A stretch of 32,000 bases of DNA. Source: a virus. Shown here piece after piece: positions 1 to 32,000 of the stretch. Each line of letters opens with the position of its first letter. The first letter of the stretch is position 1. Where the stretch lies: positions 11,317-43,316 of the IMG/VR virus record IMGVR_UViG_3300029839_000129; one strand, written 5' to 3'. The notes under the pieces were generated by a model. The model was given only the letters and a program-made list of their open reading frames with translations, did not search any database and was not told the origin of the DNA. The translations under genes and the position numbers were made by a program.

Positions 1-1014
1 CGTCGTCCCCCCGGAGTAGGCCACGATGCCCGCCCGCGTGAGGAAGAAAAGCGTCTCGCCCGCTATGGCCAGCGAGAGGCTGCTGCCGGCCTCCACGCCC
101 AGCGAGGCACTGCCCATGACCTGAAAATTGGAGGGCGCCGAGCCGTAGACCTTGTAGATCATCTCCTCCTTGAAGAATATCGCGTAGCCGAGGTAGGAGA
201 AGCAGGCCGTGAAGTCGCCCGCGCTGCCCACCTGCACGGCATAGCTGTCCGTGCTCAGGCCGTCGAACACGTTCCAGTTCGTCGGGTCGCCGAGCTTGCT
301 GGCGTATATCGTGTCCCCCTTGCAGCCCCACAGGCGGTTTTCATTCTCGCAAAGAAAATCTATCTCCGGCATCTCGCGGGAGAGCGTGAGCGCCGCCTCA
401 GAGTCCCCGCCCTCGTTTATCACGAAGCTATTCTCGTAGAACATAAGTTTCGTCGCAGTGACCTCGCGGACGATGATAGTCTTGTTGTTCCCGGGGTGCA
501 CCGTGGCCCCGCTTATCGTGATGCCGTCGCCGGGCTTGAAGAGCGTCGTGAAGTCCACGCCCGAGGCCTCGATGGTGTTGCTCTTGGCTGTCTCGCCGCC
601 GTAAGTGCCGTCCACGATCTGCGCCGCCCCGGTCCAGGAGGCGTTGAGGCTGCCGAACTCGCCCGTGAGCTTGTTGTAGCAGGCCATGTCCGGCATGATA
701 ATAATATAGGCCCCCAGCGCCGCGAAGGTCTTGCGGCCGGCGCTCACCGTCCCGCGTGATACTCCGTCGGCGTAGAAGGCCGTCCCGTCCACCCAGTAGA
801 GGCCGTCGTTGGCGTAAAGTCCGTAGGGCTGTGCGAGCGTTCGAGTTATGTATCGCTGAGGCCGCGGGCTGAGCAGCGGCGCGTAGTCGCTGCTCATGTT
901 CTGCATGTCGAAGATCTGCCCGTCGAGCGCGGCCAGGTTGTGGTTGTAACCGCCGTAGCTCGTTTGGTTGTACTTCCCTATTCCCGAGCCATAAAGCATG
1001 GAAGGCAGGCTCAT
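1..1014 (-). CDS. Phage structural protein (>=338 aa), C-terminus beyond the window edge. Function unknown; a tail hub or beta-propeller-like protein is only a guess.
   Basis: ATG at 1014, preceded by AAGGAGG (1022-1028), in an ATGA overlap with the stop of the upstream ORF. I hand-translated both ends in one frame (MSLPSMLYGSGIGKYNQTSYGG... and ...GETLFFLTRAGIVAYSGGTT). It is missing from the ORF track because it has no stop in the window. The Arg-rich 428..1039 ORF is an out-of-frame shadow of it. Confidence 0.65.
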   Translation of the reverse strand, partial: MSLPSMLYGSGIGKYNQTSYGGYNHNLAALDGQIFDMQNMSSDYAPLLSPRPQRYITRTLAQPYGLYANDGLYWVDGTAFYADGVSRGTVSAGRKTFAALGAYIIIMPDMACYNKLTGEFGSLNASWTGAAQIVDGTYGGETAKSNTIEASGVDFTTLFKPGDGITISGATVHPGNNKTIIVREVTATKLMFYENSFVINEGGDSEAALTLSREMPEIDFLCENENRLWGCKGDTIYASKLGDPTNWNVFDGLSTDSYAVQVGSAGDFTACFSYLGYAIFFKEEMIYKVYGSAPSNFQVMGSASLGVEAGSSLSLAIAGETLFFLTRAGIVAYSGGTT

Positions 1015-1400
1015 GTCGCCACCTCCTTGATATCCACATACGGGAGCAGCGCCTCCAGCTGCTCAGGCGATATCTGCGCAGGCGGGGAGATGGTCGCCCG
1101 GGCTATTTCCTCGCCCAGCTCAACGACGTCGAGCTTGTTGCGTTCCCGCGTGAAAGCCGCCAGATCATCGCCCGTGCGGAATCGCACGCGCCCCGGGCCT
1201 TCAAACACCGGGTTGCCCTCAGCGTCCAGCTCCGCATATTTCTTCACCAGCTCCGTCTCCGTCGAGCTGAAATAGCTCACATGCGGCCGCAGGCGCTCCA
1301 TGAGCAGCACCAGCGCGTGCGCGCTCTTGTAGTCCATGGCCTGCGCCGCAAGGGCGCGGAGCGCCTGCCATGCGGCTATGCACTGTTTGAGGTTCGTCAT
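1011..1400 (-). CDS. Hypothetical phage protein (129 aa)
   Basis: ATG at 1400 with AGGAGA RBS. Ordinary amino-acid composition. Translationally coupled to the downstream gene. Confidence 0.6.
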   Translation of the reverse strand: MTNLKQCIAAWQALRALAAQAMDYKSAHALVLLMERLRPHVSYFSSTETELVKKYAELDAEGNPVFEGPGRVRFRTGDDLAAFTRERNKLDVVELGEEIARATISPPAQISPEQLEALLPYVDIKEVAT

Positions 1401-1411
1401 GTATATTCTCC

Positions 1412-2530
1412 TTACGATATAACTTTATCGTTAACGTAAACCGTGCCATACATTTTGATGGTGCTGCCGGTTATCTGCACGGTGTTCGGCGCGTACATCC
1501 ACAGGCTGTTGCCGCTCGATAGGCTCATGCTGCCCGCGCTCTCCAGCTTGAGCGCGAACGGCACGCCCAGCGCGCTCTTGGTGTACAGGAACATTCTGTA
1601 CTGTGAATCCCCACTGTCACCCATGTCATCAAGGCGCAGGCCACCTGCAAGATAACTCTCGCTTGTGTTGGAGAGGTAGTAACACTTTATCTCGCCGCCA
1701 ATGCCACGTGACGTAAGGATCGTTTCAAACGTCGAGCCTGTAATCGACGAGCCGTCTATCGTTACGCTGGATATGTCTATGGCGCTGATAATGCCCGTGG
1801 TGATGTTCCCGCCGTTGATGGTCGTGCGTCCGCTCGTGCTCAGATCGGCGAAGGTCACCATGCCAGTGATCTGCACGTTGGTGCTCGAGAGCTGCACGCC
1901 GTTGCTCGTGAGTGTAAGCGTGCTGCTCTGCGTGCCGTTGCTGGCCGTTATCCTCAGCCCGCTCACGGTCTGCTGGAGGCTCGTGTAGTTCCCCTCAAGG
2001 TCGGAAATATCCGAGGTCAGTGAAGTTGCCGTCTGCTGGAGGGTCGAGATATTCCCCTCTGCACTCGTGACCCTGCTCGTCAGGCTGTCCGAAGTCTGGA
2101 ACAGCGTCGTGATGTTCCCCTCAGCGTCTTCCACGCGGGCGGACAGGCTTTCTGATATTTGATATATGGCGGAGATGTTCCCCTCCGCGTCCTCGAGCTG
2201 GGTAGAGAGGCTCGCCGCCGTCTGCTGGAGCGTGGAGATGTTGCCCTCCGCATCCTGGAGCTGAGTACTTATAATGCCGAGGTTGACGTCTATTTCCGCC
2301 AGGCTGCCGTCCACACCGTCCAGCCTGAGGATCAGAGGCTGATTGATGATCCCCGCGATCTCGATAAACGAGTTGGCGTTGATGTTGTCGAGCCCGAGGT
2401 TGGAGAGCGAGTATGTGAGCTGCTCCTTGAGCATGTAGAGGTAATTCATTATCGTGAACACCTGCTGCTCCGTGCTCTTCCCGCTCAGGTTGGGGAACAT
2501 TATGTCGGTATTCAGTATGCTGCTCGGCAT
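1412..2530 (-). CDS. Fibre-like structural protein (372 aa) with five tandem 21-aa repeats
   Basis: ATG at 2530 with GGAGGTGG RBS. Repeat unit (L/V)xDAEGNISTLQQTAxSLxxx. The C-terminal half is Ser/Thr/Gly-rich and looks beta-rich (TINGGNITTG, SVTIDGSSITG). Confidence 0.7.
   Translation of the reverse strand: MPSSILNTDIMFPNLSGKSTEQQVFTIMNYLYMLKEQLTYSLSNLGLDNINANSFIEIAGIINQPLILRLDGVDGSLAEIDVNLGIISTQLQDAEGNISTLQQTAASLSTQLEDAEGNISAIYQISESLSARVEDAEGNITTLFQTSDSLTSRVTSAEGNISTLQQTATSLTSDISDLEGNYTSLQQTVSGLRITASNGTQSSTLTLTSNGVQLSSTNVQITGMVTFADLSTSGRTTINGGNITTGIISAIDISSVTIDGSSITGSTFETILTSRGIGGEIKCYYLSNTSESYLAGGLRLDDMGDSGDSQYRMFLYTKSALGVPFALKLESAGSMSLSSGNSLWMYAPNTVQITGSTIKMYGTVYVNDKVIS
1949..2260 (-). 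repeat. Five tandem 63-bp (21-aa) coding repeats inside the fibre-like gene
   Basis: Residues ~91-194: LQDAEGNISTLQQTAASLSTQ / LEDAEGNISAIYQISESLSAR / VEDAEGNITTLFQTSDSLTSR / VTSAEGNISTLQQTATSLTSD / ISDLEGNYTSLQQTVSGLRIT. Confidence 0.75.
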
Positions 2531-2551
2531 ACCCGCTCTCCACCTCCTTTC

Positions 2552-2857
2552 CTATATGATCTGCGAAAGCAGCAGCGTCACAGCACCGGACGTGAGCGCC
2601 GTGGCTATGTAGCCCATGAGCTTGCGCCATTTTTCGCCGTCGCGGTCCTCGAGAGCCTGAAGCCGGCGCCCTTGCCGCCCCTGCTCTTCGACCATGCTTT
2701 CAAGGCTTTGGGCAAGCCTCTGCACTGAAAGCGTAAGATCGCCGATCTCGCGCACGGTGTTTTCGAGCATTTCCAGGCGCTTGTCCTGCCGCTTCTCCTG
2801 CGCGTCGATGCGTTTTGCGAATTCCTCATGCTCCGCGCGCGATATCGGCCCATCCAT
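2552..2857 (-). CDS. xhlA: XhlA-family lysis-associated membrane protein
   Basis: Coiled-coil N-terminus, a DGEKWRK motif and one C-terminal TM helix (LMGYIATALTSGAVTLLLSQII). The ORF-track start at 2863 is a TTG directly abutting the RBS. ATG 2857 lies 6 nt after AGGAGGA, so I prefer it. Confidence 0.7.
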   Translation of the reverse strand: MDGPISRAEHEEFAKRIDAQEKRQDKRLEMLENTVREIGDLTLSVQRLAQSLESMVEEQGRQGRRLQALEDRDGEKWRKLMGYIATALTSGAVTLLLSQII

Positions 2858-2859
2858 AA

Positions 2860-3117
2860 TCAATCCTCCTTAGGCTTTTCGTACATCATGGCGAGATTAC
2901 TGTCGCTCAGGCCGGCGGTGGTCGGGTCGGTGACAACGCCGAGTATCGCCAGCACCGCAAACAGCGCGTTCACCACGGCCAGCAGCTTGTCGCCCATCTC
3001 CGACAGGTCAAGGCTGAACCCGAAAACATACGCCACCGCCTGAATCAGCAGCAGCAGCGCAGGGATGAGCGCAAGCCAAAAGTTTTTGTTTTTAATGCGA
3101 ACTTTCCAGTTAATCAC
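2860..3117 (-). CDS. Holin (85 aa), phi-LC3 / Phage_holin_1-like
   Basis: MINWKVRIKNKNFW start, two hydrophobic helices and the GVVTDPTTAGLSDS motif typical of this holin family. GTG start 7 nt after AGGAGG. Sits beside the endolysin. Confidence 0.8.
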   Translation of the reverse strand: MINWKVRIKNKNFWLALIPALLLLIQAVAYVFGFSLDLSEMGDKLLAVVNALFAVLAILGVVTDPTTAGLSDSNLAMMYEKPKED

Positions 3118-3146
3118 TTTAAAACCTCCTTATTCTTTATCGGATA

Positions 3147-4604
3147 TCATATTCCGAGTGCACGATAGAGCATCGTCCACACCTGCTGCCGCGTGCAGGC
3201 TGCGTCCGGGTTCTCTCCGTCGGATATACCCTGCGCCATTACCCACTCTCGCGCAAGCTCGGTCTCGGTCTTGGCGGGGGTTTCGGTATCAGGCTCGGGG
3301 TTCGGCTCAGGCTCGGGTGCTTTCGCAGGCTGATTAAGCCCGTTCTTTTCGATGATATCCGGGTAGTCGTAGTAGGCGGCGTTCATGTCCACACGCCTAG
3401 AAATGCCGTTCACACTGCCGGAGTTAGTATACTGCCAGATACCGCCCGCCTGTGCGGGCTTGCTGCTGGGATCCGGCTTGGACGGCCACTGGGCGAGCCA
3501 GATGTCGTAGTTTTTGGGGATATAGCTGTCGAAGTATTTGCTCAGATAGCTCGGGTTGGTGTATATCATCGCATAATACTTCGCCTGTTCGATGCGTCCG
3601 CAAAACGCATATGCAAGGGCGGTGACGTGTGCCTTGTCCGGCTCGACGCCGTTTTTCTTGGCGTATTTAACGCTGTCGCTCTCATAATCGAACGCGATAG
3701 GGTAGTCGAGCTTGTACGGCTCAACTGCCGCCAGCGCATACTCAGCCTCGCGTATCGCCATGGCCTCTGTATAGGCATAGGAGAACCAGTAGACGCCGCA
3801 GGGGATGCCGAGGCGGTTGCACTCGCTGATGTTGCGCTTGAACTGTGGGTCGATATTGTTCTGTCCGTAGCCCGCGCGGATCATGGCAAACTCAATGCCC
3901 GCCGCGTGGACGGCCTCCCAGTCGATTGTCTTCTGCCACTCAGAGACATCTATTCCCGTTTTGTATGTAGTCGTAGTGATCTCCTCCTTGTCGTCTTCCG
4001 TGTCGTCTCCGCCCGTGCCGCCGTCTTCCGCGAACCACAGCAGTAGGAAGCTGTACAGGTCGCGCCCGTCGCCGCGCTGATAGGTTGTGCCATCATAGCA
4101 CTGAGAGCTGCCCGAGCCATCCAGCACCATGCCGTCCACGATGCCGAGCGCCTGCATCCTGTCCACTATGCCGTCCAACGTGTAGTTGGAGGTCGTAACC
4201 TCGACCGTCCATTTCCCCGTCTTGTCCACGCCGAACCATGTTCGGAGCGTGGAGCGCCGGACGCTTGCGGTCTGCCGGTCGATAACATCGTCGCGGCACT
4301 TGCCGCCCACCAGCACGGGCAGGGTGGAGAGATAGTTGTCATTGCCCATCGTGGATACCATCATAGGCAGTGCGCCCGCGTTCCAACCGAAGCCCCAGTC
4401 CATCCAGTCCTCGGTGGAGAGCACCTTGCCGTCCACCTTGTAATTGCCGCAGGGCTTCGGGCCGGGGTCCCACCAGTGCCCGTTGGTGACGATGAGCTTG
4501 CCGGGGTGCTTGCCCTTGTTGGCGTTGTATACAGTTACAACGCTGGATTTGCCGGTATAATCGTTATACAGCTCCGCTCGGAGCAGTGTGCCTGTGTGTA
4601 TCAT
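3147..4604 (-). CDS. Three-part endolysin: N-terminal phosphodiester-glycosidase (NAGPA/DUF2233)-like domain, GH25 muramidase, and a C-terminal single SLH-like motif
   Basis: N-terminal part ends in VLDGSGSSQ. An acidic/Thr linker follows. The GH25 signature is GIDVSEWQKTIDWEAVHAAGIEFAMIRAGYG...GVYWFSYA. A Pro/Glu linker follows, then AREWVMAQGISDGENPDAACTRQQVWTMLYRA. ATG at 4604 with GAGGTG RBS. Confidence 0.85.
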   Translation of the reverse strand: MIHTGTLLRAELYNDYTGKSSVVTVYNANKGKHPGKLIVTNGHWWDPGPKPCGNYKVDGKVLSTEDWMDWGFGWNAGALPMMVSTMGNDNYLSTLPVLVGGKCRDDVIDRQTASVRRSTLRTWFGVDKTGKWTVEVTTSNYTLDGIVDRMQALGIVDGMVLDGSGSSQCYDGTTYQRGDGRDLYSFLLLWFAEDGGTGGDDTEDDKEEITTTTYKTGIDVSEWQKTIDWEAVHAAGIEFAMIRAGYGQNNIDPQFKRNISECNRLGIPCGVYWFSYAYTEAMAIREAEYALAAVEPYKLDYPIAFDYESDSVKYAKKNGVEPDKAHVTALAYAFCGRIEQAKYYAMIYTNPSYLSKYFDSYIPKNYDIWLAQWPSKPDPSSKPAQAGGIWQYTNSGSVNGISRRVDMNAAYYDYPDIIEKNGLNQPAKAPEPEPNPEPDTETPAKTETELAREWVMAQGISDGENPDAACTRQQVWTMLYRALGI

Positions 4605-4616
4605 GGTGTCACCTCG

Positions 4617-5207
4617 CTATCTTTTAATTGTAAAATCCCCCGACACATAAAAGAAATCCTCGTCGCCAGCAATGAAGTTATAACTGTCTACTCGTGTTAT
4701 ACCGCCAGATATAGTTAAATTTTCGCCAGGAGAAGCATAAACTAAAGAATATTTTGGTATTTGGTTATCTGTTATTGTACTCGCTCCCATACCTACTGTG
4801 TTAAATGAGTAACCTCTAGTGGTTCCTCGAGTAGGATACAATGCACTAAAACTAGAAGAAGCAGCTATAAACGTACCGGTTACAACTTCGCTACTATGCG
4901 TTCCAGTCACCCCAAATATACTCACACCCTCGGCTATGTTCTCCGCCTTGAGGTTCGCATCACCCTTGACCGTCACCGCGCCCGTGGTATATCTCCCGGA
5001 CGCTACGGCGGTCTGCGTCGTCGTGCCGGGCGTCACCGTCTTCTCCCCTTGCGTCGGAAGCTGCTGCGTGGCGCTCTTGCTGCCGCCGGGCACATAGCCC
5101 GCTTCCTGCTCAGTCGTGGCCGTGATAAGCCCTTCGGCGCTCACGTCGATTATCGGTGTGGCGGCTTCGACCCGCGGGCTGTTGCCGTCATTCGGGTTTG
5201 CTATCAT
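4617..5207 (-). CDS. Tail fibre / receptor-binding protein, paralogue 2 (196 aa)
   Basis: Shares with 6348..7025 the MI(A/N)NP start, a conserved core (GLITAT...SATQQL.TQG.KTVTP...TQTAVASGRYTTGAV.V.GDANLK.ENI..G.SIFGV.G) and the C-terminal tip YV(S/T)xDF(T/S)I. The part distal to the IFGV motif diverges and is AT-rich. Confidence 0.65.
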   Translation of the reverse strand: MIANPNDGNSPRVEAATPIIDVSAEGLITATTEQEAGYVPGGSKSATQQLPTQGEKTVTPGTTTQTAVASGRYTTGAVTVKGDANLKAENIAEGVSIFGVTGTHSSEVVTGTFIAASSSFSALYPTRGTTRGYSFNTVGMGASTITDNQIPKYSLVYASPGENLTISGGITRVDSYNFIAGDEDFFYVSGDFTIKR

Positions 5208-6270
5208 AGCTGCACCTCATTATCTCCAGATTTTTGCGGAGCCGCTCATTCCCGGGCTCCAGCTCCACGGCCTTTTCCGCCGCCGTAACCGCATCGTAAT
5301 AATGCCCGAGCTGCCAGCTGGCTATTGCCATAATGTCATACGGCTCCGCGCCCCAGGCCTCCGGCTCGGTAATGTAGTTGTTGTCGCGCGTGGTGATGTG
5401 CAGCGTCCGCATGGCCCAGTAACGGCACAGAGGCCAGTCCGAGCGCCGGTAGTAGAGCATCGCCAGCGCATATGGCGCCTCGCGCTGTGTCAGCGCCTCC
5501 TCGGCTGCCCGTTCCAGCCAATGTGCCGCGCTCTGCCAATCGCCCAGCGCCTCGCAGCAGCGGGCTATGTAGCGCATGCTCGCCGCCCGCTCCGCGGCCC
5601 AGGTCGCCGTGGGCATCGCCAGGTGCCGCATGAGCGTCGCTATCGCGTCACCCCAGCGTCCGTGGAACATGTACTCCCGCCCGAGGTAGTGCATGTTGCG
5701 GTCGTCGCCCGGGTCCTCGGCGGCGGAAAGCTCAAGCAATGGGAGATACTGCCCGCGGCTCTTGCTGCTGTCCGGCCAGTGCTCCACGCGCAGCGCGGGG
5801 ACGGTGATGCAGCTCTCCGGCCGCTCCGTCGCCAGCACCTCGTGTACGGGGTGCGTCCACCGATAGCCGTGCCGGGCGTGGATCTTGTCCGCGAAGAACA
5901 CTACGCCGTCTCCCCCGTCGCGCGTGTGGCTCCAAACGTAGGTATACCGCGCCCTCGTAGTGCCGGGCGTCCAGGCCACCTCCAGCGCCTCGCGCCAGCC
6001 GGGGCAAAGCACCTCGTCGAGGTCGAGACAGATGCAGATGTCCGCGTCCAAGGGCAGCAGGGCGAGCGAGGCATTACGCGCCGCATCAAAGCGCCATGGC
6101 TCGATAGTCTGCTCGTACACGTTGGCCCCCAGCGCCCGCAGCCGCTCCGGTGTCCCGTCCGTGCTGCCAGTGTCGAGCACATACACGCCGTCGGCCTCCG
6201 CGCATGAGCCCATGAACCGCTCGGCGAATTGTGCCTCGTTTTTGCAAATGGCGTAGATGATGATGTTCAT
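5188..6270 (-). CDS. Family-2 (GT-A) glycosyltransferase with a C-terminal TPR-like helical domain (360 aa)
   Basis: N-terminus IIIYAICKNEAQF...VLDTGSTDGT...RFDAARNASL...CLDLDEV (DxD) is a typical GT2 signature. The C-terminal half has TPR-like repeats (YLGREYMFHGRWGDAIATL, YIARCCEALGDWQSAAHWLERA, ASWQLGHYYDAVTAAEKAVELEP). ATG at 6270 with GAGGT RBS. Confidence 0.85.
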   Translation of the reverse strand: MNIIIYAICKNEAQFAERFMGSCAEADGVYVLDTGSTDGTPERLRALGANVYEQTIEPWRFDAARNASLALLPLDADICICLDLDEVLCPGWREALEVAWTPGTTRARYTYVWSHTRDGGDGVVFFADKIHARHGYRWTHPVHEVLATERPESCITVPALRVEHWPDSSKSRGQYLPLLELSAAEDPGDDRNMHYLGREYMFHGRWGDAIATLMRHLAMPTATWAAERAASMRYIARCCEALGDWQSAAHWLERAAEEALTQREAPYALAMLYYRRSDWPLCRYWAMRTLHITTRDNNYITEPEAWGAEPYDIMAIASWQLGHYYDAVTAAEKAVELEPGNERLRKNLEIMRCSYDSKPE

Positions 6271-6306
6271 GTAGTTACCTCAAACGTGGTCGTTACAGTT
6301 TTCGCG

Positions 6307-6341
6307 CGGAGTAGTGTGCCTGTATAGAGAATAGTGTCGCC
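6307..6341 (-). pseudogene. Fossil 5' end of an endolysin gene; the start codon has decayed to ATT
   Basis: 6307-6341 aligns with 4579-4616, the endolysin start region (shared cggag.agtgtgcctgt ... gtgtc.cc). The remnant reads I-L-Y-T-G-T-L-L-R-A; the endolysin reads M-I-H-T-G-T-L-L-R-A. Confidence 0.6.
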
Positions 6342-6347
6342 TTTTAA

Positions 6348-7025
6348 TTAATACGAAATTGAAAAATCATCCGTTACATATAGCAAAGAAGCTACTATTG
6401 TGTAGTTCATTGTGAATTCAAAGAGATACTCTATGCCGCCTGTTAGTCTAAGGTCTGTTTCGCCAAAATCACTTATTACTACAAATGAGTTTTTTAGAAT
6501 ATCCCATGTAGTATTTACTTCTTGGGAATCCCAAAGTCGCTTGTAACCGCTCGGAGTACAAATGAAATGCGCCCGATTAGAGTATCGGAATGAAAACGTC
6601 CCTTTTACAGTCTCTAGTACATTTGCTGAACCGGATACACCAAATATACTCTTGCCATTTACGATGTTTTCAGGTTTCAAATTAGCGTCTCCTGCGACTT
6701 GCACAGCACCAGTTGTATATCTGCCAGAAGCAACAGCGGTTTGCGTCGAGGTACTGGGGGTTACAGTCTTTGCGCCCTGCGTCGTGAGCTGTTGCGTGGC
6801 GCTCATTGTGCCGTCTGCGACGATGCCGCCGACCTGCGCAGCTGTGGCGGTGATAAGCCCTCCGGAGGATACAGAGATTGACGGCGTAGCCTGTTCCACA
6901 TCGGGCACCGTGCCGGTGACTACGCTGCCATCCGGGGCGATGAGGCTTTTGCCGCTTCTGAGGTCGATTGCCGTACCTGGGTTCTCAAGCGTCGGCAGCT
7001 GCTTGTGGACTGGGTTGTTTATCAT
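6348..7025 (-). CDS. Tail fibre / receptor-binding protein, paralogue 1 (225 aa)
   Basis: Homologous to 4617..5207 (see that entry). I prefer ATG 7025 (MINNPVHKQ...) to the ORF-track start 7058, because it matches the MIANP start of the paralogue. The distal two thirds are AT-rich. Confidence 0.65.
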   Translation of the reverse strand: MINNPVHKQLPTLENPGTAIDLRSGKSLIAPDGSVVTGTVPDVEQATPSISVSSGGLITATAAQVGGIVADGTMSATQQLTTQGAKTVTPSTSTQTAVASGRYTTGAVQVAGDANLKPENIVNGKSIFGVSGSANVLETVKGTFSFRYSNRAHFICTPSGYKRLWDSQEVNTTWDILKNSFVVISDFGETDLRLTGGIEYLFEFTMNYTIVASLLYVTDDFSISY

Positions 7026-7050
7026 GCCGCACCGCCTTCCGGCTCGCGGT

Positions 7051-7356
7051 TTATGCAAAGGCTATATAAGTCCTGGTAAAGGAGCCTGGCACGCTGCTGG
7101 CACCAATTGTTAAAGTTCTCTCGTCTGTGAAATATACTTCCGGTGATAGCCCTGATGTGCTCATTCCGGGCAGCAGAAGGAATGTCAGTTCGCAGCTGGG
7201 TGAGGCGCCTGAAATTGCTGGTTTGTTGTAGTCGCCTACCAAAACTACTGATGCCGGCTGAGCAAATGTGATTTTTGTCCCCGCTTCCCCCTTTATCTGC
7301 CCACTGGCAACAACTCCGCTCCTTGCAGAGCCTGGGTTCAGTATCACGTCCGGCAC
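7051..7356 (-). CDS. Hypothetical structural-module protein (~98-101 aa)
   Basis: ORF lying between the collagen-like gene and fibre paralogue 1. GTG 7356 abuts the AAGGAGGTG RBS, so GTG 7347 (6-nt spacing) is the more likely start. Confidence 0.5.
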   Translation of the reverse strand: MPDVILNPGSARSGVVASGQIKGEAGTKITFAQPASVVLVGDYNKPAISGASPSCELTFLLLPGMSTSGLSPEVYFTDERTLTIGASSVPGSFTRTYIAFA

Positions 7357-7393
7357 CTCCTTTGTGCAAGGTGCCAGTAAAGGGAGCTAGACG

Positions 7394-7402
7394 CCCCCCC
7401 CC
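7394..7402. repeat. Homopolymer C9 (G9 on the coding strand) in the 86-bp intergenic gap
   Basis: acgCCCCCCCCCgctggg, read directly from the sequence. Confidence 0.9.
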
Positions 7403-7442
7403 GCTGGGATTATGTGGTATTTATGCATTGTGTACAACCTCC

Positions 7443-9341
7443 TTATGCCAGGCTCTGTATCACGATGTATACGGTCAGATCTGCGCCGGGGATGGTCGTG
7501 CAGCTGAAGACCAGCTGTCCAGCCGCCTGCCCGGTGCAGAGCACGCCCGCCTCATAGTAGGCGGATTGCGACGTCAGCGCCGGCACCGGCGTGATGAGCT
7601 GTGTCGTCTCGTCCGCGAGCACGCCGGTGACGCTCACCGTCTGGGCATTGCTGCTCCAAGCGGACGCTTTGAGCGTAACGGAGACGCTGTGAGGCTGCCC
7701 GCTCGCCCCTGCCGGTCCAGTGGGACCGGTGGGGCCAGTAGCCCCCGCAGGCCCCGCCACGGTAGAGGCCGCGCCCTGCGGTCCAGTGGGCCCGGTCGGA
7801 CCCGTGGGGCCGGTTGGCCCGGTCGCGCCGTCCGCTCCGGCGGGACCCTGTGCTCCGTCTGTGCCCTTTGGGCCTTGCGGGCCAGTCGGTCCCGTTGGGC
7901 CTTGCGTCCCTGCCTCCCCGTCAGCTCCGCTGGGTCCGGTGGGGCCTGTGGGTCCGGTAGGTCCGGTTGCGCCTGTGGGGCCCTGTGCCCCAGTAGCTCC
8001 ATCAGCTCCGGGAGGACCTGTGGGGCCGGTCGGTCCGGTCGCGCCGTCTTCGCCCTGAAGGCCTATCAGGCCTTGCGGCCCGGTCGGGCCAGTGGGTCCC
8101 GTTTCCCCCTGCAGGCCTTGCGTCCCCTGTGAGCCGGTCGGGCCGGTCGGGCCAGTCACGCCGTCTGCGCCTGTGGGGCCTTGCGGCCCCTGCGGGCCTG
8201 TCGGTCCGGTCGGGCCAGTCGGGCCGATTTCGCCGGCGGGGCCTTGAGCTCCGTCCTTGCCGTTGGCGCCTGTGGGGCCTGTCGGGCCCGTGGGGCCGGG
8301 AACAGTAGAATCTGCGCCGGTCGGCCCGGTAGGGCCTGTCGGGCCCTGAGCGCCCTGCAGAGGGCCGTCATTGATCCACCCGGGGCTGCCGCTCACGGAG
8401 GTGTAGGTATATACGTCATAAGGCGCGCTCGTGCCGACATAGTAGTTATCGCCTATGTTTGGGCTGGGCACGCCCTGCTGGAGCGCCTCAAGGCTGTCAT
8501 ACTGGCCGAGGATATCGAGGCCGGTTCCCCGGTCGCCCTGCGGTCCTGTCGGTCCTGTGGGACCCGTTAGGCCAGTCTCGCCTTGGCTCCCCTGCGGTCC
8601 CTGTGCTCCTGTGGGTCCGGTCGGGCCGGTCGGGCCCGTCGGGCCTTCAGGGCCCGGCACATCTGAGACGGGCCCTGTCGGGCCTGTTGGGCCGGTTTCG
8701 CCCTGTAGCCCCTGCGCGCCCTGTGGGCCCGTGGGGCCGGGGACAGTTGACGCCTGTCCCTGGGGGCCGGTTGGTCCGGTCGGGCCTGTTGGGCCTTCCG
8801 GGCCCGGCACCTCTGAGGCGGGCCCGGTCGGGCCGGTCTCGCCGATGGGGCCGGTGGGGCCGATCGGGCCGGGTATAGTAGAGGCCTGCCCCTCGGGGCC
8901 CTGCGGGCCTATTGGCCCCTGCAATCCCTGCGCGCCGGTCGGGCCGGTCGGGCCCGTCGGCCCGATAGTGCCCTGCGGCCCCTGTGAGCCTGTCGGCCCG
9001 GTAGGGCCAACGGGGCCGGTGAGCATGCCGTAGTTGTGCCACTCAGGCGTCCCATCTACGATGAGCCAGGTATACAGCTCGTATGGCGGTTCGGTGCCGA
9101 TGTAATAGCTGTTGCCGATTTCAGGAGACGGCACAGCCTGCTGAAGCTCCTCGAGCGTATCGTACTGCCCGAGCACCTCAATGCCAGTGCCCGCGGGCCC
9201 CGTGGGGCCTATGAGGGAGGCCAGCCACTCCTCCGGTGTGCCCTGGAAACCGTGCGCTACTGCTACGCCGTAGGCGTCGATGTAATAGCCGTGCCAGGGG
9301 TTGGGCCAGGGGCACGGTGGATGGTAGGGGTGAAAGCTCAT
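7443..9341 (-). CDS. Collagen-like triple-helix-repeat fibre protein (632 aa), rich in GPT triplets
   Basis: Long G-X-Y runs dominated by [10 protein letters not shown]. There are two homologous ~59-aa globular inserts, and recurring breaks of the form (A/V/D)S(T/E/D)V(P/A)GP. Globular ~85-aa C-terminus. ATGA overlap with the upstream gene. Confidence 0.9.
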
Positions 9342-9700
9342 ATCAGGCCCTCCTCATAAGCCTCTGCAGGATTGTAGTTTGTGGCATACCAGCGCATGAA
9401 CTCCTTGAAGAAACTGTTGAACAGCTGATAGGTGTTCTGGTATCTCTCATACTCGCCGTTGGCGAAGTCGATGCGTGCCTCGAGATATGCCGTGTATAGC
9501 TTGTCATGGGGAGGGCGAACGAGCATAGTCGTGTTGGCATCCTTCTCATAGGTGTATGTGATGATCGCCTCAGTGCGCAGCAGCAGCACTTGAGTCTGCA
9601 CCATGCCCTCCACCTCGTTGAGCCAGCGCGTCAGCGTATCGTTGTCAAAGGCGTTTGGTTTCACCGCTTTCGCGTATGTAATAGCCTCCTGGATAGTCAT
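9338..9700 (-). CDS. Hypothetical head-completion / head-tail adaptor candidate (120 aa)
   Basis: Lies immediately downstream of the capsid gene. The function is assigned from position only. Confidence 0.45.
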
Positions 9701-9718
9701 GCTCGCCCTCCCTTGTTA

Positions 9719-10726
9719 TCAGGACACCAGCTGAGTGCCGCCGCTCACGCCGCCCACGGCCGCGAAGCGCCAGTCGGCGAAGCCGCCCGTGAATCGGGCG
9801 TAGCCCTTCCACACGTTGGCGTCGTTGCTCGCCAGCTCGCTCCGTACTTCAAGGTTCACGCGGTTGAGCCACTCGGCGCCGCCGCGGGCTATGTTGTACC
9901 CGGAATCGAGCAGCACCCAGGCCGTCGTATCGCCGCCCAGCCACTCGTTGAGGTAGGGCCAGACGATCACGTTCCAGCGGCCGAAGAGGAAGTTGAATGC
10001 GTTGTTGGAGGTGTTCGGGTCCTTGTCCGCTCCAATGGCCGCGAATACCGCCTTTTTGAGCTTGTAGTTGTTGGGGATGAGGATGGTGTCGGGATGCACG
10101 TCGAGCACTTCGCCCGTGTCGCCCTTGAAGTCCTGCATGGCGCTCTCCATGGCCGCCAGCGCGTCCTCGGAAAACTCGTCCGCGAACTGGTTGGACTGCA
10201 GGAACTTCGCGTCCAGGATGCTCGGGTGGCTCTTGGAAAAGAGGCAAAGCTCGTCTGCGCCGGTCGTGGGGAAGGACTTCCCGCGGAAGGTCATCGCGGT
10301 GTTGCCAAGCATGGCGTTGGCGTAGAGCGCAGCGCCGAAGCGCTCGCGCGTGCGGTAGTAGCCGGCCGTAAACGCCTCGGGCTGCCGCCTGAGGTCCATG
10401 ACGGTAGCGTCGTCGATGATCTCGCGGGAGAGGCTGAAGCTGTCCTTCCACGTCATGTTGATAAGGACTTTCTTGTGGCCCTCCTGCATGTAGTCCACGG
10501 GGTACTCACCGTTTTCGCCCACGGGCTGGAAGCCCTGCATGGCAGTCATGGAGCTGATGGTCTCGCCGAAATGGCGGCTGTCGTTTATGTCGAAGAGGTG
10601 CTTGAGCATGCTCATCTGTTCAAACGCCTCGCCGCGCTTTTCGATGAACATGCGGATGGGGGCCTGGCATTTGCCGAATACGGAATCGTTAACGCCCGAG
10701 CCCTCGGTGAAGCTGATACCAGCCAT
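9719..10726 (-). CDS. Major capsid protein (335 aa)
   Basis: Size and position after the scaffold and decoration-like genes. The whole stretch carries a long antisense shadow ORF, which is typical of a strongly GC3-biased gene. Confidence 0.7.
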   Translation of the reverse strand: MAGISFTEGSGVNDSVFGKCQAPIRMFIEKRGEAFEQMSMLKHLFDINDSRHFGETISSMTAMQGFQPVGENGEYPVDYMQEGHKKVLINMTWKDSFSLSREIIDDATVMDLRRQPEAFTAGYYRTRERFGAALYANAMLGNTAMTFRGKSFPTTGADELCLFSKSHPSILDAKFLQSNQFADEFSEDALAAMESAMQDFKGDTGEVLDVHPDTILIPNNYKLKKAVFAAIGADKDPNTSNNAFNFLFGRWNVIVWPYLNEWLGGDTTAWVLLDSGYNIARGGAEWLNRVNLEVRSELASNDANVWKGYARFTGGFADWRFAAVGGVSGGTQLVS

Positions 10727-10753
10727 AAAAAATCACTTCCTTTCTTGTGTTTA

Positions 10754-11158
10754 TCAGGCCGGGAACCTGACGTAAACGGTATCGCCCACGGCGGTGCCGT
10801 CCATAGAAACTACCTCGGCCACGCCGCTCGTGGTAGTGGCCGTTACCTGCATGCCGTCGGCGCTGAGCGTCACAAGGTCGCCCGCGTTCACCGCGCTTGC
10901 AGCGGCGCTCCAGCTCGTGGCGAAGAGCGTCCCCTCGAGCACGCGGAAAACGGGGATGATGGTGCCCGCCGTCAGCGCGCTCTCGGCGGCCGTGGCGCAT
11001 ATGTACTGCGGCCGCGTGGTCGCGCCGCAGGCGGCCAGGTTGCCGTCGGTCATGCCGAGCGCCATGCCTATCTGAGGCGTGATCGCGCCCGCGGGCAGAT
11101 ACTCCAGCCCGGGGATGATGCCGCCGTTGTTCTGGGATATGAGAAAAGCCATTTTCAT
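10754..11158 (-). CDS. Small head protein (134 aa), decoration-like (DUF2190-like)
   Basis: Gly/Ala/Thr-rich 134-aa protein between the scaffold and capsid genes. The family call is tentative. Confidence 0.45.
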   Translation of the reverse strand: MKMAFLISQNNGGIIPGLEYLPAGAITPQIGMALGMTDGNLAACGATTRPQYICATAAESALTAGTIIPVFRVLEGTLFATSWSAAASAVNAGDLVTLSADGMQVTATTTSGVAEVVSMDGTAVGDTVYVRFPA

Positions 11159-12078
11159 TACACTCCTTTCGAGATGTTTTTGAGATATCTTGCGTAGTCC
11201 GCCCTGATCTCGGCCTCAGTCGCCTTGGGGTTTATGGCGCGGTAATATTCCAGCACCTCAGCAGATATAGCGGGAACGTCGCCGCCCTTCCCCCGGGATT
11301 TTGTGGCCTCCAGATGGGCCTTGCTCTGGGCCGCATTTATGGCGGCCTGTTTCGTCGCCGCAGCCGCCCGCTCCGAGAGCCGCTCCATGTTGGCCAGCCT
11401 GTAGGCCTCCACGAGGCTGAGGCGGTTCTGCTTCACGAATCGGTAGAACTCCGCGTAGTTCGGCATCTTCGCGAGGTCCTCGACCGTGTTGATCGCAGGG
11501 TCGAGCTCGTGTATCTGCCTCAGCTGCTCGTTCATCGCCGCGGCCGCGGCCTGCCGTTTCGCCTCCCTCGCCTCTTCGAGCTGGGCCTTGATCTCAGGCT
11601 GCTCAGCCGCGAGTTTGGCGAACTCCTCCTCGGTCATGCCGGCCTTTTTCAGCAGCTTGGTCCGCCTGTCCTCGTCCAGTTTGGCGCGATAGGCGTCGTA
11701 GTCGGCCTTGTTCTTGATGGGCTCCTTGGTGTAGGGGTTCGTGAGACCCAGCGCCTCGATGCTCTCGTCCAGCTGCTTCGCAGCGCGGGCCCGTATCTCG
11801 CGCGCTATCTGCTCGCGGGTCTGTGGATCTATCCCCGCGCCGGCGTTTCCCGCGCCTTTTTCCTCGGGCGTCTGTCCGCCCGGCTCTTCGCCTCCGGGCT
11901 CTTCGCCGCCGGGCGGCGCCGTCTCCGGGCCGTCTCCCGCCGTCGGCTGCTGTTCGCTCGGGGTGTTGGCCGCGCTGGCGGCGTCTTCGGGCTCACGTTC
12001 GCCCTGAGGCCCTTCCGGCCCGGGGTCTCCGGTCGGCTCCCCGCTTGTGTCTACGCCGAATATTTTGTCGTAGTCCAT
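11158..12078 (-). CDS. Scaffolding protein (306 aa)
   Basis: Acidic, Pro/Gly/Glu-rich, low-complexity N-terminus followed by a long charged helical region (KLDEDRRTKLLKKAGMTEEEFAKLAAEQPEIKAQLEEAREAKRQ). Lies between the portal and capsid genes. Confidence 0.65.
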   Translation of the reverse strand: MDYDKIFGVDTSGEPTGDPGPEGPQGEREPEDAASAANTPSEQQPTAGDGPETAPPGGEEPGGEEPGGQTPEEKGAGNAGAGIDPQTREQIAREIRARAAKQLDESIEALGLTNPYTKEPIKNKADYDAYRAKLDEDRRTKLLKKAGMTEEEFAKLAAEQPEIKAQLEEAREAKRQAAAAAMNEQLRQIHELDPAINTVEDLAKMPNYAEFYRFVKQNRLSLVEAYRLANMERLSERAAAATKQAAINAAQSKAHLEATKSRGKGGDVPAISAEVLEYYRAINPKATEAEIRADYARYLKNISKGV

Positions 12079-12092
12079 TTTTACCTATCCTT

Positions 12093-12281
12093 TCACTTTC
12101 TGCCGTTGCCGGTGCGGAGATCGTTGCCGCGCTTTACTATCTCCTTGCCGCGCTTGCCGTTGGGGTCAATGGGCGCCTCGACGCGCTGAGCGCCGTCGTT
12201 GCTGATCCGGCCGATGTAGCCGCGGCCGTTGCGCCTGCCGTAGTCGCGGCCCCTGTTCCTGCTGTTATCAGGCATAGCCAT
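12093..12281 (-). CDS. Small, very basic protein (62 aa; Arg/Gly/Asn-rich)
   Basis: ATG 12281 is preceded by AAAGGAGGGA. Lies between the portal and scaffold genes. Confidence 0.45.
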   Translation of the reverse strand: MAMPDNSRNRGRDYGRRNGRGYIGRISNDGAQRVEAPIDPNGKRGKEIVKRGNDLRTGNGRK

Positions 12282-12341
12282 TTATGTCCCTCCTTTCGAT
12301 GTGTTGTGGCGGATGATAACGCTCTCTCCTGCGCATAGGTA

Positions 12342-14471
12342 TCACATAGCGCCACCGCCCGTCTGTGCGTTGCCGAGCGCAGCCGCCTCCACCTGGCCGG
12401 CGAGTTCCGCCGCCTGCTGGGCGGCCGCCTGGCGCGCCTGCATCTGTATCTGAACGGCCTGCAGCTGTTCCTGCCGGCGCTGCTCCTGCTCAAGATAGCC
12501 GAGCGTTTCGCCGGCCCCCGGATAGTGCAGGAGATTCATCTTCCGCCAGAAGAGTATCAGTGTGCTCAGGCTTTGCGGGTTGCCGAAGGCCCCGGTCTGC
12601 AGGTTCATCCGCGTCTCCTGCCACATCGCCTCCCGGTTTGAGGCCAGCGGCGCGGAGGTATCGCAGGTGAAGAGGAAGGCATCGTTCCAGTACCACTCCC
12701 CGCTCGCGTCCTGCTGGAGGAAATCGAAGCGGTCGAAGGTCTTGTACTCGGCATTGCCCCGCTCGTCCAGCGTTCGCACAGCGCGAGGCTCGTCCGCATA
12801 GGCCAGCTTGAACTTGAACATGAGCTCGAACAGCGCAGCATACGCCGCGTCGCGCATCACCCGTTTGGACTCAAGCCGCCCCGCAGTCTGCGCCGCGGCG
12901 AACTCCTTGGCCGTGCCGCTCGTCGCCGTCGTGTCCCGCCGCCCCTGGAACGAATCGGTTATGCCAATGATCTGCCGGGCCTCCTCGTATATGTGGTCGA
13001 GGTATTCGCGGTCCTGGCTCACATCGCCCTCGAGGTTATATACGCCTATCATGTTCGCGTCCGCGGGGTTTGCCGGGCGGTAGACGCGCATATCGTTTTC
13101 ATCTATACCCACGCTCGCATCCGCGGGCAGCGTGACAAAGGAGCCGCTCGATATGAGCTTGTCGATGATCTTTTTTTCGAGCCTGTTGGTGGTGTTCTGC
13201 TGGTCCGTGATCTTGTCGATATCGCTGTCGCCGAGGAACTGCCCGTATACGCTCACGTTTTTCTGGAGCACAACAGGATAGCGGAGGGGCTTGTAATACG
13301 GCACACGGAACGGCACGAGCCGCACGGCCGGCACAGGAAGGCCCGTGATTTCGTCGATCTCGCCGGTGAGATAGACCTCCTCGTGTGCGCCCGGTATCCT
13401 GTGCCCGAGGCTCGTCGTGATGGGCGTCCAGATCTCCTCGAACTCCTCCTCGCTGTACTCCCAATCCGTCGAGCCGCAGTAGGGGCAGCGCCGCGCCTCG
13501 TGCCCGTCCGGCTCTTCCTCCGGCTCTTCCTCGCCCTCGGGCCAGAGCTCGCCGTCTATCCAGCGCATGGCCCCGCTCCAGCCCTCGTCGTCAGGCGGGA
13601 GCCCCGGGCGGCCCGAAACCCCCTCGGCCTGTTCCTTGACTGAGATCTCCTCGAAGTCTTCCTCTTCCTCGAGCGCGTGCTGCTTATCATCGCCGTCGTC
13701 GGCCGTGGGCTCGAGCTGGCCGCATACGGCGCAGCGCCGCAGCCGCCTCGCCTGGTAGTCCTCGAGGTCCTCGAGCTCAACATCCCCGCACCAGCTGTAC
13801 ATGCCAATCCCGCCGGCGTCGTTCCGGTAGTAGGCGATATACTGCGTCACCATGTCCTCAGCCGTGGAGCCGTCGCCGCCCTTGATATCCGGCTCAGCCT
13901 CGCCCTCGAAGGAAACGTCCTTCCCGTACCGCCGGTATATGTATTCCCGGGTCTGCGGCATCTTGAGGATGATGTAATCCATGTCCTCGATGCCGCTGTA
14001 CACGCCGTCCTGCGGCACCATCTGCCGCGGGTGGATGGGCACGACGTTCAGCTCGCCGATCGTGGTGTGCGTGCGCGCCGTGTTGTCCCACTCCACAAGA
14101 TAAGCCCCGCCGCCCTGGATGGGGACTATCCGCTCCATGAGGTCGTTGATCTCAGCAAAGGGCAGGCGGTCCATCTCATTGCGCAGCATGTCCTCGATTA
14201 TCTTGGCAAGCGGCTCGTCCTTCTCGTGGACCGCTGTGACCTTCGGCGAGGGGATGTTGCTGTCCACCTGGGCCTCTATGAGCTCGCTGCATATGTTCCG
14301 CACGTGCGGCGTTTTGGCGTTGCTCGGCCGGTATTTGTTCACGAGGGGGAAGATGTACCTGGAGCCCTGATACAGCCGCTCGCGCTCGTCCATGAGCGCA
14401 TACCAGTTTTCGTATTGCGAATCATTCCGGGCAAGTCTGTCCTGCCACAGGTGCAGCCTGTCTCTGTTCAT
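12342..14471 (-). CDS. Portal protein (709 aa) with an internal acidic CxxC...CxxC insertion
   Basis: Lies directly downstream of terL. ATG 14471 follows AAGGAGGAGAC. Large size and a Gln-rich C-terminal helix. The family was not verified. Confidence 0.75.
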   Translation of the reverse strand: MNRDRLHLWQDRLARNDSQYENWYALMDERERLYQGSRYIFPLVNKYRPSNAKTPHVRNICSELIEAQVDSNIPSPKVTAVHEKDEPLAKIIEDMLRNEMDRLPFAEINDLMERIVPIQGGGAYLVEWDNTARTHTTIGELNVVPIHPRQMVPQDGVYSGIEDMDYIILKMPQTREYIYRRYGKDVSFEGEAEPDIKGGDGSTAEDMVTQYIAYYRNDAGGIGMYSWCGDVELEDLEDYQARRLRRCAVCGQLEPTADDGDDKQHALEEEEDFEEISVKEQAEGVSGRPGLPPDDEGWSGAMRWIDGELWPEGEEEPEEEPDGHEARRCPYCGSTDWEYSEEEFEEIWTPITTSLGHRIPGAHEEVYLTGEIDEITGLPVPAVRLVPFRVPYYKPLRYPVVLQKNVSVYGQFLGDSDIDKITDQQNTTNRLEKKIIDKLISSGSFVTLPADASVGIDENDMRVYRPANPADANMIGVYNLEGDVSQDREYLDHIYEEARQIIGITDSFQGRRDTTATSGTAKEFAAAQTAGRLESKRVMRDAAYAALFELMFKFKLAYADEPRAVRTLDERGNAEYKTFDRFDFLQQDASGEWYWNDAFLFTCDTSAPLASNREAMWQETRMNLQTGAFGNPQSLSTLILFWRKMNLLHYPGAGETLGYLEQEQRRQEQLQAVQIQMQARQAAAQQAAELAGQVEAAALGNAQTGGGAM

Positions 14472-14480
14472 GTCTCCTCC

Positions 14481-15872
14481 TTATCTGCCGGGCGGCCCCC
14501 AGCGCTGCTCCAGGAAGCGCTTCCCCGCGGGGGACGCGCGCCGGTAATCCTCCAGCATGTCCCTGGTCCATTGCATCCGGGCCGGCGCCTCCTGTATGTG
14601 TGCCGCCCGCGTCCAGTACACGCAGAAGCCGCGAACAGCGTCCGCCGCGTGAGTGAGCTCGTGCGGCTCCGTTGCCACATCGTTTACCCGCTTATCGTCA
14701 TAGCGCAGCTGAGGCAGCGTGCGGATGAGGTTGGTGCAGAGGGGGAATATGCGCAGCTTTGCCGCCCGCCGCCCCTGCTCGTCCTCAAACACATGGAGCC
14801 GCTCGTGCATCGCCATCCAGCCGTCCAGCCTGTCGTTGCTCGTTTTGGTGAGGGCAATGCCGTGCTCTGCGAATATGTCCGCCACGCTTCGCCCGGTCTC
14901 CTGCCGCGCGGCCCAGAGGTCCGGCGGCGCGAGATAGGCTGTGACCTTGTCGCCGCCCACCATGTCCAGCACGGCCTGGGCCGCCTCGCTCACTATGAGT
15001 CCCCTGGCGTTCTCGCCGAGGTCCCGGCCCTGATACACCTCGCGTATGACATAGGCCATGTCGTGTTCGTCCACCGCGATGAGGTAGGCCGCCAGCATGT
15101 CGAGGCCGTAGTCCATGGTCACATATCGCCGCCACCATGCCGGCGGCTCGAAGGGCTCCACCACATGCACATCCCGGTCCCACTCGCTGAAATACTGGCC
15201 CGCGAACACGTCCCAGGAGCCGTTGAGCCAGGCCTCGCGCAGCTCATAGGGCAGGGATTCGAGCATGCGGATATATTCGGGGTCCCGCTCCATGAGCATG
15301 GGATTGTCAGTTACTTTAGCCTGGATGAATTCGTAGTCGTCCGCCCGCTCGTCGCCACGGTACAGGCGGTCGATAAAAAGCCGCTTCACCCAGGCATGGC
15401 CCACGCCGCCCGGGTTGCAGGTGAGGTACATGCGCTTTGGGAATCCGCTCACGCCGCGCAAACATCCCTTGAAGGTTTGGAACTGGTACTCCGTAAGCTG
15501 TGTCGCCTCGTCGATGAAGATGATATCGTACTCCTGCCCCTGATACCTGAGCACATCCCGCTCCGCGGAGCAGTAGCCGAACCAGATGTTCGAGCCGTTT
15601 GGAAAAATGAATCTCTTCTGGTTGTCGTTCCAGCGTGCTATGCCGTTGAGCTCAGATTGCAGGGGCAGAATGTGGTTTTGCAGCAGTTCGGGGTAAGTGC
15701 GGCGAATTATCAGAATGTTGATACCGGCGTATCTCGAAGCCAGCAGCATTGCCTTCATGCGTACGGACCAGGTCTTGCCGCCGCCGCGCGCCCCGCCGTA
15801 GCCTATAAAGCGCCGTCGAGCTTTAAAGAACAGCTTTTGCCGCTCGTTGAGCCGCAGGACTTTAGTCTGCAT
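14481..15872 (-). CDS. terL: Terminase large subunit (463 aa)
   Basis: Walker A motif GYGGARGGGKTWS, then IIFIDEA (Walker B-like), then a C-terminal nuclease-like region. ATG 15872 follows GAGGAGG. The ORF-track start at 15911 is an upstream extension that overlaps terS. Confidence 0.9.
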   Translation of the reverse strand: MQTKVLRLNERQKLFFKARRRFIGYGGARGGGKTWSVRMKAMLLASRYAGINILIIRRTYPELLQNHILPLQSELNGIARWNDNQKRFIFPNGSNIWFGYCSAERDVLRYQGQEYDIIFIDEATQLTEYQFQTFKGCLRGVSGFPKRMYLTCNPGGVGHAWVKRLFIDRLYRGDERADDYEFIQAKVTDNPMLMERDPEYIRMLESLPYELREAWLNGSWDVFAGQYFSEWDRDVHVVEPFEPPAWWRRYVTMDYGLDMLAAYLIAVDEHDMAYVIREVYQGRDLGENARGLIVSEAAQAVLDMVGGDKVTAYLAPPDLWAARQETGRSVADIFAEHGIALTKTSNDRLDGWMAMHERLHVFEDEQGRRAAKLRIFPLCTNLIRTLPQLRYDDKRVNDVATEPHELTHAADAVRGFCVYWTRAAHIQEAPARMQWTRDMLEDYRRASPAGKRFLEQRWGPPGR

Positions 15873-16368
15873 AGCCCGCCGCCTCCTCGCTCGTGGCCTC
15901 GCGGAACACATAGTTCACGGTGTTGTCGTCAACTATCGCGGCCTCCACCCTGTTCCGCCAGCGCTCAGGCTCGCGGTTCGTGAGCCAGAAGATCTGCGCC
16001 TTGACGTCGGCTTTGATATAAACCTCTTCCTCGGCCATCACGATTTTTTCGCGGTCGATGCGCCGGCCGCGCGCGTCGTAGGTTGTGGTTTTTATCTTCA
16101 TCGGCTTTTTGAGTACCCGAACACCTCCGAGCGCCGTCTCAAGCAGGCTCCGTTCGACGCTTTCATTGACCGCGCGCGCATCCGCGCCCGTGCGTGCGCG
16201 CGTCACCGCCTCCGACATCTCCGGGTGCTTTTTGAGCCACTCGTAGAAGGTCGAGGAGCTGATGCCCATCTCCTTCGCCATCTCGGCGTCAGTCAATCGC
16301 GGCGCCATCTCGGCGAGCCGCTCAAGCCCCTGTTCTGTCAGCCATTCTGCATATTTGGCCCGCGCCAC
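15862..16368 (-). CDS. terS: Terminase small subunit
   Basis: N-terminal HTH-like LTDAEMAKEMGISSSTFYEWLKKHPE. Overlaps the terL start by 11 nt. GTG 16377 abuts the RBS, so GTG 16368 (6 nt after GGGAGGTG) is preferred. Confidence 0.75.
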   Translation of the reverse strand: MARAKYAEWLTEQGLERLAEMAPRLTDAEMAKEMGISSSTFYEWLKKHPEMSEAVTRARTGADARAVNESVERSLLETALGGVRVLKKPMKIKTTTYDARGRRIDREKIVMAEEEVYIKADVKAQIFWLTNREPERWRNRVEAAIVDDNTVNYVFREATSEEAAGYAD

Positions 16369-16455
16369 GACCAGCACCTCCCTGCGCGCGTACTATCTCT
16401 CAATCTGCAATCTATCAGCCTTACCCCCTCTGTTACCGTCAACTTTCAGGCGCAC

Positions 16456-16485
16456 AAAAAAAGCGCCCCCCAGCAGGGGAGCGCT
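16456..16485 (-). terminator. Rho-independent terminator between the 89-aa gene and terS
   Basis: On the minus strand: AGCGCTCCCC-TGCT-GGGGGGCGCT followed by T7-8. It starts immediately after the stop codon at 16486. Confidence 0.75.
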
Positions 16486-16755
16486 CTACCACAGCTCGAA
16501 AAATCGTCGTCTCACTCTATCCAGCGTCGAGGGCGAAACGAAATACTCCGTCGTCACCGCCTCCCAGCTCGCAGGCGTGCAGAGATAGGCCCGGAGCGCG
16601 TCAGCATACTCGCCCCCGGCCTCGCGGCACAGTCTGTCTATTTTGCTTTGCACCTCCGCAGTCTGCCGTGCATAGTTCTGGCACGCGAAAAATATCATGC
16701 CCTGCTCGGCATAGCCCTTATGTACTGAGGGGAGATACTTGAATTTCCTCGCCAT
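16486..16755 (-). CDS. Small protein (89 aa), possibly a late-gene regulator
   Basis: ATG 16755 follows AGGAGGG. The C-terminal YFVSPSTLDRVRRRFF looks like an HTH or sigma region 4. It occupies the slot just upstream of terS that late activators such as the RinA/ArpU classes often hold. The function is a guess. Confidence 0.4.
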   Translation of the reverse strand: MARKFKYLPSVHKGYAEQGMIFFACQNYARQTAEVQSKIDRLCREAGGEYADALRAYLCTPASWEAVTTEYFVSPSTLDRVRRRFFELW

Positions 16756-16764
16756 CCCGCCCTC

Positions 16765-17550
16765 CTAACTGCGCATCGGTGCGAAGGGCAGCGCATAGCG
16801 GATATACTGCCCCGCCCTTTTGCCCGAGTAGGCCGTGCGGTACAGCAGCTCGCAGCCCTTTGGCACGCGCAGCTCCGCCCCGCTCCATACGACGCGGCAC
16901 TTCGGCTGAGGCCTCACAAGGTTGCGGGAGGGCTTGTACTTCTTCTCGTCGGGCAGGCGGCGAACCTGGTTCAGCAGATACTCCGCCAACGGCGTGTAAT
17001 CCTTTTGCGCGCTGAGCGCTTTGGCGTAGGCGCCCCCGTGCGGCCAGGCTTCCAGGCAGGCCTGCCACGCGGCCCGGTTGGCTATGATGTGGTGATGTAT
17101 GCGGACTGCCTCGCCCGTCTCCCCGTCCATATCGGAGGTCACGGCTATGTATTTGAGCTCCGCTCCCGGAGGCAGGCGGCGCTTCACCCGGCGGATGTAG
17201 TTGTCCAGCTCGCGGTTAGCCTCCTTGCGGAGATAGTCCTCGAGTATTCCCGGCTCCTGCCCGGCGGCCCGGTCTGCCTCCTGCCTGGCTTCCGCCCTGC
17301 GAAGGAGCTCGGAGTATTTCGTCGGCCCATAGTCCAGCCCGAGGAACAGATCCCCGGCTGAGAAGTTCGCGTGTATCTCCCGGTTAAGCCTGCGCACCGC
17401 GTCGTTCTCGTTCTGCCGCTGCTTCCGCTCCGAACTGCGGCCGAGCTTCCGCCCCCTGGCCGGAGGCTCGCCGGGGACCCAGTATTTCGTTTTCTCCCCG
17501 AGACCCCCGCACTCATATGTGCGGATCTCCCAGTACCCGGTCGAGCCCAT
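16765..17550 (-). CDS. 261-aa basic protein with HUH-endonuclease-like motifs; candidate rolling-circle Rep
   Basis: Ordered motifs: DLFLGLDY (Rep motif-1-like), AVRIHHHIIAN (His cluster followed by hydrophobics), DYTPLAEYLLNQ (Tyr-containing). No other replication gene is recognisable in the early region. Confidence 0.35.
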   Translation of the reverse strand: MGSTGYWEIRTYECGGLGEKTKYWVPGEPPARGRKLGRSSERKQRQNENDAVRRLNREIHANFSAGDLFLGLDYGPTKYSELLRRAEARQEADRAAGQEPGILEDYLRKEANRELDNYIRRVKRRLPPGAELKYIAVTSDMDGETGEAVRIHHHIIANRAAWQACLEAWPHGGAYAKALSAQKDYTPLAEYLLNQVRRLPDEKKYKPSRNLVRPQPKCRVVWSGAELRVPKGCELLYRTAYSGKRAGQYIRYALPFAPMRS

Positions 17551-17597
17551 ATATTTCCCCCGCGTCCGTAAACTTAGGCCTTTACGAACCTTTGATA

Positions 17598-17617
17598 ACG
17601 CGCGTGCGCGCGCGTAT
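17598..17617. other. 20-nt alternating purine/pyrimidine near-palindromic CG tract next to an AT-rich stretch
   Basis: ACGCGCGTGCGCGCGCGTAT, followed by TAAAATAAAGTATATG. It lies 48 nt upstream of the Rep-like gene start. Confidence 0.6.
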
Positions 17618-17640
17618 TAAAATAAAGTATATGCTCTCAC

Positions 17641-17663
17641 AAAAGGGCCCGCCGCGCGGGCCC
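17641..17663 (-). terminator. Rho-independent terminator after the 98-aa gene
   Basis: On the minus strand: GGGCCCGC-GCG-GCGGGCCC followed by TTTTG. Confidence 0.7.
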
Positions 17664-17668
17664 TGTGG

Positions 17669-17965
17669 TCAGAACACATCCTTGTCCTCGCCGCTCTCGT
17701 CCGGCGCATCATATCCGTGGTCACGCATGAGGCGATCAAAGTTTGCATCCACGATGCCGTACAGGCCATCGCTCATTATGTGCAGCGCCGCCAGCAGCTT
17801 GTCCTGTACGCCGCTTTTGTAGTAGCCTGTCAGTACTTCGCCTCCGCCAATGTCTGCTGCAAGCGCCAGCCACCCAAACCGCTCAATGTCCAGCCCTTCA
17901 AGCGAGCGCGTGATAAACTCCGCCAGCTCGCGCTCGTTCTCGTCAGTGTAGATAACTGATATCAT
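17669..17965 (-). CDS. Hypothetical early protein (98 aa)
   Basis: Plausible composition from MISVIYTDENERELAEF onward. The ORF-track extension to 18061 is Arg/Ala-rich and overlaps the upstream gene. Confidence 0.5.
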   Translation of the reverse strand: MISVIYTDENERELAEFITRSLEGLDIERFGWLALAADIGGGEVLTGYYKSGVQDKLLAALHIMSDGLYGIVDANFDRLMRDHGYDAPDESGEDKDVF

Positions 17966-18131
17966 TTTCGGCCGTTGTCTCTTCCTCCAAGTTGCAGCTT
18001 GCCTCAAGTTCCTCCGAACCGCTGCATACCCCGGCCAGCGCGCACTTGCCGCAGCCGTCATATCCCTCCCGAGCCTTCATGCAGTTCCGGACAATAGTCG
18101 CATAATCGTGCTTGTTCAATGTGATTTTCAT
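17943..18131 (-). CDS. Small Cys-containing protein (~62 aa)
   Basis: Motif C..(11)..CGKCALAGVC. ATG 18131 lies 5 nt after AAAGGTGA; GTG 18140 is the alternative start. Confidence 0.45.
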   Translation of the reverse strand: MKITLNKHDYATIVRNCMKAREGYDGCGKCALAGVCSGSEELEASCNLEEETTAENDISYLH

Positions 18132-18136
18132 AGCAT

Positions 18137-18649
18137 TCACCTTTCATACAATGGATTTAAAGGCCCCGCGCCAGGAGGCCCCTCTGTTCCTGGGTAGCCT
18201 GTAGGGTCAGCATGTACGTTGTCAGGACCGGCCGTCACTACAGCCACATTCAGCCTTGCCTGCCAGATAACGGCGTCTCGCGTCTCCTGTTTGCTATATG
18301 TGATTTGCTCATCTATCGCCCGCATCAGCGACTCTCTAAGCCCCTTTTTGAAATACTCGTCCGGCGCAGACTCTATGAGCAGAGAATCTTCGAGATTTCG
18401 CACATGCGCCCGAGCGACGCAGGGCATGATCACATAACCAGAACGCCGTACAGGCGTCTCCAGGGCTTTGCGATAGTCCTCATACAGATTCTCATAATCC
18501 CGCTTCAGGATGAGCCGCTCGCGCAGCTCATCATTGTAAGCCTCACGAATGGCGTAAAGCTCCGCGCTCGGTACGAAACCCAGCGCCTCAAAACATCTGG
18601 TCCTCCATCGCTCCGCCGTGGTCACGAGCTTGCTCAGGTACTCCCTCAT
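18137..18649 (-). CDS. Hypothetical early protein (170 aa)
   Basis: ATG 18649 follows GGGAGGAAAAGC. Confidence 0.55.
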   Translation of the reverse strand: MREYLSKLVTTAERWRTRCFEALGFVPSAELYAIREAYNDELRERLILKRDYENLYEDYRKALETPVRRSGYVIMPCVARAHVRNLEDSLLIESAPDEYFKKGLRESLMRAIDEQITYSKQETRDAVIWQARLNVAVVTAGPDNVHADPTGYPGTEGPPGAGPLNPLYER

Positions 18650-19109
18650 GCTTTTCCTCCCTTATGTTCTGTGTCTCCATCTGCCCCGGCGCGAACCTAA
18701 ACACTACTATCATTGACGGAAACGGCGCTGCATTTTTGTTTCCGCCGAACTTGAGCCGTCCCTTAATGAAGCGCGTCTCTGCTTTGTTGTATATGTACTC
18801 GTGAAACCATCGCGTATCAGTACGCGCGGGCAACAGCATAACCACAACATTGCCGTCAGCAGCGGCAAGCAAGCCGCGGCGCACCCAGCTTCCGATACTT
18901 TTACCGTACGGAGGGTTACACCAAATAACGCCTTTCCACGGCTGCGAAAGGCCGTCTTGTTCTGATGTGTAATAGTGCTCACACTTTGTATTTTCGGGCG
19001 TTGCGCACACGTCGAGGGTAAAATGGAATTCTTCATTTAGCTTATCAAACAGATCTTGAGGCGTTTCCCACTCGGCACTTTTGCTCGAAAACATGACAGC
19101 GTTATTCAC
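18588..19109 (-). CDS. dam: Phage-type DNA N6-adenine methyltransferase (Dam/N6_N4 family)
   Basis: FSSKSAEWETPQDLF...FTLDVCA...WCNPPYG...LLPARTDTRWFH...GRLKFG...APFPSMIVVF matches the phage Dam pattern, including the NPPY catalytic motif. Confidence 0.85.
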   Translation of the reverse strand: MNNAVMFSSKSAEWETPQDLFDKLNEEFHFTLDVCATPENTKCEHYYTSEQDGLSQPWKGVIWCNPPYGKSIGSWVRRGLLAAADGNVVVMLLPARTDTRWFHEYIYNKAETRFIKGRLKFGGNKNAAPFPSMIVVFRFAPGQMETQNIREEKHEGVPEQARDHGGAMEDQMF

Positions 19110-19125
19110 CCGTTTTCTCCAGTGT

Positions 19126-19392
19126 CTACATGTGCTCTGGCGTCAGCAGCGGCGGCGCGTGCATCATGCTTCGTTTAACTTCATAAAGCAACCCCAAGTT
19201 GCTCAGCCGGCCGTTCTCTGCGCTCTTATCGACGGAATTCTCAAAGCGATACGCCCGCCCCGCGTAGACCATTTGCACCCAGCATCCGCGGCGGCTCCAG
19301 TCGTAGTCGTAGACCTGCACCCCGAGCCTGCCCATGACGCGCCCCAGCTTCTGCTCGTATTCCTCGCGCGACCCTTTGTATTTACGTACCAT
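19126..19392 (-). CDS. Hypothetical early protein (88 aa)
   Basis: ATG 19392 follows AAGGAG. Confidence 0.5.
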   Translation of the reverse strand: MVRKYKGSREEYEQKLGRVMGRLGVQVYDYDWSRRGCWVQMVYAGRAYRFENSVDKSAENGRLSNLGLLYEVKRSMMHAPPLLTPEHM

Positions 19393-19726
19393 CAGCCGCT
19401 CCTTTCTCTATAAACCCCAGTGTCAGCAAAACGTCGTGCGGCACAGGTATCACCTCATACCGGGACCTGCTCTGTCCGGCTCTCCCCTGCTCTGCCCACT
19501 CGTGGCTGAGCAGCACCCGCTCTCCAGCTGTGCCGAGGTGAAGGTAGTGCCTTTCGCCCTCAAGCGAGAACTGAAGCAGGCAGGCCCCGCTCGGGTAGCG
19601 CACAAAGCTCTGCCCGCCGCGCTGGCCGGTCTTAATGCCGTATCGTTTCGCTAAGCGCAGCATTCTCGCCGGCGTGACGTTAAGCACAGGTCCCACCGCC
19701 TTCACGCCCGCCCTCCGTGTCGCCAA
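19382..19726 (-). CDS. Hypothetical early protein; start uncertain (TTG 19726 or ATG 19663)
   Basis: ORF in the operon orientation. Neither candidate start has a clear RBS. Confidence 0.4.
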   Translation of the reverse strand: MATRRAGVKAVGPVLNVTPARMLRLAKRYGIKTGQRGGQSFVRYPSGACLLQFSLEGERHYLHLGTAGERVLLSHEWAEQGRAGQSRSRYEVIPVPHDVLLTLGFIEKGAADGT

Positions 19727-20267
19727 GCCAGTCCCGGCTCTCGATCCACCTCCACACCGCCCCGGGCTCGTCCGCTCGATTCAGTCTCACGGCAAGAACC
19801 GACTCACGGTCCCTGATGATCGCGCAGCCCGTACCGAGGTACGCGGCGTCGTTGCAGTCCCTCAAGCTCCAGCCGGGCCCCAGGCCATACACGCGACGGT
19901 CCAGGGTTTGAACTAGCTGTTGAGTGCCCAGTCGGAGGGGGAGCACCGCGCAGCGCTGAACCGCATAATGATCGCTCACGTAGCTGTTGAACTCCTCGCT
20001 GAAAACGGCGTCCTGTATATACTGTGCAGCCCACCCGCTTTTCCCTTTGCAAACGCTGAGGCAGTCGCCGTTCCCGGGCAGATATCCCAGGACTTCCACA
20101 AGGGCGGCAAGTACGAGCTTTGGCGGCTCCTCCATCACGTCAAATTGCAGGTACGCTGCCCAGTCGGCCCCGATGATCTCCATGCGTCCACCAATTACCC
20201 GGAGCCTAAACCCAATAGCGCCTGAGCTTTTCAGGGCTCGGGCAAGCCGCTTTTCATTAATTATCAT
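19680..20267 (-). CDS. Hypothetical early protein (195 aa)
   Basis: ATG 20267 (MIINEKRLARAL...) follows GAGGAGGAACAAA. The ORF-track start at 20306 is an upstream extension. Confidence 0.55.
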   Translation of the reverse strand: MIINEKRLARALKSSGAIGFRLRVIGGRMEIIGADWAAYLQFDVMEEPPKLVLAALVEVLGYLPGNGDCLSVCKGKSGWAAQYIQDAVFSEEFNSYVSDHYAVQRCAVLPLRLGTQQLVQTLDRRVYGLGPGWSLRDCNDAAYLGTGCAIIRDRESVLAVRLNRADEPGAVWRWIESRDWLGDTEGGREGGGTCA

Positions 20268-20769
20268 TTTGTTCCTCCTCTGGCGGGACATTTGGCGGTA
20301 AATCATGGTCCGAGCGCCATTTAGTTATTGTGCCGGTTGCTACGCCGAGCTGCTTTGCCATCTGCCTGTCAGTAAAGCCCAAGTCATAGAGCACGCGTTT
20401 AGGGCTGCTGGATTCCGCGGCTTTTTTGTTCGGCGGCAGGCCGCGAAGGCGGCGCCAGCGCTTTGCCGTGCTGGTACTCACACCGCAGCGCGCCGCAAGC
20501 TCCGCATCCGTGCAGCCGGCCTTGTAGAGTTTTAGGCGCCGTTCGTTTTGGCTGCACGCGGCGTCAGTTCTTTCAACATGTGCGCGCACGTCCTTTGATA
20601 TTGCTTCCCGCATTTTGTTTGGTTGAAGGCATTCCTCCCGGCATTGGCATCCGTCGCCGGACGGCTGCCGCATCGTGAATGCCCTACTGCGGTGCATGTT
20701 GAGTATGTATACGCAGGCGACGAGGTCCGTGTCCAGGTGACGACATCCGATACAATACTCAGATATCAT
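20257..20769 (-). CDS. DNA-binding protein with an N-terminal Cys cluster and two tandem HTH repeats (170 aa)
   Basis: CIGCRH...C...C.C..EC, followed by TDAELAARCGVSTSTAKRWRRLRGLPPN and TDRQMAKQLGVATGTITKWRSDHDLPPN. Confidence 0.55.
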   Translation of the reverse strand: MISEYCIGCRHLDTDLVACVYILNMHRSRAFTMRQPSGDGCQCREECLQPNKMREAISKDVRAHVERTDAACSQNERRLKLYKAGCTDAELAARCGVSTSTAKRWRRLRGLPPNKKAAESSSPKRVLYDLGFTDRQMAKQLGVATGTITKWRSDHDLPPNVPPEEEQNDN

Positions 20770-21091
20770 TGTGGCCACCCTGCTCCGGCAGCACGATTCG
20801 CTTGCCCGTGTATTGGCAGTAGTCGTAGTCGATTTTCGCACCCGCGGACGTCTCCCAGTCCGGCAGGAATACGACCATGTCCGCGCTGTCGATCATGGCG
20901 AGGCATATGCGCATATAGTCCGCGTTCTTCATACCCTCGGGAAGGTGTGCAGGGTTCAGCACTATGTGTCCCTCGTTCCTCTGCTCCATGTGCGCGGCGA
21001 GAAATTTGCGTTTGTACTCTGGGTCTCCCGTGATTTTTCCCGCTATGTATACCTTCAACGGCGCCACCGCCGCGGTCTGTATCGCAGTCAT
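20759..21091 (-). CDS. DUF4406 / nucleoside 2-deoxyribosyltransferase-like protein (110 aa)
   Basis: KVYIAGKITGDPEYKRKF...GHIVLNPA...DYMRICLAMIDSADMVVFLPDWETSAGAKIDY fits the DUF4406 pattern as I recall it. GAGGTGAGAGC RBS. Confidence 0.6.
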   Translation of the reverse strand: MTAIQTAAVAPLKVYIAGKITGDPEYKRKFLAAHMEQRNEGHIVLNPAHLPEGMKNADYMRICLAMIDSADMVVFLPDWETSAGAKIDYDYCQYTGKRIVLPEQGGHNDI

Positions 21092-21100
21092 GCTCTCACC

Positions 21101-21523
21101 TCAAAACAGTCTTGTCTGGCGTTCTTCCGCCTCGCGCAGCGCCGCCTGCTCGGCGGCCCGCGCCTCTGCTCGTTCCCTCCGTGCCTGAGCCTCAGCCCGC
21201 TCCCGGAGCACCTGTTCATGTATGCGCTGCTCAAGCGGAGTACGTTTCCGTTCTCCCGGCGGCGCCTTACCTCTGCGCCGGCCGGGGCAGCGTCCCCAGT
21301 GCGGGACATATCCGCTCCCCTGCGGCACGGCGGGATGCCCTTCCAGCGTTCCCCGTTCGCATGATCCGTCGCGCTGATAGAACATCAGAGGCCCGGCGTC
21401 GTCCGGCCAGTAGAATACCGGCTCCGCCTCGCAGGGCATGTTTTTCCCTGATTTCGTGCGGATGAATACGAGGGGCTTGCCGCACTCGCGGCATGGTATC
21501 TCAAATCGCTCCTGCCTTGCCAT
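21101..21523 (-). CDS. Hypothetical protein (140 aa) with an N-terminal CxxC and a charged helical C-terminus
   Basis: ATG 21523 follows AGAGGTGGGGG. Contains IPCRECGKPLVF...MPCEA. Confidence 0.5.
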   Translation of the reverse strand: MARQERFEIPCRECGKPLVFIRTKSGKNMPCEAEPVFYWPDDAGPLMFYQRDGSCERGTLEGHPAVPQGSGYVPHWGRCPGRRRGKAPPGERKRTPLEQRIHEQVLRERAEAQARRERAEARAAEQAALREAEERQTRLF

Positions 21524-21701
21524 ATGCCCCCACCTCTTTTACCTGGCCGAGTTTCTTCGTCCTGCACTCCTGCGCAATGGGCAGCCAGCGCACGCCCCAA
21601 ACCTTCGCCGCCGCAATGATGGCGCGCAGCCTGTCCTCCGCTTCGACCTCCACGTCCTCATAGAGCTCGTGCCGCACTTCCCACCTGTCCACGCCGCTCA
21701 C
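21501..21701 (-). CDS. Hypothetical small protein (66 aa)
   Basis: GTG start in a GTGA overlap with the upstream stop (translational coupling). No SD sequence. Confidence 0.4.
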   Translation of the reverse strand: MSGVDRWEVRHELYEDVEVEAEDRLRAIIAAAKVWGVRWLPIAQECRTKKLGQVKEVGAYGKAGAI

Positions 21702-22003
21702 CTGCCAAAGAGCCGCGAGAAAAGCGAGGCGTGCGGTTTGTTGGTTTCCGTTTCATCGATGACTGCGTTTTTGGCCGCCTCAGCAGCCTGGTCAACAAGT
21801 CCTGGGAACTCTGTTTCCAGCGTTTTGAGCCCCATCAGGGCACTGGCATATGTGCTTATCAGCGTTTGCCGTTTGCCCTGTATGCCGGTCAAGCAGTGCG
21901 CTTCTCCGCCACTTCCAAACGCCCCGATCACGCATTCGCACTCCCGCTCAAGCAGCGGCTTGCCCTTGCCCTTTTCTCTGATAGTAACGATGTACATGTT
22001 CAT
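21698..22003 (-). CDS. Hypothetical early protein (101 aa)
   Basis: ATG 22003 (MNMYIVTIREKG...) follows GGAGGA. The ORF-track extension to 22183 is Cys/Arg-rich and overlaps the upstream gene. Confidence 0.5.
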   Translation of the reverse strand: MNMYIVTIREKGKGKPLLERECECVIGAFGSGGEAHCLTGIQGKRQTLISTYASALMGLKTLETEFPGLVDQAAEAAKNAVIDETETNKPHASLFSRLFGR

Positions 22004-22064
22004 TCCTCCGTTGTCATATTTGCAAGCGGCCCAGCCGCTCACCACACTATGTGTGGGGTGCTGG

Positions 22065-22700
22065 TCATGCCGTCCACACATATCCATAGCAGAACACATG
22101 CGCCCCGATCTGCCCCCACACCCGGTCATTCTCAGCGCCGCGGGAGAAGTACAGCACCTCATACGGCACGATCTCAGTCTCAAACGCCGCGTCTACGGCC
22201 TCATAGTTGGTCTCATTCGGCACCACGCTCCCAAGGATAGAGGCCGTTGAGAATTGCCGCTCCTGGTATATGACCTCGCTCACCGTGTCCGGGAAGCTCT
22301 CGGAGCGCACGCGGTTGAGCACCACCTGGGCCACCGCTATCTGCCCCTCAAGCGTCTCCGTGTTCGCCTCGGCATACACCACGCGGGCGAGCAGCTCCCG
22401 CTCCTCCGCTGTGATTTCCTCATACCGCGGCTCCGGTTTAGGCTCCGCGGGAGGCTCAGGCGTCTGAGGTTCATGTGCTGCCACGTCCGGCGCTACCGCC
22501 AGTTGCGCCGCCAGCGCGGCGGAGCTGTAAACAGGCGCGGGCAGCTCACTTGCCGCCCGCGCCTCCTGCGCACTCAGGCGCAGCGATATGATGGCGGCGA
22601 GGATGATGAGCAGCACGCACAGTGCTATGTACCCGGCCAATACGGCCTTCCCCCTCCAATTTCTCATCTTTCCCCGCCGCCTTTCTTTTGTGTTCTTCAT
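22065..22700 (-). CDS. Membrane-anchored SleB-family cell-wall hydrolase (Hydrolase_2-like)
   Basis: Basic N-terminus plus a TM helix (AVLAGYIALCVLLIILAAIISL), a Pro/Glu linker, then LLARVVYAEANTETLEGQIAVAQVVLNRVRSESFPDTVSEVIYQERQF. Confidence 0.75.
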   Translation of the reverse strand: MKNTKERRRGKMRNWRGKAVLAGYIALCVLLIILAAIISLRLSAQEARAASELPAPVYSSAALAAQLAVAPDVAAHEPQTPEPPAEPKPEPRYEEITAEERELLARVVYAEANTETLEGQIAVAQVVLNRVRSESFPDTVSEVIYQERQFSTASILGSVVPNETNYEAVDAAFETEIVPYEVLYFSRGAENDRVWGQIGAHVFCYGYVWTA

Positions 22701-22709
22701 GTAAGGGTG

Positions 22710-23093
22710 TCAGTGAATGTCCACTATCATCACCTTGCCGCCGCTCAGTGTCGCCGCAAGCTGCAGCTGCTCCAGGCATTCAAGGCTCTCACACCGCTCC
22801 AGCATAGCCGCCAGTTCCATGAGCAGCAGCGCCGCCCCTCCGCGGTCCCTGTCCGCCCGCCCCGGCGCTTCCGGCGCCAGTGCGTTGACCTCCCGCGCGG
22901 CTTCCGGCTCTGTTGCCGCCTTCTGCTTGGGCTTTGGCCCCGGCTTCACATATCCGCTCTCCGGATTGCGCAGGAGGATATCCTTTATCCAGTCCGCCTT
23001 TACCGCATTCAGCTCCGCCAGCACCTCGATTTGCTTGGGCTTGTTCTTCGCCGTCCGGTACTCCCGGACGATTTCGCTTTCGGACATAACCAT
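22710..23093 (-). CDS. Hypothetical early protein (127 aa)
   Basis: ATG 23093 follows GAGAGGG. N-terminus SEIVREYRTAKNKPKQIEVLAELNAV. Confidence 0.5.
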   Translation of the reverse strand: MVMSESEIVREYRTAKNKPKQIEVLAELNAVKADWIKDILLRNPESGYVKPGPKPKQKAATEPEAAREVNALAPEAPGRADRDRGGAALLLMELAAMLERCESLECLEQLQLAATLSGGKVMIVDIH

Positions 23094-23106
23094 GTTTGTG
23101 ACCCTC

Positions 23107-23304
23107 TCAGTCCGCCAGCACGTAGCCGTACTGGCGTATTATCCTGTTGATGCCGCTGCGCATGCGCGAGCGTTCCTCCTCCGTCGTCGGCCGCCGGTGT
23201 ACGATACAGGTCGTGACACCCTGCTTTGGGCCATAGTCGTACCGCAATATGTACCCGTCCTCGGTGTCCTCTTTCGTGATTATCGGATAAACAGGCTCCG
23301 CCAC
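23107..23304 (-). CDS. Hypothetical small protein (~65 aa)
   Basis: GTG 23304 follows GGAGGTGAGGGCT, the same RBS-to-GTG arrangement as at 25269 and 26137. The ORF-track TTG 23325 has no SD. Confidence 0.45.
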   Translation of the reverse strand: MAEPVYPIITKEDTEDGYILRYDYGPKQGVTTCIVHRRPTTEEERSRMRSGINRIIRQYGYVLAD

Positions 23305-23362
23305 AGCCCTCACCTCCACCTTCAAGCCTATGTGTGCCCGCAGTTGCCCTATGCCTTGCCGT

Positions 23363-23887
23363 TCAGGCGCTCCCGTTCATAGCCTCGAACAGGTCGCAGC
23401 TGTCCTTCCAATTTGGGTGCTTGAATCCTCTGCCTCTTGGGCAGCAATGTCCGCGACTAATGGGGCTGAACGAGCCTGAAGCCGTAATAACGTAGTGTTG
23501 GTGGAAATTACGACAGTTTGCGCACACTTTATCGTTGTTGGAAATTTTGAAGCATTCTCGGGCCTCTTTCAGGGCCTTTTCTGCCGTTCCGAGAACAATG
23601 AACCGCGCTATTCCTACCAGTGCTCTTACGTTTGGTGAATAAGTATCGCCCGTTCTCTTTGTCTCCTCTTTTTCAGTCTCCTCGTCCCAGCCCATCAGAT
23701 GAGCCGCGTTTGTTTCCAAGGCGTGTGCAATCGGTTCCAGATACTTGGAAGGGATTTTCTCAATGTCGCCGTTTTCATATCGGTACACAGTTGCGCGCGA
23801 CACTCCTAGCACCTTGGCAACCTCATCGACGGATATCTTTAAGCTTTTGCGCCGCTCCTTCATTCGTTCTCCAAATGTCTTTGGCAT
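23363..23887 (-). CDS. XRE-family HTH regulator with a Cys-rich C-terminal domain (174 aa)
   Basis: ERMKERRKSLKISVDEVAKVLGVSRATVYRYENG. C-terminal CANC...HCCPRG...C. ATG 23887 follows GAGGAGG. Confidence 0.75.
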   Translation of the reverse strand: MPKTFGERMKERRKSLKISVDEVAKVLGVSRATVYRYENGDIEKIPSKYLEPIAHALETNAAHLMGWDEETEKEETKRTGDTYSPNVRALVGIARFIVLGTAEKALKEARECFKISNNDKVCANCRNFHQHYVITASGSFSPISRGHCCPRGRGFKHPNWKDSCDLFEAMNGSA

Positions 23888-23969
23888 GGGCTTGTGAACC
23901 TCCTCTTGCTCTCTCGCCTCTTTTACTGCGCTAAGCTTTTACAGCGCGGAGAACCGCATATTAAAACAT

Positions 23970-23998
23970 TTGCCAACTTGTCCCATGAAAGGTATTAT
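23970..23998 (+). promoter_or_regulatory. Sigma-A-type promoter candidate facing right
   Basis: TTGCCA (23970-23975), 17-nt spacer, TATTAT (23993-23998). Confidence 0.5.
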
Positions 23999-24380
23999 TA
24001 TTTGTTGATAAAAGCACCCAGGCAACGCCGAGCCAAGCCCCGCAAAAAAAGGGGAAGGTGTAACGACTGGACACGGGGCATCCCACGTGGATGAAGGCAC
24101 AGTCTGAACTCACGGGCGACCGTGAGAGGCAGGCAGAAATGACTTGCCCGCGCCGTCAGGCGAAGTAACAATATGGATGTCTAGCGTAAGTATGAACGAT
24201 GACATTGGTTACATTTCCGGCATGCTTTCTGGTATTAGCACTGTCAACACACTTACAGCCAGCATTATCAACCCCATAGATATTACTGGTGTAACATTAG
24301 CGAGCGAGGTGGTCACATCGCCCTGCCGCCCGGCGACGGGCGGTATGCACTCCGTAAATTCGGCGAAAATCTGGGTGCTC

Positions 24381-24467
24381 TTATCGACAAACTGGGCAAG
24401 CCTTGCTTAAATTTGTTCCATCCCGCCCGCGCTCATCCAGCGCGGGCTTTTTATTACCGCCGCTCAC
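24381..24467 (-). pseudogene. 28-codon ORF sharing its first 15 codons and RBS with the 63-aa gene at 25269; likely a truncated relic
   Basis: GTG 24467 follows AGGAGGTGAGGAC. Product MSGGNKKPALDERGRDGTNLSKACPVCR. The first 45 nt lie inside repeat A. Confidence 0.35.
24425..24452 (+). terminator. Rho-independent terminator, copy 1 (inside repeat A)
   Basis: GCCCGCGCT-CATCC-AGCGCGGGC followed by TTTTT. Confidence 0.7.
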
Positions 24468-24481
24468 GTCCTCACCTCCTC

Positions 24482-24510
24482 TTGTCCGCCTCCGCGCCCG
24501 GTGGTAAAAT
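24482..24510 (+). promoter_or_regulatory. Extended -10 promoter, copy 1 (inside repeat B)
   Basis: TTGTCC, 17-nt spacer ending in TGg, TAAAAT. GGAGGTGA RBS at 24521-24528 and ATG at 24533. Confidence 0.55.
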
Positions 24511-24532
24511 CATCCGGAAGGGAGGTGACGAT

Positions 24533-24748
24533 ATGGCATCTATTCGCCAGTACGATAAACCTTGGACTTGCGCCAAATCCGGACATGAAGAAAAGTTCGC
24601 CGTATACCTGTTGGCAGCGGATGACGGCACAATTCTTGATGTCAAAGAGAATGGCTGCGAGAACATGGACGGAAGTGACAAATGCAACTCATGTCGCGCT
24701 CATGTTCTCCAGCAGCTCTATGAGCTCCACCTCGGTCATCGGCTCTGA
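24533..24748 (+). CDS. Small 4-Cys protein (71 aa) on the opposite strand to the early operon
   Basis: ATG 24533 lies 4 nt after GGGAGGTGA. Product MASIRQYDKPWTCAKSGHEEKF...GCENMDGSDKCNSCRAH. The ORF-track start at 24413 would read through the terminator and promoter. Confidence 0.55.
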   Translation: MASIRQYDKPWTCAKSGHEEKFAVYLLAADDGTILDVKENGCENMDGSDKCNSCRAHVLQQLYELHLGHRL

Positions 24749-24967
24749 TAAGCGGATCGTGTGCGCCCGGTCATATGCCGCTGGCAAAAGTCCGCGGCGC
24801 ACAAGTATTTCCGACAGGCAGACAATGGCGCCGTAAGCTTCTTCCGCGTGCGGCGTGTCCCTTGTGAACGCCTCCAGTGCGAACAGATACGCCTCTATGT
24901 ATCTCCTGTCCCGTGTTTCGGAGTTCGGATACTCCCTGTCAAAGCCGACAAGTTCAAGTGCGCTCAC
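24689..24967 (-). CDS. Hypothetical small protein (92 aa)
   Basis: GTG 24967 follows AGGAGGTGAGTGG. Its 3' end overlaps the convergent gene 24533..24748 by 60 nt. Confidence 0.5.
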   Translation of the reverse strand: MSALELVGFDREYPNSETRDRRYIEAYLFALEAFTRDTPHAEEAYGAIVCLSEILVRRGLLPAAYDRAHTIRLSEPMTEVELIELLENMSAT

Positions 24968-25077
24968 CCACTCACCTCCTTACAACCTTCAGCGAATTTT
25001 GTAAACTGAACGCTCGCGGCCAAGGCGAACGAGCTATTATGCGTGAGTTTATAGAGCACGTCGCTCAGCACGACGAT

Positions 25078-25269
25078 TCAGTCAACTCTACTGTCAGATT
25101 CCTCGTTCTCGATAAGTAAGTGCTCTGGCACTATTCCGGAATATATACCGGTACTACCCTCTTCTTGCTTCGCAGTCATGCTATTTGTTGACCAGATGAC
25201 TTCTCCCGTTATGCTCACGTTCTCCCGCCCGCGCTCATCCAGCGCGGGCTTTTTATTACCGCCGCTCAC
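25078..25269 (-). CDS. Hypothetical small acidic protein (63 aa)
   Basis: GTG 25269 follows AGGAGGTGAGGGC. The first 15 codons lie inside repeat A. Confidence 0.45.
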   Translation of the reverse strand: MSGGNKKPALDERGRENVSITGEVIWSTNSMTAKQEEGSTGIYSGIVPEHLLIENEESDSRVD

Positions 25270-25296
25270 GCCCTCACCTCCTTACTGCGCCGTCTG
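25223..25296. repeat. Repeat A copy 2 (25223-25282), overlapping repeat C copy 1 (25264-25296)
   Basis: Repeat C (gctcacgccctcacctccttactgcgccgtctg) is 33/33 identical to 26132-26164. Confidence 0.9.
25227..25254 (+). terminator. Rho-independent terminator, copy 2 (inside repeat A)
   Basis: The same hairpin and T5 tract as at 24425-24452. Confidence 0.65.
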
Positions 25297-25494
25297 AAAC
25301 GCATCAACCACCATTGCCACGCTGGTGCCTAAAACTTCTGCCCACCAATTCAGCTCGGATATTTTAGGAGAGCGTCCTTTTCTTGTCATCTTGCTAATGG
25401 ATTGTCTGCTTCTACCCACTTGACGCGCCATCTCTGACTCACTGCCGAAGCGCGCTTTTATTAAACTTTTGAGCGCTCTATTATACTCGGCCAT
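25282..25494 (-). CDS. Small HTH protein (70 aa)
   Basis: ATG 25494 follows GGGGAGGCGAGGG. Contains SESEMARQVGRSRQSISKMTRKG and ends ...QTAQ, like the HTH protein at 26150. Confidence 0.6.
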   Translation of the reverse strand: MAEYNRALKSLIKARFGSESEMARQVGRSRQSISKMTRKGRSPKISELNWWAEVLGTSVAMVVDAFQTAQ

Positions 25495-25509
25495 GCCCTC
25501 GCCTCCCCT

Positions 25510-25557
25510 CTTGTCCGCCTCCGCGCCCGGTGGTAAAATCATCCGGAAGGGAGGTGA
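25510..25557 (+). promoter_or_regulatory. Repeat B copy 2: extended -10 promoter plus RBS
   Basis: Identical 48 nt. -35 at 25511-25516, -10 at 25534-25539, GGAGGTGA at 25550-25557. Confidence 0.55.
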
Positions 25558-25564
25558 ATTTGAT

Positions 25565-25996
25565 ATGTCCGATGGTACTATTGCCCTGGTCTCCACACTT
25601 ATTGGCACTGCGGTCACCGGACTGTTTGCTTTTTTCAACGCACTCTTTACCGGCATCTCAAACCGAAAAATAAAACTCGTAGAGCTAAGCTACCGCGATG
25701 CTGCCGCAGCCTTCAGCGAATACCTGACCGCCAGTAGCGTAGTTCCCAACCCTATAAGTGAGGAGTACCTGGCTGAATTCAGCGGCAGTTATGCACGAGC
25801 AAGTTTGTATGTCTCGGAGCAGACGCGACCTGTTCTCGAGAAGCACTTTCTTGCAACAATACGCTCGCCGGAATCTTTGGAGCCGGATGAAGCCGCCCAT
25901 GCGCTGAAGCTCAGCCGTCTGAGAAACGAGTTGCTGAAAGCCATGCAGAATGATTTATCAGGCAAAAGTAAACGCAAGAACAAGAGTGACAAGTAG
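25565..25996 (+). CDS. Membrane-anchored protein (143 aa) with a Lys-rich C-terminal tail
   Basis: ATG 25565 lies 7 nt after GGAGGTGA. N-terminal TM helix IALVSTLIGTAVTGLFAFFNALF. C-terminus GKSKRKNKSDK. Confidence 0.6.
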   Translation: MSDGTIALVSTLIGTAVTGLFAFFNALFTGISNRKIKLVELSYRDAAAAFSEYLTASSVVPNPISEEYLAEFSGSYARASLYVSEQTRPVLEKHFLATIRSPESLEPDEAAHALKLSRLRNELLKAMQNDLSGKSKRKNKSDK

Positions 25997-26137
25997 CCCC
26001 AGAAGAACGATGGCAGGCAGGGCAATGACTACCGCCTGCCATCCATCGTATTCGAGCCAGGCTATCGCCGCTATCATCATCGCCATGAGCATTAGCATAC
26101 CTACTAGAAAGAGAGTGAAATACTGTGTGTTGCTCAC
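25958..26137 (-). CDS. Small membrane protein (59 aa) with two TM helices; below the ORF-track size cut-off
   Basis: Hand-translated: GTG 26137 follows AGGAGGTGAGGGC. Product MSNTQYFTLFLVGMLMLMAMMIAAIAWLEYDGWQAVVIALPAIVLLGLLVTLVLAFTFA, TGA at 25958. Confidence 0.55.
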   Translation of the reverse strand: MSNTQYFTLFLVGMLMLMAMMIAAIAWLEYDGWQAVVIALPAIVLLGLLVTLVLAFTFA

Positions 26138-26164
26138 GCCCTCACCTCCTTACTGCGCCGTCTG
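26132..26164. repeat. Repeat C copy 2
   Basis: Identical to 25264-25296. It spans the last codons (QTAQ plus stop) of an HTH gene, and the RBS and GTG-AGC start of the next gene. Confidence 0.9.
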
Positions 26165-26353
26165 TTCCACAGGCAGTTCGAATAGCTTCTCGATGTTACA
26201 CTCCAGCGCATCGGCAAGCCTCGGCAGTACCACGCTCTTAGGAGCACTTAAGCCGCTCTCCCATTTGGCAATGGTCGAGCGATCTACCCCCATTGCTCGT
26301 GCTAAGTCAACTTGCCTTAACCCCGCCTCTTGTCTGAGCCGTGCTATATTCAT
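26150..26353 (-). CDS. XRE-family HTH protein (67 aa)
   Basis: ATG 26353 follows AAGGAGG. Contains MNIARLRQEAGLRQVDLARAMGVDRSTIAKWESG. Confidence 0.7.
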   Translation of the reverse strand: MNIARLRQEAGLRQVDLARAMGVDRSTIAKWESGLSAPKSVVLPRLADALECNIEKLFELPVEQTAQ

Positions 26354-26366
26354 TGCAATTGCCTCC

Positions 26367-26585
26367 TTACTGTGCCGGAATTGGTGTGAACAGTTCATCT
26401 ATGCTGACATTCAGCGCCCATGCGAGCGCCGGTATCTCGTCACCATATACCGGGCGCTTGCAGTTCAGTATTCTCGAGAGGGTGTCCTTGCGTATACCTG
26501 TTTTCTCAGCTACGACCTTCTGCACCCTGCCTTCTTCCTCAATGATCCGCTTGAGATTTCTATTGACAATATAGCTTTTTTCCAT
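26367..26585 (-). CDS. Cro-like XRE-family HTH protein (72 aa); first gene of the leftward early operon
   Basis: ATG 26585 follows AGGAGGTGAGC. Contains LKRIIEEEGRVQKVVAEKTGIRKDTLSRILN. Divergent from the CI-like gene. Confidence 0.75.
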   Translation of the reverse strand: MEKSYIVNRNLKRIIEEEGRVQKVVAEKTGIRKDTLSRILNCKRPVYGDEIPALAWALNVSIDELFTPIPAQ

Positions 26586-26626
26586 AAGCTCACCTCCTGA
26601 TTCTATGTAACGTTGAGTTCGTTATC

Positions 26627-26655
26627 AATATACTCTATTCTGCGTTGAGTGTCAA
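26627..26655 (-). promoter_or_regulatory. Leftward early (lytic) promoter candidate
   Basis: On the minus strand: TTGACA (26655-26650), 17-nt spacer, TATATT (26632-26627). Confidence 0.6.
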
Positions 26656-26686
26656 GCTATATTTATTGCCGTTGCTCAATTATCCG

Positions 26687-26714
26687 TTGACATTCATTAA
26701 ATTCTAGGTATAAT
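26687..26714 (+). promoter_or_regulatory. Rightward repressor promoter candidate
   Basis: TTGACA (26687-26692), 16-nt spacer, TATAAT (26709-26714). GAGGAG RBS at 26721-26726 and ATG at 26735. Confidence 0.65.
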
Positions 26715-26734
26715 CAATTTGAGGAGTTGATTGC

Positions 26735-27097
26735 ATGAGCGTAACTGAAATAGGCAAACGATTAAAGCTGGCTCGTCAGCAGGCTCATATCACGCAGGCC
26801 GAAGTTGCGAAACGTTTGGGAGTTTCTTTTCAGACGATAAGCAGCTACGAGCGAGGTATTAACAGGGTGGATAGCGATACGCTCATGCGGCTGTGCGAAA
26901 TATATAATGTTCCCATAGGCGAGTTGATGGCTGACGCGCGTCCATCTGCCAGTATTGAAGGTGAAAAGTATTCTGATGATGAGAGGGAGCTTATCGAGCT
27001 ATATCGCCGCGCAGACGAAGCTGATCGGCTAGCCGTAAACCTGATATTGCAAAAATACGCGGACCCCGAGGTAACTATCCCGGCCAGCGCCGGATAA
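26735..27097 (+). CDS. CI-like XRE-family repressor (120 aa)
   Basis: IGKRLKLARQQAHITQAEVAKRLGVSFQTISSYERG plus a C-terminal extension. Divergently arranged with the Cro-like gene. Confidence 0.8.
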   Translation: MSVTEIGKRLKLARQQAHITQAEVAKRLGVSFQTISSYERGINRVDSDTLMRLCEIYNVPIGELMADARPSASIEGEKYSDDERELIELYRRADEADRLAVNLILQKYADPEVTIPASAG

Positions 27098-27121
27098 TCT
27101 ACATCTCAGATTACATGAAAT

Positions 27122-27148
27122 AAAAAAAGCCGCCCCTCCCGAGGCGGC
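27122..27148. terminator. Hairpin after the repressor gene; a possible terminator
   Basis: A7 tract, then GCCGCC - 8-nt loop - GGCGGC. The U-tract is strong only on the minus-strand reading and weak on the + strand. Confidence 0.4.
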
Positions 27149-27232
27149 GCTTCATAACTGTTAAGTAATACTTGTCGTTTTGCTATTGATTTTATAACTC
27201 ATGTGTAATATGATACGTGCAAGGGGAATACT

Positions 27233-27631
27233 ATGAACTTAGATGAGATAACCCGTCTGCTCCGGGAACTGCTTCTCGGCTTTAACGTTCACGAAAGGTT
27301 TATTGACGAGCTTGCCGATATTCTCCGCAGTTCCGGCATAGAAAGGTCTTTTTTCAGTAAGCTGGCGTTTTGCCTCAGGTTTCTGTCCCTCTATGGTGCT
27401 CAGGCAGTGCGGCATGAGGAGTTTGAATCCCTTGGCGGTGGCCTGTTCAGTATGCATGTTGACGGCAAGGGCTACAATGTGCGTATCCTCTACGGCTTTT
27501 TGCGCGACCAGTCTCCTGCGCTGCTGTTGGCGTTCTTTAAACGCTCAGGAAAAGGTAAGACGGACTATCAGTCCCATATAGGCCCCGCTGCCTCCAGGCT
27601 TGAAAGGATGAATAATTGTTATGTCGGCTGA
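27233..27631 (+). CDS. Gp49-like (RelE/HigB-superfamily) toxin candidate (132 aa)
   Basis: FESLGGGLFSMHVDGKGYNVRILYGF...ALLLAFFKRSGKGKTDY fits the Gp49/DUF891 addiction-module pattern. It overlaps the following HTH gene by 11 nt, with the toxin first. Confidence 0.55.
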   Translation: MNLDEITRLLRELLLGFNVHERFIDELADILRSSGIERSFFSKLAFCLRFLSLYGAQAVRHEEFESLGGGLFSMHVDGKGYNVRILYGFLRDQSPALLLAFFKRSGKGKTDYQSHIGPAASRLERMNNCYVG

Positions 27632-28022
27632 TACTAAAATTGATGCTCTTATCAATGTGCTCACCGAAGGAATGACTGAGGAGGACGCTGCTCTTGCGCT
27701 CATGTCAGTGGATGTTTCTGTGGCCATCGCCAGCAAACGTATAGACATGGGCCTGACTCAGAAAGAATTCAGCGAATACATGGGCGTCTCTCAGGCCATG
27801 GTTTCCAAATGGGAGGGCGGAGAGGCAAATTTTACGCTCAAAACTCTTGCGCAGATAGCGGCAAAACTGGGTATTAAGGTGCGCAGCCCATTCGTTGTGG
27901 ATAAGGTGCCGGCACATATTAGCCGCTTCTCTAATGTCGTCCAATTACCGAACGCCGAAAGTTGGGAATTTTCTTCCTCCGGCTCAACATTTACCGACGT
28001 CGGCGAACTAAAGGAGATGTGA
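27621..28022 (+). CDS. XRE-family HTH antitoxin candidate (HigA-like, 133 aa)
   Basis: RIDMGLTQKEFSEYMGVSQAMVSKWEGGEANFTLKTLAQIAAKLG. Confidence 0.6.
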   Translation: MSADTKIDALINVLTEGMTEEDAALALMSVDVSVAIASKRIDMGLTQKEFSEYMGVSQAMVSKWEGGEANFTLKTLAQIAAKLGIKVRSPFVVDKVPAHISRFSNVVQLPNAESWEFSSSGSTFTDVGELKEM

Positions 28023-28028
28023 GTTAAA

Positions 28029-28247
28029 ATGTTCAACTACTCAAATGCGTTTCATATTGCCATGCAGAAAGAGAGCAGGAATATCATGATAGACTTCATT
28101 CAGGAAGCACCAACTTTTGGCGACGACAAGAGGATCAATGGTCTCAAGTCGGACGCCGTTGCTTCCGTAGTATTGCCTGTGGACGTTGCTTTGGACCTTG
28201 CTGAACACATCCAATCATATTTCGCAGAAGAGCCTTCCAATACCTGA
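28029..28247 (+). CDS. Hypothetical acidic protein (72 aa)
   Basis: ATG 28029 lies 6 nt after the antitoxin stop, in the same operon orientation. Confidence 0.45.
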   Translation: MFNYSNAFHIAMQKESRNIMIDFIQEAPTFGDDKRINGLKSDAVASVVLPVDVALDLAEHIQSYFAEEPSNT

Positions 28248-28316
28248 TATCGCTTAACAGCCCCCTTGCGGTAGGCTTCCCACGCATACGTGGTAAGCTG
28301 AGTCCTGGGGGCCCAC

Positions 28317-29831
28317 TTGTATATCCACTCAAGGGAGGTGATTCCTACGAATTTCATGTATCTCCGCAAGAGCCGCGCGGAGGAGGGGCAGAGCACGGAG
28401 GAGGTGCTGGCGAAGCACCGGGCCGCGCTGGAGGAGCTGGCCGACCGGCTCGGGCTGCCCGTGGACGGGGTGTATGAGGAAGTGGCGTCCGGTGAAAAGC
28501 TCTATGCGCGCCCGGAAATGCTCAAGCTGCTCGAGCGCATCCGCGCCGGCGAAGTTGAGGCCGTGCTGTGCATGGATATCGACCGCCTCGGGCGCGGCGG
28601 CATGGCTGACCAGGGCACCATCCTGGACGCCTTCCGCGAGTCCGGCACGCTGATAATCACGCCGGAGAAAACCTATGACCTCACGAATGACGTCGATATC
28701 GAGATGACGGAGTTTAAGGCGTTCTTCGCCCGGGCCGAGTGGCGTGCCATCCGCAAGCGCATGCGCCGAGGCCTGATGCAGACCATAGAGGCCGGTGGCT
28801 ACACGGCCAACGCGCCCTACGGCTACCGCCGCTGCCGCATCGGCAAGCTGCCTTCGCTGGAGGTCATCCCCGAGGAAGCGCGTTTCGTGCGCTATATCTA
28901 TGAGCGTTACCTCGCCGGCATCGGCGCGCAGACCATAGCGCAGGAGCTCAACGCCATGGGGAGCACGCCGCGGCGCGGGGCCGAGTGGAACCGAAATACG
29001 GTGCGGCACGTACTGCGCAATCCCACCTTCGCCGGTAAGGTCGCCTGGAACCGCGTGAAGCACTATCGCCCCGGAACTCATGGCAAAGACAAGCATCACG
29101 TCGTTTATACCCCGGAGGGCGAGTGGCTGATGGTGGACGGCGTGCACGAAGCGATCATCCCATGGGACACCTGGCTGGAAGCTCAGGAGCGCAGGAAGCA
29201 GCGATACATACCGCCCAGCAACACCGGCCAGCGCGCAAACCCCTTTGCAGGCATCATCCGCTGCTCGAAGTGCGGGAACAATATGCAGCGCATGGGGACT
29301 AACAAAGGCGAGCCGTATCTGCTGTGTACCACAAAGGGCTGTACCGCCGGTGCGAAGTTCGAGTATGTAGAGGAGCGCATGGTCGAGCTGCTGTATGACG
29401 AGCTTGCCCGGCTCCGACTTCTCATAGACTCGGGAGCAGCTCCGAACGTTGACGCGCTGGAAGCCGCCCTGGCCGCCGCGCAGCGCGAGCAGGAGCGCGT
29501 ACAGGCCCGCATCCCGCGTCTGTATGAATTCCTCGAGGACGGCACCTATGACCGCTCTACGTTCCGCTCAAGGCTCGACGCCGCAGAAAAAGAGCTTGCC
29601 GAGCTTGCAAGCAAACGGGCAGACCTCGAACGCCAGATAGATGAGCGCCGCCGCAGCGACCCGCGCAAAGCCGCCGCCGCATTGGAGAATCTGGTCCAGC
29701 TCTACCCCACCATGTCTCCCGCCGACAAGAACAGTGCCCTAAAAGCACTCGGCGTGGAAGTAACCTACACCAAAGAGAAGAAAACCAAACCCCGCGACTT
29801 CACCCTGGAGCTCCAGCTCCGCGATTTTTAA
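28317..29831 (+). CDS. int: Large serine recombinase (integrase), SprA/YokA-like
   Basis: Catalytic region FMYLRKSRAEE, DRLGRG, IITPEKTYDL. Recombinase domain YGYRR. Zinc ribbon CSKCGNNM...LLCTTKGC. C-terminal coiled coil. The start is uncertain: TTG 28317, GTG 28337 or ATG 28356. Confidence 0.9.
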   Translation: MYIHSREVIPTNFMYLRKSRAEEGQSTEEVLAKHRAALEELADRLGLPVDGVYEEVASGEKLYARPEMLKLLERIRAGEVEAVLCMDIDRLGRGGMADQGTILDAFRESGTLIITPEKTYDLTNDVDIEMTEFKAFFARAEWRAIRKRMRRGLMQTIEAGGYTANAPYGYRRCRIGKLPSLEVIPEEARFVRYIYERYLAGIGAQTIAQELNAMGSTPRRGAEWNRNTVRHVLRNPTFAGKVAWNRVKHYRPGTHGKDKHHVVYTPEGEWLMVDGVHEAIIPWDTWLEAQERRKQRYIPPSNTGQRANPFAGIIRCSKCGNNMQRMGTNKGEPYLLCTTKGCTAGAKFEYVEERMVELLYDELARLRLLIDSGAAPNVDALEAALAAAQREQERVQARIPRLYEFLEDGTYDRSTFRSRLDAAEKELAELASKRADLERQIDERRRSDPRKAAAALENLVQLYPTMSPADKNSALKALGVEVTYTKEKKTKPRDFTLELQLRDF

Positions 29832-29846
29832 CTGCTGTATTTATAA

Positions 29847-30545
29847 AACGGTCAGTCTTATGACAAAGACTGCATAGAAGACCTCCGGGTTTACCCCACC
29901 GTCGGGTCCCAGACCTACATAGACAACGCCTTCAGCGTCCGGCCCAAGAGCGCGGAGCTGCTGTATGCCGAGGTGAACGTCGAGGCCATCACCTTCAACA
30001 AGGGCTATTACACCGTAGACGTCACATATTTCTACAAGATAACGGGCGAGACCTTCCCCGGCGGGAACACCGTCACGGGACTCGCCATCTTCGACAAGCG
30101 CGTCATGCTCTGCGGCGGCGAGGGCACGGTAAAGACGTTCTCGTCCGACCTGTGCGACTGCAGCTGCGTGGACGACGGCATGCCCACCGCCTACGTCGAG
30201 GCCGTCGACCCCATAGCGCTGCACCTCAAGCTCGTAGACGCCAACTGCAACGTCTGCTGCGACAACGACAGACACGACATCCCGGCCTGCATCCTCGCCC
30301 GCTTCGGCGAGGCGCTGGTCACCACCGACACCGGCCGCAGGCTGTACGTCACCCTCGGCCAGTTCTCCATCATCCGCCTTGAGCGCGACACCCAGATGCT
30401 CATCCCGGCCTACGATTACTGCGTGCCCGAGAAGGAATGCGCCGGCGGCCGCTGCAACGACGACCCCTGCGAGATCTTCTCCCAGATCCGCTTCCCCGTC
30501 GAGGAGTTCTTCCCCTCCGGCGACTGCACCACGACCACCAGCTGA
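29847..30545 (+). pseudogene. Cys-rich host ORF, apparently 5'-truncated by prophage insertion. The alternative is an intact 190-aa gene starting at GTG 29973.
   Basis: The frame is open from 29847 with no ATG/GTG/TTG before 29973 and no well-spaced SD. The upstream in-frame translation looks like protein and is GC3-rich from ~29873. There are 13 Cys in the last 190 aa (CDCSC, CNVCC, CAGGRCNDDPC). Confidence 0.5.
29853..29872. other. 7-bp inverted repeat just past the integrase stop; candidate att-junction region
   Basis: CAGTCTT (29853-29859), 6 nt, AAGACTG (29866-29872), within the AT-rich stretch 29832-29872. Confidence 0.35.
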
Positions 30546-30551
30546 CAAAAT

Positions 30552-30596
30552 GGATGTGTCGCAGAAACGTGAGTTTCTGCGACACATCCATCCTTT
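30552..30596. terminator. Bidirectional rho-independent terminator between convergent host genes
   Basis: Perfect 17-bp stem GGATGTGTCGCAGAAAC (30552-30568) / GTTTCTGCGACACATCC (30573-30589) with a GTGA loop. Flanked by ACAAAA upstream and TTTTATT downstream. Confidence 0.85.
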
Positions 30597-30605
30597 TATT
30601 CTATC

Positions 30606-32000
30606 TTACGCGAGCTCGCGTCCCATGAGGACGCCCATGGCGGAGGCCATCATGAGGCCGCGGGTCCAGCCGGAGGAGTCGCCCAGGGCATGGAGGCCGG
30701 GGACATTGGTGTTGAAGCTGGTGTCCATCTTGACCTTGTTGGAGTAGAACTTCAGCTCCGGGGAATACAGCAGCGTCTCGTAGGATGCGAAGCCGGGGAC
30801 GACTTCGTCCATGGACTTGATGAAGTTGATGATGTTTATCATCGCGCGGTAAGGCATGGCGGCGGTGATGTCGCCCGCGACGGCGTCCACCAGGGTGGGA
30901 CGGACGTTGGAGTAGGCCAGCTCCTTCTCCCAGGTGCGCTTGCCGTCAAGTATGTCGCCGAAGCGCTGGACAAGGATGTGGCCGTTGGCCAGCATGTTGG
31001 TCAGCTCGCCGACCTTCTGCGCGTAGGCGATGGGCTGGTTGAAGGGCACGGAGAAGTTGTGTGAGCAGAGGATGGCGACGTTGGTGTTCGGGCTCTTGAG
31101 GTCGGCGCCCTTGAAGGCGTGGCCGTTGACGACGGCGAGGTCGTTGTCGTAGTTCTCCTGGCTCACGACGCCGCCGGGATTCTGGCAGAAGGTGCGGACC
31201 TTGTTCTTGAAGGGCTTCGGATAGCCGATGAGCTTGGACTCATAGAGGACGTCGTTTATCTCCTCCATGATCTCGTTCCTGACCTCGACGCGGACGCCGA
31301 TATCGACGGTGCTGGGCTGGTGCTCCACGCCGTGCTCGGAGCAAATCTTCTCCAGCCAGTCCGCGCCGCGGCGGCCGGTGGCGACGACGGTGTGCTCCGC
31401 GCGGATCTCAAAGTCCTTCTTGCCGTCCGTGAGGTACACGCCGCGGCAGACGTCGCCCTCCATGATGAGGTCGCGGCACTCGGTGTCGAAGTACATCTCG
31501 ACGCCGTGGTCCATGAGGTAGTGCTCTATGCCGAGGTAGACGTCGTGCGCCTTCTCGGTGCCCATGTGGCGGATGGGGCAGTCCACGAGCTTGAGTCCGG
31601 CCTTGATGGCGCGGGCGCGGATGCGGCGGACCTTCTCCTCGTTGCCGATGCCCTCGATGTGCTCGTCGGCGCCGAACTCGAGGTAGATCTTGTCGGCGTA
31701 GTCGATGGTCTCCTGGGCCAGGCGCTCGCCAATGAGCGTGGGCAGGTCGCCGCCGACCTCACAGGCCAGGGAGAGCTTGCCGTCCGAGAACGCGCCCGCG
31801 CCGGAAAAGCCCGTGGTGATATGGCAGACGGGCTTGCAGTTCATGCAGACGCCGGTCTTGGCCTTGGGGCAGCTGCGCTTTTCAAGGGCGCGGCCTTTCT
31901 CGACCATCACTATCTTCTTCTTGCTGCCCCGGCGCAGCATCTCGAGCGCCGTGAATATACCGGCAGGTCCCGCGCCGACGATGACGACATCTGCATTCAT
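30606..32000 (-). CDS. FAD/NAD(P)-binding oxidoreductase (COG2509-like), complete at 464 aa
   Basis: N-terminal dinucleotide-binding motif VVIVGAGPAGIFTA. ATG falls exactly at 32000 and the stop at 30606. Host-type housekeeping gene. Confidence 0.8.
   Translation of the reverse strand: MNADVVIVGAGPAGIFTALEMLRRGSKKKIVMVEKGRALEKRSCPKAKTGVCMNCKPVCHITTGFSGAGAFSDGKLSLACEVGGDLPTLIGERLAQETIDYADKIYLEFGADEHIEGIGNEEKVRRIRARAIKAGLKLVDCPIRHMGTEKAHDVYLGIEHYLMDHGVEMYFDTECRDLIMEGDVCRGVYLTDGKKDFEIRAEHTVVATGRRGADWLEKICSEHGVEHQPSTVDIGVRVEVRNEIMEEINDVLYESKLIGYPKPFKNKVRTFCQNPGGVVSQENYDNDLAVVNGHAFKGADLKSPNTNVAILCSHNFSVPFNQPIAYAQKVGELTNMLANGHILVQRFGDILDGKRTWEKELAYSNVRPTLVDAVAGDITAAMPYRAMINIINFIKSMDEVVPGFASYETLLYSPELKFYSNKVKMDTSFNTNVPGLHALGDSSGWTRGLMMASAMGVLMGRELA

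Follow-up and report, generated by a model that had tools for sequence, protein, structure and literature searches.

The window analysed here, a 32,000-nt stretch of IMG/VR record IMGVR_UViG_3300029839_000129, comes from a prophage of a human-gut Clostridiales/Oscillospiraceae bacterium, the phage being a temperate one with a P22-type portal. The genes for the terminase, the P22-type portal, the capsid and a collagen-like protein lead into a fibre locus, which is followed by the endolysin and holin genes, with more structural genes downstream of this lysis cassette; no terminator-like site was found in 4300-7500. The fibre locus comprises two sites for fibre-like genes, slot 1 upstream of a conserved GT2-TPR glycosyltransferase (GT) gene and slot 2 between the GT and the endolysin gene, with the following features:

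7051..7347, minus strand: conserved 98-aa gene (from the ORF list), directly upstream of slot 1 and forming its left flank
6348..7025, minus strand: slot-1 fibre-like gene (copy 1), 225 aa, N-terminal type T1
6627-7025, minus strand: copy 1 residues 1-133, N-terminal extension and conserved core, with the end motif SIFGVSG
6351-6626, minus strand: copy 1 residues 134-225, exchangeable tip domain
6348..6750, minus strand: copy 1 low-GC tract, GC about 0.37, GC3 about 0.3
6285..6345, minus strand: endolysin 5' stub, comprising the ribosome-binding site (RBS) AAAGGCG, a former start and 17 former codons with a 1-nt deletion, in the ~60 nt after copy 1
5188..6270, minus strand: GT, with a glycosyltransferase family 2 N-terminal domain and TPR repeats, 360 aa, phrog_13126 (E=1e-110)
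4617..5207, minus strand: slot-2 fibre-like gene (copy 2), 196 aa, N-terminal type T2
4896-5207, minus strand: copy 2 residues 1-104, core
4620-4895, minus strand: copy 2 residues 105-196, low-GC tip domain
4400..5060, minus strand: recently exchanged block, 96-100% identity to contig L063, flanks about 60-85%
4561..4615, minus strand: endolysin RBS and first ~15 codons, the direct-repeat partner of the stub and right flank of slot 2
3147..4604, minus strand: endolysin, NAGPA-like N-terminal domain (Pfam E=1.2e-7) and GH25 muramidase (Pfam E=1.9e-33)
2860-3117: holin, downstream of the endolysin (Pfam Phage_holin_1, E=4.6e-29)

The original prediction that the two fibre-like genes are paralogues is confirmed by BLASTP (E=1e-34, 49% identity, 201 columns) and by pairwise DNA alignment, in which the copies share a core and the start context GGTGCnGCnATGATAnnnAACCC. 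Members of the family have a conserved N-terminal part ending in NIxxGxSIFGVxG, followed by a hypervariable, low-GC tip domain of ~90 residues, and the 3308 homologues of copy 1 are conserved at the N-terminus and variable at the C-terminus. The N-terminal types T1 (MINNP and a 30-residue extension) and T2 (MIANPNDGNSP), which have only about 65-70% of their core residues in common, are each conserved across many phages (dozens of contigs), always in their own slot. The start context of both fibre genes is also that of the likely start of the 7051..7347 gene, GTG-ATA-CTG-AAC-CCA (M-I-L-N-P); a gene of 98-99 aa is called at this place in relatives and is 91-100% conserved, with no Pfam or PHROG match and no homology to the cassette domain. 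For the fibre-like proteins, there was no match in Pfam or NCBIfam, a profile search of PDB came back empty, and the sole PHROG match is a family of unknown function.

The tips had been described as AT-rich and unrelated to each other. AT-rich they are, but profile-profile comparison of the two cassette types detects similarity over the last 48 columns (83% probability, E=8.7e-6), and the AlphaFold2 models (pLDDT 86-97 for the copy 1 tip; pLDDT 85 and pTM 0.75 for that of copy 2) are all-beta, with an identical order of seven strands. On this sequence and model evidence, the two tips are best viewed as very diverged versions of one domain. The N-terminal half, modelled as a monomer, gave a low-confidence prediction, and a Foldseek search found no significant relative in PDB or BFVD, known receptor-binding heads included.

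The last 20 nt of the GT gene overlap the start of copy 2. In Pfam, TPR_2 scores above the cut-off and Glycos_transf_2 just under it, and the nearest relatives with an annotation are jumbo-phage ‘beta-1,4-glycosyltransferases’. The Listeria protein GmaR is a GT2-TPR protein glycosyltransferase, and the prophage TarP and Gtr glycosyltransferases modify cell-surface receptors; the GT of the window is like this class in its GT-A type N-terminal domain with TPR, with no membrane segment noticed, and in its position beside host-recognition genes, but its match to GmaR is only marginal (E=0.0026 over 80 residues). Among the relatives, either fibre slot may be empty, so that loci with both slots filled, slot 1 only and slot 2 only all occur. 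One-fibre loci thus exist, but the GT is found in every relative and the fibre-without-GT version for which a search had been suggested is not among them, contrary to the proposal that a duplication enclosed the GT gene.

The sequence after copy 1 had been read as an endolysin 5' end in which ATG has become ATT, and this reading stands. When the 77 nt that follow one stop codon are aligned locally with those that follow the other, the score is 37, far above chance (2000 shuffles: mean 13.2, sd 2.2, max 25), and an independent repeat search finds the same pair (4575-4614 / 6303-6342, 78% over 40 nt). The homology of the stub to the endolysin ends at 6286; the former start is ATT at 6332-6330, where relatives have ATG, and the TGA at 6282-6280 overlaps the GT RBS GAGG (6281-6278). 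Relatives L001-L007 read RBS-ATG-CTC-TAT-ACA-GGC-ACA-CTA-CTC-CGC-GCC-GAA... (MLYTGTLLRAENCNDHI*); as far as codon 17, their stubs agree with endolysin 5' ends from related phages, at best in 57/61 nt. In many relatives the stub is still an intact mini-ORF that begins with ATG (MLYTGTLLRAE...) and has its stop on the GT RBS, whereas the window lineage (7 haplotypes) carries both ATG>ATT and the 1-nt deletion, so that the stub, having lost its start and its frame, is a fossil here.

Relatives vary in both fibres and stub. The stub is present in 23 of the 30 distinct junction haplotypes, with 17 codons in 21 of these and, in the other 2, with 10 codons and a different GT leader. It is preceded by T1 fibres with several cassettes or by diverse glycine-rich ...TYLG proteins, the gene being unreadable in a few contigs. 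The stub of L007 is a mosaic, its upstream part resembling a true endolysin leader and its downstream part other stubs.

When the window is compared with L007 and L032, identity is 97-100% up to about 6690, falls to 0.42-0.73 in the cassette and returns to 0.87-0.92 from the stub, that is, the segment replaced runs from about 6690 to about 6345. The window and L008, which has no copy 2, are identical from 7400 to the middle of the GT gene and divergent thereafter. At slot 2, high identity to L063, an otherwise unrelated ~59% GC phage whose fibre has another N-terminus (T3, 265 aa) and whose GT is divergent, is confined to 4400-5060, which holds the 3' end of the core, the copy 2 cassette, the intergenic region and ~200 nt from the start of the endolysin gene. 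The 237 sampled homologues form 56 tip clusters, 5 of which include both T1 and T2 N-termini, and the copy 2 cassette is also found behind the third N-terminus, T3. At the level of sequence, these comparisons demonstrate that tip cassettes have been replaced by recombination, with the left crossover in the 3' part of the conserved core and the right one just past the stop codon, within the endolysin 5' end in slot 2 and within its stub in slot 1. Judging by the identity to L063, a cassette has moved very recently, together with the endolysin 5' end, between otherwise dissimilar phages.

From the data on related contigs, we conclude that the region is probably a two-slot recombining locus for small modular fibre-like proteins, putatively receptor-binding, in which the stub is a recombination scar. 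The data come mostly from metagenome assemblies, and the same junctions recur across many independent assemblies and collections. The scar would have formed when an illegitimate crossover fused an endolysin-adjacent fibre gene, with its right flank, to the GT 5' leader, at least twice given that there are two junctions. The stub would then provide slot 1 with the same right-hand flank as slot 2, and we propose that this common flank allows endolysin-adjacent genes to move into slot 1 by homologous recombination. We infer the use of the stub as a homology arm, at only ~60 nt, from breakpoint positions in a handful of pairwise comparisons. Together with the real endolysin start, the stub would also form a direct repeat around the GT gene and copy 2; the deletion product predicted from this repeat, a slot-1 gene directly before the endolysin and no GT, is in no contig.

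The GC break reported at both tips is reproduced by sliding-window GC and GC3. In 200-nt windows, GC drops from about 0.6-0.7 in the flanking sequence to 0.355-0.42 (6301-6700) and 0.385-0.39 (4601-4900). GC3 is 0.32 in residues 134-225 of copy 1 and 0.24 in residues 105-196 of copy 2, compared with 0.59 and 0.75, respectively, in the N-terminal parts, and most genes nearby have 0.73-0.88; because GC3 falls too, the drop is not an amino-acid effect. Low GC sets in near codon 93 of copy 1 (about 6750), within the conserved core, and at the IFGV motif in copy 2.

Several other explanations of the locus have to be considered. The claim that the tips are imports from a lower-GC pool, in the form that they come from phages of low-GC hosts, would fit the fall of GC3 over a few codons, from 0.6-0.88 down to 0.24-0.32, the clear horizontal movement of cassettes and the extension of the copy 1 low-GC tract into the core, which implies that the donor also encoded the core. 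However, no low-GC donor gene was found, the lowest-GC family genes in the fetched loci (0.48) having GC3 of 0.41-0.71; the cassettes in about 20 related high-GC phages are all low-GC (GC3 0.24-0.49); the copy 1 cassette is down to 82% amino-acid identity between lineages at a GC3 still about 0.3, which suggests long residence or a common pool of cassettes rather than recent import; and in the sole recent transfer detected, both phages have ~59% GC. The claim is not borne out by these data, and we consider import possible but doubtful, the alternative being that the tips were kept low-GC inside this phage group. A simple tandem duplication in this genome, with a fibre gene and the endolysin start copied in place and the GT gene inserted or enclosed later, would yield paralogues in direct orientation, each followed by endolysin 5' sequence, with a common start context. 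Such an event is nevertheless very improbable given the limited likeness of the cores, the N-terminal extension of copy 1 and the conservation of both slot-bound N-terminal types over dozens of contigs; moreover, the window stub is nearer to endolysin alleles of other phages (48/59) than to its own (42/59), the same stub also follows unrelated glycine-rich genes, and the GT is universal in the group. These comparisons point to cores of T1 and T2, and stubs and endolysin 5' ends, that separated well before the phages of today diverged. The earlier view of a fibre and endolysin 5' end block that was duplicated or recombined in is thus upheld insofar as the two travel as one block, but not as a recent in-place duplication. 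We give almost no credence to a dedicated diversifying machine, that is, a diversity-generating retroelement or an invertase shufflon, despite the hypervariable C-terminal domain and a serine recombinase gene in the window at 28317-29831: the repeat search found neither a template/variable repeat pair nor inverted repeats around the cassettes, there is no reverse transcriptase in the ORFs examined, the recombinase, a large serine integrase, lies where the prophage ends and adjoins host genes, copies 1 and 2 are in direct orientation, and the variation is between genomes, in a pattern of homologous replacement.

The remaining explanations concern function. The stub might be retained as a short upstream ORF whose strong endolysin RBS and start bring ribosomes to the GT start, coupling GT translation: all ATG-keeping variants are open and either overlap the GT ATG or end no more than 12 nt from it, the 17-codon type stopping at the TGA within TGAGG and L080, a frameshifted variant with ATG, ending like the 10-codon type in an ATGA overlap, and a variant with a 3-nt deletion stays in frame (MLYTGTLLRDLNDDHA). 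Yet the GT gene is still intact in the window lineage with its ATT, 7 of the 30 haplotypes have no stub, the peptide is wholly altered in frameshifted forms, and a stop soon after a junction could well occur by chance. We consider such a role unlikely; it is compatible with a recombination scar and would be a later co-option. Similarly, we find it improbable that these proteins are some other variable component of the virion or cell surface, for example head decorations or factors for superinfection exclusion, under immune or defence pressure. They match no family or fold of a known receptor-binding protein, T1 and T2 are without the long N-terminal segment of the T3 relatives, and structural genes lie on both sides, those for the capsid and the collagen-like protein ahead of the locus and others past the lysis cassette. 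However, phage host-recognition genes usually combine a conserved N-terminus with a swappable C-terminal domain and lie beside the lysis cassette in the late operon, a signature found here; homologues are named ‘tail protein’ in the sources, by automatic annotation; and slot 1 can be filled instead by glycine-rich proteins, which we take to resemble tail-fibre ends (the one searched had no PHROG match). The architecture and position of both fibre-like proteins suggest a receptor-binding role.

The locus shares features with several known systems. Receptor-binding proteins of 936/P335 lactococcal phages and VR2 of Orf18 in the Streptococcus thermophilus phage DT1 have a conserved virion-fitting N-terminal part and an exchangeable C-terminal head that determines host range and is swapped by recombination at conserved flanks, with a collagen-like gene near. 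The fibre-like proteins are similarly small, with a conserved N-terminal part, an exchangeable C-terminal domain and a collagen-like gene near, but they have no sequence or fold similarity to those heads, occupy two slots with a GT between, and have as right flank the endolysin 5' end or stub rather than a site inside the gene. Phages K1-5, CBA120 and staphylococcal phage K possess two or more receptor-binding proteins, large tailspikes or fibres of known folds with enzymatic domains; the likeness lies in a paralogous pair with different distal domains encoded side by side, whereas the proteins here have 196-225 aa and no match to a known fold, and either one is dispensable in relatives. In lambdoid phages and mycobacteriophages, illegitimate recombination creates mosaic junctions or ‘boundary sequences’, and homologous exchange then takes place at short conserved flanks. 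Here too, a junction once made appears to serve as a crossover site at which flanking modules are freely combined, but the boundary is identifiable as the duplicated RBS and 10 or 17 codons of a specific neighbour gene, so that it tells where the slot-1 gene came from. Host-recognition modules are common to distantly related phages, e.g. those of Alteromonas (PMC10579305), and tailspikes are modular (PMC10408124). Like these modules, the block shared by the window and L063 (about 650 nt) moved between dissimilar phages, but it consists of a domain and the start of the next gene rather than a whole fibre and chaperone module, and the hosts, unlike in those systems, are uncultured gut Firmicutes.

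The locus is a very clear, if fairly ordinary, case of phage reshuffling of likely host-recognition genes, in which the principle is already known, and the protein family and its arrangement are new. Two different tips on one virion would endow the phage with two binding specificities.

The two fibre-like genes of the window, copy 1 (slot 1) and copy 2 (slot 2), are located in the late structural operon, close to the genes for the capsid and collagen-like proteins and to the endolysin and holin genes, on the two sides of a glycosyltransferase (GT) gene. One end of the prophage is marked by a serine recombinase and a host oxidoreductase gene.

Gene order around the fibre locus and at the prophage end (window coordinates)
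28317-29831, large serine recombinase, 504-aa integrase at the prophage end
30606-32000, host oxidoreductase gene
14481-15911, minus strand, large terminase
12342-14471, minus strand, P22-type portal
11158-12078, minus strand, possible scaffold gene (by position only)
9719-10726, minus strand, major capsid protein
between the capsid and collagen-repeat genes, minus strand, 120-aa gene
7443-9341, minus strand, collagen-repeat protein, 632 aa
7051-7347, minus strand, 98-aa gene
6348-7025, minus strand, copy 1 (slot 1)
5188-6270, minus strand, GT2-TPR glycosyltransferase
4617-5207, minus strand, copy 2 (slot 2)
3147-4604, minus strand, endolysin, NAGPA+GH25 (Pfam GH25, E=1.9e-33)
2860-3117, minus strand, holin, with further structural genes beyond

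Beyond the lysis cassette, there is a gene for a Gp58-like protein with 63-nt repeats (window 1412-2530, minus strand, and downstream in the related contigs L001 and L007), along with genes of 129, 534, and ~440 aa and a giant protein of 1934-3135 aa containing LPD23 and DUF6782 domains. Structural genes thus flank the lysis cassette on both sides, which places the lysis genes of this phage with a P22-type portal centrally within the structural region. A rolling-circle type replication initiator (phrog_3584, E=2.6e-43) is encoded directly ahead of the packaging genes (16765-17550, minus strand), which is unusual in a tailed prophage that has a terminase and a portal. No terminator-like site was found in the region of the fibre locus. 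The early/lysogeny region contains intergenic repeats of 33-60 nt with 98-100% identity (24421-24528, 25223-25296, 25507-25557, and 26132-26164), each consisting of a GC-rich hairpin, a T-run (CCCGCGCTCATCCAGCGCGGGCTTTTT), and then CTCACCTCCT; by their sequence, these look like repeated modules of a terminator and a ribosome-binding site placed between small genes. Copy 1 is 100% identical in a contig from the uncultured Clostridiales genome UMGS768, and more distant relatives of the locus are present in Faecousia and Oscillospiraceae genomes.

The two fibre-like genes are paralogues, as originally noted (BLASTP E=1e-34, 49% identity), each consisting of a conserved core that ends in an IFGV motif and a predicted C-terminal beta domain of ~90 residues, the tip. 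The drop in GC content noted at the tips was also recovered, with 200-nt windows falling to 0.355-0.42 at 6301-6700 and to 0.385-0.39 at 4601-4900. At third codon positions, GC is 0.59-0.75 in the two N-terminal parts and, for most genes nearby, 0.73-0.88, but 0.32 and 0.24 in the tips; given that third positions are affected too, the break is compositional and not due to amino-acid content. In copy 1, the low-GC tract starts about 35 codons ahead of the IFGV motif, within the conserved core. All tips in about 20 related phages are low in GC (GC3 0.24-0.49), and the copy 1 tip has stayed low in GC although its identity from one lineage to another has fallen to 82%. The only recent tip transfer that we observed occurred between two phages of ~59% GC, and no low-GC donor of tips was found among the related contigs and homologues compared. 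The claim that the tips of the two copies are unrelated did not hold: profile comparison aligns them over the last 48 columns (E=8.7e-6), and AlphaFold2 predicts an identical order of seven strands for both, the pLDDT being 86-97 in the tip of copy 1 and 85 in that of copy 2, which was modelled on its own.

The segments that follow the two stop codons are similar well beyond chance (alignment score 37, against a mean of 13.2, sd of 2.2, and maximum of 25 in 2000 shuffles), and the same pair was recovered by an independent repeat search (D10). In the related contigs L001-L006, the sequence from copy 1 to the GT start is AAAGGCGACACT-ATG-CTC-TAT-ACA-GGC-ACA-CTA-CTC-CGC-GCC-GAA-AAC-TGT-AAC-GAC-CAC-ATT-TGA, then GGTAACTAC-ATG. 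It comprises a ribosome-binding site with a start codon and 17 codons, and the TGA behind them shares bases with the ribosome-binding site of the GT. Through codon 17, this stub aligns with the 5' ends of endolysin genes in related phages, as many as 57 of 61 nt being identical, and the versions with an intact ATG bear out the earlier recognition of an endolysin start behind copy 1; the related contigs make the origin of the stub from an endolysin unambiguous. The window stub is closer to the endolysin alleles of other phages (48/59) than to its own endolysin (42/59). Collecting contigs through the fibre proteins, the GT, and the stub pattern yielded 30 haplotypes, each with a distinct junction upstream of the GT, of which 21 have the 17-codon stub, 2 a 10-codon stub, and 7 no stub. 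The ATG>ATT change together with a 1-nt deletion is common to the window and six other haplotypes, and contig L080 has the deletion with the ATG retained. The 10-codon stub is joined to a different GT leader (L034/L035 and L038). Upstream of the stubs, there are fibres of the T1 N-terminal type, which is found in slot 1, with at least four different tips; stubs also follow many different glycine-rich proteins ending in TYLG and, in a few contigs, unreadable genes. The endolysins of L007, L032, and L034 retain the NAGPA-like N-terminal domain, with Amidase_3 in place of the GH25 catalytic domain; the lysin is itself modular, its 5' end being the sole part in common with the stub.

Homologues of both fibres are numerous, with 3308 protein clusters matching copy 1 and 3043 matching copy 2. 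Among 237 sampled family members, the tips form 56 clusters at >=50% identity, five of which are seen behind both the T1 and the T2 N-termini (T2 being the slot-2 type), and the copy 2 tip also follows a longer N-terminus, T3, so that tips are shared among three N-terminal types. Both the alignments and the tip clustering reveal a conserved N-terminal part combined with a variable, exchangeable C-terminal domain, which is the organisation of a modular fibre. We located the crossovers by sliding identity profiles of the window against related contigs. Compared with L007 and L032, identity is 97-100% from 7400 to ~6690, drops to ~0.42-0.73 across the tip, and is 0.87-0.92 from the stub onward. 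L008, which lacks copy 2, is identical to the window from 7400 to mid-GT and divergent after that. L063, whose fibre N-terminus is of another type (T3) and whose GT is divergent, reaches 96-100% identity to the window in a single stretch, from ~5060 to ~4400; this comprises the 3' end of the core, the tip of copy 2, the intergenic region, and ~200 nt at the start of the endolysin gene. Therefore, the moving unit is the tip plus the endolysin 5' end, and the stub implies the same unit for slot 1. Tips are replaced between the core and either the stub or the endolysin 5' end.

Dedicated diversification systems were considered and rejected. There is no template/variable repeat pair of a diversity-generating retroelement in the 32-kb window and no reverse transcriptase among the ORFs examined. 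Invertible cassettes of the Mu Gin/P1 Cin type do not fit the direct orientation of the two copies, the single inverted repeat found in the window being unrelated, and a role of the serine recombinase as a shufflon invertase does not fit a 504-aa integrase located at the prophage end. The start context GGTGCnG(n)C-(A/G)TG-ATA-nnn-AAC-CC (M-I-x-N-P) is common to the 98-aa gene, copy 1, and copy 2 (minus strand, 7347-7330, 7025-7008, and 5207-5190, respectively); the endolysin likewise starts with ATG-ATA, and the slot-1 gene of L018, which encodes 112 aa without the core, with GTG-ATA-CAC-AAT. No tip-domain homology was found in the 98-aa gene or in the L018 gene. This common start context may serve as a left-hand boundary for exchange of whole genes.

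Among the relatives, the downstream neighbour of the GT is a T2 fibre, the T3 fibre (L063), or the endolysin directly, and slot-1 and slot-2 states combine freely. In L002 and L003 (11820-12570), the slot-2 fibre gene is frameshifted within a G-run that encodes the GGGG linker after IFGVTGTHS, and beyond it the +1 frame encodes the remainder of another tip cassette; this homopolymer frameshift may reflect an assembly error, a pseudogene, or phase variation. The comparison originally suggested, with related versions having one fibre and no GT, showed the first feature only: either slot can be empty or otherwise occupied, but the GT is present in every relative, including 11 of the 11 IMG/VR contigs that carry this endolysin 5' end, none of which has a fibre gene adjoining the endolysin in the absence of the GT. 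L063 was considered as a GT-less case and ruled out, its upstream partial ORF being the GT C-terminus.

How the second slot arose bears on the original inference, a block of fibre gene and endolysin start that was duplicated or recombined in. The T1 and T2 types diverged long ago and in a slot-specific manner, which argues against a recent in-place duplication. We propose instead that illegitimate crossover attached a fibre gene, once the neighbour of an endolysin, to the GT leader and that the right flank of the fibre gene came along; as two junction types are seen, such a junction would have formed at least twice. The stub would then have supplied homology for later replacements in slot 1 and, together with the real endolysin start, would constitute a direct repeat enclosing the GT with slot 2. 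We consider it possible, albeit doubtful, that beyond being a fossil the stub is a portable docking sequence that gives the slot upstream of the GT the right flank of the endolysin side. If so, any endolysin-adjacent host-recognition gene, whether of the fibre family or glycine-rich, could be inserted in slot 1 by homologous recombination, and the direct repeats could allow gain or loss of the GT with slot 2 between them. In lineages retaining the ATG, the stub might also be a translational-coupling leader for the GT: in the haplotype set, all ATG-retaining stub ORFs end on or adjoining the GT start. Such a role would be dispensable because the GT is intact in the window lineage and in the seven haplotypes without a stub.

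Architecture and position suggest that both proteins are putative receptor-binding proteins. Foldseek searches of PDB and BFVD with the full copy 1 model and the copy 2 tip (pLDDT 85) gave nothing significant (best E ~0.03-0.2, low TM-scores), and a profile search of PDB with the family alignment was empty, so neither search related the distal domain to a known receptor-binding head or knob fold. Comparison of the fibres, including longer relatives and one glycine-rich slot-1 protein, with NCBIfam and PHROGs gave no functional name, and the annotated phage genomes of INPHARED yielded only marginal matches without useful context (a "tail protein" of Dulem virus 35, matching the core, and GTs of jumbo phages). 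In the longer homologues P0120, P0199, and P0114, a core module of ~70 residues (VEQATPxISVSSGGLITA...TTGxVxV) is present two or three times over, with NIxxGxxIFGVxGT recurring as a linker. The T1 extension DLRSGKSLIAPDGSVVTGT looks like a further copy of this module, and the long family members seem to be built as beads on a string.

The GT matches Glycos_transf_2 slightly below the Pfam cut-off (22.7 vs 23.3 bits), TPR_2 above it (34.9 vs 27), and phrog_13126 (E=1e-110); it has no NCBIfam name. Its N-terminus marginally matches a PDB chain named GmaR (E=0.0026), which we take to be the Listeria flagellin O-GlcNAc transferase, a GT2-TPR enzyme of the same domain layout; as a marginal match, this would be only a lead to the substrate. 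The fibre cores are Ser/Thr-rich, and the gene for the collagen-like protein lies just upstream; one possibility is that this GT2-TPR enzyme glycosylates the fibre cores or the collagen-like protein.

Phages are already known to exchange receptor-binding heads, to carry dual receptor-binding proteins, and to have mosaic junctions where genes meet. The sharing of host-recognition modules between phages has likewise been documented (PMC10579305, PMC10408124). The locus works like these systems but, by sequence and fold, belongs to none of the characterised families. Three things are new: the family of proteins with its tip fold, the placing of two slots on either side of a GT, and a boundary sequence of readable origin, namely, a duplicated ribosome-binding site with 10 or 17 endolysin codons. 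The observation that started this analysis is fully confirmed, and its interpretation is partly supported.

The family encompasses more than 3000 protein clusters at 90% identity, with no annotation and no known fold, and the contigs that we fetched come mainly from human-gut samples and a few from animal gut. To our knowledge, the host range of gut phages of uncultured Firmicutes is almost unknown, and for one abundant phage group this family offers a good candidate determinant of host recognition. The locus is a clean, datable example of phage mosaicism that adds no new principle; it lets one follow, at the level of single bases, how a second specificity slot is assembled and afterwards remains exchangeable. 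The precise boundaries of the cassette, the core 3' end on one side and the stub or endolysin 5' end on the other, could be of use in engineering tip swaps or in predicting hosts from metagenomes.

Follow-up and report, generated by a model that had tools for sequence, protein, structure and literature searches.

A SprA-type serine integrase and a temperate prophage that splits a conserved cysteine-rich gene in gut Oscillospiraceae, with plausible developmental excision

The window, which is the whole 32,000-nt stretch analyzed here (positions 11,317 to 43,316 of IMG/VR record IMGVR_UViG_3300029839_000129), holds the right end of an active temperate phage of about 41 kb, whose host is an uncultured Oscillospiraceae bacterium of the human gut. 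The prophage was recognized from the Pfam families of genes called on the contig of the window, which further include Dam and HTH_3. Its genes lie mostly on the minus strand. The main features are as follows:

1 to 29861: right ~30 kb of the ~41-kb temperate prophage
2860 to 3117: holin (Pfam Phage_holin_1)
3147 to 4604: GH25 endolysin (Pfam Glyco_hydro_25)
9719 to 10726: capsid (Pfam Phage_capsid_4)
12342 to 14471: portal (Pfam P22_portal)
26150 to 28022: lysogeny/HTH module of the prophage
28356 to 29831, plus strand: SprA-type large serine integrase, 491 aa from ATG 28356 (Pfam and PDB sequence matches)

The remaining ~10.7 kb of the prophage was seen in three other contigs (L006, L012, L013) and ends in a 3126-aa LPD23 gene adjoining attL. 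A free or circular form of the phage was found as a 40,252-bp scaffold (L098). A megablast search of the integrase region against the INPHARED phages gave no match.

The likely start of the integrase is ATG 28356; GTG 28338 and TTG 28317 are alternatives, and the choice varies by gene caller. The protein has an N-terminal resolvase domain (PF00239, 8e-21, residues 2-148) with the nucleophilic Ser within MYLRKSR, and recombinase (PF07508, 3e-26) and zinc-ribbon (Zn_ribbon_recom PF13408, 3e-7) domains with an inserted coiled coil, as in large serine recombinases. NCBIfam gave matches to CcrB and XisF only, both sub-threshold. In a PDB sequence search at E<=1e-3, SPbeta YokA/SprA was the sole match (E=3.5e-36, residues 2-475), and the integrase is closer to SprA than to other characterized serine integrases. 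The alignment is weak and runs end to end, passing the Cys cluster and the coiled-coil region up to residue 475. The Ser of YLRKSR aligns with that of SprA YLRRSR, and LIITPEKTYD and FFARAEW align with LIIITPYKVYD and FMAREEF. An earlier note on this DNA had ended the integrase at 29831, had named YLRxSR, IITPxKxYD and F.AREE blocks in common with SprA, and had expected a large serine recombinase to adjoin its att site. The ORF ends as given, the alignment contains these blocks, and attR lies directly 3' of the gene. These results indicate that the integrase is a SprA-type large serine recombinase and only distant kin of SprA.

The junction and the host DNA to its right contain the following features:

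29838 to 29888, plus strand: attR (P arm, GA, B' arm), from comparison of the window with attB (L004), attL (L012, L013) and attP (L098, L101, L103)
29862 to 29863, plus strand: crossover dinucleotide GA, the first two bases of codon 33 (GAC)
29862 to 29872, plus strand: 11-bp core GACAAAGACTG, common to attB, attP, attL and attR of this phage-host pair
29862 to 30545, plus strand: 3' part of the split Cys-rich gene, codons 33-259 and stop, 100% identical to the intact gene of L004; it has no promoter, RBS or start codon
30550 to 30591, plus strand: terminator hairpin with a 19-bp stem, directly after the host gene
30606 to 32000, minus strand: host FAD-dependent oxidoreductase of the right host flank (Pfam FAD_binding_2, DAO, FAD-depend_C)

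From 29862 on, the window DNA matches at 100% identity an intact, 5'-longer gene of L004, a prophage-free relative in which the FAD-dependent oxidoreductase also neighbours the empty site. The peptide encoded upstream of the annotated start matches residues 33 onward of orthologues of 257-266 aa, which begin MADRV...DSCR|DKDC and cover the window peptide by 96-100%. The stub at attL, ~41 kb to the left, carries the promoter and codons 1-32 and ends after 35 codons. This attL was read in two near-identical IMG/VR contigs (L012, L013) and not in the window's own contig, which their phage side overlaps at 99.6% identity. A tblastn search found no 5' gene fragment within the window, so the left junction lies outside it. 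A search for the attL of this lysogen itself via the DUF4364 neighbour returned only empty sites or one contig ending inside the stub.

The earlier note had read the Cys-rich ORF as a 5'-truncated host gene split by the prophage, and the orthologue lengths, the empty site and the attL stub all agree with it. The 5' fragment that it had suggested seeking at the left prophage junction is present and joins in frame at 29862. Its observations on the frame were accurate: the frame is open from 29847, preceded by TAA at 29844-29846; the 42 codons before GTG 29973 contain no ATG, GTG or TTG; and a GGAG (29954-29957) lies 15 nt before this GTG. It had also taken the upstream peptide to be coding from about 29873. 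The peptide is coding, but homology begins at 29862. The starts of the orthologues in prophage-free genomes lie 68 codons upstream of GTG 29973, not at it, and the annotated start at this GTG is a truncation artefact. No sigma70-like promoter was found in 29700-30700.

The phage P arm of attR, AAAACGGTCAGTCTTAT, occupies 29845-29861, and the host B' arm begins at 29864. The phage attP is T-AAAACGGTCAGTCTT-AT-GA-CA-AAGACTGACCGTTTT-A, with a perfect 15-bp palindrome centred on GA, and attB in L004 is gattcttgcagg-GA-caaagactgcatag; attP was read directly in L098, L101 and L103. An imperfectly palindromic attP of about 40-50 bp, a different attB and a shared non-palindromic central dinucleotide are the pattern of serine-integrase att sites, and these sites conform to it. 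The 7-bp inverted repeat noticed earlier at 29853-29872 is present (CAGTCTT at 29853-29859, AAGACTG at 29866-29872). From the att comparison it is not a chance feature but the inner part of attR, with one arm from phage P and the other from host B'. Variants of attP and attL depart from attB directly 3' of GA (GAaagag, GAaaaag), and these variants, together with the breakpoints of an inversion described below, narrow the obligatory identity to GA. The dinucleotide is kept in 75 of the 77 orthologues, and five integrase lineages (51-99% identical) use it. These comparisons indicate that the SprA-type integrase recombined attP with an attB that falls within codon 33 of a conserved Cys-rich host gene of 259 aa.

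As in known intervening elements, the prophage lies within a coding sequence whose halves are both intact, collinear and identical to the intact allele of L004. The predicted excision products, attB and attP, were each seen in other samples, identical in sequence to the prediction (in silico). Since attB, attL with the stub and attP were all found, recombination of attL with attR would restore the gene exactly and free the phage as a circle. We consider it highly improbable that the locus is a dead end, in which a defective prophage and a decaying pseudogene recombine no more. In the species of L035, L104 and L112, no 5' fragment was found within 10 kb of the integrase-linked 3' fragment, as a dead end would predict. 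Against it, the 3' fragment in the window carries no frameshift relative to the identical intact allele, the integrase is intact and belongs to a 90% cluster of 1468 members, and genomes in attP form exist.

Intact orthologues of the Cys-rich gene were found in at least 585 species genomes, all uncultured and of Oscillospiraceae type, and the family comprises 1240 clusters at 50% identity. The intact (ON) allele is the population consensus in many assemblies, and the gene is not obligatorily split. Residues 18-45 are near-invariant, and in the predicted model (pLDDT 85.5) they make up a single long core beta-strand running across the split, which together indicate that the N-terminus matters. 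Pfam, NCBIfam and PDB sequence searches with the protein gave no match. Foldseek searches of the model against PDB and BFVD gave no match at E<=1e-3 and no TM-score above 0.25, and no fold was assigned. All source names of family members are 'hypothetical protein', and no literature link between the family and spores was found.

A motif, cACa-N15-GCATA[G/C]ACTGTAnTGAAg, precedes the orthologues, mostly 36-52 nt upstream of the ATG, and is kept in 75 of 77 species. Its AC-N16-CATA form fits a sigmaK-type promoter, as AC/CATA is the sigmaK promoter pattern described for C. difficile (PMC3789822); positions 8-9 are TG, compared with TA in the consensus. A SleB-type hydrolase adjoins the gene in one contig (L109). 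No sporulation genes were seen on the ~60 kb of host flank that was read, and all hosts are uncultured MAGs. The conserved sigmaK-type promoter and the richness in Cys make a spore-surface role of the gene plausible. The product may thus be a late-sporulation surface protein with no known fold.

We next consider how excision might be controlled. Two small genes and one motif are relevant:

23107 to 23304, minus strand: p65, a 65-aa candidate recombination directionality factor (RDF), with homologues beside the integrase in reduced elements
23325 to 23352, minus strand: possible sigmaE-type promoter-like motif ATA-N17-CATAGGCT, 20 nt before the p65 start codon
28029 to 28247, plus strand: 72-aa ORF of unknown function, directly upstream of the integrase in this phage group, a weaker alternative RDF candidate

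Homologues of p65 adjoin the integrase in divergent orientation in L084/L114 (43% identity, E 2e-18) and L104/L035 (29% identity, E 2e-7), and in prophage L107 a homologue lies 1 kb from the integrase. ATA-N16/17-CATAnnnT has a single match on both strands of the 32-kb window, against 0.5 expected, and in each of the four p65 lineages a CATAnnnT precedes the start codon by 16-20 nt. With this motif the leader is very short and the SD falls almost at +1; the -35 is not kept in a second phage variant. p65 matched no Pfam family and shows no similarity in sequence to SprB. A search for SprB homologues found none: 17 small prophage proteins (concatenated), searched against the SprA-SprB fusion chain 9dxd, gave linker artefacts only. 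RDFs are conserved neither in sequence nor in fold (PMC12286644), and the lack of SprB similarity is weakly informative. The 72-aa ORF has no Pfam match and occurs in 171 blocks of the collection, followed by the integrase in every one. Its absence from the reduced elements placed it behind p65 as a candidate. These results suggest p65 as the best candidate for the directionality factor.

The core of the earlier reading, a gene split by a prophage, holds, and the candidate directionality factor with its sigmaE-type motif makes developmentally timed excision plausible. In the mechanism we propose, the integrase would be made constitutively, as with SPbeta/spsM. A small directionality factor, for which p65 is the best candidate, would come on in the sporulating mother cell, driven by a sigmaE-type promoter of its own. 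In that cell the prophage would be cut out and the gene restored early enough to be expressed under sigmaK; the spore would retain the prophage. Read from the early lytic operon, the same factor would serve excision on induction. As an explanation of the whole locus, a split gene with developmental excision has, in our view, a little better than an even chance of being correct. By analogy with SPbeta/spsM, the host gene may be a late, sigmaK-dependent mother-cell gene for the spore coat or exosporium that is rebuilt by RDF-triggered mother-cell excision, a proposal that we hold tentatively.

The same locus could also result from plain lysogeny with insertional inactivation, which we regard as a serious but less than probable alternative. 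The phage would use a conserved DKDC-coding site in a gene dispensable in vegetative cells and would leave only on lytic induction, and the spores (or cells) of lysogens would lack the protein. The phage is complete and seen in attP form, and ordinary lytic induction can account for the attP contigs. Lysogen and non-lysogen alleles also coexist among strains. No sigmaK or sigmaE promoter was found before the integrase, and the sigmaK regex matched only once in the window (6454-6427), within chance expectation. However, the sigmaE-type motif upstream of p65 does not favour this alternative, and all characterized serine-integrase elements in mother-cell genes are excised during sporulation (PMC4191935, PMC5595907, PMC5025042).

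A second arrangement of the same genes also bears on the question. In another species with the same integrase clade, a 5.3-kb chromosomal segment inverts, splitting or rejoining the Cys-rich gene. Both orientations are the assembly consensus in different samples of this one species (ON in L114 and L115, OFF in L084), and the breakpoints of L084 and L115 overlap by exactly 2 bp, GA. The segment carries DUF4364, asnA, tRNAs and the integrase; a literature search on DUF4364 returned 0 papers. The L084/L114 cassette is phage-free, with its att sites inverted and attP 5.3 kb from attB. Misassembly of the L084 MAG at a tRNA repeat was ruled out after two independent assemblies proved to carry the predicted ON arrangement with the exact attP. 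The pair of integrase and small protein persists here, with no phage around it, as a module that inverts DNA at the same gene, which argues for selection on reversible control rather than on lysogeny.

The two orientations in one species, and the fact that lysogen and empty-site alleles are both common, could instead reflect a heritable on/off switch. As in phase variation, germline toggling would give subpopulations with different spore or cell surfaces (e.g., to evade phages or immunity) instead of a final event in the mother cell. We consider this unlikely. Large serine integrases are strongly directional and without a directionality factor would convert only ON to OFF, which makes free toggling unexpected, and the promoter type points to sporulation-specific use. 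Returning to developmental excision, we suggest with some reserve that the integrase lineage and its ~63-aa partner may form a portable unit that reversibly controls one sigmaK-type gene in gut Oscillospiraceae. It would be built in two ways, as an excised 41-kb phage and as a phage-free inverting cassette, and the Cys-rich protein would be a new component of the spore surface, switchable by design. If true, this would be the first natural large-serine-integrase inversion switch on a developmental gene.

Gene reconstitution by prophages has been described in Bacillus and a few clostridia. The closest parallel is SPbeta in spsM of B. subtilis (SprA and SprB), likewise an active temperate phage inside a mother-cell-type gene for the spore surface, a role that is putative for the gene described here. 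In both, the integrase lies next to the att site, and SprA is the only PDB sequence relative of our integrase. The sprB gene of SPbeta encodes 58 aa, lies inside an early operon and has its own mother-cell promoter (PMC4191935), and p65 mirrors it in size (~60 aa), early operon and sigmaE/K-type -10. In contrast to SPbeta, the integrase is distant from SprA, there is no sequence homologue of SprB, and the target is an uncharacterized Cys-rich, beta-rich protein, whereas spsM encodes a sugar epimerase. The host is an uncultured member of the Oscillospiraceae (Clostridia) and not a Bacillus species, the phage, which has a P22-type portal, measures ~41 kb compared with 134 kb for SPbeta, and sporulation excision is inferred.

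The skin elements in sigK (B. subtilis SpoIVCA; C. difficile CD1231 with the RDF CD1234) are likewise serine-recombinase elements that split a mother-cell gene; the cell-type-specific trigger in C. difficile is the RDF (PMC5025042). Unlike skin, a defective remnant in a regulator (sigma factor), the phage here is complete and also seen in attP form, and its target looks structural. The gin element in gerE (B. cereus ATCC10987) and yin in yabG (C. botulinum) are minimal or prophage-like serine-recombinase elements in sporulation genes (PMC5595907, PMC10747680). The reduced cassettes of integrase plus small gene (L084/L114, L104) resemble gin in gene content. However, gin and yin are excised, whereas the L084/L114 cassette flips a 5.3-kb host segment between inverted att sites.

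This case would extend gene reconstitution to the abundant, mostly uncultured gut Oscillospiraceae, and it flags a large unannotated family as candidate late-sporulation surface proteins. It also offers parts for genome engineering: a defined set of attP, attB, attL and attR, a mapped GA crossover, a new SprA-type integrase and a candidate directionality factor. In engineered 'rewritable' inversion memories built on Bxb1 Int and its RDF, the integrase converts inverted attP/attB to attL/attR, and the integrase with the RDF presumably converts them back. Compared with these switches, the L084/L114 cassette is a natural chromosomal version that controls the integrity of an ORF. In this phage-free variant of a related species, the same enzyme acts as a chromosomal invertase, which is testable in public metagenome reads.

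We found that the Cys-rich gene downstream of the integrase is a host gene interrupted by the prophage. The integrase ORF ends at 29831, and an open frame starts at 29847, with no ATG, GTG or TTG in the 42 codons preceding GTG 29973 and with the closest GGAG (29954-29957) 15 nt from that GTG. These readings of the earlier note were confirmed, as was its 7-bp inverted repeat (CAGTCTT 29853-29859, AAGACTG 29866-29872). The open frame, used as a 223-aa query, returned 4220 homologues, usually 257-266 aa long, at 96-100% query coverage and with an N-terminus longer by about 36 residues. Close full-length relatives begin with MADRVLPGPVD..ACIREAVCVHTKKI[FY]DSCR and continue with DKDCIEDLRVYP; the corresponding window peptide reads stop-NGQSY and then DKDCIEDLRVYP. 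L004, a prophage-free contig from a near-identical strain, carries DUF4364, the intact Cys-rich gene and FAD oxidoreductase in this order, the last being the same gene as at 30606-32000. From 29862 on, this contig and the window are 100% identical; upstream of 29862 they are unrelated. Because the homologues are longer and identity to L004 begins only at 29862, the window gene is evidently missing codons 1-32 together with its RBS and promoter, which bears out the 5'-truncated host ORF of the earlier note. The GTG 29973 start (gene call P0105) is an artefact. The missing 5' piece was not found in the window by tblastn. A consensus scan of 29700-30700 found no sigma70-type promoter and the following feature:

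30550-30591: strong terminator hairpin

The complementary 5' stub, MADRV...DSCRDKD and a stop, was present at attL in L012, a contig near-identical to that of the window (L006). The phage side of L012 overlaps L006 at 99.6% identity; for the window's own contig, attL was deduced from such near-identical contigs. attP was read directly from contigs in which the integrase gene adjoins the other phage end.

Attachment sites
attB, L004: gattcttgcagg-GACAAAGACTG-catagaagac
attR, window: aaaacggtcagtcttat-GACAAAGACTG-catagaagac
attL, IMG/VR contig L012: gattcttgcagg-GACAAAGACTG-accgttttaaaaaac
attP, L098: T-AAAACGGTCAGTCTT-AT-GA-CA-AAGACTGACCGTTTT-A

attP is a perfect 15-bp inverted repeat with GA at its centre. 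After the crossover, variants of attP/attL read GAaagag (L101, L013) or GAaaaag (L103), and attB and attR read GAcaaag. Since the variants diverge right after GA, the obligatory identity is evidently this dinucleotide (29862-29863), as expected of a large serine integrase. The inverted repeat seen earlier is the inner P arm plus a fortuitously similar B' arm. GA is kept in 75 of 77 orthologues, and the DKDC-coding bases around it are among the best-conserved positions of the gene. The site comparisons demonstrate that the Cys-rich gene was split when the phage recombined into it at GA; recombination in the reverse direction would rebuild it exactly.

The integrase has Resolvase, Recombinase and Zn-ribbon domains. 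SPbeta YokA/SprA entries were its only matches among all PDB sequences at E ≤ 1e-3 (E 3.5e-36; residues 2-475 against 18-516), and the alignment contains the SprA blocks named in the earlier note (YLRKSR/YLRRSR, LIITPEKTYD/LIIITPYKVYD and FFARAEW/FMAREEF, integrase/SprA). Elements of this kind have been described before (SPbeta/spsM, skin/sigK, vfbin, vrin, gin, yin). What this case adds is the target gene family, host clade, phage and mapped att sites, and, outside the window, an inversion variant.

The window is 100% identical to the ENA human-gut contig k127_67730. Its phage DNA (1-29861) encodes a P22-type portal, capsid, holin, GH25 endolysin, Dam, several HTH regulators and a HigB/HigA-like pair, and about 10.7 kb more lies to the left, giving a prophage of about 41 kb. 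The last phage gene, adjoining attL, encodes a 3126-aa LPD23 protein. This 'polyvalent' gene (L006 from 14466, L012 from 840) makes up nearly a quarter of the phage genome, and its product measures 1489, 2254, 3126 or 3146 aa depending on the phage variant. Just upstream of the integrase (27233-28022), a Gp49/HigB-like 132-aa ORF overlaps a 133-aa HTH ORF, likely a prophage-borne toxin-antitoxin pair. Phage gene 5188-6270, whose product has faint TPR matches only, is preceded at 157 nt by a perfect sigmaK-type match, AC-N17-CATAGAGTA (minus strand, 6427-6454); this gene could be a sporulation-expressed moron, but a single such match is within chance (3.7 expected per window). The phage is common: the 90% cluster of the integrase has 1468 members, and a 72-aa protein beside it occurs in 171 collection blocks. 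Megablast with the integrase region found no relative among INPHARED phages. Contigs in attP form, one of 40,252 bp, show that the phage also occurs free or excised. Simple insertional inactivation, with excision upon induction only, is a possible if doubtful account of the locus.

Integrases of 51-63% identity are found in other species (L035/L104, L084, L107, L109), where they occupy this same GA in the orthologous gene. In L084, host DUF4364 and asnA separate the 3' fragment from an inverted 5' fragment 5.4 kb upstream of it. We predicted beforehand an opposite orientation of integrase, small gene, tRNAs, asnA, DUF4364 and intact gene, with attP adjoining the integrase, and two independent assemblies of the same species (L114, L115) matched it exactly. 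Inverting 4790-10097 of L115 yields L084 (99.8-99.97% identity), and the overlap at the breakpoints is the 2-bp GA. Here (L084 1-6100, L114/L115 4280-10100) the integrase and a 63-aa partner are chromosomal without a phage, and an inverted attP lies 5.3 kb from attB; the segment is flipped in one assembly (gene split, attL/attR) and unflipped in two (gene intact, attP/attB). Since both orientations were found with breakpoints overlapping at GA, the integrase of this species evidently acts as an invertase on the chromosome, splitting or rejoining the Cys-rich gene. That the integrase and its small partner protein have been kept together as an inversion module without a phage argues for selection on reversible control of the gene. 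We consider a heritable on/off switch unlikely at the window's locus, and decay extremely improbable.

In L109 (6001-7642), from the 51%-identical lineage, the integrase is convergent with and adjoins the 5' fragment on the attL side, and therefore that phage integrates at this GA in the reverse orientation. The host neighbour there is a SleB-type cortex hydrolase gene (Cu_amine_oxidN1 and Hydrolase_2). In a third species (L112, equal to L104 and L035; 8398-12201), the integrase and 63-aa gene abut the 3' fragment directly downstream of ordinary host metabolic genes. Neither a 5' fragment nor a DUF4364 gene occurs in the 10 kb to the left or to the right, and the arrangement might reflect a very large inversion, a translocation or a gene that is dead.

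The Cys-rich family forms 1240 clusters at 50% identity and occurs in at least 585 species-level genomes, the best 80 all being uncultured Oscillospiraceae/Clostridiales MAGs. No annotation was found in Pfam, NCBIfam, PDB sequences or source records. The predicted structure (pLDDT 85.5, 90-sequence alignment) is beta-rich, with residues 21-45 as a single long core strand across the split site, and Foldseek found no structural relatives in PDB or BFVD. C31, C36 and C235 are conserved at ≥90% in that alignment; among closer orthologues C219 and C225 never vary and C21 hardly does, and variable Cys patches also occur. Upstream of the intact gene, cACa-N15-GCATA[G/C]ACTGTAnTGAAg is found in 75 of 77 species, mostly 36-52 nt from the ATG, in otherwise unalignable DNA. 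The sigmaK signature is AC at -35 and CATA at -10, and sigmaE shares this -10 but has ATA at -35 (PMC3789822). This sigmaK-type match is the main argument, a purely in-silico one, that the Cys-rich gene is a late mother-cell gene.

Recombination directionality factors (RDFs) are not conserved (PMC12286644), and sequence comparison found no SprB homologue among the small phage proteins. The candidate RDF, with homologues near the integrase in other elements, was:

23107-23304, minus strand: p65, 65 aa

Two reduced elements that lack a phage have a p65 homologue adjacent to and divergent from the integrase, and in a distant prophage a further homologue is 1 kb away from the integrase gene. CATAnnnT precedes the start codon by 16-20 nt in all four p65 lineages. 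ATA-N17-CATAGGCT (23352-23325) is the sole sigmaE-type match on both strands of the 32 kb (0.5 expected); like the sigmaK-type assignments, it is a motif match. Two caveats apply: this promoter would leave a very short leader, and its -35 is not the same in a second variant of the phage. SPbeta sprB (58 aa) lies within an early operon and has its own mother-cell promoter, in which the -10 is perfect and the -35 imperfect (PMC4191935); p65 resembles it in small size, early operon and, by motif match, its own mother-cell-type promoter. We tentatively propose, with slightly less than even confidence, an SPbeta-like mechanism in which a sigmaE-controlled RDF would drive prophage excision in the mother cell, ahead of sigmaK-driven expression of the rebuilt Cys-rich gene.

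Upstream of this gene, conservation extends far past the -10 box: ACTGTAnTGAAG is near-invariant in 75 species (e.g., L004 1895-1925), which suggests a conserved 5' leader or a further site for a regulator. AGACTG of this region recurs in the attB core, which is probably coincidental. Some strains have an extra 66-aa HTH gene, absent from the window, between the Cys-rich and FAD oxidoreductase genes (L001 10685-10885, L100 12640-12840). A literature search on DUF4364, a predicted regulator, found nothing. In the species examined, its gene (e.g., L004 1270-1803) and the Cys-rich gene are linked and divergent; in L114 the DUF4364 gene is carried within the invertible segment.
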